Assembly: GCA_002104905.1 (NCBI GenBank)
Contig: MCFE01000410.1
Span: forward strand, 1 to 64,000
DNA: 64,000 bases
Direction: 5' to 3'
Source: Basidiobolus meristosporus CBS 931.73
Taxonomy: Eukaryota > Fungi > Basidiobolomycota
In this document: in pieces, positions 1 to 64,000 of the stretch
Layout: every line of letters begins with the position of its first letter
Position numbering within the stretch: position 1 is the first letter of the stretch
Program-made: the position numbers and the translations under genes
The notes under the pieces: model-generated
Seen by the model: only the letters and a program-made list of their open reading frames with translations
Databases searched by the model: none
What the model was told of the DNA's origin: nothing

Positions 1-1100
1 CACTAGGTCTGCATCTATACCATGCTTCAAAATGAGTAGAATTGCAAAGGTTTTGGTTGTAGTTCCTGTTTTTAAGTATACACCAGTGGCAACTGATTCT
101 GCCCAAAAATCCTATGATAAACTTTATCATGGATCATAGATATTTCTGTATTAATTATTGATCTGTTTGCACACACTGTTACTCTATTTTGCTGTGCAAA
201 TATGATACAGTGGTCACTTGCTTTATCCTATGAGTCTTGCAGTAGTGGATGAAGAGTTTTGAGGCTTATTCTCCACTATTGTCCTATTATATTTTCTTGC
301 TTTTTTCAACAGTTTCTCTCACCACCATGGCTTTAAACACACTGCCCTTGGTCAAAGCTTCTTCTGTTTGTTCCATGAAGTAGACCTGTATTTATCTTAT
401 ATAGCCATCAATAAAAGTGATATGATATTTGATCCTGCCTAGGGATGAATCTTGCATAGGTCCACAGAGATCTGAGTAAGTTGAATCTATATTTTTCTTG
501 GTTTCAATTAGCCTAAAGCTCTTCATTAACTCTCTGGTTTGTTTCCCATATATGCAGGCTTCACAGTGCAGGAAACTAACTGGTCCTTGATCATTGTGCA
601 CAAGTAATCAAAATTGATGTGTCCAAATCTCCTGTGCCAAAGCACTGGTGTTTTGTCATTTAAGTTACTTATAATGGCCTCCAGATATGAAGGGATATAA
701 GTCAATTTCTATAGATTACATCCTTGAAGGTGTCTGGCTTCCCTTGCTACTTCTAAGATTTACTTGGATAGTTCCTTCTGCCACTGCTTCAAGTGTTTGA
801 TGGCTACTTATGAAAACTTTCTTGTTTGGATATTCTTCATCTTGGGTAAAAAGTTCTTTATGGTGTGTAAAGTGTTGAGATGCTCCAGAGTCATGTTAGT
901 ATGCCTGAGAATCCTTAGTTGTGGTCATATTTAGTGCAGATATGATTAGTCTATCTTCTGTTGCTGCAGCATTTCTATATTTGGTCTTATTTTGCTGATC
1001 ATCTATCTGTTTGAGACACAGGTCTGATGTTTGTCATTTCCTTTTGCAGTAATTGCAAAACAGGTTGCAGATGCTTTTAAAGGGTCTTGAGTACCTCTTT
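1..1100 (-). mobile_element. Degenerate Ty1/copia internal region (gag zinc knuckle, protease, GAG-pre-integrase/integrase start)
   Basis: ORF 392-601 reads CEACIYGKQTR...YSDLCGPMQ.SSLG..KY.ITFIDGY, the copia integrase N-terminus. The minus strand near 850-910 gives DSGASQHFTHHKELF (copia protease). Stops and frameshifts throughout. Confidence 0.8.
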
Positions 1101-1102
1101 TG

Positions 1103-1447
1103 TGATATACAGATCTATAATCACACCTATATATTCACCTAACTAAGTCACTTCAATCATTGCCTTCAAGTCTTAGAGAACAATGACCAAATACCTGGTT
1201 GGGACTTATAAGAATATTTTCACAAAAATATCATGTACCCAGAATATGTGAGTTAGATTAGTTGTCCATACAGCCCCAAACTTTGCACACTTACTTATTA
1301 CCTTCCCAAACCCAATTGATATGCCTGTTATATCAAGACTGTGGAAAAGTACAAATACTACTTTACATTCAATAATCCATTAAGTGAAAACCACATAATC
1401 CATTTGTTCTCCCAATCACTTCCAATATGACTAAGCCTCTTACAACT
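1103..1447 (+). repeat. Copia-family LTR (5' LTR), followed by a degenerate half-tRNA-type PBS
   Basis: Aligns by eye with the solo LTRs at 38564-38912 and 42387-42735. Followed by ggtaatgagtccc, resembling the GGTTATGAGCCC primer site of copia/Ty5-type elements, and then by gag. Confidence 0.6.
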
Positions 1448-1599
1448 GGTAATGAGTCCCAAGCTGTCACTCTCTGCAATGTTGACTACTGCTGTTACTG
1501 GAATTTTTTCTCTGCTGGAAAGCTAGATAGATCCAACTTTTAAGTGTGGAAGGTGATGATAAAAATGCTTCCACAGGAGAGAGGCCTTTGGAATACTGT

Positions 1600-2960
1600 C
1601 ATTGGAGAAGAATTCCCTCCAAAAATATAGGAAAGATACTCATAAAGTACCAGAAAGAGAATAAAGTGCCTTTAAATGCATCTGAATCCATGTTAAAGAC
1701 AAATTGATAATTCAAAGCTCAGGAGCAAAAACTGCAAAGAATGCCTGAAAGGCATTAGAAGGCATGTATCAGTCCTATTCAGCTGATAAGAAAAAGTATC
1801 ATAGACAAAAACTCTTTACTTTAAAGATGCTGTCAGGAGCAGATATGAAAAATCTAATTAGCAAGGATACACTGCTGTTGACTGATATTATCTCTATGGG
1901 TATACCAAATACAGATGAGGATGTGATATTTATCATCCTGAATAGCCTGACCAACAGGTTTCATGGCCTTACATAAACTTTGGAGACCACAACTAAAATA
2001 ATGAGCTAGGTTACATTTATGCAAGGCTCTATTAAAATATTGGACTATTTGGCATCATTCAGCAGCTAATAACTCACTTAACAATTTTGGACTAGTCTTG
2101 GACTAGTCTTGTGGGACTAGTCTACAGCCCAAATGTCACCACTTTCCTCAGATATATGATCCTATAGCAAATACCCTACAGTCACAATCAAGTTAGAACT
2201 TTTACCAAACATTATCTACTAACCCTGAAGCTGCTACAGATTGCTCCTGAGTATTGAGAAGCTCTCCTTACCCAGTATTACAGTTATATTACTTTTACAA
2301 AGGTATAAATACTAAGCTCCTTTATGGATACACAAAAGTTCAACTATTATCACTATTTCTTGATAAGTTCCTTATATCCATATCACTTGCTAAATTGCAA
2401 CAAGCTATGAGTCTCAATTGCCTTAATCTATTTTAATGATGACATATACCAGCAAAAAGAAAAATGCAAATATCCTCCCTATAAAGGAGAGCTTTGATGG
2501 GAAGACCTACAGAGTTTGGAGAGTCCAGATGCAGATCTACCTGAGAAAAGAAACCTTTGGTATAGAGTCACATGAAGAGAAGTTGAGCCAAGAGAAACTG
2601 CAGAAGAAGTGGGGAAGTCTCAAGGGAAAGAGAAAAGGCCTTTAATGCCATATGTATCAATTTGCAAGATTTCTGCATTGGACAGAATCCTGCTTCATAA
2701 AACACCCATTGAAGCATATACAGGCCAAAAACCAGACCTCCAGTGCCCCAGGATCTTTGGCAGTGATGTTTGTTATCATGTCCCTGGCAAAATATGCTCA
2801 AAGTTAGAACCAATTAGTAGAATAAGGATCTTTCTTTGGTATTGAATGGATACTAAAGGGTATGGAGTGGGTAATGGCAAAACTCAGGAGCTGATGAAGT
2901 GCAGGGATGTTGTTTTTGAGGAGAACTCTGATCAAAAGCCACTGAAATCATTGATCAGCT
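1600..2960 (+). mobile_element. Ty1/copia gag and integrase C-terminal remnants
   Basis: 1764-1976 QKLFTLKM..G.DMKNLI...DEDVIFIILNSL (UBN2-type gag). 2436-2590 FDGKTYRVWRVQMQIYL (gag N-terminus). 2609-2845 KTPIEAYTGQKPDL..PRIFGS..YHVPGK.CSKLEP (integrase C-terminus). Confidence 0.75.
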
Positions 2961-5149
2961 GTTTGACAATGAAATCAACATCAATGAAGAAGATACATAC
3001 CTAATTCAGCCAGGTACGGAAGATATTTCTACCAGTTCCAGATAAGAACACATTAGACTTGTTCCATTGTACTGTGCCAAGGTGCACAGCTTGATCTGAG
3101 GTCTCAAAGAACAATTGGACAACCATGATAATACTAATATCAAAAATTTAGTTACCACTGATTTGCAATGGCTTGCTTTGGATTACAAAAAAAGTGAGTT
3201 TTTTGGATCATGACAAACAATAGCAATTCAATGCAATTGCATCATCTTCTCTAGGTTTTTTTTCTTACAGAGACTACTACTGAAGCATTTGGTATTGATT
3301 CACTTTGTACACCTAAGCTACTTCCTTGTTAAATGTCACCTTGGCTACCTGTGTGTTTGTAGTTAGTATCTTGACTCCTAGCTGATGAGTGCAGTGCAGC
3401 AGTTTGGCTGCACTAAATTGCTATGGATTATGCTACTGAACCAGCCTGCAGTGCTACATGCTAACACATTCTTTTACTTGCCAAAGGATCTAGTGGTGGA
3501 GGTACTTCATATGGGTCATCATCTGTTGTTCACCAGAAGTTACTTGCAGATGGTCAGGTGTAATGGCATGTGCAGGCATAACTTGATGTGCTGGCACAGC
3601 CCTTGTCTAAGTTTAATGTGAAGCTGCTTGTTGATGTAGCTTGGCCTGCTCCAATGGACTTGTGTCTATATGAGCAGTTTTGTAAGTTCTGGTGCCTCAG
3701 AAGCAAGTGTGTTGTCCCAACACACGTTGAATTAATGCAGGGAGCGCTTGTGAAGGGTGTTGGCATAGTTTAGACTGATGTGCGCCAGCATGCTGAAGTT
3801 GCAAAGGATGGTAAGGAATACAGCAAGGTGTGCTGGCAAAATCTAAACACTGTTGCTTGTGGTTGGTATTCTTCCTCTTGAAGTACACCTTTTGATTCCG
3901 CAAGGTATTCACTTACCCACTGTCTGATACTTTGGAATTATTGCTTGGACTAGTCTTGTGCATATTGCTCTTGGAGGTCCCTTAGCTCTACTATTATATC
4001 ATGTAGTACATTAGTCATATGGGGCAAAAGCTCACCCAGAATCTGTTTGGTTACCAAAGTTGAGGCACAAACAGACACATTTGGCCTGTACTGAGCAAAT
4101 TGCGTGCAAATTGTTCCTGCACAGCTTCCTTGTCAAATCCCCTCACTCTCAGCTCATTCTTGATTTCATTACTTGTCATGCTATATATCTTCTTACATAC
4201 ATCTACTGGCATCTTGATGTAGAAATCCTGCCACAGCTTTCTACTTCCATCACTATCAACTCTCTGAGGTATCTAGTTCTGCTATATTGTTGAGTAGTGC
4301 CCAAATATCTTTATGAAGGCTCAATATAGACACTTGGGCCATTCTTAAATTATTTGCAAGAACTTAAGCAGATCCAACATTGACTTTGCCTGTCCACACT
4401 GTGCTTGTTAGCCAGGGGACGGGTTTTGTCTGTGTTGTACTAATGATGAGTTGAGACTTGTTATAGGGACAATAGTGACAGATTTGAATACTTACACTGT
4501 AGTGCATTGGCATCAACCTGGTCTTGTACTAAATGATATATGTATATATGAAAACCAATGTGATTGTTGATTTTCCATATATTATGCATGGTGCATCTTG
4601 AATTGTGTTAAAACAGATTGGATCACTTCAGTCACCAACTTCCTATTTGATCATAGACTTGTGAGTAATGCATCAATAAAAGTACCAAGTCATTGTTTGA
4701 GGATGATTTTTGCAGCATGATGATGGGATACATGGCAATTGGTGGAGATTTAAACAAAATGCATGGAAAATCAGTTAATAAAGCTGTTTGTGCCAAATCA
4801 ACTTGAATCACCTCAGCCCAATCACTTACCAATTTGACTATGATTTACTCATCTGAATTGACTTTTCTCATCAACACCATTGCTACCACTGGATTTCCTT
4901 TTGACACACTATAGGAGATCTATACCAAGTACTGTGGGCCATCTACCCCAATCTACTCAACAAGATCCCTTACAAGGCTTCTCTGCTATTACAAGAACTA
5001 TTGCCCTACAAGGTTTCATCCCACCATTACTGATAGCAAAAGTCCTAGAAGCTTTCATTCCCAACTGACATCAATGGAGAAAAACCTTGTACACAATATG
5101 AATGACTCAGAACAAGCTTAGTATACTAGGTTCAGAAGCCCCAATAGAC

Positions 5150-5400
5150 TACCATATCCCAGAGTATTCAGTAACAGGTTCCATATAAGGTGTATTTTGG
5201 ATACCTTTCCTGTTGAGATTTACAGAACTTCTGGAGGGCAGAGGCACTTTAATTCTGGCAAGTATAAGGCACACTGTGTGAAGTTTCAGCCACTGTCTGA
5301 CATTGAGGGTAATATCATCTGGTTTAGTGGGCCATTTGCTGGAAGTAGGAATGACAAAGCATTCTGGGTAGTTGATCATTCAGAATTCAGTTGAGGGGAC
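5150..5400 (+). pseudogene. PIF/Harbinger-type DDE transposase fragment
   Basis: HFNSGKYKAHCVKFQ..SDIEGNIIWFSGPFAGSRND resembles the SGxKxxHxxKxQ...G.I...SGP..GS.xD core of DDE_Tnp_4 transposases. Confidence 0.6.
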
Positions 5401-5559
5401 AAATGTATGGCAGACTGAACAGTGATTCTGCCTGAATTAGTGCTTGGAAATATCCTAGATGCAAGCACTCCAGTATGAAATATCAAAAAATCCAACCAGA
5501 CAACAAATAGCCCAGGTTACTATATCAATGAGCATGCAAACTCTGCCTATGCCTATTCA

Positions 5560-7060
5560 GTCCATGTTGATGAGCCCCAGACTGCAAAAGAGGCCCTAGA
5601 TAGCCTTTAAACAGAGTTCTGGACATGGGCAATGACTGAGGAATATCAGGCTAAAAGGAGAGTCAAACTTGGGACTTTGTGAAGTTACCAATTAACCAAA
5701 AAACAATTGGATATAGATGGGTCTTTATGACAACTTACAAGGCTGATGGTACAACTGAAGATACAAAGCCAGGCCTATTGTTGAAGGATACATTTCAACA
5801 GAAGAACCTCACCATAATGAGACCTTTGCACTGGCAGCTAAGCTTAATTTCATTGGATTATTAATGGCTATTGCAGCCATATATAGGTTTTTCATACATC
5901 AAATGGATGTAAATGATGCATTTTGAATGGATAACTGGATGAGTACATGTATATGGACCAGCCTAATGGGTTTGCTGACCAAATATACCAACATTTGAGT
6001 TGCAATCTTAGAAGATCCTTTTATGGACTCAAACTATCACCAAGAGCTTGCAATTGCAAGCCAGATTCTTATTTGAAATCTTTGAGTATAAAAAGCTGTA
6101 ATTCTGACTATAGTATATATTATAAGCTGGACAGAAAATAATCAGCTCTAATAGCACCATATGTGGATGATCATACTATAGTGGCCAACAATCTAGGAAC
6201 ATTGAAAGAGACAAAATCCAGCCTATCCAAAGAGCTCAAGATGTCTTACCTATGAGAACCCAGTCATTTCTTAGGGATAAAGTTCTCCATAGACAGAAGT
6301 ACCCAACTACCACCCTAAGCAAATCCAGTATATTCAAGATTTACAAAAGATATACCAAATGGATGACTATTAATCAGCTGCTTCTCCAATGGTGACAAAT
6401 CTTAACTTGGTCAAATGCAACAAAATCAACAGGGCTTTGTGCCATTGGATAGCCATGGCTTTCTTTGTCAGTTTGTGGTTAGCAGTCTGATGTATATTAT
6501 GTTTGGAACACATCCAGATATCTCATATTCAGGAGAGCAGTCAGCATGCATAACTGGAACTATAGATCTTATCATATTGTAGCAGTAAAGCAGGTACATA
6601 GATACCTGAAAGGAGCTGCTGATATCAGATTAAGATATACCAATGAGAGCTCAGAACAAGACCTTGTTGTATAATCTGTTTCTGATTGGGGATGAAATTG
6701 TTTAAGACAGAAGATCCGCCAAAGGATACACCTTCATTTACTGTAAAGAAGGCATTTCATGGAATTCAAGAAAGTAGCCAACCATAACACTCTCAGCAAC
6801 AGAGGCAGAGTGTATGGCAGCCTGTGAGACTATAAGAAACGCAATGTTGCTGAGGAAGCTCTTAAAGATTTTGGCTGATGTCAAATATGCATGTTACTTT
6901 ATTTCAAGATAATCATGGATGAATATTTTTAGGTAAAAATTGAACTTTTCATGCTAGAATTAATCATATATATTGGAAATCACCTCATATGAACAGCTAT
7001 AGACAATAACATGGCTAACTTAGCTTACTGCCCTACACTTGAAAATGTTGAAATAATTAT
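5560..7060 (+). pseudogene. Ty1/copia reverse transcriptase-RNase H pseudogene
   Basis: Motifs in order: EP.T.KEAL, W.AM.EE, KTIGYRWVF, HQMDV.DAF, YMDQPNGF, FYGLKLSPRA, YVDD, PDI, SDW, PTITLSATEAE. Many stops and frameshifts. Confidence 0.85.
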
Positions 7061-8064
7061 GGAGTCTACCTAATTATTGATATATTATGAAATTAGTTTG
7101 TAAGATATTTGCTAATTGTTAGAAATTAGTGAAATATAGAATTTTAGGAATGTTGATGCCCTTGAGTGCGGTAACATGGAGGATGAACTTGAAGAAGACT
7201 CAGAACTCACCTTCCATATGACAGAAGAACACCTATCCCAGATGACCTTGAACTCTGGAAAGCTATTATATTTGAATGGAGTATTTAATGGAGTATCTGC
7301 TAAGATCATGATTGGCTCAGGAGCATTGCATGAGTACATGTCAGAGCAATTTGCCTTGAAAGCTGGAATCAACTCAGAACCTACCAAATCAACTTCAGTC
7401 TCAATAGCTGATGCAAACTCTAATGTAATTAACTGTATCACTTAGCTAGTAAGGATGAACATCAGTGACTGTGAGAAGACCTACAGGCCTATATATTTGG
7501 GAACTACAAGTTTGACCTTCTACTTGGAAAAACCCAGCAATTCTGTTATAATCATCAATTAACTCAAAAACCCAAGCTACTCAAATCCAGAAGGACAACA
7601 AGACCTATGAGCTATTACCTGCCATACTGGATTTCAACTTGGTCAATTCCAGTGTGTGTGAAACTAGTGAACTTAGCAAGACACAGTTCTGTAGAGCATT
7701 TAGAAATGGCACCCAGATGTTTCTCATGGAAGTATAACAGGAGGATTCCTCAACTCCAGTGCCCCAGAAGGTCCAGACTCTTTTGAAGGAATATTCAGAC
7801 TTATTTCCAGATGTACTTGTAAGCCTACCAACAGTAAGAGATGTGGATCATGCCATTGACACAGGAGATAGCCTTCCAGTGAGTAAGACACCTTACAGAA
7901 TGAGTCCATTGGAGTTGTAAGAGATTAAGAGACATATAGATCAGTTACTGGAGCAAGGATATATCAGACCCAGCAAGTCACCTTGGGGAGCACCAGTACA
8001 CTTTGTGAAGAAGACAGATGGAACAATTAGGATGTGCATTGACTATGGAGCCCTCAACTCAGTT

Positions 8065-8432
8065 TGTTACAAGTCTTGGTATAAGAGTTGTAGAGGAATA
8101 GGGAGTTTAGCTAGTATTGTATTCACTAAAACTTGAACTGATTTTTATTGAGGTTCCAGCAGCTCCTTATATACATTTTGCCAGATCAATTGCTGACTAA
8201 TTGTATTTCCTAATGTAGGTTGTGGCTGATGACTCATTTGATTGCATCATCATCACCCAATAAGATCCTACTTAATATATCTATTTCTGTCTGATAAGGA
8301 TCTGCTGATTCATTTGCTGACTAATGCTACTGATTTCATAGATAATACTGATATACTGATAACCTAAACATATACTAATTGATTTGACTAAAAACTGATC
8401 TAACTTAAACATTCAAGCGGCAGATCATAACA
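8065..8432 (-). repeat. 3' LTR of family-A copy 1
   Basis: TG...CA ends with 5-bp inverted termini. TATATAA and AATAAA in element orientation. Abuts the PPT. Confidence 0.95.
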
Positions 8433-8441
8433 TTCTCCCCT
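8433..8441 (-). other. Polypurine tract
   Basis: Minus strand AGGGGAGAA lies directly before the 3' LTR and just after the pol stop codon. Confidence 0.85.
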
Positions 8442-8442
8442 A

Positions 8443-11400
8443 CTAAAGTTGAGAGGGTTCTCCTGAATCTCTTTTCTTGTGATACCAATATCTTGATGGT
8501 TCAGTATTATCAGCAAGTCTTGCAAGCTTGAGTCTGTCCCTATGCACTAAGTCTTTCCGGATATTACCTTGCTTGTCCACCAGTTGGTAAGTTGCAAATG
8601 GACATTCTCTGATGATCTTGAATGGTCCTGTCCATTGTGGCTCAAACTTCTTCCGAGTGTTGTTTCTTAGCAATACAAAGTTCCCAACTGTCAATGCTTC
8701 TGGTGCTATAGTCTTATCAAATCTCTGCTTCATCTTTTCTGCACTTTGAGATACTTTGGTCTGTGCCTCTTGACGTCTTTGTTCCAGTTGCTGGTGTCTA
8801 CTTGGCTGACTAAGTTCATCTTCTAAGGCATCTGTAAGCTTGGGTTGTGTGAGATCTCCTGGAATCCTAGGTTCACATCCATAAACTAAGTAAAATGGTG
8901 ATTGCTGGGTGGTGTTGTGTACTCTGACTCTGCATGCAAAGAGTGCTTGGTCTATATACTCATCCCATCTACTGACAACTCCATTTGCATACTTAGTCAG
9001 CATTTTTCCAAATAATCCATTAAACCGCTCAGTGACTCCATTAGTTCTGGGGTGATATGCCGAGGTTTTCAAGTGTCTGATCTGCTGCATTTCCAGGTAG
9101 GCCTCTAATGTCTTTGCCATAAAGTTTGCACCTCTATCGGATAAGATCTCCGCAGGGCATCCAAACTTCATCAGGATCTCATGGTAAATGAAACTTGCAA
9201 CTTCTTGTTCACTGGCTATTGGTACGGCTTTAGCAACTGGCCATTTAGTGGCATGGTCAATAGCTACTAGGATCCAACGGTTACATTTCCTGGTAGTTGG
9301 CAGTCTTCCAATAAAGTCAATTCCCCATCTCTCAAATGGTGTGACAGGCTCCAAAGGGAAGAGTTTGGCAATTCTTTGTGGCTGGCCCTGATTGATTTGG
9401 CAGTTTGGGCATGTTTTCACTAGCTTCTCAATATCTTGTTTCATTCTGGGCCACCATGCTCTGGCTTTCACAAGGCTATAGGTTCCTTCAATCCCAAGAT
9501 GTCCATATCCATTGTGTAGCTTATGTATTAAATCCAGGCGAGCAACATAAGGACAATAGGCAATAGGGCTTCCATCAACAATTCGGTAGAGTGTTTCATC
9601 CTGTACAACAAATTTGCTGGCTTCATCATGGATTATCTTCTTGATATCTTCATCCACCTCATTAGGAATGGCTTGGTCCTCCAAGTACTTTGGTAATAGG
9701 CTAGGCCAATCTGATTCATGCACCAAGTTGAGTTGTGCAACTTGATCTAATCTTGATAAGGCATCAGCAACCGTGTTGTTTTTTCCAGGGCAGTAGACAA
9801 TCTCCAGGTCAAATTGCTGAATGTATTCACTCCATCTTGTCATTCTTCTAGAGAGTACCTTCTGAGTAAATATATACTTGAGGGAGGCATGATCAGTCTT
9901 CACAGTGCATTTGACTCCTTCAATATAGCATCTCCATGTCTTCAAACAGTGTATTATAGCAAGCATCTCCTTCTCATGGACTGGATAGTTTTGTTCTGCT
10001 GAGTTCAGTTTCTTGGATTCAAAGGCAACAGGGTAGTCCTTTCCCTTGTGTTCTTGGCTCAGCACTCCACCAATTGCATAATCTGAAGCATCTGTGCATA
10101 GAGTGAACTCTTTTCTGAAGTCTGGTATTCTTAAGCTTGGCAACTTAGCAAGTTCATTCTTTAGCGTCTGGAAGGCAGTCTCACAAGCTATGTCCCACTT
10201 GTAGGTATTGTCTTTCTTGAGGATATCAGTTAAAGGGGCTGCAATACTTGCAAATGACTTGACAAATCTCCGATAATAGGAAACCATTCCAAGGAAGGAT
10301 CTGAGTTCTGATATGCTATGGGGCTGCTTCAAATTCTTGATTACTTCCACCTTCTTGGGGTCTAAGGTTACTCCTGTGCTAGTCACTATGTGTCCCAGAT
10401 ATTCTACGTGTTCCTTGAAGAATTCACACTTGGCTAGCTTGCCATATAGCTTGTTCTCTCTTAGTTTCTTCAACACCTTTTCAATGTGTACCATGTGATC
10501 CTTTTCTGTCTTGCTGTATATCAATATGTCATCCAGGTAGATTATCACAAACTTGTCTAAGTACTCCTGAAAGACAGTCTGCATCAGCGTCATGAATGTT
10601 GCAGGGGCATTAGTGAGGCCAAAACTCATGACTAAGTACTCGTAATGTCCATATCTGGTCCTGAATGCTCTCTCAGGGATATCTTCTGGTTTTACCCTAA
10701 TCTGGTTGTATCCTGACATGAGGTCAATCTTGCTGAAAATAGTGGCTCCATTAAGTTGGTCTAAAAGCTCATCAATCCGAGGTATGGGGTACTTATTCTT
10801 GACGGTAACTGAGTTCAGGGCTCTGTAGTCAATGCACATCCTAAGTGTTCCATCCTTCTTTTTCACAAAAAGCACTGGTGCTCCCCAGGGTGACTTGCTG
10901 GGCCTGATGTATCCTTGCTCCAATAGCTGATCAATTTGTCTCTTCATTTCCTCCAATTCCAATGGACTCATTCTGTAAGGTGTCTTGCTTACTGGAGGGC
11001 TATCTCCTGTGTCAATGGCATGATCCACGTCTCTGACTGGTGGTAGGCTTACAAGCTCATCTGGAAACACGTCTGAGTATTTCTTCAAGAGAGTCTGGAC
11101 CTGCTGGGGTGCTGGGGTAGAGGAATCCTCCTGTAATACCGCCATGAGGAACATCTCGGTACCTTTTCTAAGTGCTCTACAGAACTGGGTCTTGCTAAGT
11201 TCACTTGTCTCACACACACTGGAATTGACCAAGTTGAAATCCAGCCTGGCAGGTAATAGCTCATAGGTCTTGTTGTCTTTTTGGATCTGAGTAGCATGGG
11301 TTCTCCAGTTGATTGATGGATTACGACAAAATAGCCAGGTTTTTCCAAGTACAAGGTCAAACTTGCAGTTCCCAAATATATAAGCCTGTAGGTCTTCTTC

Positions 11401-12576
11401 ATAGTCATTGATCTTCATTCTTACTGGCTGGGTAATACGGTTGATTATGTGGGAGTTCCCATCAGCTGTGGAAACTGAAGTTGATTTGGTAGGTTCCAAG
11501 TTGATTCCAGCTTTCAAAGCAAATTGCTCTGACATGTATTCATGCGATGCTCCTGAGTCAATCATGATCTTGGCAGGTACTCCATTGATTACTCCATTCA
11601 AGTACAATAACTTCCCTGAGTTTGAAGTCATTTGGGACAAGTACTCTTCTGTCATATGGAAGGTGAGTTCCAAGTCTTCTTCAAGCTCATCTTTCACATT
11701 ACTGTGTTCATGGGACTCAATATGGTAGAAGGTTCTTGTTGGCTGGTGTCCATTTCTTCTCTGAGGGCAGTACTTTGCAATATGTCCCTGCTGGTGGCAA
11801 TTGAAGCAAAGTCCTCTCTTCTTGCATTCTTCTGAGGAGGGATTCTTCTGCATAGCGTCTATTTCCATTGGTACTGCTTCTGATTGTCTTCTTTCATAAT
11901 GATTATAGCCTTTCTGATTAGTCACTGTAGGCTTCCCAACTCCAAACATAGCTGAGTCATAGTCAATGGCAATCTTGATGGCTTCTTCAATAGTCTGAGG
12001 TCTTCGGTAATTGACTTCCTTGCGAGTTCTTTCTTTCAACCCATCAATAAAGTATTCAACTTGATCCAAGGGGTCCATTCTTTCAATTTGTCCAAGTAGA
12101 CATCTGTACTCATAGATGTATTCTTGCACCATTCCTTTCTGTCTGAGTGTCTTTAACTTCCTTCTTAGTAGTGTCTGCTGGTGTGGAGGTTCAAAAGCAT
12201 CCTGAATTTCCGACACAAACTCATCCCAGGTAGAGATTGTAGAGCATCCCATCATAGTAGCTGACCTGATCTTGTTGTGGTACCACTGTAAAGCTGCATC
12301 TGCCAGGTAAGAAGCTGCATAATGCAACTTGCTCTCTGGAGCAATTCCTTTAGCTTTAAAAGCTTCTTCAATCTGAAAGAGCCAAGTTCCCAGGTTTTCA
12401 TTGACTCTGCCATGGTACCGGTTGACCTTCACACTAAAGTTGCTCTTGACAGGGCTTTGTTGGCTCTGAGCCATGGTAGTCATTCCTTGTTGCTGTTGGC
12501 TGAGGATCTGGAGTAGCTGTTGCTGTTGGGCCAGGATTTGCTGCATGGCATTTTTCCATTCTTGATTGTCCGACAT
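8443..12576 (-). CDS. Ty3/gypsy Gag-Pol polyprotein, single frame, 1377 aa
   Basis: Capsid-like gag, [14 protein letters not shown] zinc knuckle, IDSGAS protease, [18 protein letters not shown] RNase H, HHCC plus D-D-E integrase (WGIDF, SDRG, TER) and a GPF motif. No chromodomain visible. Confidence 0.96.
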
Positions 12577-12624
12577 CTCGAGGGTGGTTTCTTCTTTTCT
12601 TCAGGAGGGAGGTTTCTGGTTATT

Positions 12625-12634
12625 GCTGCTACCA
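12625..12634 (-). other. Primer binding site, probably initiator tRNA-Met
   Basis: TGGTAGCAGC lies 1 nt inside the 5' LTR and is complementary to a tRNA ending ...CUGCUACCA. The same site precedes the 20008 LTR. Confidence 0.75.
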
Positions 12635-12635
12635 A

Positions 12636-13003
12636 TGTTACAAGTCTTGGTATAAGAGTTGTAGAGGAATAGGGAGTTTAGCTAGTATTGTATTCACTAA
12701 AACTTGAACTGATTTTTATTGAGGTTCCAGCAGCTCCTTATATACATTTTGCCAGATCAATTGCTGACTAATTGTATTTCCTAATGTAGGTTGTGGCTGA
12801 TGACTCATTTGATTGCATCATCATCACCCAATAAGATCCTACTTAATATATCTATTTCTGTCTGATAAGGATCTGCTGATTCATTTGCTGACTAATGCTA
12901 CTGATTTCATAGATAATACTGATATACTGATAACCTAAACATATACTAATTGATTTGACTAAAAACTGATCTAACTTAAACATTCAAGCGGCAGATCATA
13001 ACA
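12636..13003 (-). repeat. 5' LTR of family-A copy 1
   Basis: Matches 8065-8432 by eye without differences. Confidence 0.95.
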
Positions 13004-16000
13004 AGTTATTGGAAAGAATAAGTATCCCATACCTTAGATTGATGAGCTTTTGGACCAGCTCAATGGAGCCACAATATTTAACAAGATTGACCTCATGTCA
13101 GGATACAACCAGTTTAGGGTGATGCCAGAAGTCATCCCAAAGACAGTATTCAGGGCCAGATATGGACATTACAAGTACTTAGTCATGAATTTTGCCTCAC
13201 CAATGCCACTGCAACATTCATGATCCTGATGCAGACTATCCTCCTGGAGTACTTAGACAGGTTTGTGATAATCTACCTAGGTCACATATTGATACACAGC
13301 AAGACAGAAGAGGATCATGTAGTGCACATTGAAAAGGTCTTGAAGAAGCTAAGAGAGAACAAACTATATGGCAAGCTATCTAAGTGTGAGTTCTTTGAGG
13401 AACATGTTGAATAACTGGGACATATAGTGACTAGCACAGGAGTGACTTTGGACCCTAAGTAGGCTGAAGTTATCATGAATCTGAAGCAGCCCCATAGCAT
13501 ATCAGAGCTCAGATCACTCCTTAGAATGGTTTTCCTATTATTGGAGACTTGTCAAGTTCTTGGCAAGTATTGCACTCCTTTAACTGATATCCTCAAGAAA
13601 GACAATACCTATAAGTGGGACATAGCTTGTGAGACTGCCTTTCAAATGCTCAAGAATGAACTTGCCAAGCTGCCAAGCTTAAGAATACCTGACTTCAGAA
13701 AAGAGTTTACTTGGTACACATATGCTTCAGATTATGCAATTGGTGAAGTATTGAGCCAAGAATGCCAGGGAAAGGACTACCCAGTTGCCTTTGAATCCAA
13801 GAAACTGAACTCAGCAGAACAAAACTATTCAGTCCATGAGAAGGAGATGCTGGCTATAATACACTGTTTGAAGACATGGAGATGCTGTATTGAAGGAGTC
13901 AAATGCACTCTGAAGACTGATCATGCCTCTCTCAAGTATATATTTACTCAGAAGTTACTCTAGTACAATGACAGGATGGAGTGATTACATTCAGCAATTT
14001 GATTTGCAGATTGTCTACTGCCCTGGGAAAAACAACATGGTTGCATTCAAGCAGTATTGTGGGTTCTCAGCAGCATCCACAGACAGATGTGCCAATTTGC
14101 ATATCTCTACCTCCCTATTTCTCTTCTGCACTTATTTTTCTTTTATCCCATTTGTCTTGACTGATAAGGACTATCACTTAAGCTGGCTGACTATCACACC
14201 TGCTTACCTTATTGCATAGGTTATCCCTCACTTTATGTAAGATTACTAGCTGTAAGTGCTTCTATATTGGGCAAGTATCCATGCCAGTACCTGTGACACA
14301 TGTCAAGCCTTGTCACCATCCTTACCATTTCTATACCATAGATGATATCCCTATGCTACACATGCTTCAGAGTATTGATTCATGATTGGTTGGATGTGCT
14401 GCACCTCTTAGAGCCTTCCAGCACCTACTTAGAATGCTCTTTGCATATTTTGATGTCTTTAAGATTTGTATTGATCTCTTGAACCTTCTGGAACACCATT
14501 ATTAGTATTTACTTAGCTAGTGAGAAAAGTCTATAAGGGAGGCAATCCTCCAACAATAAATCATCATCCCTTTTATCAATATACTGACTTGTTGATTAGT
14601 GTGATCACTACTACCTGCTGCTACCTGAACCTCCAACTGTTACAAGTCTTGGTATAAGAGTTGTAGAGGAATAGGGAGTTTAGCTAGTATTGTATTCACT
14701 AAAACTTGAACTGATTTTTATTGAGGTTCCAGCAGCTCCTTAAATACATTTTGCCAGATCAATTGCTGACTAATTGTATTTCCTAATGTAGGTTGCGGCT
14801 GATGACTCATTTGATTGCATCATCATCACCCAATAAGATCCTACTTAATATATCTATTTTCTGTCTGATAAGGATCTGCTGCTTCATTTGCTGACTAATG
14901 TTACTGATATGATAGATAATACTGATATACTGATAACCTAAACCTATAACTAATTCATTTGACTAAAACTGATCTAACTTAAACATTCAAGCGGCAGATC
15001 ATAACATTCTCCCCTACTAAAGTTGAGAAGGTTCTCCTGAATCTCTTTTCTTGTGATACCAATATCTTGATGGTTCAGTATTATCAGCAAGTCTTGCAAG
15101 CTTGAGTCTGTCCCTATGCACTGAGTCTTCCCGGATATTGCCTTGTTTGTCCACCAGTTGGTAAGTTGCAAATGGACATTATCTGATGATCTTGAATGGT
15201 CCTGTCCATTGTGGCTCAAACTTCTTCCAGGTGTTGTTTCTTAGCAATACAAAGTTCCCAACTGTCAATGCTTCTGGCGCTCTAATCTTATCAAATCTCT
15301 GCTTCATCTTTTCTGCACTTTGAGATACTTTGGTCTGTGCCTCTTGACATCTTTGTTCCAGCTGCTGGTGTCTACTTGGCTGACTGAGTTCATCTTCTAA
15401 GGTGTCTGTAAGCTTTGGTTGTGTGAGATCTCCTGGGATCCTTGGTTCACATCCATACACTAAGTAAAATGGTGATTGCTGGGTGGTGTTGTGTACTCTG
15501 ACTCTGCATGCAAAGAGTGCTTGGTCTATATAATCATCCCATCTACTGACAGCTCCATTTGCATACTTGGTCAGCATCTTTCCAAATAATCCATTAAAGC
15601 GTTCAGTGACTCCATTAGTTATGGGGTGATATGCCAAGGTTTTCAAGTGTTTAATCTGCTGCATTTCCAGGTAAGCCTCTAATGTCTTTGCTATAAAATT
15701 TGCTCCTCTACCAGATAAGATCTCCACTGGGCATCCAAACTTCATCAGGATCTCATGGTAACTGAAACTTGCAACTTCTTGTTCACTGGCTATTGGTACA
15801 GCTTTAGCAACTGGCCATTTAGTGGCATGGTCAATTGCTACTAAGATCCAACGGTTGCATTTTCTGGTGGTTGGCAGTCTTCCAATAAAGTCAATTCCCC
15901 ATCTCTCAAATGGTCTTACAGGCTCCAAAGGGAAGAGTTTGCAATTCTTTGTGGCAGGCCTTGATTGATTTGGCAGTTTGGGCATGTTTTCACTAGCTTC

Positions 16001-16037
16001 TCAAAATCTTGTTTCATTCTGGGCCACCATGCTCTGG

Positions 16038-16841
16038 TGTGGTAGGGTAAACATACCTCCCACAGACAAGTTTATTCATATAGTCCTTATGATATACTTA
16101 TCCATATTTTATCTTATCAGTATTATCCCATTCTTCTTTTGCCCATATTATCAGTATTATCCCCATATGATGTTTACCCTGATTAGTTATTAGCATTAGT
16201 TATCCCAGATGTTATTCAGCTTTGTGATCAGTAGATGTATCTATATAAGGCAAGTACCCGCGTCAGTACCCGTGACACATGACCTAGGTCTGTGTTACCA
16301 TCCCTACCATTTCAATACCATATATGGTATTTCTATGTTGCACAGGTTTCAGACTACTGATTCCTGATTGGTTGAGAGTGCTGTGCCTTTTAGAACCTTC
16401 CAGGACATTCTTGGCATATTTTTAGCTCATAGTGATGTCATCAAGAATTCCACTGATACCTAGAATCTTCTAGAACCTTGTCATTAGTAATCACTTGGCA
16501 ATCAGGAAAAGTATTTAAGGGAAAGCAATCCCTCATCAATAAATCATCCCTTCTATCAGTAACACTTCTACCTTATTGATTAGCAGTTGATCACTGCACC
16601 TGCCTTCAACAGCACATCTCAGACCTGCAATCAAGGAGCTTTTCAGGGTAGTGCACAAGACACACAGAGGCCTTTGGAGACACTTGGGGCACCTAGGAAG
16701 CTAAAGAAGCAGGAGCATTTACCATAGTGACATATTGACAAAGGCACCAGCAGTTTAGACACAGAGGTTATTGCACCCATCAGACACCTCACACACCTTG
16801 AATTGTGTAGCTTCTCCCAAGAGTACCTCTACACCACCACA
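16038..16841 (+). repeat. Family-C solo LTR (804 bp) inserted into the integrase region of copy 2
   Basis: TGTGGT...ACCACA ends, flanked by CTGG and CCGG (4-bp TSD with one CpG decay). The host sequence is contiguous in copy 1 (ccatgctctggctttcac). Confidence 0.88.
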
Positions 16842-19800
16842 CCGGCTTTCACAAGGCTATAGGTTCCTTCAATCCCAAGATGTCCATATCCATTGTGTAG
16901 CTTATGTATTAAATCCAGGCAAGAAACATAAGGGTAATAGGCAATAGGGCTTCCATCAACAATTTGGTAGAGTGTTTCATCCTGTACTACAAATTTGCTG
17001 GCTTCATCATGGATTATCTTCTTGATATCTTCATCCACCTCATTAGGAACAGCTTGGTCCTTGAAGTACTTTGGTAATTGGCTAGGCCAATCTGATTCAT
17101 GCACCAAGCTGAGTTGTGCAACTTGATCTAATCTTGATAAGGCATCAGCAACCATGTTGTTTTTTCCAGGGCAGTAGACAATCTCCAGGTCAAATTGCTG
17201 AATGTATTCACTCCATCTTGTCATTCTTCTAGAGAGTACCTTCTGAGTAAATATATACTTGAAGGAGGCATGATCAGTCTTCACAGTGCATTTGACTCCT
17301 TCAATTTAGCATCTCCATGTCTTCAAACAGTGCATTATAGCCAGCATCTTCTTCTCATGGACTGGATAGTTTTGTTCTGCTGAGTTCAGTTTCTTGGATT
17401 CAAAGGCAACTGGGTAGTCCTTTCCCTGGCGTTCTTGGCTCAGCACTCCACCATTTGCATAATCTGAAGCATCTGTGCACAGAGTGAACCCTTTTCTGAA
17501 GTCTGGTATTCTTAAGCTTGGCAGCTTGGCAAGTTCATTCTTGAGCGTCTGGAAGGCAGTCTCACAAGCTATGTCCACTTATAGGTATTGTCTTTCTTGA
17601 GGATATCAGTTAAAGGAGTGCAATACTTGCAAAGAACTTGACAAGTCTCCAATAATAGGAAGCCATTCTAAGGAGTGATCTGAGCTCTGATATGCTATGG
17701 GGCTGCTTCAGATTCTTGATAACTTCAACCTTCTTAGGGTCTAAGGCCACTCCTGTGCTAGTCACTATGTGTCCCAGGTATTCAATGTGCTCCTTGAAGA
17801 ATTCACACTTGGCTAGCTGCCATATTGCTTGTTCTCTCTTAGTTTCTTCAAGACCTTTTCAATGTGCACCATGTGATCCTCTTCTGTCTTGCTGTATAAA
17901 TATGTCATCCAGGTAGATTATCACAAACTTGTCTAAGTACTCCTGAAAGACAGTCTGCATCAGTGTCATGAATGTTGCAGGGGCATTAGTGAGGCCAAAA
18001 CTCATGACAAAGTACTCATAATGTCCATATCTGGTCCTGAATGCTGTCTTAGGGATATCTTCTGACTTCACCCTAATCTGGTTGTATCCTGACATGAGGT
18101 CAATCTTGCTGAAAATAGTGGCTCCATTAAGTTTGTCCAAAAGCTCATCAATCCAAGGTATGGGGTTCTTATTCTTGATGGTAACTGAGTTCAGGGCTCT
18201 GTAGTCAATGCACATCCTAAGTGTTCCATCCTTCTTTTTCACAAGCACTGGTGCTCCCCAAGGTGACTTGCTGGGCCTGATATATCCTTGCTCCAATAGC
18301 TGATCAAATTGTCTCTTCATTTCCTCCAATTCCAATGGACTCATTCTATAAGGTGTCTTGCTCACTGGAGGGCTATTGCCTGTGTCAATGGCATGAGCCA
18401 CATCTCTGACTGGTGGTAGGCTTACAAGCTCATCTGGAAACACATCTGAATATTTCTTCAAGAGATTCTGGACCTGCTGGGGTGCTGGGGTAGCGGAATC
18501 CTCCTGTAATACTGCCATGAGGAACATCTGGGTACCTTTTCTAAGTGCTCTATAGAACTGGGTCTTGCTAAGTTCACTTGTCTCACACATACTGGAATTG
18601 ACCAAGTTAAAATCCAGCCTGGCAGGTAAGAGCTCATAGGTCTTGTTGTCTTTTTGGATCTGAGTAGCATGGGTTCTCCAGTTGATTGATGGATTACAAC
18701 AAAATAGCCAGGTTTTTCCAAGTTCAAGGTCAAACTTGCAGTTCCCAAATATATAAGCCTGTAGGTCTTCTTCATAGTCATTGATCTTCATTCTTACTGG
18801 CTGAGTAATACGGTTGATTATGTGAGAGTTCCCATCAGCTGTTAAGACTGAAGTTAATTTGGTAGGTTCTGTGTTGATTCCAGCTTTCAGAGCAAATTGC
18901 TCTGACATGTACTCATGCAATGCTCCTGAGTCAATCATGATCTTGGCAGGTACTCCATTGATTACTCCATTCAAGTATAATAGCTTTCCTGAGCTTAAGG
19001 TCATCTGGGATAGGTGTTCTTCTGTCATGTGGAAGGTGAGTTCTGAGTCTTCTTCAAGTTCATCCTTCATGTTACTATGCTCCATGGCCTCAATAAGGTT
19101 AAAGGTTCTTGATGACTGATGTCCATTTCTTCTCTGAGGGCAGTACTTTGCAATATGTCCTTGCTGGTGGCAATTGAAGCAAAGTCCTTTCTTCTTACAT
19201 TCTTCCAAGGCAGGACTCTTCTGCATAGCATCTATTCCCATTGGTACTGCTTCTGACTGTCTTCTTTCATAATGATTGTAACCTTTCTGATTAGTCACTG
19301 TAGGCTTCCCAACTCCAAACATAGCTGAGTCATAGTCAATGGCAATCTTGATAGCTTCTTCAATAGTTTGAGGTCTTCAATAATTCACTTCCTTGCAAGT
19401 TCTTTCTTTTAACCCATCAATAAAGTATTCAACTTGATCCAGGGGGTTCATTCTTTCAATTTGTCCAAGTAGACATCTGTACTCATAGATGTATTCTTGA
19501 ACCATTCCTTTCTGTCTGAGTGTCTTTAACTTCCTTCTTGGTAGTGTCTGCTGGTGTGGAGGTTCAAAAGCATCCTGAATTTCCAACACAAACCCATCCC
19601 AGGTAGAGATTGTAGAGCATCCCATCATAGTGGCTGACCTGATCTTGCTGTGGTACCACTTTAAAGCTGCATCTGCCAGGTAAGAAGCTGCACCATGCAA
19701 CTTGCTTTCTGGAGCAATTCCTTTAGCTTTAAAAGCTTCTTCAATCTGAAAGAGCCAAGTCCCCAGGTTTTCATTGACTCTGCCATGGTACCGGTTGACC

Positions 19801-20364
19801 TTCACACTAAAGTTGCTCTTGACAGGGCTTTGCTGGCTCTGAGCCATGGTAGTCATTCCTTGTTGCTGTTGGCTGAGGATCTGGAGTAACAGTTGTTGTT
19901 GGGCCAGGATTTGCTGCATGGCATTCTTCCATTCTTGATTGTCTGACATTTTGAGGGTAGTTTCTTCTTTCTTCAGGAGGGAGGTTTCTGGTATTTGCTG
20001 CTACCAATGTTACAAGTCTTGGTATAAGAGTTGTAGAGGAATAGGGAGTTTAGCTAGTATTGTATTCACTAAAACTTGAACTGATTTTTATTGAGGTTCC
20101 AGCAGCTCCTTATATACATTTTGCCAGATCAATTGCTGACTAATTGTATTTCCTAATGTAGGTTGTGGCTGATGACTCATTTGATTGCATCATCATCACC
20201 CAATAAGATCCTACTTAATATATCTATTTTCTGTCTGATAAGGATCTGCTGCTTCATTTGCTGACTAATGTTACTGATATGATAGATAATACTGATATAC
20301 TGATAACCTAAACCTATAACTAATTCATTTGACTAAAGCTGATCTAACTTAAACATTCAAGCAG

Positions 20365-21445
20365 TGTAGTGGGGTCACAGTGACACCCACAGGCAGATGT
20401 GCTCATTCTCATACGTTCACTTCCCTAAAAAGGATTACCCCCCCCTATATTAGTATCATCCCAAATTGCAATATTTTCTATTCTGTCTATGTGATTATTA
20501 CTATGCAACCTGAGAAACTATTTGTCACTATTATTCCATTGCACAAGCTATTCCTATTCCTTGCCAAGATGCCAAGATAAGATAGTTACCATATAAGGCA
20601 AGTACCCCCTACAGTGCCCATGTCATGTGACCATCTTGGCTTCATAACCCTCCTATCCTACTACCATAAGAGGCAACCACATGACACCGGGGTTTCATAT
20701 TACCACTACCTGATTGGCTAGGTGCTACTATGTCTCATGGAACAATCCGCCAAGAATTTGCGCTATTTTTAGTACGCAATGACTTGATTGGCTGTCTACT
20801 ACCTTCTGGAAACTTCCGGAAAGTATTTTCTAGCAAGAAGTTGAGCAGCAAAAAAGTATATAAGGGAGGCTATCCCTTAAAATAAATCATCCCTCTTCCA
20901 ATATTCCAACTTATTGGTTAGTGAGATCACCGCTACCTATTACCACTATTTTCTGACTCAGACCTGACAACACTCCCAGGAAACCATGCTGACAGCCAAC
21001 TGACCTTGGAGGCACTACTTGTGAGGAATACTCAGAGTAGGTATATTTTATTGTATTTGTTTGTTTTCCCAAGTTTGTTCTTGTACAGACAAAGATACTT
21101 TTTAGTCATTGTAACTATTGGTCAAAGCTGCATTCTTATCAAGTCCCTGTTGGTGGAGTTTACAGTTGCTTTGGCTTTGGAAGCTTTAGTACATTGTCAT
21201 CTCAAAGCACATCAAAGCCATTATAAACTTTTGTTAAGACGCCAACTAAGTTGGGGATTGTAGCTCAATAGTTTTCCCTTGACAAGCTTGAGGCTTTGTC
21301 CCCCATCACATTAGATTAGACAAAAAGACCCAGTATTCCTGGCAAGCATTTGCCAGAGGTTATTGCACCCAGTGAACACCCCACACACATTCACACTTGA
21401 GAAGTGTTGGCCATATTTTGCCCTTTGGACTTATACACCACCACA
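20365..21445 (+). repeat. Family-B solo LTR inserted into the 5' LTR of copy 2
   Basis: TGTAGT...ACCACA ends, TSD GCAG (20361-20364) and GCGG (21446-21449). The host LTR resumes with cagatcataaca. Contains TATAA followed by AATAAA. Confidence 0.9.
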
Positions 21446-21961
21446 GCGGCAGATCATAACACAACTACAGGACACTCCAGGAAACTGTGCTGACAGCCAA
21501 CTGATCTTAGAGGAACTACTTATGAGGAGTACCCAGAGTAGGTATCTTTTATTATATTTGATTCTTTCCCTAGTTTTTTCTTGTACAGGAAAAGATGCTT
21601 TTCTGTCTTTGTAACTATTGACCACAGCTGCATTCTTATCAAGTCCCTGCTGGTGGAGTTTACAGTTACTTTGACTTTGGAAGCTTTAGTACATTGTCAT
21701 CTCAATGGACGCTGAACCCAGCACATACTTTTGTTAAAATGCCAACTACGTTGGGGATTGTAGCTCAACAATTCTCCCTTGACAAGCTTGTGGCTTTATT
21801 CCCCATCACATTAGATTATAGATAGAACCCAAGTATCCCTAGCAAGCTTTTGCCAGAGGTTACCACACTCAGTGAACACCCTGCACACAAAACACTTGAG
21901 AAGTGTTGGACATATCTCTCCTGTGGACTTATACACCACCACAGCAGTAGATCATAACACA

Positions 21962-22950
21962 CAAATATTCTGCTGAGTTGTATTATGATAAGTTTGGAGC
22001 TTGTTCTTCAAGACAGAGTCTAATAAATAATATACATTGCTTACAGTATGCTAGTACTGAAATAGCCTTTTGGGAGTTTTATATACCAATAGAAGATACA
22101 ACTTTTACTAATATCCTCAATCTTGGCCTGACAATATACTATAAGCAGTGTTTCCCATTTCTACAGCAGCATCCTGACCTTTTCTTGAATATTGGGTTGA
22201 TATACCTCTATACTGACTTTTGCTTATTTGGAAGTCACTTCTCTTTCTCAAAAGCCCTTTCCTTATTTTGAAATTCTGAGCTCCCCTTTAACCTTAGTTA
22301 GTGTGTGCTGGGTGTCTCAGAGGGGTCTTTAGGGTAAAGGTTTTCTTAGAGAGGACTTTTCCTGCAGTAAAGTGGTAGTTTTCTTGTAGAACATACAATG
22401 AATTCTTGTGAGCTTTGCAGTATCTTTACTGATATAGTACCACTCAAAGTCAGAATGCTCAACAGGGCAAGTGATGCAGGGGAAGCCATATAGATCTTAG
22501 ACTTGTGATTGTATTGTGGAGATTCTTGAAAGAGATGCTCCCCGTTTATTTTTCAGCTGAGGAAATCATATATATGAGAATCTTGAAGGTTCAAAGTTTT
22601 TGGGCAATTGAGCAAGCAATACACACGATACAAAGTCAATATTTTTAGTAATGTGGATAAAACATGGGTGCAGCTTCTGTTAATATTTTATGTACACAAG
22701 CAAAGTCATTATAGTAATCCTAGCAATAGAGGCCTAGTATATATGGTTATTATACTCCTTTGATCAAAACTCCTTAAGCCCTGCTTCAAGTGAGCTACAA
22801 TTTAAACATTTGTTGCCTACTGAGTGCTCTTCATGACATACAATTCTTGGATGGATTGCTTGTCAGGGCTCAGAGCTTTTGTCCTTCAAAGTTGCAAGTT
22901 TGTGATCTATTATTTGTGTGTGACAGTTGCAAAATGCAAAATTAAGAAAT
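21962..22950 (-). repeat. Unclassified ~1.2-kb repeat, inverted homologue of 32301-33470
   Basis: Reverse complement aligns with 32480-33470 (for example gacttcccctgcatcacttgc and gggagttcagaatttc). No coding motif recognised. Left end abuts the family-A LTR remnant; right end approximate. Confidence 0.6.
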
Positions 22951-23299
22951 GATTGCAATATTGATTTTTGTGATAATGAAATAATTTTCAATACCACAGT
23001 TTTGGGACCTACTAAGCCTATTCTAGGTGCTTGAGATGCCAACACTATGTAAAAGTTTAACTACTACATTCACATTTAATAAATCATTGAGTGAAACCCA
23101 CATAATCTACTTGCAAGACTTACTGACAATACTGAACTAAAAAGATACTAGTGTTACCAGAAATGAGATTCAGGAAAATCCCTCTTAACTTTAGTAACAG
23201 AGGATGTTATAATCAATTGCTTGAATAGTTATGTTAGATCAGTTATTGGTCAAATTAATTGGCTTTACATTTAGCCTAACCATAAATCACTTTATGATA

Positions 23300-25990
23300 A
23301 TAACTTGGTCCTGTGGGTGGATCCAATCTGGATCAGCCATCAGGATCCCATCAAGAGACTATCATTATACTTGCAGCTTGGAGTTACTGACCCTCTTAAT
23401 GATTTTATGGTAGGATCACAACAGTGTTTTGCTAATTTTACTACCAAATAAAGTGACAAACCTTAATGAGATTTGGTTGGTGCTGTAACAATAATTGCAT
23501 GGTATTGTTGTGGTCTTATTGCGCTCTACAGCTATTGTAAATGGATTCAACCCGCCAGGAAATCTAATTATCTTATATGGCAAGAAACCTGATGGAGTTT
23601 CAACAAGCTCACAGCAAGACTCAGATGGCATTTTATTGGCAGTATGGTGGCCTATAGCTGGTCCTGTATAATGCTACCTTACCAATTTACCAAATGGTAT
23701 TTCCTTTTTCTACCTCCCCTTGTGCAAATCACATATTCCACTGTAGAATCACCCCTCTATATTTGCTTACCCATTACTACCTTGGGTCTTCCACATATAG
23801 TTCAAATCAAAAAAACTTTGGCCTCCTGCTTACTAACCTTTACAAATGTGCACACCTGCTGCAATTGACATACTTTATCACCTCAACCTTACAGCTTTTC
23901 AGTGTGATACTTGCAAAGCTGCCATATACCTTGTACAACTGGTAACATAAGCATCTTGCAAACATATTCTTGGTTGTTATCACTTCTGCCATGAATACCT
24001 CCTGAGTATCTGCAAATAACTTCTTGGTATTTAGCCAATATATTCCTTCTCCCTGCTGGACTCAAGTCACACTCATAGGTATGCTCTGGCTCTTGTTTGT
24101 GTGAATTCTGTATGGAATGATGTAGAAGTTAGCTAGTGACCTAGAGAAATCTGGCATACCTTGGTAGAGCTTTCCTAATAAAAATTAGTTGCTTGTTGCA
24201 CCCAACCCAATTTTGCAATACTTAACTGATTACCCAAGTATTGGGGTGCTTAGCTTCTTAATGCCATATGCATAGGTGTCTCCATGCTTACATTTGTCCT
24301 CAGTATTTTCCAACTCTTCCTGGCTGTCCACTATGTGCCAACTCATTGCATCCATGCCAGCCTTGAAGGTAATATTCTTGATGGGATTAGAATATGGTAG
24401 TACCTGCAAGTTGACTTGTCTTCCTATCCTCCTACATATCTGCTCCATAGGAAACTATCAAAAGGTGGAGTAAGGCCCAATATTCTCCACATACCATACA
24501 AGATGGAGTAGAAAATGGATACAGTAGCAGCTGAGATCTACGTGTTCAGCTTTATGTGTGTTGTATAGCCCCTCAAATCTCATTACAGACTCCTTGCACA
24601 ACAGCTGTAGATGTGTCAAGCTGGCAGTGGTGATCAGCTTCTAGATCAGTATTCATACAATGTCCATATATGACTCCCAATGCTTCCAATGTACTCTTGG
24701 TAGGAATGGCTTCAGAACGCCACTTGAATAAATGCATATCCAATTTATCCATTCTTTGCGTTGTATTGTTGCATATATGTAGGAATATTGAGTGGAGCCT
24801 GTGGGAAGTACTTAGGTTAATGGATACTCTGTAATATCTTGGCAATTTTTTCAAATTTCTCTGGAATCTTGAAGGGCTCATTTAGCTTGAAATGCACCAT
24901 GTACAACTTGGTCATCAGTATAGGGATATTGTTGAGAAGCAAATGCATTGCTCCCAGTGGAATGCTTTTGCTCCAACAGATACCCTCTACCTAAAATATC
25001 TCTGGTCTCCAATTGCTACCATATTGTGGCCAATGGCTTATAGCTTGCCAACTTTACCGCAATTGCATGCTGACTTCTGCACATTTTCTCTGTGGAAAGA
25101 TGATATTCTCAGTGCTGGTGTTGGGGTAATAATAATGTGCGTGAGTTATGGACTAAATCCCCTGGATATCACACATTAGACAGTAACACTGTCCATTGTG
25201 CCCAGAGAAACCTGCTATCTTGCTGATGGCTGGGGTATCTCCAATGTAGATACTAATATGTGCTTTGACATGATGGCCATTTACTGTTATCCTGCTCAAA
25301 GGCATACAAAATTAATCCAGCAATGGATACAGGTAGCTACACTCTTATACCATAAGATGGGTGGCAGATTCAGATTGATGAGAATCAGTGGCCAGCAGGA
25401 TTTGCTGGTGGAGTACTTGTAGAATGAGAATCTATCAAGTGCCAAGGCAAAGGAATAGTCATACAAACCTTCAATGTTGCCCTTGCTTCTTAGCTGTCTG
25501 TAATATTTGCCATCAAATATATTGGATATGTTTGCACTTGATTGATACTGAGTGCAGTACTCTATAGCTTTGCAATATTTATTGGACTGTATTAGCTTCC
25601 ACAGACAGGAAATTACCAGAATTTATCCAGAGTGTGAACATTGTTTTCCCTTGATGGTTGTGGATTCTTGGCAATTTGGACACATTGCTATGGTAGCATT
25701 CTTGGATATGAGTACCATGCAACTGTTAACATATGCTGGAATCAGGACAGTCTTTGGATCTTATGTTGCCAGCCACATGATGGTTGTCCACTTGTACCAT
25801 ATACATGGTAAGTTGCATCCTGGAATGAATTTGGCAATAAGTAATAATAACTCCTCAAAGCCCCATTACTGATATTAGTGAAAATGCACCACTGCTCTAG
25901 CCACAACATTACATCATTCACTAGTAAATGGATTGCTGGGCTCACTTGGCTCCCTAAAGTATCCTTGGCATTAGTTTCAACAGATGTAGT
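23300..25990 (-). pseudogene. CACTA/EnSpm-type transposase pseudogene (copy 1)
   Basis: Inverted homologue of 31410-35230. Shows GAMHLLLNNI (DxMH-like) and MEQICRRIGRQVNLQVLPYSNPIKNI. Many stops. Confidence 0.75.
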
Positions 25991-26649
25991 CTTGTTGCAT
26001 ATTGGGACTTAACCAGGCTCATAGGTGGTACTGTGGTTAGGGATATAGGCTCACAATCCAGCAGTGAACCTTCTTTGTCAGAGCTATCACTCTGCATGCC
26101 ATATTTAGATGGCTGAGGTTAGCCTAAAGGCATCACAAACTCACCTGACTCAGTTTGCCCAAGGTGACAAAGATGGCCAGGTGCTAATATAGAAGTATCA
26201 ACTGGCTGGCAAGATAATGTTGGTAGAGTAGTAACTAATGAATGGTCAAATATGACTTGTGCGGCAAAACACTGGCTGTGATCCTTGTTATACTTCCTAT
26301 GCTGTCTGCATGCTTCATGGCTGAGAGGCTTGCTACAATAGCCACATGGTCTTTTTCTCTTCTCTTACAGCATTGAGTCAAAGTAGTCTTGTCCATGGGG
26401 CAAACAGTTTGACCTTCAACACTGTAATGCTATTTTACCACTTTTTGGTCAATACTCATGTGACTATAAGACAGTCTTCTATCTGAGACACTGCACTTAC
26501 ATGAGTGTAGGATCCAATGATGACCCACCATAGTAGACATTATAAATAAAGTTGTGGCACCACATAGTCCAGATTCCGTATGAGAGGATAATATGTGTAG
26601 AGCACTCAATATCCCAGGTAGAGAAAGCAGTACCTTTGCTGCTAAGAAA

Positions 26650-29640
26650 GAACTCAAGTAGCTCAATGTCATAGCTAAGAATTGAAGTATTTCCCAATGT
26701 AACTGCAGAGGAACACCATACAGTCTTTGAAGCTCAGCAACAGTGCCCAAAGATAAAGCCCATAGAAAAATCTATCACAGCATGGGAGGGTGGCAATGTG
26801 GTGTTTATACCAAAGCCTAATTATTAAGAGACATTGAAGATCTGTGAAGCTATTGAGTGCAATAATGAAGAATAGGCAAGTATTTAAGAGGCCGTCAGAA
26901 GTCTGGCACACCATCACCTCAAGGCTGGCATACCATGAAAACATCAAGAACTCAAGGCCAAACAGAATGCACTTGACTTGATCAATGAGCATTATCCTGA
27001 ATTCAAGCAGGCAAACAGATTTTGGGCCAGTATTGGTATGTTAAGAAAGTATCTTAAGAATAGCAGAAACTATCAAAGGCAGTAGAACAAGGGTGCCATA
27101 GCTAAAACCAGGGGCTTTCCCCAGAGCCTGCTACAAGCAGGGCCAAAAGCTCCAGACAAGTGTCAAAGAGATGTCAGTTATCTGGAAGAGTAACATTTAG
27201 GGACAAGCAGGCAGATATGTATGGACCAGCATAGCATTTATCAAGGAAAAAGCGTAGTACCACTCAAGAAGCACTCAGTCAAAGTAGCAGTAAAGGACCT
27301 GGCAGTGATAAAAACCTGCAGCTTTTACAGGAGCCTGTCACAACTGCAATTGAGTGCTTGAAACAAGTGGAAAAGAAGTGTCAGGTTGCCAGAAGAGTGC
27401 CAGCAAGGGACAAGCAGACCAAAATAGATGTGTCAGAGCAATATTTCTCAAGCAGAAAATGTTACTCATCATAAGATGCACTCATAAAAAGCAGCAGTGA
27501 AGGCCTGGTTGTGATAAAGAAACAGGTAAGGGAAAAACGTCTGCCCAAGCCTGAGACAGGGGGGCATGCAAAAAAAAACTGCAGCTCTCACCAATTGATG
27601 CTGCTGTGGTGGTGTATAGGTCCAAGGGAGAGATACATCCAACACTTCTCAAGTGTTTTGTGTGTGGGGTGTTCACTGGGTGCAATAACCTCTGGCAAAA
27701 GCTTGCTAGGAATACTTGGGTTCTGTCTCTAATCTAATGTGAAGGGGAATAAAGCCACAAGCTTGTCAAGGGAAAACTATTGAGCTACAATCCCCAGCTT
27801 AGTAGGTGTCTTAACAAAAGTATGTGCTGGGTTCAGCATCCTTTGAGATGACAATGTACTAAAGCTTCCAAAGTCAAAACAACTGTAAACTCCACCAGCA
27901 GGGACTTGATAAGAATGCAGCTGTGGTCAATAGTTACAAAGACAGAAAAGTATCTCTGCCTGTACAAGAACAAACTTGGGAAAGAATCAAATATAATAAA
28001 AGATACCTACTCTGAGTATTCCTCACAAGTAGTGCCTCCAAGGTCAGTTGGCTGTCAGCGCAGTTTCCTGGGAGTGTCCTGTAGTCTGGGGTTGGAAGTT
28101 CAGGTAGCAGCAGGTAGCAGTGATCACACTAATCAACAAGTTGGTATATTGATAAAAGGGATGATGATTTATTGTTGAGGGATAGCCTCCCTTATATACT
28201 TTTCTTACTGGCTAAATGGTTACTAATCATGGTGTACCAGAAGGTTCCAGATATAAATAGAAGTCTTAATGACATCAGAACAACCTAAGATTGTTATAAG
28301 TAGGTGCCGGAAGGTTCTAAGAGGCACAGCATATCCAACCAATTGGGAATCAGTATTCTGAAACCTGTGTAACATAGGGATACCATATACAGTATGGAAA
28401 TGGTAGGGATGGTGGCACGGGTTGATCACGTTTCATGGGTTCTAGCATGGGTACTTGCCTAACATAGAAGCACTTATGGCTAGTAATCTTACATGAAGTG
28501 AGGGGTAACTTATGCAATAAGGTAAGCAAGTGTGATTGTCAACCAGCTTATGGGATAGTACTGATTAGATAAGACAAATGGGATAAAACTAAAATAAGTG
28601 CAGCAGAGATATAGGAAAGTAGAAAATAAGGGAATGAGCACATTTGTCAGTGGATGACTCTGTCACCCCACTACACCGCAAGCCCAGATCAAGCCAAATC
28701 CCATCATAGCCAAGAGGGATTACCAGCAAGAAAACAGCTGTGCCCACAAGAGTTGGAAGCACAGCCAGTTGATCTACACTCCAGCAAGGTAGATGAGTTT
28801 GCAGAAAAAGACAATTTGTCTACCTCAGCCTCCATATCCTCCATTGCTGACAAAGTGGAGATCACACTGACAGACAAAGCTACAACATCAAGAGCTTAAA
28901 AGACAATCACAATGCCTTCAGTGGAATTTTGGAAAATGAATAGGCACATCAAGATGTTGCAGCACTTCTTCAAGTGCAGTGCTCAAGAAAACGCACTTAA
29001 ATATTGCAAAGATTTATTGCAAAGACTGGCGGATGAAGAGCTGGACCTTGCAGTGCTAGCTAAAGACCAGGATGTGTAGGAACCAGTGAATGAACCGTGG
29101 CATAATGACATTGGGTTCCCACCAAAGTTGTGGAGCCAGAGCATTACAGCAGAAATTCTTATTCAGTGGTGAATATTAATGGAGTTACTTATTGAGTGTG
29201 AAGTTGGGCTTGATGTTAGTGTAGGATATAGGGGCTTATATAGAGGCTTATATAGGTCAATACAATTGGTAACTGAGGTAAAACTGAAGTTTCAACAGAA
29301 ATAAATTAATTTGTATGCATAAAAAGTAAGAGAAACAGTTTAGTCAGGAACTAAGGAGTGTGAAAAGAGGCAATAGCCAATCAAAGCACACAAACATAGG
29401 AGATGATAGAGTGTCTGGAATAGAGAGTGAGCAAACTAGCACGGAACCAATCAAAAGTCACTTATACATTGTTGTAATGAAAAATTTTGACCAAGTTTTT
29501 TGTGATATCTGGGGTGCAATTATTTTTCAACAATCTCTGGATGGTGTCCTGACAGGATCAGTACCTCTTAGTCACAGGACTTTAACTTTGTGATGGCCTT
29601 TAGATGGGATCCTTACAATAACTTTTCAAAGGTATCAGTG
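26650..29640 (+). pseudogene. Degenerate second-ORF/flanking region associated with the CACTA copies, split by a B LTR
   Basis: 26660-27100 translates to ...EAVRSLAHHHLKAGIP.KHQELKAKQNALDLINEHYPEFKQANRFWASIGMLRKYLKNSR. It is repeated inverted near 30040-30300. 27350-27530 and 28680-29640 are repeated at 35240-36440. Identity as a CACTA accessory ORF is inference. Confidence 0.45.
27605..28675 (-). repeat. Family-B solo LTR (1071 bp)
   Basis: Reverse complement of the B LTR. TSD CTGC (27601-27604) and CCGC (28676-28679), which read GCAG and GCGG in LTR orientation. Confidence 0.9.
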
Positions 29641-29754
29641 TTATCTATCAAACCAGTTTTATTAGTCAGCAGATGAATTGGCAGATTCCTATCATGCAGA
29701 AGTAGATATACTGAGTAATATACAATTGGGTGATGATAATGCATTTGTTATGAT

Positions 29755-29975
29755 GTGTAGTTGCCTTACTAATGCCCCTGCAAATTACATGACCTTGATG
29801 CAAACAGTCTTCCAGGAGTACTTTGACATGTTTGTTGTAATCTATCTAGACAACATATTGATATACAGCAAGACAGAAGAGGAACACTTGGTGCACATTG
29901 AGAAGGTCTTGCAGAAGCTAAGAGAGAGCAAGCTCTATGGCAAGCTAGCAAAATGTGAATTCTTGAAGGAATAGG
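29755..29975 (+). pseudogene. Isolated Ty3 family-A RT fragment
   Basis: [41 protein letters not shown]...KCEFL. Confidence 0.85.
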
Positions 29976-31409
29976 TGATGATATGCTAGACTTCAGACAG
30001 CCTCTTGAATATTAGCCTACTCTTTACTATTGCACACAATAGCTTCAAGGATCTTCACTGTCTTTTGATATTTAGGCTTTGGTATGAATGCATGTTGTCT
30101 CCCTCCCATTCTGTGATTGGTTTTTCTGTGGATTTTATCTTTGGGCACTGTTGTTGAGCTTCAAAGATTGTATGTTGTTCCTCTGCTGTTACATTGGGAA
30201 ATACTTTAATTCTTATCTGTGACATTAAGCTACATGAGTTCCTTCTTTGCAGCAAAGATACTGCTTTCTCTACCTTGAATATTGATAGCTCTACATGTAT
30301 CATCCATTCATGCTATTTCTTAACTATTTCCTGATTTCTCTGGGCCATTGCATCTATCCTATCAGCCACTGCACCTAATTACTTCATTACACCTTTGGTA
30401 AGTGCTGACAACATACTTGCTAATATCAGTGGTGGTAATGTTATGATGGCCACTTGCTGGTCCTCAACTGAATATACTGCAATTGCAACACTCTCTTCTG
30501 CCTGAGCATAATAGTCAGCTTGCGGATCTGCAGAGGTTCTCAATTGCCTACTTGACTGAGAGCCTGAGATCTGCCTTATTACCTTCAGTGGGCACACTGT
30601 TAAAATGGCCTTTTTTGGATGTAACCCTGCTTGTTGCACTAAATATCAAGGCAAGCTGTTGTCCAACTGTTCTTCTGCTGCTGTCAGCAGAGGGGTTTGG
30701 TTGAGAACCAGACAACTTTGCTCTATTTTCTGGCCACATATATATGAAAGTGAGTCAAGCCAAAGAGGAAAGAGTGGTATAAATATGTGGGTATGTGGAG
30801 CTGCAACTTTATTTATAGTGCTTACTATGGCAGGTCACCATTGATTCTTACATTCATGTAGGCGCAATGTCTCAAATATAAGACTGTCTTAAATTCACCT
30901 GAGTATTGGCCAAAAAGTGATATCATAGTGTTACATTGCTGAAGGTCAAGCTGCTTGCCTCATGGACAAGACTACTGTGATTCAATGCCATAACAGAAGA
31001 GATAAAAGACCATGTGGTTATTGTATCAAGACTCTCAGCCATAAAACATGCAAACAGCATAGAAAGTACTAAAAGATCACAGCTAGTGCATTGCCACTCA
31101 AGTCATATTAACCATTCATCAGTCATTAATGTACAAACATTATCCTGCCTGCCAGTTGATACTGCTATAGTAGCACCTGGCCATCTTTGTATCCTTGATC
31201 AAACTGAGTGTGGTGAAGTTGTGGTTCCTTTTGGCTCACCTCAGCCTTTGGAATATGGCATGCAGATTGATAGCTCTAACAGAGAAGGCTCACTGATGGA
31301 TTGTGAGCCCATCCCCTCTAACAGCAGTGCTATGCATGAGCCCAGTCAAATCTCATTATGCAATGAGATAGCACCCATTGAAACAAATGCCAAGGATACT
31401 TTATGCAGC

Positions 31410-34400
31410 TAAGTGAGCCCAATAATTCATCTTCTGGTGTATGATGTAATGTTGTGGCTAGAGAAGTGGCGTGTTTCCACTAATATCAGTAATTGGGGCT
31501 TTGAGGATTTACTACTACTTTCTGCCAAGCTTATTCTGGGATGCAACTTACCATGTACAATGTACAACTGGACACCTATCATGCAGCTGGTAACATATGA
31601 CCCAGAGACTATTCACATCCAAAAATGCCACCATTGCCATCCATTCAAGTTGTCAGGATTCAACCACCATTGAGGGAAAACACAGCTAACACTCCAAATA
31701 TATTCCAGTTATACCTTGCTTAAAGAAGCTCATGCAGTCCAATGGATATTGCAAAACTATAAAATACCTCACTCAGTATCAATCAAGTGCAAACATATCC
31801 AATGTATTTGATGACAAACATCACAAACAGCCAAGAAGCAAGGGCTACTTTGAAGGAATGCAAGGTCATGACTTTGCTTTAGCGCCGGATGGATTCTTAT
31901 TAAACAAGTACTCTACCAGCAAATCCTGCTGGCTACTGATTCTTATCAACCTCAATCTGGCACCCATCTTAAGGTATCAGGGCCAAGATCTGATGGTAGT
32001 CTCACTGGTATCTGGGCCAAAATCACTGTCCAACCCAGATACCTACCTGTATCCATTGCTGGATGGATTTTGTATGCTTTCCAGCAGGATAACAGTAAAG
32101 GGCCATCATGCCAAAGTGCATATTATCATCTGCATTGGAGATACCCCAGCCATCAGCAAGATAGCAGGTTTTTCTGAGCATAATGAACATTATTGCTGTT
32201 GAATGCATGACATCCAGGGGATTTACTCCATAACTCACACACATTATTATTACCCAAACACCAACACTAAGAACATCATCTTCCCACAGAGAGAACTGTG
32301 GTAATGGAAAGTACTCCATTACTACAATATCTCTAAACCAATATCGCACTCATTTCTTTATTTTGCTTTTTGCTATTGTAACACACAAGTGAAAGATCAA
32401 GAATTTCCATCTTGGAAGAACAAATGCTCCAGACCCTGACAAGCAATCCACCCAAGAATATTATGTCATACAGAACACGTAGTAGCCAACACATGTTTCA
32501 AATTACAGCTCATTTGAAGCAGTACTTGAGGAGTTATAACCAAAATAGTCCAATTATTATATATACTATGCCTTATTGCTAGGATTACTATGGTGACTTT
32601 GAACACGTGTTACTTTTGAACCAGCCAACCAAATCACATGATACTTTAACAGGTGCTGCCCCTATGTCCAATCTGCGCCACTGCAAAGTTTTAGCTTTAT
32701 ATCATGTGTATTGCTTGCGCAATCGCCCAAAAACTTTGACCCTTCAAAATTTTCATATATATGACTTCCCCAGCTGAAAAATAAAGAGAGAGCCTCTCTT
32801 TCCAGAATCTCCACACTACAATTAAAAGTTTAAAAGTTATGAGACTTCCCCTGCATCACTTGCACTGTTGAGTATTATGACTTTGATCAGTACTACATCA
32901 GTAAAGAGACTGCAAAGCTCACAAGAATCCAATCTAAGTTCTACAAGAAACTACCCCTTTTCTGTCAGAAAAGCCCCCTCAAGGAAACCCCTTTACTCTA
33001 AAGACACCCCTTTAGACACCCCTTTAGTCTAAAGACCCCTTTAGAGACCCCTTTATGAAACCCCTTTACTCTAAAGAAGCCCCTTTAGACACCCCTTTAG
33101 GTCTAAAGACCCCTTTAGAGACTTCTACAACACACCCCTTCAGGTTAAAGGGGAGTTCAGAATTTCCATATTAGGAAATATCTTCTCAGAAAGGAAAGTG
33201 ACTTCCAAATAAGGAAAAGTTACAATAAAAGTAAATAAGCCCATCAGTCAACAGAAGGTCAGAACACTGCTGTAGAAGTGATAAACACTGCCTACAGTAT
33301 ATTTTGAGCCTAAGATTGAGGAAATTAGTGAAAGTAATATCTTCTATTGGTATATCAAACTCCCAATAAACTAGTTCAGTATTAGCATACTGGAATTTGT
33401 TGTATATTGTTGATTAGCCTCTACATTGTAGAACAAGCCCCAAACTAATCATAATACAACATAACAGAACATAGAGAAGTTAACATGCAATTGCGGGAAA
33501 TTGGACAAGCTATAAGTCATCAGCCTGAATATGGAATCAATTGGAAACCGGAGATACTTAAGACAGAGGGTATTTGTTGGAGCAAAAGCTTTCCACTGGA
33601 AGCAAGCATTTGCTTTTTAATAATATCTCTATACTGATGACTAAGTTGTACATGGGGCATTTCAAGCTAAATGAGCCCTTTGAGACACCAGAGAAATTTG
33701 AAAGAACTGGCAAGATATTACAGTGTATTTGCTACTTTAAGTACTTCTCATGGGCTCCAATCAATATTCATATGAATATGCAACAACTCAAACGCAAAGA
33801 CAGGATAAACTGGATAAGTATTTATTCTAGTGGCATTCTGATGCCATTCCTACCAAGAGTACATAGGAAACATTTGGAGTCATATATGAACATTGTAGGA
33901 ATATTTATCCAGAAGCAGATCACCAATACCAACTTGGCACATCTACAGCTGTTGTGCAAGGAGTTTGTAATGGGATTTGAGCAGCTATTCTACAAACATA
34001 AAGCTGAATGTGTAGGTCTCTGTTGCTACTGTATCCATCTCTACTCCATCTTGCTTGGTGTGTGAAGAATATTGGGCTTTGCTTCACCTTTTGGGAGTTT
34101 CCTATGGAGCAGATGCGCAGAGAAATAGGAATTCAAGTCAAGTTGCAGGTATTACCATATCCCAATATCACCAAGAATATTACCTTCAGGGCCATCATTG
34201 ATGTGATGAGCTGGCACACGAAGGACAGCACATGGAGACACATATGCCTATGAAATTATGAAGCTAAGCAGCCCCAATGAATGGGCAATCAGTTAAGTAA
34301 TGCAAAGTTGGGTTGGGAGCAACAAGCAACTAATTTTTGTTAAGACAGCTCTACCAAAGTATGCCAGGCTTCTCTTGGTCTCAAGCCAACTTCTACATCA

Positions 34401-35230
34401 TTCAATATGGGATTCACACCAACAAGTGCCAGAGCACATATATAAGGGGGACTTGAATCCAGCAGGGAGAAGGAACATATTGGCTAAATACCAAGAAGTT
34501 ATTTGCAGATATTTAGGAGGTATTCATGGCTGAGGTTGTGGCAACCAAGGATATATTTGCAAGATGTATGTGTTACCAGTAGTACAAGGTATTTGGCACC
34601 TTTGCAAGTAGCACAATAAAATGCTGTAAGGTTGAGGTGATAGCAGTATGTCAATAGTGGTAGGTGTGCCCATTTGTAGTGGTTAGTAAGCAGGAGGCCA
34701 TAGTACTTTTTGATTTGAGCTGCATGTGGAATACCCAAGGTAGTAGTGGGCAAGCAAACAAAGTGATCTGATTCTACAGTGGAATATATGAATTGCACAA
34801 GGGGAGGTAGAAAAGGAAATACCATTTGGTAAATTGATGCAGTAGCATTGTACAGGACTAGCTGTAGGCTGCAATACTGCCATAATGATGCCAATAAAGA
34901 CTCACTATGAGGCCATCAGACACTACCAAGTTTCTTGCCATTTAAAGCAACTGGATGTACTGGCTGGTTTGATCCATTCAAAATAGTTGTGGAGTGCATT
35001 AAGACTATAACATTACCATGCAATTATTGCTACAGCACTAATCAAACCCTGTCAGGTTTTTCAACTTTATTTGGCAGCAAATTACCCTAACACCATCATG
35101 GTCCTGTTATGAGATTGTCAAGAGAGTCACTAATTCTAAGCTGCTGCTATTATGATGGTCTCTAAGCAGGATTCTGGTAGTGGATCTGGATTGGATCCAC
35201 CTGCAGGACCAAATTATTTTTCATATGGTA
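31410..35230 (+). pseudogene. CACTA/EnSpm-type transposase pseudogene (copy 2), interrupted by a ~1.17-kb insert
   Basis: ALAPDGF...SCWLLILINLNLAPILRY...SGPKS..PDTYLYPLL...CIGDTPAISKIAGF, followed by FVMGFEQLFY...IH and WEFPMEQMRREIG. This is the Transposase_21-like motif order. Confidence 0.8.
32301..33470 (+). repeat. Unclassified insert in the CACTA transposase, with an internal CCCCTTTA minisatellite
   Basis: Absent from the homologous position of the minus-strand transposase copy, which is contiguous near 25060-25090. Nine CCCCTTTA cores at 32988-33118. Boundaries approximate. Confidence 0.6.
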
Positions 35231-36506
35231 GGCAGGGCTGAGTGTCCCAAACAAGTAGCAAAGAAATGTCAGTTTGCTAGGAGAGTGCCTGCAAGGGAGA
35301 GGCAGGCAAAAACAGATGCACTAGTGCAACATTTAGCAAGGAGAAAATGTATTACAATGTAAGAAGCACTCAGTTAAAGCATTGGTGAAAGACTTGGCAG
35401 TGATAAATGTTAAGTCAAAGACTGAAAAGCTTACCCAATTCACAGACAGGAGGGTATGAGAAAAAAGCTGTAGTATTCATCAATGGATGCCATCAGCTCA
35501 GAACAGGCCAAAACCAATAATGGCCAAGAAGACATAATAAAAAGAAAATGTCTGTTTTCTCAAGTGTTGGAAGCGCAGTCAGTCAAGCAGCACTCCAATG
35601 AGGTACATCAGCTTGCAGAAAAAAGCACTTTGTCTACCACTGCCTCCCCATCCTGTATTTTTGAACCAGTGGAGCTCCCACTGACAGAAAAAGCAACAAA
35701 TATCAGGAGCTCAAAAGACTATCACTATGCCTACAATGGAATTTTTGAGCATTAATTGGCACATCAAGAGGTTGCAGCACTTCTTCAGGAGCAGTGCCCA
35801 AGAAAATGCACTTGAATAATGCAAGGTTTCATTGCAAAGACTGGTAGTTGAGGGTCAAACCTTGTAGTACCAGCTGAAGGCCAGGCCATATTGGAACAAG
35901 TGAATGAGCAGTAGCATAAAGCCACATGGCTACTCCCAGAGGCATAGAAAAAGGACATAACAGTAGGAATACCTATTGAATAGTGAATTATATTGGAGTT
36001 ACCTCCACAGTATGGGGTTAGGCTTAATGTTAGTGTTAGGTATAGGGACTTGCTAAAGTCAATGCAATTGGCAATTGAGGTACAACCAAAATGTCAACAG
36101 AAATAAATCAACCTGTCTGCATGAAAGTTCAGAGAATTGGTTGAGTCAGGAAGTAATGGGTATGAAAAAGAGGCAAAAGCCAAGCAATGTACACAAACAC
36201 TGGAGGTGATTGAGTGTTCAGCCTCAAATAGTGAGAGAATTGGAGGAGAACTATCCAATAGTCACTTCTCAATTGTTGTGATGAAAGATTATGATAAAGT
36301 TTTTGGTGATATCTGGGTTCAATTACTTTACTGCAGTCTGATCATGGTGTCCTAATGGGATCAATACCTCTTAGTCATAGGATGCTAACATTTGACACCC
36401 TTTTATGGGCTCTTCACAATTATTTCTCATAGGGCTTTAGACTTGTTCTATTGTACCATGCCAGGGTGCACAGCACAATCTGTGGTCTTTAAGAACAATT
36501 GGGTGC

Positions 36507-37577
36507 TATAGTGGGGTGACAGTGACACCCACTGACAGATGTGATCATTCCCTTATTTTCTACTTTGCTATATCTCTACTACACTTATTTTAGTTTTATC
36601 CCATTTGTCTTACCTGATCAGTACTATCCCATAAGCCGGTTGTCTATCACACCTGCTTACCTTATTGCATAAGTTACCCCTCACTTTATGTAAGATTACT
36701 AGCTATAAGTGCTTCTATATTAGGCAAGTACCCGCACCAATACCCGTGACACATGGTCAACCTGTCTCACCATCCCTATCATTTCCATACCATATATGGT
36801 ATCACTATGTTACACAGGTTTCAAAATACTGATTCCTGATTGGTTGGTTGTGCTGTGCCTCTTAGAACCTTCTGGCACCTACTTAGAACATTCTTAGGTT
36901 GTTCTGATGTCATTAAGACTTCTATTGACATCTGGAACCTTCTGGAACACCATGATTAGTAACCACTTAGCCAGTAAGAAAAGTATATAAGGGAGGCTAT
37001 CCCTCAACAATAAATCATCATCCCTTTTATCAATATACCAACTTGTTGATTAGTGTGATCACTGCTACCTGCTGCTACCTGAACTTCCAACCCCAGACCA
37101 CAGGACACTCCCAGGAAACCATGCAGACAAGCCAACTGACCTTGGAGGCACTACTTGTGAGGAATACTCAGAGTAGGTATCTTTTATTATATTTGATTCT
37201 TTCCCAAGTTTGTTCTTGTACAGGCAGAGATACTTTTCTGTCTTTGTAACTATTGACCACAGCTGCATTCTTATCAAGTCCCTGCTGGTGGAGTTTACAG
37301 TTGTTTTGACTTTGGAAGCTTTAGTACATTGTCATCTCAAAGGATGCTGAACCAAGCACATACTTTTGTTAAGATGCCAACCAAGTTGGGGATTGTAGAT
37401 CAATAGTTTCCCTTGACAAGCTTGTGGTTTTATTCCCATTCACATTAGATTAGAGACAGAACCCAAGTATTCCTAGCAAGCTTTTGCTAGAGGTTATTGC
37501 ACCCAGTGAACACCCTGCACACAAAACACTTGAGAAATGTTGGACATATTTCTCCTTTGGACTTATACACCATCACA
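36507..37577 (+). repeat. Family-B LTR (1071 bp) without a matching TSD
   Basis: Aligns end to end with the 27605-28675 copy. Flanks GTGC and ACAG differ, so it may be a recombinant LTR. Confidence 0.85.
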
Positions 37578-37589
37578 ACAGTAGATTCA

Positions 37590-38090
37590 GAGCTAACATC
37601 CCTACCATTTCAGTATCATGTATGGTGTTTCTGTGTTACACAGGTTTCAGACTACTGCTGTGCCTTTTAGAACCTTCCAGGACCTTCTTGGTGTATTTTT
37701 AGCTCATAGTGATGTTGTTATGAATTTAGCTGATGCATGGAATCTTTTTGATCCTTGTTATTAATAATCGCTTGGCAATCAGGAAAAGTATCCATGAGAA
37801 GTCAGTCCCTCATCAATCAATCATCCCTTTTATCAGTCACACATTCCCCTTATTGACTTGCAGTTGATTACTGCACCCACCTTCAATAGTTACACCTCAG
37901 ACCTGCCATTGAGTAGCTTTTCAGGGTAGTGCACAAGAAGCACAGATGCCTTTGGAGACACTTGGAGCATCTAGAAATCTAGAGATGCAGGAGCTTTTAC
38001 CATAGTGACATATTGGCCAAGATACTAGCAGTTTAGGCCCAGAGGTTATTGCACTCATCAGACACCTCACACATCTTGAGTTGTGTAGCT
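37590..38090 (+). repeat. Partial family-C-like LTR
   Basis: Aligns with ~16300-16815 (ccttttagaaccttccaggac, cagggtagtgcacaaga, gttgtgtagcttc). Confidence 0.65.
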
Positions 38091-40015
38091 TCTTAGGAGT
38101 CAGAGTCTTTTGAGCTTGGATATATACAAGGGCTTGGTAGGCAGTGTACAATGTAAAAAGGCTATGGCATAGGTACTGATGAAACTTCTTCAAGGCAAAG
38201 ACTATGGCAAGTAGCTCCTTCTTGGTGGCAGAGTGGTTTCTCTTAGCAAGTTGTAGAGACCTGGCTTGAAAATAAGTCCAATGAGGCAGACTTTGGTCTT
38301 TATCCTGATAGTGGGCTGCTCCTAATACAACATTAGATGTATCTGTAGCAACAACAAAGGGCTTGGTAAAGTCTGTGTAGGATAAGATGGGTGCTTGTGG
38401 GAGTAGTTTGCACAGCAACTCAAAGGCTTGGTCATGAGTCTTATTCCAGGCTGAGGGGAGATCAGGGCTATGGTGTAATGCATCCAAAGGGGCACTCAAT
38501 GAGGACATGAATGGTATGTGCTCAGTGAAATAGTTGAAAACCTCATGGAAATGATGAGGCTGCTGTTGTAAAAATTTGTAATTCCACCTAAACATTCACC
38601 TGACTTAGTCACTTAGATCATTATCTTCAAATCCTAGGGAATACTGACCAAATTCCTTGTTGGGATTTACTTAGAATACTTTTACCAAAATACCAGGTAT
38701 CCAGAACATGAAAACTCTCAAAGTTGTCCAAACAGCCCCACACTGTGCACACATGTTCTTGGGACCTTCCTTAACCTATTCTACGTGTTTGTAATGCCAA
38801 GACCATGTAAATGTATAAATACTACTTTTACATTCACTAAATCAGTAAGTGAAAGCCACATAATCCACTTGTCCTCCCAATCACTTCCAATATCTCCAAG
38901 ACTCCTACAACAGCTGCATGGTGCTAGTGGATTTTGACCATTCACAATGTTAACCAGTTTGGAAGGGTCTAGTTGGTGGCCAGCTGTTCTGACTATAAAT
39001 CCAAAGAGATTGATTTAAAGGCAAGCAAAACTGCACTGTTCAGCATTGAGAATCAGTCCAATGGCAGTCAGTCTGTTGATTACATCAGTGACATGAGTTG
39101 CATGATCATCATGGTTTGTGGAAAATATGATGACATCATTTAAAGACACTAATGTGTATGGAGCATTCTTGAGTGCTACATTCATGACTCTCTGGGACTT
39201 GCTGGTCAGTGTCATTAGGCCATATGGAGCCCCCTGAAACATTCATTGCATATTATTTCAAGTAAAGGCTGTCTTATGCAGATGATCAAGGTGGATCTGG
39301 AATTGGTGGTATGCATCCTTTAAGTCCAACTTTGAGAATACTTTTGCTCCTGATAGTGAGGAAAAGATATCCTGGATTCTTGATGTTGGAAATTTGTCAT
39401 CTTGGAGAGGTTTGTTCATAGGTCTGGGGACCAAGCAGGGTCTCCTCAAAGTTGGATTCCCAGTAACATCCTTCTTAGGTGCAAGCAAGTAATTTTTGCT
39501 AATGGTGTAGAATTCTTCTCAGGACAGGCAGGTCATCTATATTCCATCTTTCCACATTTAAAGCAGTTGTCATCAACATATAAGTTATCAACTCTGGTTT
39601 TTTGCTGCAACTCTAAGGTGTTTCCTAACTTGTTTGACTGCTTAGTGATATGTTTGCACTCACTAGTAGAATGATAGCATCTTCTGTGAGGTTGAGAGTG
39701 CTTGGTAGCAGTTGATTTCTTCTTGGTTACATGAATAGTCTCTTTTCTGGTTGTTGCAGGATCTTGTGTTGAGTTGCCTGAGATCTGGCTTACAGCTGCA
39801 GTCATGGTTATTGCAAGTGTACATTTCTCAGCAATTTTGTCATAAGTACCTGCCAGGTTGCATGCTTTGACAATAATAATATTGCTCTGCAGCCAGTATG
39901 AGAAGTATGAAAGAAAATGAGCAGTAAGTGATGGATTATCAGCACTAACTCCAGCTAATCTCTTTTGTCTCTGGAATATAGCACAGAAGTGTTGCACAGA
40001 TTCAACTTTTTGCAT
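38090..40015 (-). mobile_element. Degenerate Ty3/gypsy element of a different family (gag knuckle, RT, RNase H)
   Basis: CFKCGK knuckle. DKFPTSRIQDIFSSLSGAKVFSKLDLKDAYHQ...KTAFT and APYGL (RT). FVVATDTSNVVLGA and SATKKELLAIVFALKKFH (RNase H). Confidence 0.85.
38564..38912 (+). repeat. Copia solo LTR (349 bp)
   Basis: TGTTG...CAACA ends with a perfect 5-bp TSD GCTGC (38559-38563, 38913-38917). Confidence 0.9.
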
Positions 40016-40769
40016 TTAAGCTTTCCATGAGTTGCAGCTTAGTCCTGCTTTCTTGAGGGGATCTTTAAAATGGCTGCAAAAGAGTTCTGGGGCAGTTTTT
40101 CATGTACTATTGGACGGAATGTTCACTTGAACCCAGTTGGAATCATTTATGGTAAGACAGATAGTTGGAACTCTAGCCCAATGGGTGCCAGGGTCTAGCT
40201 GGTGTGCAGCTATCAATTACTATGGCAACGTTCTCCAGAGCTTCTTTGATTATTATTATTTATGGGCTTTGAGTGTTGTAATTATTCTGCAGTCACTTAA
40301 ATATTCATGCTAACATAGTTGCACAGATCTTATTCTGTAATTAGCTCTCTGTCCTGACTAAACTTTTTGTCAGAAATTACTTTGAATATTTGCATCATAT
40401 TATCAGGCACCCAGATTATGATCTTTCTCACAGTTGTCCAAAAGACCCAAACTTTGCTCAAATATTCTTAGGATCTTTCTTAGCAAACTCTACAAATTTG
40501 TTTGCCTTACTTATTCAAGGCATAAATAACCTACCAATGATCAATAAATGCAAGTGAGTAACATGTGAATCCTCTACTTCTCCATATCATATCCAATACT
40601 TCTCAGAGTACTGCAACATTGAGTACCTCCTTAGATTATTTTCAGTGCTGACTTAAGCTTCTTTCTTCCTTCTACTTGTCACTTCATTGTATTGATTCCT
40701 CATCTAGGAACCTGAGATATATTCAATATAAGATTAAATCCACAGTTCTAGACTATAGCATGGGTACCA

Positions 40770-41050
40770 AGCCCTAAAATCTGTCTTTCAGGCTACTCAG
40801 GAAGGTTTATTATCTGATCTGCATCAGTAGTGTGTGTACCCACAGATTCTATCTGACAACTAACAGGACAGTTGTGTTGATTAGATTTTTCATCTCTCTT
40901 CCTTGGAGCATCTTTGTAGTAGAGAGTTTTGTCTAACAGACAATTTCTTAGTAGCTGAACAAGCATGGTTGGTGACTTTGCCCCTGAGCATGGAACTAGT
41001 CACTTGAACGTAACATTAAAGCAAATGCAATGGAAGGTACTTGGTTCATT
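40770..41050 (-). pseudogene. Copia gag remnant among degraded LTR debris
   Basis: Minus-strand translation includes TKLSTTKMLQGREMKNLI, similar to the gag at 1764-1976. Confidence 0.5.
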
Positions 41051-41599
41051 CTTCAGGTATATTAGGGATTCTTCTCATAAAGCTTTAAGTGGGCTTTCTT
41101 CTTCCTTATCACTATCATGTAGGCATCTTTTCTGTAGCAGCAGCATGGGATTTAGCATTTAGATTCATCAAGCTTGTTGGCTGAGATAAGATGCCAGTAA
41201 TAGCAGTAGTAGACATTCCAGAGAGTGACAGCATGGGACTCATAACCTGTTGCATTTGTACTGAACTTATTGGAAGTAATTGGGGGAATAAGTAGAATTG
41301 GTGGCTTCACCTGATGGTTTAACAATTACAGACGTAGCACTATATACTAACATGCACTTAGCAGAACAAGCAAGTAGCATATGTTCTGGAGGGTCTCAAG
41401 AGCATGTGTGCAAAGTATGTAACTGTTTGGACAACTATGAGAAAATTCATATTTTGAGTACCTGATGATTTGGCCAAAGTAATCCAAGTAAATCCCAACA
41501 AGTACTCTGATCAAAGTTCTGTAATATCTGTAGGTAATGATCAAAGTGGCTAAGTAAGGCAACTATGTAGGTGCTACCAAATACTTTTACAACAAAGTC

Positions 41600-43430
41600 C
41601 ATACACTCATGATACATAAAAATCTTAAGCTGTTCCAACAGCCCCAAATGATGAACACATGTTGATGGGACTTTACTCATAATACTCTATCCAATTCTTT
41701 TGCCATGACTATCTACAAGTATAGATATTACTTTTGCAATCAGAAGTCAATAAGTAGTAATCACATAACCTACATGTTCTCCCAACCACTTGCAATCTAT
41801 ACAGCTCTGACAGCAGCTGTCGAGTGCTAAGCTTTCATTTCATGGAATGTCTACCACTGCCATTAGTTGATTTCTCCCCTCTGCTGGAAAGCTCAATGGA
41901 TCTAACAACTAAGTCTGAAAGGCAAAGGCAGCAATGATTCTATGCAACAGAGGCCTGTGGGGTAATGTGATGTAAATAGATTGTACTTGCTATGGTGTAA
42001 GAGAAGCAGCCCTAAGGTATCACAAGAAAGAACAAGGTATATGTAACTGCATTTACCTTAATGTCAAAGACATCCTGCTAGCTCAGTGCTCAAGAGACAA
42101 AACAGCCAGGAATGGCTATAAGTGATCAGAAGACACCTATAAGTCATGTTCAGCTGCAGAGAGAATGAATCAATTATAGAAAGGCTCCATAAAAAGATGC
42201 TCCCAGGAAGTAAAATGAAAACCTACTTATCAGAAACAGCCCATTAGGTTGAAGAGATTGAATCAGTGAGAGTGCTAACTACCAATGAAGGAGTTACCCA
42301 CCTGAAAAGCCTGACTGGTAGGCTTCAGGGCCTTGTGTCATCCCAAAATTTATGAACTGTGGATCTAACTGTCAAAATAAGTATGGTGTTGTAAAAATTT
42401 GTGATTGCATCTAAATACTCACCTAATTTAGTCACTTAGATTGTTACCTACATATCTTTCTGAGCTCTGACCATATTCCTTGTTGGGATCTACTTGACAA
42501 AATTTCATGTTCCAGGAACCTGATAATTTGGTGAAAATATTTCAAGTTGTTCAAATGGCCCCAAACTGTGTATACATGTTCTTGGGACCTTCCTACACAG
42601 ATTCTATGTATATGTTATGCCAAGACCATATAGAAGTATAAGTACTACTTTTACATTCAAAAAATCATCAAGTGAAAGCCACATAATCTACCTGCTCTCC
42701 CAATCACTTACAATATCTCCAAAACTCCTACAACATATGGAGGGCACCTGGATGAGGAGCTATGAGTATCAAGCCTTAATAAGAAGGAAGAAGATAATGC
42801 TTTGATAGCCAGCAATAACCAGCAATGAAGGCACTCAAGACCCTTGAAAAGAAATAAGAGTCTAGCTTGCAGCCAGCACAAAGGTAGGAACCCTTGACAT
42901 ATTGGTGCTTCCAAAACAGAGATGATCAATCAAAAAAGCATGAATGTGAGAATGCTGTGACCACTGAAGATAGACCATTTGTATCTGCACTCAGTATGAC
43001 AACAAGCAAGGATTCTCAGATATGGTATTTGAACTCTGGAGCATCTCAGCACTTTACACACCAAAAGGACATCTTACCCAGTATCAAGAGGTTCCAATCA
43101 AGAAGGTTTTCACAGGAGACAACAGACCACATCATGCAATTAGATTGGTAACCGTGTAAGTAAGCCTTAGAAGTAATGAAGGGAACCATTCACTTGCCTT
43201 CAGAGAAATACTCTGTGTATCTGAAGTTGCCAAGAACCTATTATCTCTGACCAAGGCCACATCAGAAGGACTTGGTTTCAGTTTTGACAATTCCAGATAC
43301 CAGATCACTGATCAAAGGCAATACTCTCAGAAATGCTGCAGCAAAAACCACGTAACCTACTTGTTCTCCCAATTGGTGCCAATCACTCCAAAACACTTAT
43401 GACTGATCCAAAGTATCCATTAGCCAAATA
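41600..43430 (+). mobile_element. Internally deleted copia element (LTR part, gag, protease) with a nested solo LTR
   Basis: IYLNVKDILLAQCSRDKTARNGYK...KKMLPGSKMKTYL (gag). 42894-43151 WYLNSGASQHFTHQKD (protease). LTR-like pieces at ~41600-41810 and ~43345-43430. Confidence 0.7.
42387..42735 (+). repeat. Copia solo LTR (349 bp)
   Basis: TGTTG...CAACA ends with a perfect TSD TATGG (42382-42386, 42736-42740). Homologous to 38564-38912. Confidence 0.9.
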
Positions 43431-43604
43431 TTGGGACTTTACCTCTCTCTCTCTCCCCCCCTTCACTTGAGCATTTACGATCAGTCAGAATATGCTGGTT
43501 CATGACTGGTTTGCTTAGGATAGAAGACACCCAATGAAACAGCCATCAGATGTTTATTAGCAGGTCGCCAATTGAGTGGGGTAAGGTGGTGTGGCCAATG
43601 ACCA

Positions 43605-45937
43605 TCAGGGTTTAAGGGAAGTCAACATTTCCAACAGGTTTTCGTGGTTCTGCTGGACCTTCTGGATCAGATCGGCCAGCTCCAGGCCGGAGATCTCCTT
43701 CCCCTTGAGGGAGTTGATGGGGTGATGGAGGGTGGAGAATCGGGAGAGGTTCTGACGCTTCTGGTACTCCAGGTAGGTCTCCAGCTTCGTCTCCCCGTTC
43801 TCGAGTTCCACGTTCAAGGGGAGGAAACCGCGGGTGATTTGATGGGCCATGACGTCGTTCGCATCCGATTTCAGCTGCTCGTGGAGTATGGTGTCCAGCG
43901 CCTCGAAGGAGGGGCCGACCAGGTGTCGGGATTCGTGCCAGGCTATCAACATCAGGGGGGCCCACAGTAGCACACTGAGCACCGCGTGGTTCAGCCTCGC
44001 GTAGCCCTTCTCAGACATCACGAGCGAGGTGGGGATGATGAAGAGCACCTCGATAAGGTTCAGCGGGGCAGGGAAGGGGAACTGGTCCGGAGACTTCAGG
44101 TAGGAAAACACCTTGAACGTGAATAGGGCTAGGTACTCGCTCTCCGACTGCTCGGTGATCCGAGAGTAGGACGAGTTGAAGAGCGCCACCAAGATGTTCA
44201 GAAGCAGCACCACGGTGAAAAACAGGTAGAGGCCGAACAGGAACGCCCCGTACACGTTGTGATACTCTTCGGCCTGGGCGAAATTCGCATCCCTAAAGAA
44301 GGATGGTCATGGTTAGTACGAGCGGTTGGTGGGAACGTATCTCGGAACGGGGATCGCTTACGCAAGAAACGCCCTGCTCAATAGGCTGAACGTCGACAAC
44401 AGCCCCAGCTCGTCGTCCTTGTCGTTGCCCCCGCCGAGCGCGTAGAAGCTTTGAAGAAACCCGATAAATCCCCAAGGCAGGAGGGAGAAGAACATGAAAC
44501 TGTCCTTGATCATGGCTTGCAGTATGATGATCATGTTCCCGATGAATTTGAACCCGTCCAGCAGCGAGACCGTCTTCACCCACAGAAAGATCGCCATGAT
44601 GGAGAGCAAATCGTAGGCTATGTCGTTGTACGCGTCTTTCTTGTGGGCGTGATGGACGGTCAGGGCGAGGATCCTAAACGCGAACGAGACGAAAAACACC
44701 AGGTACATCCCGATGTTGATCCAATGCCAAATGCTGTAAAGATAGAACACCCCACCCTCGTAGATCTGCGAAGAGGGAATTGGTTGGTGAGCAGCTGGCC
44801 ACACAAGGGGTTCCCACACATCCTCTTACCAGTCGAATCTCCTCGAAGATGTATCCCATGACGAAAGTGTACATCATCCACTCTAGAGGCTCGGGCCGGG
44901 TCGTTCGGTTGTTCACCACGTACGTGTACAATGCCAGGAAGCCCAAAAAGTAGACGATTCGAAGGGCATCTTGATACCTAGAAGGGCCGGTTAGTGTCCC
45001 ACGCAACCCACCCGAAATTGACCGAACGGATTACTTGGGCACTTGAAGTCTCTCGGGGTTGAAGTACTGCCAAATGGATCCGGATGTGCTTTGCTCGTAT
45101 GCGACAAAGTAGGTGTTTCCGTTGGAATCTTCGTTCTGTAGGATCCCTCCTTCCCATATCGTCTGGAGATGGAATAGGCTTGGTTAGTGTTCCTTCGGGG
45201 ATGCCAACCGGATGCCCTTACGTTGATGCATTTCTGGACTTCATAGTCGCTTAAGAACATGGTGGCATGGATTTCGATGGCGATTTCGATGACTATGTGA
45301 GCGTAGCATCTTCAGTCACAAGGGTTGTGCCAGCAACAAGAGAAACACTTACCACAGCTAGCACTGGAAACCTCCTCTCCTTCCGCATGGTATTTTTGAA
45401 GGAGAACATTGAAATTCAAGGTGAGTCGGTTTTGGAAGGAATGCAACCTATATTCATGGGGAGTCATGTTTGATCAAAAGGGGCGATTTTGTCCGATCGA
45501 AACCACGTCTAAACCACTTACAAATTCTTCGCCAACACCTGGGCGGCCAGAGCTCTCTGTTGCATCAGAGAAGTCCAGGAGGCGTCTTTTTCCGCCTCGT
45601 GCTGGTATGCAGCAACACAGCGGAGAGCGCAGTAGATAACGTGGTAAGGTTCGACTACTTCTCCGTTCTGGCCGCCAGCTAGACGGGCCAGCTGGAGGGC
45701 ATATTGGACGGTGTCTTTGGTGATGATGGTGGAGTCACATCGGGTGATATCCTCCGGTTCGACCAGAGACGGTAGAACGCAGTTGATGAGGGAGAACAGG
45801 CCGGTGATGGTTTTACGAACTCTCTTGGCCTGACCTTGCGCGTCGTTCTCCGACAGGAACGCTGTGGTGGACTTTGCTGGCAAAAGGGGCTGTTGCTCGT
45901 CCGTCACCGAACCGGTACGGCTGTGAACATTAGACAT
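43605..45937 (-). CDS. YVC1: TRP-family vacuolar cation/Ca2+ channel, YVC1 (TRPY1)-like; 7 exons, 649 aa
   Basis: Exons 45937-45522, 45447-45353, 45292-45222, 45162-45035, 44977-44830, 44765-44362 and 44292-43605 total 1950 nt in frame, all with GT-AG introns. Motifs: RALAAQVLA, IEIAI..HATMFL..YEVQ..IN.IWEG, FNPERLQVPKYQ, LLLNILVALFNSSY and FPAPLNLIE. Confidence 0.88.
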
Positions 45938-46292
45938 GTTGCTTGATTTCTTCCTCCCTTGTCTTTGCTGGAAAATGGGGGACCGCTTAAAAGTGCAGTT
46001 GACTACAAGTTTGGTTTGGGTTCAGGCCCATAACATCCTAATCGTCCTAGTCATCCAAACTTCACCCTCGACCTTGATTTCTCACCCTGCTTCACCCCAC
46101 CCAGGTCTCAAAGTACGAATGTCATGGAACCTGTTTGGATGGAGTGTTGGTCGAACATGTGTTACCTCAGTTAATTTCTGGCTTACATCACGGGCACATC
46201 ACGGGCGGATATCGCGAATCAGAAGAAATCCAAATTTATTCACAAATCAACACTATATTACAAGGAGGTAGTTGAGGCGGTGGTGGCGAGCA

Positions 46293-47431
46293 CTAGGCCC
46301 AGATCCCGATCACTGCCATCACCGCCGCACCGCACCACAGCGCCAGGAAGCAAGCGCCCTTGAGTGTCACCGAGGATCGCATGAATACCGGGTTGTTGTG
46401 ATAGTCGGTGCTCATCAGCTCCACAAACGCCATGTAGAAGAGGATCCCGGCCGACACCGAGTCGAACACTCCGTTCACCAGCAAGGCGGTGGCACCGTGT
46501 GGGTTGTAGGTGCTGTGAATCCCAACCCCGATGGCCACTCCGGTGGGAGTGATAAGGGTGTACAACAGGGAGGACGCATACGCGAACGCACGGCTCTTTA
46601 TATTCAAGTCCTCCACGCGAGCACCCAGGGCGAGCCCTTCGAAGAATTGATGGAACACGACGGCGATGAGGAGGGAGGAGAACTCGCTTCCCGAAGCCAC
46701 TCCCACTGCGACCCCGATCAGCACCGAATGAAGGGCTATTCCAAACTCCAACAGGCAGGTGGAGATCGTACGATCGATCGTTTCTCCCTCCAGCAACCCA
46801 CCGTGGTGGTGATGACAACCGGACATCTCGGGGGACTTGTTCTTCTCCAGATCGGCCGAAGACTCGTCCGAGAAGTGAAACTCGGCTGAATCAGCGCCCC
46901 TCCTGGCTTGATACTTCTCGTAAATCACGCTTGCACCGTACTCGATCATCAGCAATGCCAGCGCAGACAGCATGGCAAACAATCCAGCCCACGCCTCGTA
47001 AACCTCACCGAACTCGCCGATACATGGGTTCGAGAGACTCTCCATAGCCCCAGGGAACATATGGATGAACCCGGTGGCCAGGATGACTCCGGTGCCGAAA
47101 TGTTTACCCACGGCGATGATATCCTTGCCAAGCTTGAAGTTTGGAAACGATCTGATCAGCATCGAGAAGAACGAGCCCAAAGCGCTCGTGCCCATGATGA
47201 TGAAAATTGCGCCGATGTGCAGGCCTTGCTTGTAGTCGGTAAGAGGCCCGCTCAAACAGGAGTCCTCCTCTGCGTCGAGCTCTACACAAGAGATTCAGGT
47301 AAGTTCGAGTCGGAGGGAAATAGTTGTCACTGGCGCATACCTTGCTTCAGCAAACGCTCGGCTCTAACGGATGGGATGGTGCACCCCAGGAAGACAATAA
47401 CAACAAGAGACGATAGAAAAAAATCACGCAT
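46293..47431 (-). CDS. ZIP-family (ZRT/IRT-like) zinc transporter with N-terminal signal-like peptide; 2 exons, 359 aa
   Basis: Exon 1 47431-47341 (MRDFFLSSLVVIVFLGCTIPSVRA...), intron gtatgc...tgtag 47340-47282, exon 2 47281-46293. Motifs KHFGTGVILATGFIHM, His loop CHHHH, LEFGIALHSVLIG and FHQFFEGLALG. Confidence 0.93.
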
Positions 47432-48186
47432 CGTTTCCGCAAGGTGGATATCAGCAGGGCGAGGGTCTCTTTATATCGGAGCTGATTTGATGGACTTCCA
47501 TATTAGGCGGTGACCACTCCTCTTGATTGGAAGCCAACCTGATTGCTCACTTGGGACGCATGTCATGAGTGGAAAAGGACCAAAATGACAGGCGTTCATG
47601 GCATTGCACGGCTGGCTTTACATGGTCATCCACACATTGACTCTGGCACTTGTGCGAATCAGGATCTAGAGCGCAGGGTACCCCATCGGTCATGACCGGC
47701 CAATCGCCTACAAGATGGAAACAATCCCCATGTGCCATTTTAAGCCAACATTGGCTTGGATTGTAATGGGATTTTTCGCGTGCTCGCCATTTCAGGCGGT
47801 CCAGAGAAAATTCCGCACTCGAATGGAAGAATGAATGCTTAGTTAGGATTGAGTTAATCCCTATTAGCGACCCAATGGTACGAGGCCGAGACCGGGTTCA
47901 TCTTGGGAATGGTACCTTATCGGCCCCATCCACCACCACCACATCCTTGTTCTCTATATGCGCACTCGATCTCTTAACCCAAGCGATTATAGCCAATCGC
48001 AATTTGCCCTGCATCCCGACGATTATACTGACGGGCAATCCGTAGAATGTCGGCAGCCTTGGCCATTGTGTGCATTGACTCACTGTAGCGAGATGAATTC
48101 TCCGTAATGGAGCCAACCTTGTACCGCGCTCTATAAATACCCCAATCCACTCATCATGCAGAGCATCAACCCCAAGTTCTATCAAC

Positions 48187-48726
48187 ATGCGCTTCATTTC
48201 TCCTGCCATCCTTCTTTCCCTGGTCGCTGTAGCCTGGGTGGCTGCTCTTCCAACACCACAGGCACCCGATTACGACGACGAAGTGGTATACCGGCCAGGC
48301 AAAACGATCCCTTCCGAGCCATATCAGAACCTGAAGGGGTATGTTCCACCCTATCCACCAGTGAATGAACCGTCGGAAACTGAGCACACCTCAGGAGATG
48401 CAGGCATTTCTCCAAATCCGGTGCCGACCTCCGGCCAAAGTTCTGGCAGGTGCTCAGACATTAAGGCGAATCTGATTGCTGAAGGACTGCGCGCTAAAGC
48501 CATTGTTTGTATTGAAGAACTCCTGGTGATTTATCCATTCAAGGCCATCGATGAGACCAAGCAACAGGGACCTTTCCCTGGCTTACTATCCACCCTTGGT
48601 GGTGCTGGCTCCAATAATGTGCAAGCCCATATGACCTGTGGGGCCATCCGAACTCGTCTCGAGGCCCTGGGAATCCAGTTGGAAGCGGAGATTTGTCTAT
48701 CTGGATTGATCCAGATCAGGCTCTGA
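48187..48726 (+). CDS. Secreted protein, 179 aa: Pro-rich linker plus two C-x18-C amphipathic repeats; function unknown
   Basis: Hydrophobic signal peptide MRFISPAILLSLVAVAWVAA. TATAAATA at 48132. Single exon. Confidence 0.8.
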   Translation: MRFISPAILLSLVAVAWVAALPTPQAPDYDDEVVYRPGKTIPSEPYQNLKGYVPPYPPVNEPSETEHTSGDAGISPNPVPTSGQSSGRCSDIKANLIAEGLRAKAIVCIEELLVIYPFKAIDETKQQGPFPGLLSTLGGAGSNNVQAHMTCGAIRTRLEALGIQLEAEICLSGLIQIRL

Positions 48727-49249
48727 CGTGACTATTCCGGATCCACGACTCAGATTAATCGTTGATCGATTGATATACCCCTGAATTCTTTATCTATGCT
48801 TCACTATTTGAGTATGTATACCGGAACCTCATCCCAGATCAATCAACTCACGATGGTCTAATAAAATCGCTTGTTTGAACCATTGAGCATAAAATCCAAA
48901 CAACCAAGATGCGTAACATCGCTAATCCTTGTGGAAAAAAGTCTACTGGCTGACTAACCAAGCGCATCATCATTAGATGTCTTTTCGATAGACTTCTAGT
49001 ATTTGTTGATACACTGGATTGTATTTGAAGCAGCTTTTTGGCACCTAGCTACTCGTATTTCTTAGCTATGTCATTAATGACCATTTACTAGGAAGTTATC
49101 TAGCCAGAGATTTGCTAATGCTGACATCAGATCTTTCAAAGTTACCCAAAAGACCACTGATATAGCACAAGGCTTTCAGGGGCTGTTCCCAAAACGTCAC
49201 CATCAATATTCTTACAGACACACTCAATGTCAATTCAAAATGGTAAAAT

Positions 49250-49440
49250 GGGTTGTAAGAGTTTTGGAGATATTAGAAGTGATTGGGAGGACAAGTAGAT
49301 TAAGTAGTTCTCACTCAATGATTTACTGGATGTAAAACTAGTATTTATACTTTGACATGGTCATGGCAAAACAAACACGTAGAATATGTTTAGGAAGGTC
49401 CCAAGAACACGTGTGCAAAGCTCTGGTAGGGAAACTTGGT
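49250..49440 (-). repeat. Degraded copia LTR fragment
   Basis: ttggagatattagaagtgattgggaggacaag...ggaaggtcccaagaacac is the reverse complement of the 349-bp copia LTR. Confidence 0.7.
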
Positions 49441-51025
49441 ATATATATACAGAGCTCCATTTCAGCCCAGCACCATAGGTGAATAGCATTCAATTCGTGG
49501 AGTTCCCCAAACCACTTCCAGTATTCTGTAAAGCCATGCTAAAAATAGTGGAAACTGGTGCAAATAGCGACCAAATATTGCGAGCTTCCCGTGTCCTTTT
49601 AACCGGCCAGAGAGCCATCCTTAGTAAGCTTTCCACCAGTTTACAGGAAAGGGGGGGAGGTTCAAGATGACATTTCACCCTACTTACAACCACGAGTATT
49701 TATTTGTCAATTACTGTGGATAATGCACGTAGCTAGACTTCACAATTGAAAATGAAGGGCGTTTTATATTTTGCTTAGTTCCTGACAGAAATTTCGCCAA
49801 AATCCAAGGCCGGTTCAACAAGCCAGAGTTAGGGGTCATATTAGAGTCCAATACCGCATGAAATTCATTGACACAGGTATGGAAAAGCCAAGCCTGGCCC
49901 GCAAGTTATGAGAAGATTCGTGTTCATGACTCATGACTCATACTCGTGGATGGGATGGAGGTCTCCAGATGAGGAAGGTAGGAGGAGTACCAGCAAAAAA
50001 ATCCAAGTCAGACAATTTTACTAGCTCCAATAATGTCTCGAAGCCAAAGTGGACCAATCAGGGAGCTGACTGAAAGCATTTCTTGGGCCGCTCTTGGGTG
50101 AAGAGTTGCCAACCAAAGCTAACGCGACTGCTCAAGGTCGATCCATTGGACAGCACCATCCGGAATACACCATAGTCTCTATCGAGGCAATGGGGCTACA
50201 GTGGGAACGAATGATGCTCCAAAGTGAACCCGTCAATTGGCCAATCGACGGTGCCTTGTGGTACGGCAAGTAGTGGAGAGGATGGGTCTCTTCTTCCTTG
50301 TCGGTTGGTTACTTTACCCATTTAGCAGCAAATCAGCGATCTTATTTGGCGTTGGAGAACGTTAGAATCGAGCCAAATATGGATGAAAATAGCATTCAGA
50401 AAACGCATCTGGCACAATGACGCATAATACTGCTGGCCCATGCAACAAACCTGGCTGCCAACAGTCTCATGAACGCCGGTTGTTATATATGGCCATCATG
50501 CAAGTCGCGTGCACCCGGGAATCTCCACCAATGCCACGCAGGGTCTCGACGAGGTCCACATCTGTAATTCAAGATCGCAATGGACGGTGCCATCGAGCCA
50601 TACATCGAGGATTCGATGTGACTCATGCACGCGATCCTTCCAACGATCGTTGTGAATCAAAAAGAGGAAATCTTTCACGCCACCGAAAACAACATTCTAA
50701 ACGGAATGCTCTGGTATTAGGCCATGCAGCGGTAATCCTTCGACTGGGAATAGTTACCCATATTCAGAGACAAGTGGCCAATGGTTGACATATTAACAAC
50801 AACAGGCGCTTTTGGATGACGCTGATACGACTCATGTAGATCTTGCCTAAAGTCATTGGCACATCGAGATGCCAGATGACCAGAACCGCGCTGGGTCGGT
50901 GCTATTACGAAGTGAGCACTCGTCCCGGGATATGGTATAGGTCAGTCTTTGCTCTCCACACAGATATAAATACCTGCCATCGAGCTTCAACGAGGTCTAT
51001 CAAGTGCAAGCTTCTTGCAAACGAG

Positions 51026-51823
51026 ATGAAGTTTCCATCTATTGTCGCCGCATTGACCGCCCTGGTACCCTTGAGTACTCACGCGGTCTCCATATATAAT
51101 TCGCCCTTTCTTGGGGACCTTCCCCTTCCGTTCATGAGTTTCGAGAGTAATATCGAGGTCTCTGTCGGCCATGACCCAGTGAACACTTACTGGTGTACCA
51201 ATGGGTTCAACCGTGGCTACATGGGTATTCAAGTTAACTCACCAACCGAGCGTCGTGTATTGTTCTCCCTATGGAACAAGGATGCCGAGAATCTGGCCAC
51301 CATTGTTGAGGTCGGAAAGAATGTGCAAACAAGTAAGTTTGGCCACGAGGGCACCGGAAGCCATGCTTGGCTGGTGCATGACTGGAAGGCTGGAGAGACG
51401 CAACGCCTCAAGGTAACCGCCGAATTCAAGGGAAATGACACCATTTATGGTGGGTACTACTGGCTTGACAACGAATGGTACTTGATCGCCAAGATCCTGG
51501 GCCCCAATTACGGCAATGAAGGATTAGGCTATTTCTACCAGTTCTTGGAGAACTTTGGAAAAGACACTAGTCAAACCCGTAGAGCGGTTTACAGCGGACA
51601 ATGTTACCGCTTGTTGGACAATGACTTCTGTTTCCCAGCCCTCGGAACCACCATTACTCACACATGGCCCATTGACACCAGCTACGGGGCAGGACTTAAT
51701 CCAAAAATGAACGGGGTCTACATGGCCATTGATGGAGAAGGAGATGGACCCGACTACAATCGTCCACCAGCCTACACCAAGTTGCAATACGACAACTGGA
51801 ATCTCATCTGGCAGCCAAACTAG
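51026..51823 (+). CDS. Secreted DUF3472-like protein, 265 aa, intronless
   Basis: True start is probably ATG 51026 (signal peptide MKFPSIVAALTALVPLSTHA; TATAAA at 50965). Motifs GYMGIQVNSPTERRVLFSLW, FGHEGTG, DWKAGE and FLENFG match my recollection of DUF3472. Confidence 0.8.
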   Translation: MKFPSIVAALTALVPLSTHAVSIYNSPFLGDLPLPFMSFESNIEVSVGHDPVNTYWCTNGFNRGYMGIQVNSPTERRVLFSLWNKDAENLATIVEVGKNVQTSKFGHEGTGSHAWLVHDWKAGETQRLKVTAEFKGNDTIYGGYYWLDNEWYLIAKILGPNYGNEGLGYFYQFLENFGKDTSQTRRAVYSGQCYRLLDNDFCFPALGTTITHTWPIDTSYGAGLNPKMNGVYMAIDGEGDGPDYNRPPAYTKLQYDNWNLIWQPN

Positions 51824-52684
51824 ATCTATGACATGAGTAGAAGCCGAGCTGAAGTTTTGTAGAATAAAAAGAAGTACTTTAACGTTTACTGAAATCACTC
51901 CTATCGATGAAGTCAATGGTTGGTAGTTTAGCAACACATGAATGAGGGCTTAGGCAACCACTGACATCTGGAACAACTTCTTGGCATAGAAGTGGGTCGA
52001 GAAAAGCCTAAACTGAGATACAGCTTCTGCTCAGCTCTAGTGTGCTGAATGCTAATTAATGGAGTAACTATTGAACCGATTTCAGGTATGAAAGTTTGCC
52101 TTTAGCGAAACATAATGCGTTTTGTATATGGGGCCGGGGGATGCTCATACTACCCCATGTAACGCTGTGTGACTACCAACCAACCATGGCTCATTCTTGC
52201 ATGGCTAAAAATGGCCCGCTACCAAGGTTAGGCTTAGGCTGGTTAGACCCAATCCAATCATTCTCATTTCCCAAATTCTGAGGAATCGACCCACCTCAAG
52301 CGCCGGTACCGACGGGTAACCAACCTCAACTTGATTTGCGTCTATTTAACCACTTTAGCTTATCAGTTGGACCCACACGGATCGCTGATTGTGGGCTCAG
52401 GTCAGACGAAAGTGAAAAAAATCCTTAAAATGGAAGCAGAGTTGGTATATCACATCACCCTTGTCCAACCAATTTCAATTCCGAGATTCTTCGTCTCATG
52501 GATCCTGGTTATACTACTGAATAGCAACCTTCAATCACTCAGAGCAAAATTGTAAATCGTCAATGCAATTGGGCTTCAGGTTCAAGCTTCTTTCGATCGG
52601 GAAGCAACCCAAATCCGTTGTCGCCTCAATAACCGCTTTTCTGTCTTGAGCACTCGTGCGGTTTCCGAGTTGGATTATCACCAC

Positions 52685-52772
52685 CTCCTCACAGACATTC
52701 CTAATTCTCCTCACAGACATTCCTAATTCTCCTCACAGACATTCCTAATTCTCCTCACAGACATTCCTAATT
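52685..52772 (+). repeat. Perfect tandem repeat, 4 x 22 bp (ctcctcacagacattcctaatt)
   Basis: Read directly from the sequence. Confidence 0.95.
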
Positions 52773-53322
52773 CACTTCAAGGTCACTCTCAACTCTGAGC
52801 CATGATATGGTATCATTTCGGGAAATTCAGCCATGTGCCTTACGTGTGCAACCAATAAAGCAATTTCCATTGATTTGCGATTCCGGGATTATGCAGCACG
52901 TGACTCATGCTCGTCCCAAACCAAATATGGGTTGGGGAGTGTGTTGACTGATGCTGGCAGATCTTGGCCGGAAGTGGTGAGCATTGCTGACTTGGATGGA
53001 ATGCTTCGTGAAAGGACAATTAGCGCCATAATCATTGCCAAGACAGTATTCTAGATACACCGTTCATCAAGTATAAACTAATTCGTCGACAATTGATCAC
53101 GTTTTCTTGGCTATAAGGCTAGATCTCTTTTATTACCAAACTCGCTATTCTGCCGGTCTCTAGTAAACAGTGGAGCCTTCAGCAATTTCTTGGTTTAATC
53201 TGGAGACATGAAACTCAGAAAACTAAGGCATTATGAATACAGATCACCTTGTCGCCGCAGCTAATAACGCTATAAATATAGACTATTGCTCACCTCAGTC
53301 CACTATCTAAACTCGCAACGCA

Positions 53323-53664
53323 ATGAAGTATCTCGCCGCCAAATCTCTCGCTGGTCTTGCCATCGTCTTAGCCGTCTCCGCCTCTGAGTACTTCCCCTTC
53401 AAGTATCCCACTCCGTGCATCACCGAGTGCTCCGTAAAGGCTGGTCAGGAGCTCATGGCCCACTACACCCAGGACTCTAGCAGCCCATACTTCATGGAGT
53501 CTCTCGGATTGCTTTGTGACTCGGAGAACCCCGACCAGGTCTCGTTCATGGTGAAGAGTGCCGAGTGTATCTTTGGTCAGTGCAATGGCTTTTCAGACAT
53601 CTCAAAGTTGACGGCCCTTGAGGGGCAGATTTGTCAATGGTATGCCGAACATCAAGAGCGTTGA
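53323..53664 (+). CDS. Small secreted six-Cys protein, array copy 1 (113 aa)
   Basis: Signal peptide (~20 aa) and C-x3-C-x28-C-x16-C-x4-C-x16-C. TATA box ~50 nt upstream, AATAAA downstream. Confidence 0.9.
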   Translation: MKYLAAKSLAGLAIVLAVSASEYFPFKYPTPCITECSVKAGQELMAHYTQDSSSPYFMESLGLLCDSENPDQVSFMVKSAECIFGQCNGFSDISKLTALEGQICQWYAEHQER

Positions 53665-54578
53665 GGCTACCCACAGCCTAATTCAATGAAATAAATGCAG
53701 AAAAAGTGAACTATTGTTAATATCCGTGGTCATTTGTTGCTGCCCCACAGTTAGTGTAATATTCTACCTGCTATCTGACTGAATACTCGTTCCACGTTTT
53801 ATCAATGTTGGGTGATCTTCCAGAAAAGAAGCAGACCTTCGACTTGCACTCCTTGAAGTTAAAGAGCTTTAGGACCATCTAAATTAATTCAAACCTGCAA
53901 TACCTGGGCGACAAGCGCGGCATGTGTCATTGAAAAAAGTTGGGTCAGCTTTGGAAAATTGGTAATGATTCGATTTTATCAATAAATGTCAGATGCCAAT
54001 GCAGTGGACATCCTGGAATGTTTTGTACATATGAAGTAGCCACTGTTCTACGAAATAGCATTAGTGATGAAGATCGCCATTTTCCAGACTATGGCTAGTT
54101 AACAAGCAACTATGCAAATCGCCTTGAAGGGACCGGCAGCACTTAACCCATTCGTGAACACTAGCCATACCGAGTCTCCAAGTCGATCAAAATTTGTATT
54201 CACTGACCATTTCATTTCAAATACATATAGTAGGCGAGCCATGAGTCAGAGTGCTCAGAAGAACTTGTGGCTTGGATAATAGGACCACTGGCATCATGGC
54301 GATTCTAGAACCCGGTTCATTGCCAAGACAATCATCTGGATGGATCTCCCATCAAACAGGGAGATTCGTCTTCAAATCACCACGTATACATAGACCCCGT
54401 GATTACCAAACATGCAGCTCTATCCGTTTCTGACTGCCAGATGAGTTCTACTCCAGCAAGCTGACTTTCGGTACTTGTCCATGGCAATGTTCCTCAGATT
54501 ATAGGCCCATAAGATGTTACAACCGCTATAAATATGGGCGATCCCTCACCTCAGCTCACTATCTAAACTCGCAACGCA

Positions 54579-54920
54579 ATGAAGTACTTCGCCGCCAAAT
54601 CTCTCGTTGGTCTTGCCATCGCCTTGGCCGTTTCTGCTTCTGAGTACTTCCCCTTCAAGTATCCCACTCCGTGCATCACTGAGTGCTCCGTAAAGGCTGG
54701 TCAGGAGCTCATGGCCCACTATACCCAGGACTCTAGCAGTCCATACTTCATGGAGTCTCTCGGATTGCTTTGTGACTCGGAGAACCCCGACCAGGTCTCG
54801 TTCATGGTGAAGAGTGCCGAGTGCATCTTCGATCAGTGCGATGGAATTGCAGACATCTCCAAGCTAATGGCCCTTGAGGGTCAAATTTGTCAATGGTATA
54901 GTGAGCATAAATCTATCTAA
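54579..54920 (+). CDS. Small secreted six-Cys protein, array copy 2 (113 aa)
   Basis: As copy 1; residues 21-84 identical. Confidence 0.9.
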   Translation: MKYFAAKSLVGLAIALAVSASEYFPFKYPTPCITECSVKAGQELMAHYTQDSSSPYFMESLGLLCDSENPDQVSFMVKSAECIFDQCDGIADISKLMALEGQICQWYSEHKSI

Positions 54921-55696
54921 GTCCCTTTATACCCACGTGCAATAAACAAACTAAATTAGTAATGATGCAAAGGAGTGAACTACTGCTCAGCGTATTGTTC
55001 AATTCAGGAGGATGTGAGAGGAAACAATGATTATTCTGCCATCGAAGCTACCTGTTACTAGGGATGACACGACTAGCTTGATAGTTGAGGCAAATACTAA
55101 GCGGGGAATCGAATTCGGTTTCCCTGTTAACCCTGTCCATGTAGCCATGATTGCACATCGTAATAGATTAGTCATAAAGTAGCATGCAAAATCCAAAAGT
55201 GGATCTATCAAGAACGAGAAAATAACATATGTATATCTTATATCACCATCGAAGTCCCTAAGAAAGTAACCTCACCGATGACTGAATCAGAGATTAGTAA
55301 TCTTGATATTAGTTTACTGAGCCAGATCCAAGCGGAATTGGAACGATTTGGATAGCCGAAAACAACCCAACACCTCGGGGATAGCTTCGTACATACTAAT
55401 GTGACTCTAAAAGGCCAGCGTTGCCAAGTTAATTTTCTGGACGGTTCCCTCGGCAAACAATCACGAGTTGGTTCACCGCTGATCACTAATACATGGTCTA
55501 AGGGCTAGAACCCCGAGACTACCAGTCTGGCTATTCAATCCGTTTCTGGCCAAGGGAAGTATTCTACACCAGCATTATACTTGAAGATATACCTCATGAA
55601 GAATGGGAAATGGAAAGCTAAGCTTCGGAAGGAACTCAAAGTACTATATATATGGGCTATTACTCACCTCAGCTCACTATCTAAACTCGCAACGCA

Positions 55697-56038
55697 ATGA
55701 AGTACTTCGCCGCCAAATCTCTTGCTAGTCTTGCCGTCGCCTTGGCCGTTTCTGCTTCTGAGTACTTCCCCTTCAAGTATCCCACTCCGTGCATCACCGA
55801 GTGCTCCGTAAAGGCTGGTCAGGAGCTCATGGCCCACTACACCCAGGACTCTAGCAGTCCATACTTCATGGAGTCTCTCGGATTGCTTTGTGACTCGGAG
55901 AACCCCGACCAGGTCTCGTTCATGGTGAAGAGTGCCGAGTGTATCTTTGATCAGTGCGATGGAATTGCAGACATCTCCAAGCTAATGGCCCTTGAGGGGC
56001 AAATCTGCCAATGGTATGCCAAGCATAAATCTGACTAG
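55697..56038 (+). CDS. Small secreted six-Cys protein, array copy 3 (113 aa)
   Basis: As copy 1; residues 21-84 identical. Confidence 0.9.
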   Translation: MKYFAAKSLASLAVALAVSASEYFPFKYPTPCITECSVKAGQELMAHYTQDSSSPYFMESLGLLCDSENPDQVSFMVKSAECIFDQCDGIADISKLMALEGQICQWYAKHKSD

Positions 56039-56980
56039 GATCTTTCACAACTATATTCAATAAATCCAATGAATAATGATACGACCCAAGCGAGTTGTTT
56101 ATCATATTGAAGTTTTAGTCACTAGTCTGCTATCACACATTGCCACTACCCAGATGTCAGCAACCAGCTGGAGTTTATCTGTTTTCATTCGCTTGACAGT
56201 TAACTGGCCTAAACGGTAGCACATGCCCCAAGCCAGCACCGCTAAAGCGGGTAAGTGCCCTCGCGAGTCTATATTTCTGATAAACCCTTCGCATGCACTT
56301 TGATGCTCCTCGTTATGATGAAATTCGCTGATTAGCGTAATAGGCAACCAAGTAACGCTGATTCTCTTCTCTTTATCCGCGGGATAACGATCGTCCTTTT
56401 ATATCGATGGCATTTCGTACCCGTCGCATGTCCTTGACACCTGGTACTACCAAACATATCTGCACTGTAATGAATCGTGGGGTGGGGGGGGGGAATTGGT
56501 AGAACTGCTATGGTCCGGGCTCAATCGCGCTCAGGATTCGATGAAAGTGGACTAGAGTCATGGTGTAATGTGTGAGATCAAATATTAATGTATCGAACGC
56601 CATTGCCATTCAACCAATTTGTAGTGGCATTCATGATGCCATTTGCCACTATCCGGAGTAGCGGTTATAGGTTCGCCATCAGGAAATCGCAACGAGTTGC
56701 TCTTCACCCAAGTTATAATTCTAGATTCAACACATTGCCAAGACAATATTCTGGATCGATCTCGCATCAAACAAACGTGGATTTGTCGTCAATTGACCAC
56801 GTATACGTGGCTTTAGGGCTAGAACCACAAGGTTGCTTGCTCGCATGACTATCTGTGTACGGCAGGCAAACGAGTCTTGCTCTAGTAATTGCTCATGTTC
56901 CCTTTGCCTTATAAGAGGCTTAAAGCACTATAAATAAGAACCACTCTTCAACTTAGATAGTTATCTAAACTTGAAACACA

Positions 56981-57322
56981 ATGAAGTACTTCGCCGCCAA
57001 ATCTCTTGCTGGTCTTGCCGTCGCCTTGGCCGTTTCTGCTTCTGAGTACTTCCCCTTCAAGTATCCCACTCCGTGCATCACCGAGTGCTCCGTAAAGGCT
57101 GGTCAGGAGCTCATGGCCCACTACACCCAGGACTCTAGCAGTCCATACTTCATGGAGTCTCTCGGATTGCTTTGTGACTCGGAGAACCCCGACCAGGTCT
57201 CGTTCATGGTGAAGAGTGCCGAGTGTATCTTTGATCAGTGCGATGGAATTGCAGACATCTCCAAGCTAATGGCCCTTGAGGGGCAAATTTGTCAGTGGTA
57301 TGCTCAGCATAAAGAAAATTAA
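56981..57322 (+). CDS. Small secreted six-Cys protein, array copy 4 (113 aa)
   Basis: As copy 1; CDS nearly identical to copy 3 although the 5' leader is diverged. Confidence 0.9.
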   Translation: MKYFAAKSLAGLAVALAVSASEYFPFKYPTPCITECSVKAGQELMAHYTQDSSSPYFMESLGLLCDSENPDQVSFMVKSAECIFDQCDGIADISKLMALEGQICQWYAQHKEN

Positions 57323-57966
57323 GGCTGTTTACAGTACTTCATAATAAAGCAGCGGAATTAAAACCCGACCCTAAATGATGTAGAAAAAAGAGAGGTATTT
57401 TTCAGAGTGCTGGTAAAGATGAGTGAGAGAGAAAGCCAATTCATTATTCCTCGGAATAGTTCTGGTAAGAATGTTGTGACCAGTGCATGTAGCTATGGTT
57501 GTTGATAGTATTTGGGTGGTTTAGCCAGGCCTATCTAGTATCGGAGATTAGCAATCTTGATATTAGTTTACCGAGCCAGATCCAAGTGGAATCGGAATGA
57601 ATTGGATAGCCAAAAACGACCCAACACCTCGGGGATAGCTTCGTAGACACCAATAAGGCTCTAGAATGCTCGCATTGCCAAGTCAATTTTCTGGACGGTT
57701 CCCTTATCAAGCAAGTGCGAATTGGTCCACAATCGACCGCTCATTTATAGCCCAAGGGCTAGAACCCCAATATTACCAGGCTCGCGATTCCATCCGTTTC
57801 TGGCCAACGAAAGTATGCTACTCCAGTAATTTGTCTTGCTGCCGTTGTACCTGAAGATAACCCTCTTGAGAAATAGGAAATGGAAAGGCAAGCCTCATGA
57901 GGAGCTCATAACGCTATATATATGGGCTACTCCTCACCTAAGTTCTCTATCTAAACTCGCAACGCA

Positions 57967-58308
57967 ATGAAGTACTTCGCCGCCAAATCTCTCGCTGGTC
58001 TTGCCATCGTCTTAGCCGTCTCCGCCTCTGAGTACTTCCCCTTCAAGTATCCCACTCCGTGCATCACCGAGTGCTCCGTAAAGGCTGGTCAGGAGCTCAT
58101 GGCCCACTACACCCAGGACTCTAGCAGTCCATACTTCATGGAGTCTCTCGGATTGCTTTGTGACTCGGAGAACCCCGACCAGGTCTCGTTCATGGTGAAG
58201 AGTGCCGAGTGTATCTTTGGTCAGTGCAATGGCTTTTCAGACATCTCAAAGTTGACTGCTCTTGAAGGGCAAATCTGCCAATGGTATAGCGAGCATAAAT
58301 CCAACTGA
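57967..58308 (+). CDS. Small secreted six-Cys protein, array copy 5 (113 aa)
   Basis: As copy 1; shares its signal-peptide and residue 85-97 variants with copy 1. Confidence 0.9.
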   Translation: MKYFAAKSLAGLAIVLAVSASEYFPFKYPTPCITECSVKAGQELMAHYTQDSSSPYFMESLGLLCDSENPDQVSFMVKSAECIFGQCNGFSDISKLTALEGQICQWYSEHKSN

Positions 58309-59432
58309 GGTTTTCTGCAACAAAATACAATAAACCCAATGAAAAATGGCATGGAAATAGTGGATTCATTATTGTTTTTCTGGGATACTTCTCATAACGT
58401 TAATTGACTGAGACCAATCAAATTGTAATATTGGCATTGTCTAGTCGAAACAGGCGTTAATGCTTATGCTGGAGTTTTTGATATTTAAAGTGCATTCGAA
58501 AACCCCCATGATAATCTATTGGAACTCTCTGGGAAAGGTGGTTGCAATACTTGAGGCCTGAAATCATCGAACTCTGTATACTTACCGGTTATCCAAGAAA
58601 TAGACATGCCCACGAAATTCACCTGTGAACCTAAGCTTTTGTCAGGTCAATAAAATTTATCTTCAGCAAAGAATAACATCAATGGTGTAAGAAATCAAGG
58701 TACCAGTATCAGTTGACCCACTGATCTCACAACATAAGGGACAATCAAATGTAAGTGTCCATTGGAATCTTGCTTGTGCACTGAAAAGTATCCAAAATTA
58801 CTTGACATATAGGGGGTCAAATGAATCTGAATATTCCCGCTGAAACTGGTAGCCTAGTATTGCTTTACATCAATTAAACCAGATAGCACGACATGCTTTA
58901 TAATTTTTGGTTTAAGGCACGTATGCGAATTGTCTTCTGATGTATTGGATTTCCGCCTTGCTAATGTCAACTGTAGAGGTATTTAATGTACACGATAGAA
59001 ATACCACATGAGAATCAGCCAAAATCCGAATCTTAATCTCATCACTTTCAATAATTCAGGCTTGGAGGCTATGTTAGAGTATGTCGCTGTATGAAATGCA
59101 CACGCGTTCACGTGGAATATAATACATGGCCAGAAGTCATGAGTAATACACCATTTTTGGAGCACACAGCAAATATTGGGGAAGCAGAGAAATATTTGCT
59201 AAAATCGAATTGCACACTCATTTTACGATTATCGCAAACAGAATTTGGTGCAGTGAATGTTCAAAAACCATAGAGTTGACTAAACAGCCACATATGAATG
59301 CATAACCCCTTGATTTTCCTTAATCCCTGCAAACACCACACTCCATTCTTACCCGTTTCACAATTTCTGTTCACGCCAATAATAAACCCTCTTTAGCAAC
59401 GAGAGTTGGCCAATTTTATTGAGAATTCTCTT

Positions 59433-59951
59433 TTAACTGTAATCGCCAGGAATGACGGTCCTGCATCCTTCGGTACTGAGCCCCATGTTGCAGTCATTCT
59501 TCTCATTACAACAGCGGATGCAGTACTCTCCAACATCAGGCTCGATCAAACTGACGAAGTAGGTGTAACCATCACATCCTGACTCCGGTGGGGCGCCTCG
59601 GTTGTCGAACTGGCCGCCACCATCGCTGCGTGACATGTTGTATGTTTCGGGGTTCATTTTACCAGTCACTTGGACGTAGGTGCCTGTCTGATTGAAGTGC
59701 GCAGTTTCAATGAATCCCTGTGGAAGTGGCAGCGCCTTGGGCGCCACCGAAGTTGGCTTCGTGCAGAATACCACTGCATCATGCTCATGCTGACCAATGA
59801 TCATTGCCGGCTTTGGAGGTAGGAAGAGGCAGAAATCGGTAGCATTGTTCACGACTGTGAGGTGGTTGATGCTGGGGTCGCCGACGGTAATGGGCTTACC
59901 AACAACTGAATAGACAGATAGTATTGTGCAAACCAGGTTTCGGATGAACAT
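59433..59951 (-). CDS. Secreted eight-Cys protein, 172 aa, resembling the fungal MP88/macrophage-activating-glycoprotein-like domain
   Basis: Signal peptide. Motifs DFCLFLPP...IG.HE..AVVFCT, YVQVTG, DGGGQFD and IEP...YCIRCC...GC. TATA-like box near 60006-60012. Family name is from memory. Confidence 0.75.
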   Translation of the reverse strand: MFIRNLVCTILSVYSVVGKPITVGDPSINHLTVVNNATDFCLFLPPKPAMIIGQHEHDAVVFCTKPTSVAPKALPLPQGFIETAHFNQTGTYVQVTGKMNPETYNMSRSDGGGQFDNRGAPPESGCDGYTYFVSLIEPDVGEYCIRCCNEKNDCNMGLSTEGCRTVIPGDYS

Positions 59952-61379
59952 CTCGAGTAAAGCTACTTGTTTGTTGAATGATCATTCTTCCCAGACCTGG
60001 TCTCATATTTATAATCCGTTTGTCAAGACCGATATATCTACCGAAATGCGTGGGCTCGGGTTTACGGCGGTAAACTGAGAATCACCAACGGCTCTAGTTG
60101 ATGCTCGGATCATAATGTGGCTTATCGGTGTCTTCTAGAGGGCGCCAACGCCAAAGAACGTCAACCTTATTAAACCGACCCTCACCACTCTACGAAATCG
60201 TGCCTGTTTTGGAAATACACTGAGTGAGTAATTTCTCAACATCCATCTGTCAACCGAGTACAAAATGACAGCGAGTAAATAGGAGTACAGCTGGCAATCA
60301 AAAATCAGTGGTCACGTCATGATGATGGCTATAGGATCCGTCCAAAGGAATGCGCCTGGTTAGTATTTGTCACTGCCGCCCTCGATAGAACTACTACGTA
60401 TTAGCAAAGCAGAGTTGTTCCATCAGATGTGTATATATGGATTTGGCAAGACTTTATATAGTCAAGTATTTGAATGTGACGAGTTTTACTAAACGGAAAT
60501 GGTAAATGTGATTCTCGGAAATTATCGAATTAGAAAATAGGATGTTTCTAAATCCCAAGAAATCACTGGGGATTGCGTTTCATTTTTCGATCAAGTCAAC
60601 AAAAATATCAGCAACTTCGCAAAGCTTTACGGAAGGTAAGAACCGTAACACATTCGATTCACCCACAATTTTACAAATCTCCAGAATTTCGAGTTGGTAA
60701 ATTCCTACTTACCGTTGTTGGGAAGATTAGTGTAGCTTTGATTCTTACCGATTTCTTATGGCCTGATCAAGGAGCTCACAATTCTCACCTGAGCAACGAT
60801 TGTAAGACTGCTCTGTAGCAGGCTCTTGACTCCAATTATTCATGGGATTTTTAAGCCTGATCGGTCACCAGTATTTGATTGATTATTAATAGATGACGTG
60901 CTGATAATGACATATTCGATTAGCTTAGCATCTATGTTAAAAATATTAGTTATTGACTCAGTTTTCAGCTTGTATGATTATGCAAAATTCACAGTTAAGT
61001 GGAAGCCTTGTAAATACAAAATCTCCGGCATATCCAAACTGCTAAGATTTTATCCTCTAGCACTTGGATATATCATTTGACTAATTGCCAGATTTTCAAT
61101 TATTAACTACATAAAACCACCATATAAAATCAGCTAAGATCAGTTACTTGATGAAATTCCTCAAATTTATCCAAAAGACCTATATGTATTTCCTTAACTT
61201 TCTGGGGCCATTCCTGCTACATTGTAAGATCTTACAATACAGATCACCTTCCTCCTGGTTGTTGTGAATTGTGTATTTACACCTAGATATTTACATTAGC
61301 TTATCTCAGTGTATAAGCTTTGCTATTTCCTGTCCAGATTATTTTCACTACAACATCAAGTACCCGAAATATGAGAATT

Positions 61380-61540
61380 ACCAAAGCTGTGTACCAAATG
61401 CCTCAAACTGTGCACCCATAATCTTGTGAGCTTTCTAAACATAATCCTTGAGTTTGTAATGTGAAAGTATAAGTACCGCTTATATATTCGATTAAGTGGA
61501 AACCACGCAATCTGCTAGTTGATCCAATCACAAGGAATAT
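61380..61540 (+). repeat. Highly degraded copia LTR fragment
   Basis: caaactgtgcac...aagtataagtacc...aagtggaaaccacgcaatc...ccaatcac parallels the 349-bp LTR. Confidence 0.5.
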
Positions 61541-63491
61541 TTCCTAAGCTCTTAGAACAATAATTTCCTCATTATCATTGCAAAAATATTTAGTCTAGTA
61601 CTTCTATTTTGGAAGTACTCTGTAGAATCAGCCGATTAAATCGATACCCATATATTGGACGACTCAAATATCAAGATGATAATAAGAGTAGAGTACAAGA
61701 TTATCCTCGGAAGTTATGTATAGTATAGCATGGGATCATTTGGGCAAGCTTCAAAATATCGATAGCTTCCGGAACTTGACTAATTCCATATTCCGTGGTC
61801 CAACAATTAGTGAAATGGAAACTTCAATGTATCATTCGGACGCTAAACTAAAGAACATATATAGAATTGCCCAGTCACTGGAAGCCTTGAGTTTGGCGGA
61901 AGGTATTCGGAGATTTCTGGTGGCACTAATGCTGCATCAGAGTTTGGTGGTTTTCAAGCGCCTATACCGAGGTTCGGTTGGGTAAACAATTTACCAAGCG
62001 ATGAAACTATCCTGAACACCAGGGAATCCCAATATTTGCTTGTATCACCCAGTTTGGTCGAAATTACCAAGATCATCGTTCAGGTTAACCTTAAAAAGGC
62101 TTCGGAATCTATCAAGCCACTAAAGGCTTGGGATACGCGGAAGTCCGAGGAAGTAGGGCCAATGAATATCGCTTAAACTGGAGCCGTGTGAGGGAATCGA
62201 CATCAGTTGCAGTAGTAAACTAACAGGGCCAATCACACTCATTTGATTCGTGATCCAAGCGGATTTTATAGGTAAAGACTAAACATCACATAACTTAGCA
62301 CGCATACCGACATTCCTTATGTTCCAATTCCCTGATATTGACTAGTCAATCCACAGAAGCCCTTCATGACGCATAGTTGAGGCATTCTGGGCTAGCGCCA
62401 TTAGGAAAGGGTGCAAATTACTCGGGCAGTACATTAATTTGTGAGACAAACATAAGAAATCTTTGTCCATTACATGTCCTAAACACCGATGGAAGAATAC
62501 AATCCAAGATGTTTCGCACTTCTTCAAAGGTCAAATTTGACTACCGGGTATCAAATCGGCTTACGTACCAACCATCAAGACCTTTGTCGCATGTACGTAG
62601 TTCTTTGCTAGTTAAAATAACCAAGTAACTGAGTTGGCGGATGGGACTATAAGAATTCGTAGGATTACCGGCCACTTCAGAACTCCATATAATTCTAGAA
62701 AAAAGGTCTGTGAGGATATATCTCTAGGGGCACATCCAGCTGTTGATAATTGGTACGGCAGAATGAAGTCCACATATCCAGGTCCAGTTTAGGACTTAGT
62801 TCTCGGCTAGATCAAATCAATCCAAAATTGGATAAAGCCCCGGCTTCCTTGTCGTGTCCAATTGCAACCAATCTAGTATGGGCCCATTCTGCACCTCTCT
62901 CTTCACTCTCTACTCCATTGTGACATACGACGATGTATTTCACCCTCACTGCCTCTCTCTACATCCATCTCCGAAGTCCACCACATCATCCAAGGTATAA
63001 CTTACTTATCATACCTAGCCGTCTTGGGAGTCAAAAAGATTTTTCGGATTCACCAAATGATTGGAAGTATTAAGGGAACCATATACCACTTATAGAATCA
63101 GTGTTAATCAGGAGCATCACTACCTATCTGGGTATATGAAGTTTTCATTTTTAGATTTTTGATTTAGTGCCAAATCGGGTAAGTTACGATTAAGGTACCA
63201 CCAAAAATAGAATATTTCCAGGTTTGCCAAGTTTACCTATTTAGGCCTGAGACATAAAGAGGAACTCGGGTTGACATGAGAGACAAATGTGGTAAAAGTT
63301 AAGAAACTGTATACCATAATGGAGAGTTACCTTGATTAGGTAAAGATGTCATTGATGTCCATTTGGTAAACATGGTAGCGGATATTGTCGGATCGTGATT
63401 ATAAATACCAAGTGTTTCAGCAGGCTGTCAACCAAAAATCTTTTTCACACCACCAATCTTCCTATCCTTCCACGGCAGATCTTAATCCAAA

Positions 63492-64000
63492 ATGAGACTC
63501 GTCCCCAGAGAAATGGATAAGCTTATGCTTCACCAAGTCGGCTACTTGGCCCAGATGCGTCTTGCCAGAGGTATCCAGCTCAACCACAGTGAAGCCAGCG
63601 CCCTCATCGCCTCCCAAGCCTTGGAATTCATGAGAGATGGTAAGCACTCTGTTGCCGAAATCATGGACCTCGGTCGTCAGTTCTTGGGTAGAAGACATGT
63701 CCGTCCTGCTGTTATGGCTACTCTTCACGAGGTGCAAATCGAGGGTACCTTTACCGAGGGTACTTTCTTGGTTACCATTCACGATCCCATCTGTACCGAT
63801 GATGGTAACCTTGAGCTTGCTCTTTATGGATCCTTCTTGCCTATCCCATCCATGGATATCTTCCCCGCTGTCGCCCCCGTTGATAAGAAGGCTCTTCCTG
63901 GATCTTTGGAGCTTCGTACCGAAAAGATCGTTCTTGTCCCCAACAGAGAGCGTGTCGCTGTCGTTGTTACTAACAATGGTGACAGACCCATCCAAGTTGG
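63492..64000 (+). CDS. URE1: Urease, eukaryotic fused gamma-beta-alpha type; 5' part only, runs off the window
   Basis: MRLVPREMDKLMLHQVGYLAQMRLARGIQLNHSEASALIASQ...EVQIEGTF..GTFLVTIHDPI...VTNNGDRPIQVG. TATAAATA at 63400. Not in the ORF track because the stop lies outside the window. Confidence 0.96.
   Translation, partial: MRLVPREMDKLMLHQVGYLAQMRLARGIQLNHSEASALIASQALEFMRDGKHSVAEIMDLGRQFLGRRHVRPAVMATLHEVQIEGTFTEGTFLVTIHDPICTDDGNLELALYGSFLPIPSMDIFPAVAPVDKKALPGSLELRTEKIVLVPNRERVAVVVTNNGDRPIQV

Follow-up and report, generated by a model that had tools for sequence, protein, structure and literature searches.

The window analyzed here, the first 64,000 nucleotides of the 79.8-kb scaffold MCFE01000410.1 of Basidiobolus meristosporus CBS 931.73, carries five genes arranged head to tail on the + strand. 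Each is a 342-nucleotide open reading frame specifying 113 amino acids and a stop codon, located at 53323–53664 (copy 1, for which a JGI gene model exists), 54579–54920 (copy 2), 55697–56038 (copy 3), 56981–57322 (copy 4) and 57967–58308 (copy 5), with start-to-start spacings of 1256, 1118, 1284 and 986 nucleotides. They are the five head-to-tail genes described in a first-pass annotation of the locus. A distance of 21.5 kb separates the array from the scaffold end, and ordinary genes (urease, DUF3291) are found in the intervening region.

Residues 21–84 form a core whose peptide sequence is the same in all five copies, as alignment confirms. At the DNA level (CDS nucleotides 61–252, corresponding to 53383–53574, 54639–54830, 55757–55948, 57041–57232 and 58027–58218 in copies 1 through 5), copies 3, 4 and 5 are letter-identical, copy 1 departs by a single synonymous difference at nucleotide 162, and copy 2 carries four private synonymous changes at nucleotides 102, 144, 246 and 252. 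The first-pass annotation had described these relationships correctly except for copy 2, to which it assigned two changes. Only 5 of 192 core columns vary, versus 40 of 147 in the remaining CDS (Fisher p = 1.4e-11), and third positions considered separately give 5 of 64 versus 21 of 49 (p = 2.5e-5). The contrast between core and ends far exceeds chance.

Residues 85–97 occur in two forms, one in copies 1 and 5 and the other in copies 2, 3 and 4, and the signal-peptide end (nucleotides 44–60) splits in the same way. The C-terminus splits otherwise, with Ser108 present in copies 2 and 5. All three partitions had been recognized previously and stand as described. In copy 5, the spacer 5′ of the gene resembles that of copy 3, and CDS nucleotides 44–290 resemble copy 1. 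GC3 is 0.75–0.77 in the core and 0.41–0.70 in the ends, a contrast compatible with GC-biased conversion and equally with codon bias.

Mean pairwise identity is 0.2–0.6 in the spacers versus 0.96–1.00 in CDS nucleotides 61–252, and identity between copies is ~50% after the stop codon. Identity of the spacers is 35–60%, and that of the core 97.4–100%. Because the spacers have diverged nearly beyond alignment, we regard the array as old. A repeat family of 41-nucleotide elements (71–100% identity) is positioned ~250–290 nucleotides 5′ of each ATG on the + strand, at 53033–53073, 54318–54358, 55419–55459, 56733–56773 and 57673–57713. This conserved element, possibly a regulatory site that the copies share, demonstrates a common, ancient origin of the spacers. 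In addition, the copy 2–3 spacer contains a segment (55286–55572, + strand) with ~82% identity to 57540–57826 in the copy 4–5 spacer, a trace of an ancestral two-gene duplication in which copies 2 and 3 gave rise to copies 4 and 5.

Each copy carries its own expression signals. A TATA box is located at −52 on the + strand (53271–53278, 54527–54534, 55645–55652, 56929–56936 and 57915–57922 for copies 1 through 5), with a conserved 40-nucleotide leader 3′ of it in every case, and a poly(A)-like signal is present in each of the five copies. Transcription was assessed from a sequencing run (X3) that is labeled 'DNA?' and that we took to be RNA from its depth profile, a splice joint and an adapter tail. 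Contig depth in this run is 2,000–27,000 on the CDSs versus 2–13 on the spacers. RNA-like contigs lie over 3′ portions of each of the five copies, most of these contigs fitting more than one place. Among these, contigs with a depth of ~15,000 lie over the copy-specific 3′ half of copy 1, a contig specific to copy 2 (54795–54860) has a depth of 7,597, and one on copy 4 (57197–57262) has a depth of 23,361. The five complete paralogues are strongly transcribed.

Copy 2 also contains an optional 77-nucleotide GT..AG intron (54896–54972, + strand), which is evident from sequence and translation and from a joint in run X3 with a depth of 1,892. In the spliced form, codon 106 is followed directly by a downstream exon whose stop codon is at 55028–55030, and an 18-residue tail with one more cysteine takes the place of the last 7 residues. 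The deposited model of copy 2, at 124 amino acids, uses a non-canonical junction 3 nucleotides away from the GT..AG joint.

The product is predicted to be a secreted protein in which a signal peptide (residues 1–21 in copy 1) is followed by a ~90-residue four-helix domain with three disulfides. The six cysteines of the array proteins are at positions 32, 36, 65, 82, 87 and 104. The first-pass annotation could name no family for the protein and proposed a HMMER search and structure prediction. On the first point it was right with respect to Pfam, a scan of which matched none of the three array proteins examined to any family, but phmmer recovers a clear family of 64 cluster representatives at E ≤ 1e-3, including 24 at E ≤ 1e-10. 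AF2 yields a confident model, with a mean pLDDT of 87 overall and ~95 in the mature part. All 20 representatives that were looked up derive from zygomycete fungi or unnamed records, the named members among them belonging to Basidiobolus, Mortierellaceae and Mucorales. The array protein is thus no orphan, but represents an unnamed family widespread in zygomycete fungi.

Within this family, C32, C36, S60 and C82 are invariant, and G41, D51, F57 and C87 are at least 90% conserved, such that most of the nearly invariant residues sit in the core. There are eight-, six- and four-cysteine forms, with the added pair of the eight-cysteine relatives located at the extreme N and C ends. A Ser/Thr-rich stalk together with a hydrophobic C-terminal tail is frequent among relatives, as is the presence of several copies of the domain, and in some family members a chitin-binding module is fused to it. 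The domain may have a ligand- or wall-binding role. The analysis thereby defines a zygomycete secreted domain family that lacks a Pfam model or solved structure, and that is a good target for structure and function work on the cell surface of early-diverging fungi, a group with opportunistic pathogens among its members, for example Basidiobolus and the Mucorales.

CFEM domains (PF05730) of Dikarya are secreted or GPI-anchored, cysteine-rich helical domains, some of which are haem carriers, and they have eight cysteines with a characteristic spacing. The array family likewise combines a signal peptide with a small domain predicted to be all-helical and stapled by disulfides, although the array proteins have six cysteines. 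The Pfam CFEM model matches none of the five copies and one of 44 family members (at E = 0.49), and comparison with solved structures in the PDB by Foldseek and VIA-align gave no match that reached E < 2 or Z ≥ 5. Beyond the family itself, the weak matches found by Foldseek are mostly CFEM proteins: those in AFDB have E values of 0.18–0.86 and TM-scores of 0.39–0.52, predicted CFEM models give TM-scores of 0.41–0.53, and Swiss-Prot CFEM effectors and Ccw14 match weakly at E 1.0–1.5. Furthermore, three B. ranarum family members are named 'CFEM domain-containing' in UniRef, and the nearest neighbors according to a language model are the CAP22 and CFEM clusters. These matches hint at a faint CFEM-like character of the array protein.

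Values of dS are 0–0.145 for codons 21–84 and range from 0.26 to over 2 for codons 85–113. Copies 4 and 5, for example, have synonymous differences at none of 38 sites in the core versus 12 of 16 in codons 85–113. Recombination tests on the five CDSs, which had been proposed earlier, gave significant results: 457 of 946 pairs of informative sites are incompatible and these are spatially clustered (PHI p = 0.0004–0.004), and copies 3 and 4 agree without a break at 25 successive polymorphic sites across nucleotides 40–306 (Sawyer-type run, global p = 1e-4). Several pairwise Sawyer runs are individually not significant after global correction. In order along the gene, sites partition the copies as {3,5} and {2,4} outermost, as {1,5|2,3,4} in nucleotides 44–290, and as {3,5}, {2,5} and {1,4} at the 3′ end. 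Spacer ancestry, which places copy 3 with 5 and copy 2 with 4, conflicts with mid-CDS ancestry, which places copy 1 with 5 and unites copies 2, 3 and 4. A single phylogeny consistent over CDS segments and flanks is contradicted by the incompatible partitions and by this conflict.

A homologue from another strain was found on one contig from a run that is labeled as the same species yet coded as another organism and sample. This homologue, which may be an orthologue or a paralogue, differs from the array at no fewer than 22 of 192 core sites, versus 0–5 within the array, and these differences comprise 13 synonymous codons and 7 residue changes. It also mixes residues from both forms of segment 85–97. 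In B. ranarum, the two members of a tandem pair from a sister subfamily have differences at 37 of 360 CDS sites; 31 of these are at third positions, and the third-position differences are evenly spread over the CDS. The differences in the other strain and in B. ranarum indicate that nothing prevents the core from changing.

Mucor saturninus (four copies) and M. mucedo (three copies) have arrays of this family at syntenic positions. Their spacers are 87–94% identical between species by position and unalignable within species. The paralogues muc1 and muc3 are separated by 4 nucleotide differences, versus 18 (muc1 compared with sat1) and 12 between them and their respective orthologues. In these Mucor relatives, paralogues are closer than positional orthologues, which shows concerted evolution; in Basidiobolus the same relation is seen in part, against an other-strain homologue that may or may not be an orthologue. 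The conserved block in Mucor extends from about −75 to +93, or roughly one transcript. This replicate allows the process to be dated against a speciation event.

Together, the heterogeneity of dS, the older spacers, the incompatible partitions, the copy 3–4 tract, the other-strain homologue and the Mucor arrays lend strong support to the earlier proposal that ectopic gene conversion homogenizes the core, with the individual conversion events inferred. Concerted evolution at this locus is clear and has precedent.

We consider it quite probable that the locus is an old tandem array in which interlocus (ectopic) gene conversion has repeatedly overwritten the transcribed part, with dosage as the background. 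Under a homology-dependent tract mechanism, conversion tracts would require matching sequence on both sides, such that the center of the CDS would fall inside most events and become identical, and this identity would favor more conversion there. Tract edges would escape more often and retain older differences, generating a nested mosaic. The outermost sites would keep the history of the spacers (copy 2 with 4, copy 3 with 5), the intermediate zone at nucleotides 44–290 would reflect an older conversion set (1 and 5 versus 2, 3 and 4), and the core at nucleotides 61–252 would have been homogenized over all five copies. This is an unusually clean natural case of conversion tracts nested in a 342-nucleotide gene, in which three layers of ancestry can be read. 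The selective background is likely to be dosage and not diversity, with many copies supplying a single abundant product. The core could be under additional codon-level constraint from very high expression, as its high GC3 suggests.

It is also conceivable, though rather doubtful, that CDS-limited homogenization is built into the gene family. Single-domain members would then form tandem arrays whose identity is maintained through transcription-coupled or transcript-templated recombination, independently in the two phyla represented by Basidiobolus and Mucor, and the proteins would be a zygomycete counterpart of CFEM ligand carriers that are needed in large, uniform amounts.

Concerted evolution restricted to coding sequence has been described for fungal ribosomal-protein paralogues, which have near-identical CDSs and divergent flanks; conversion there is repeated and parallel among lineages, extends to Mucoromycota, is tied to very high expression and is explained by dosage (PMC6993855). 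The array is similar in its near-identical coding sequence, divergent flanks and very high expression, but it consists of head-to-tail genes for secreted proteins, whereas ribosomal-protein genes are dispersed, cytosolic and housekeeping, and its homogenized block is the central 190–270 nucleotides of a 342-nucleotide CDS with nested mosaic edges. For cases in which the CDS is homogenized and introns and flanks are not, including those in Mucoromycota, the same study argues for cDNA donors (PMC6993855). Reverse-transcribed mRNA, favored by extreme expression, might have templated conversion here as well, as homogenization is confined to the transcribed region and begins close to the TATA box and leader, transcription of these intronless genes is very high, and the Mucor block approximates one transcript. 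However, poly(A)-primed cDNA should cover the 3′ end best, yet homogenization is weakest in the 3′ third of the CDS and in the 3′ UTR, which argues against the donor favored for ribosomal-protein genes, and the copy 3–4 tract stops within the CDS. The array genes have no constitutive introns by which homogenization of introns and exons could be compared. On balance we view a cDNA donor as unlikely.

Pneumocystis MSG and trypanosome VSG genes are subtelomeric or tandem contingency families that are both homogenized and shuffled by conversion. The array resembles them in its tandem copies and conversion-driven mosaics, and it may be near a chromosome end. The first-pass annotation had compared the reassorted modules to those of effector or surface-antigen arrays, and conversion that shuffles N- and C-terminal modules to vary such a protein is suggested by the mosaic ends, by the combination of both segment 85–97 forms in the other-strain homologue, by the alternative C-terminal tail that splicing gives copy 2, and by proximity to the scaffold end. 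The mosaic is upheld, but the analogy is not supported, and we judge this function quite improbable. Values of dN/dS in the variable ends are 0.08–0.35 and never exceed 1, giving no sign of diversifying selection on the ends among the five copies, and the N-terminal variation sits in the cleaved signal peptide. The promoter elements and RNA-like contigs at all five copies indicate that the array has neither silent donors nor a single expression site, unlike contingency families, and over most of the mature protein the copies do not differ. Moreover, the sample in which expression is high is presumably from culture, and the urease and DUF3291 genes separate the array from the scaffold end. Given the low dN/dS, five transcribed copies with their own signals and outer sites that retain spacer history, the variable ends look like un-erased conversion-tract edges and not selected diversity cassettes.

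Another account dispenses with conversion and has the core kept by very strong purifying selection on protein and codons while the ends and spacers drift. Very high expression, core GC3 and the concentration of nearly invariant family residues in the core are all consistent with such constraint. Nonetheless, this account is largely refuted and deserves very little credence: the other-strain homologue has both synonymous and amino-acid changes in the same core, the third-position differences of the B. ranarum pair run evenly along the CDS, Mucor paralogues are nearer than positional orthologues, and purifying selection cannot yield the incompatible partitions or the copy 3–4 tract.

The accuracy of the assembly was evaluated by comparing the array with Logan contigs from two Illumina runs on DNA of the same sample. 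These contigs match all spacers and CDS ends without any other letters and break at the shared cores only, and no alternative letters are reported for any core in the two runs. A 193-nucleotide core contig has a word depth of 612 versus ~220 in single-copy spacers, or ~3-fold, as predicted for sequence shared exactly by three copies. The Illumina contigs and core depth rule out an assembly or polishing collapse of identical cores. That consensus calling over mis-mapped reads made the cores identical has a negligible probability despite a redundant, poorly polished contig of the locus and a spacer indel error, since copy-specific sequence is matched exactly in both runs, a variant carried by a single copy of the five would be frequent among the core letters and none is seen, core depth is that of three exact copies, the private core changes of copies 1 and 2 outlasted polishing, and two independent Mucor assemblies exhibit the same pattern. 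The redundant, unpolished contig, MCFE01001109.1 of the same assembly, carries the same copy 1 except for 1–2-nucleotide indels, mostly within short single-base runs. The indel error, at least one of which is present in the assembled spacer, lies after position 56483.

Five open reading frames of 342 nt (113 codons) lie head to tail on the forward strand of scaffold MCFE01000410.1 (79,838 bp), with starts at 53323, 54579, 55697, 56981 and 57967, and the deposited annotation includes all five. Every copy carries a TATA box exactly 52 nt 5′ of the ATG, a conserved 40-nt leader, a conserved 41-nt element approximately 250-290 nt upstream, and a poly(A)-like hexamer 21 nt 3′ of the stop codon. The array, which lies 21.5 kb from the scaffold end, is missed by TRF because its spacers are too diverged, and no Rfam families were found within 50000-62000. 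The first-pass annotation had described five such genes with a common core (codons 21-84; nt 61-252, counted from each ATG) and variable ends. This pattern is borne out in all respects except one count, as copy 2 carries not two but four private synonymous differences in the core, at nt 102, 144, 246 and 252.

The core identity is not an assembly artefact. Collapse during assembly or polishing, which had been raised as a possible origin of the identical cores, is contradicted by Illumina DNA contigs (two runs, same sample), which match the four spacers, both outer flanks and the copy-specific CDS ends with 0 mismatches and break only where sequence is common to several copies. Word depth is 612 for a 193-nt core contig versus ∼220 for spacers, an approximately three-fold excess for the sequence that copies 3-5 have exactly in common. 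No alternative letters are reported in the cores of the Illumina contigs. The sole disagreement with the assembly, an extra G after position 56483 in spacer 3-4, is present at full depth in both runs and is probably a single-base indel error of the assembly. Separately, the redundant 16.8-kb contig MCFE01001109.1 duplicates positions 43311-54290; when aligned across copy 1 it differs only by indels of 1-2 nt, mostly in short one-base runs, and its 52-amino-acid “protein” ORX67703.1 results from an artefactual frameshift in copy 1.

Divergence among the five copies is distributed very unevenly. Mean pairwise identity is 0.2-0.6 in the spacers, climbs from about nt −55, reaches 0.96-1.00 at nt 61-252, and drops again inside the final 90 nt of the CDS. 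In the core, 5 of 192 columns are variable, versus 40 of 147 in the remainder of the CDS (p = 1.4e-11). Values for dS are 0-0.145 over codons 21-84, 0-0.53 over codons 1-20 and 0.26 to >2 over codons 85-113, such that copies 4 and 5 differ at 0 of 38 synonymous sites in the core but at 12 of 16 in codons 85-113. Selection at the protein level cannot yield this contrast at synonymous sites between core and ends. GC content at third codon positions is also higher in the core (0.75-0.77) than in the ends (0.41-0.70), which fits GC-biased conversion and fits codon bias equally well.

Three layers of ancestry are discernible in the aligned copies. Spacers 2-3 and 4-5 are ∼80% identical, whereas the remaining spacer pairs are 35-60% alike, which implies an ancestral two-gene duplication of (2,3) to give (4,5). 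At the far edges, informative sites (−64 to −47 and nt 309-373) still group copy 3 with copy 5 and copy 2 with copy 4. Within nt 44-290, all 16 informative sites split copies 1 and 5 from copies 2, 3 and 4, and the core inside this zone has zero informative sites. Further partitions, {2,5} and {1,4}, come from the final 35 nt. A single consistent phylogeny across the CDS and flanks, which would have told against conversion, is contradicted by 457 of 946 pairs of informative sites that are incompatible with one tree, and site compatibility clusters spatially (PHI p = 0.0004-0.004). The GENECONV-type check suggested in the first-pass annotation gave a positive result: in a Sawyer-type test, copies 3 and 4 agree over 25 consecutive polymorphic sites at nt 40-306 (global p = 1e-4), with weaker tracts between copies 2 and 3 and between copies 2 and 4.

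Evidence for expression comes from a sequencing run (X3) whose type was guessed as DNA and whose transcriptome nature is inferred from its behaviour. Depth in this run is 2,000-27,000 over the CDSs versus 2-13 in the spacers, one contig has an Illumina adapter at its end, and 77 nt with GT..AG ends are skipped in one contig. X3 behaves as a transcriptome, and the genes are highly expressed. Its contigs cover the 3′ parts of all five copies; because most could be placed at two or more array positions, attribution to single copies is uncertain, although copy-specific contigs have depths of 7,597 for copy 2 and 23,361 for copies 3 and 4 jointly. The joint in an X3 contig defines an optional GT..AG intron in copy 2 (54896-54972), whose removal replaces the last seven residues by an 18-residue tail with a stop at 55028-55030. 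The deposited 124-amino-acid model of copy 2 (ORX89953.1) places the junction 3 nt off, at a non-canonical AT..GA pair (54897/54975). Given the X3 support for the GT..AG intron, the true spliced tail begins with Ser, not Cys.

The first-pass annotation had likened the variable ends to shuffled modules of effector or surface-antigen arrays, an analogy for which we find no support. Values for dN/dS in the variable ends are 0.08-0.35, the N-terminal variation falls within the hydrophobic stretch of the predicted signal peptide, and promoter elements and RNA-like contigs are found for all five copies; we therefore interpret the “modules” not as selected diversity but as edges of nested conversion tracts that were left un-erased. 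A cDNA donor, as has been suggested for fungal ribosomal-protein genes whose conversion is limited to the CDS (PMC6993855), could account for homogenisation being confined to the transcribed region, but is rejected as the main mechanism here because the 3′ CDS and 3′ UTR are the least homogenised parts.

An independent array in Mucor shows the same behavior. Family genes encoding 125 amino acids occur in tandem as four copies in M. saturninus and three in M. mucedo, in syntenic arrays that adjoin the same Itfg2 and PMSR genes. Within each species the spacers are ∼30-60% alike and the CDSs 95-99%, whereas between species the spacers are orthologous by position (87-94%), and the array is therefore older than the species split. 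Nonetheless, the first and third M. mucedo genes differ from each other by 4 nt versus 18 and 12 nt, respectively, from their positional orthologues, and the first two M. saturninus genes likewise differ by 4 nt. Paralogues that are closer than orthologues are the classical proof of concerted evolution. Gene conversion, as originally proposed for the Basidiobolus array, is supported and extended through the exclusion of an artefact, high expression, nested ancestry and this replicate in Mucor. As a further observation, the spacer 5′ of M. mucedo copy 2 is the one that precedes M. saturninus copy 2, and its 3′ spacer is the one that follows M. saturninus copy 3; the difference between three and four copies therefore arose within the array, either by unequal crossing-over or by duplication of a single unit.

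For comparison, a tandem pair of intron-containing genes from a sister subfamily in B. ranarum was considered as a third homogenised array and rejected. The two differ at 37 of 360 CDS sites, 31 of which are evenly spread third positions, and their intron regions are only ∼48% alike. This is ordinary divergence (∼10%), and the pair serves as an internal negative control without homogenisation. The 119-amino-acid single-domain subfamily to which the locus belongs (P0037 and P0083-P0092) forms a cluster of 11 at ≥90% identity; several members are adjacent pairs on ∼3-kb contigs, which suggests pieces of a larger, fragmented tandem array. The core itself appears free to vary: in a run with the same species label that is coded as another organism and sample (X4), a 714-nt contig carries a homologue that differs from copy 1 at no fewer than 22 of 192 core sites, with 13 synonymous codons and 7 residue changes, and mixes residues of both forms in segment 85-97.

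The encoded protein begins with two Lys residues, a Leu/Ala/Ile/Val stretch and Ser-Ala-Ser before Glu22, which by standard rules would constitute a cleavable signal peptide. The earlier remark that it could not be assigned to a named family stands insofar as Pfam has no model for it (the copies, 44 family members and 10 long relatives were scanned), with repeat proteins giving summed matches in which no individual stretch was significant. It is nevertheless no orphan. A word-indexed search returned only the array's own cluster, whereas exhaustive phmmer retrieved 64 cluster representatives, with E ≤ 1e-10 for 24. Of the 20 that were looked up, one is an unnamed ENA record; the others belong to Basidiobolus, Mortierella, Linnemannia, Haplosporangium, Mucor, Absidia, Phascolomyces and Halteromyces. 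By these matches the protein appears to be a member of an unnamed zygomycete family. In some relatives the domain is matched in 2 to 9 stretches, and some have Ser/Thr-rich stalks together with hydrophobic tails at the C-terminus; among additional domains, only a CBM19 chitin-binding module at the C-terminus of one member (P0069) is credible. Concerted evolution limited to the CDS has precedents among fungal duplicate genes with high expression; the array brings with it an undescribed, widespread protein family.

Residues C32, C36, S60 and C82 are invariant in the family, and G41, D51, F57 and C87 are found in at least 90% of members. Members have 8 (n=22), 6 (n=14) or 4 (n=6) Cys residues. 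C65 and C104 are lost jointly, and extra N-terminal and C-terminal Cys residues are gained jointly, which predicts a C65-C104 disulfide and pairing of C32/C36 with C82/C87. With the family alignment, AlphaFold2 gives a confident four-helix domain (mean pLDDT 87, ∼95 over the mature part). Searching PDB sequences with a profile yielded nothing beyond spurious antibody light chains, and none of Foldseek against PDB, VIA-align wide and an ESM Atlas shape search produced a meaningful match in fold. Beyond the family itself, AFDB yields weak matches that are predominantly CFEM proteins (E 0.18-0.86, TM 0.39-0.52), and UniRef labels three B. ranarum members “CFEM-containing”. The family may be a distant relative of CFEM, membership of which is not established, and the protein would act like a small secreted or wall-associated helical binding module.

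Upstream, the array is neighbored by genes for a TRP-like channel and a ZIP transporter, a 179-amino-acid ORF and a BPSS1860-domain gene. The 22-nt unit CTCCTCACAGACATTCCTAATT is repeated four times in perfect tandem some 550 nt 5′ of copy 1 (52685-52773), with degenerate copies on the flanks. Directly 3′ of the array lies an annotated, secreted Cys-rich gene of 172 amino acids on the reverse strand (59433-59951), with a signal-peptide-like start and no Pfam match. At 0.95-0.96, its language-model neighbours are clusters that occur commonly in Mucoromycota, some of them auto-named as “mp88-like mannoprotein”, and one structure-based neighbour carries the automatic name “allergen”. Farther downstream is a complete urease gene of 835 amino acids with fused gamma/beta/alpha domains, on the forward strand (63492-64000, continuing to scaffold position 65999), followed on the scaffold-end side by two DUF3291 genes.
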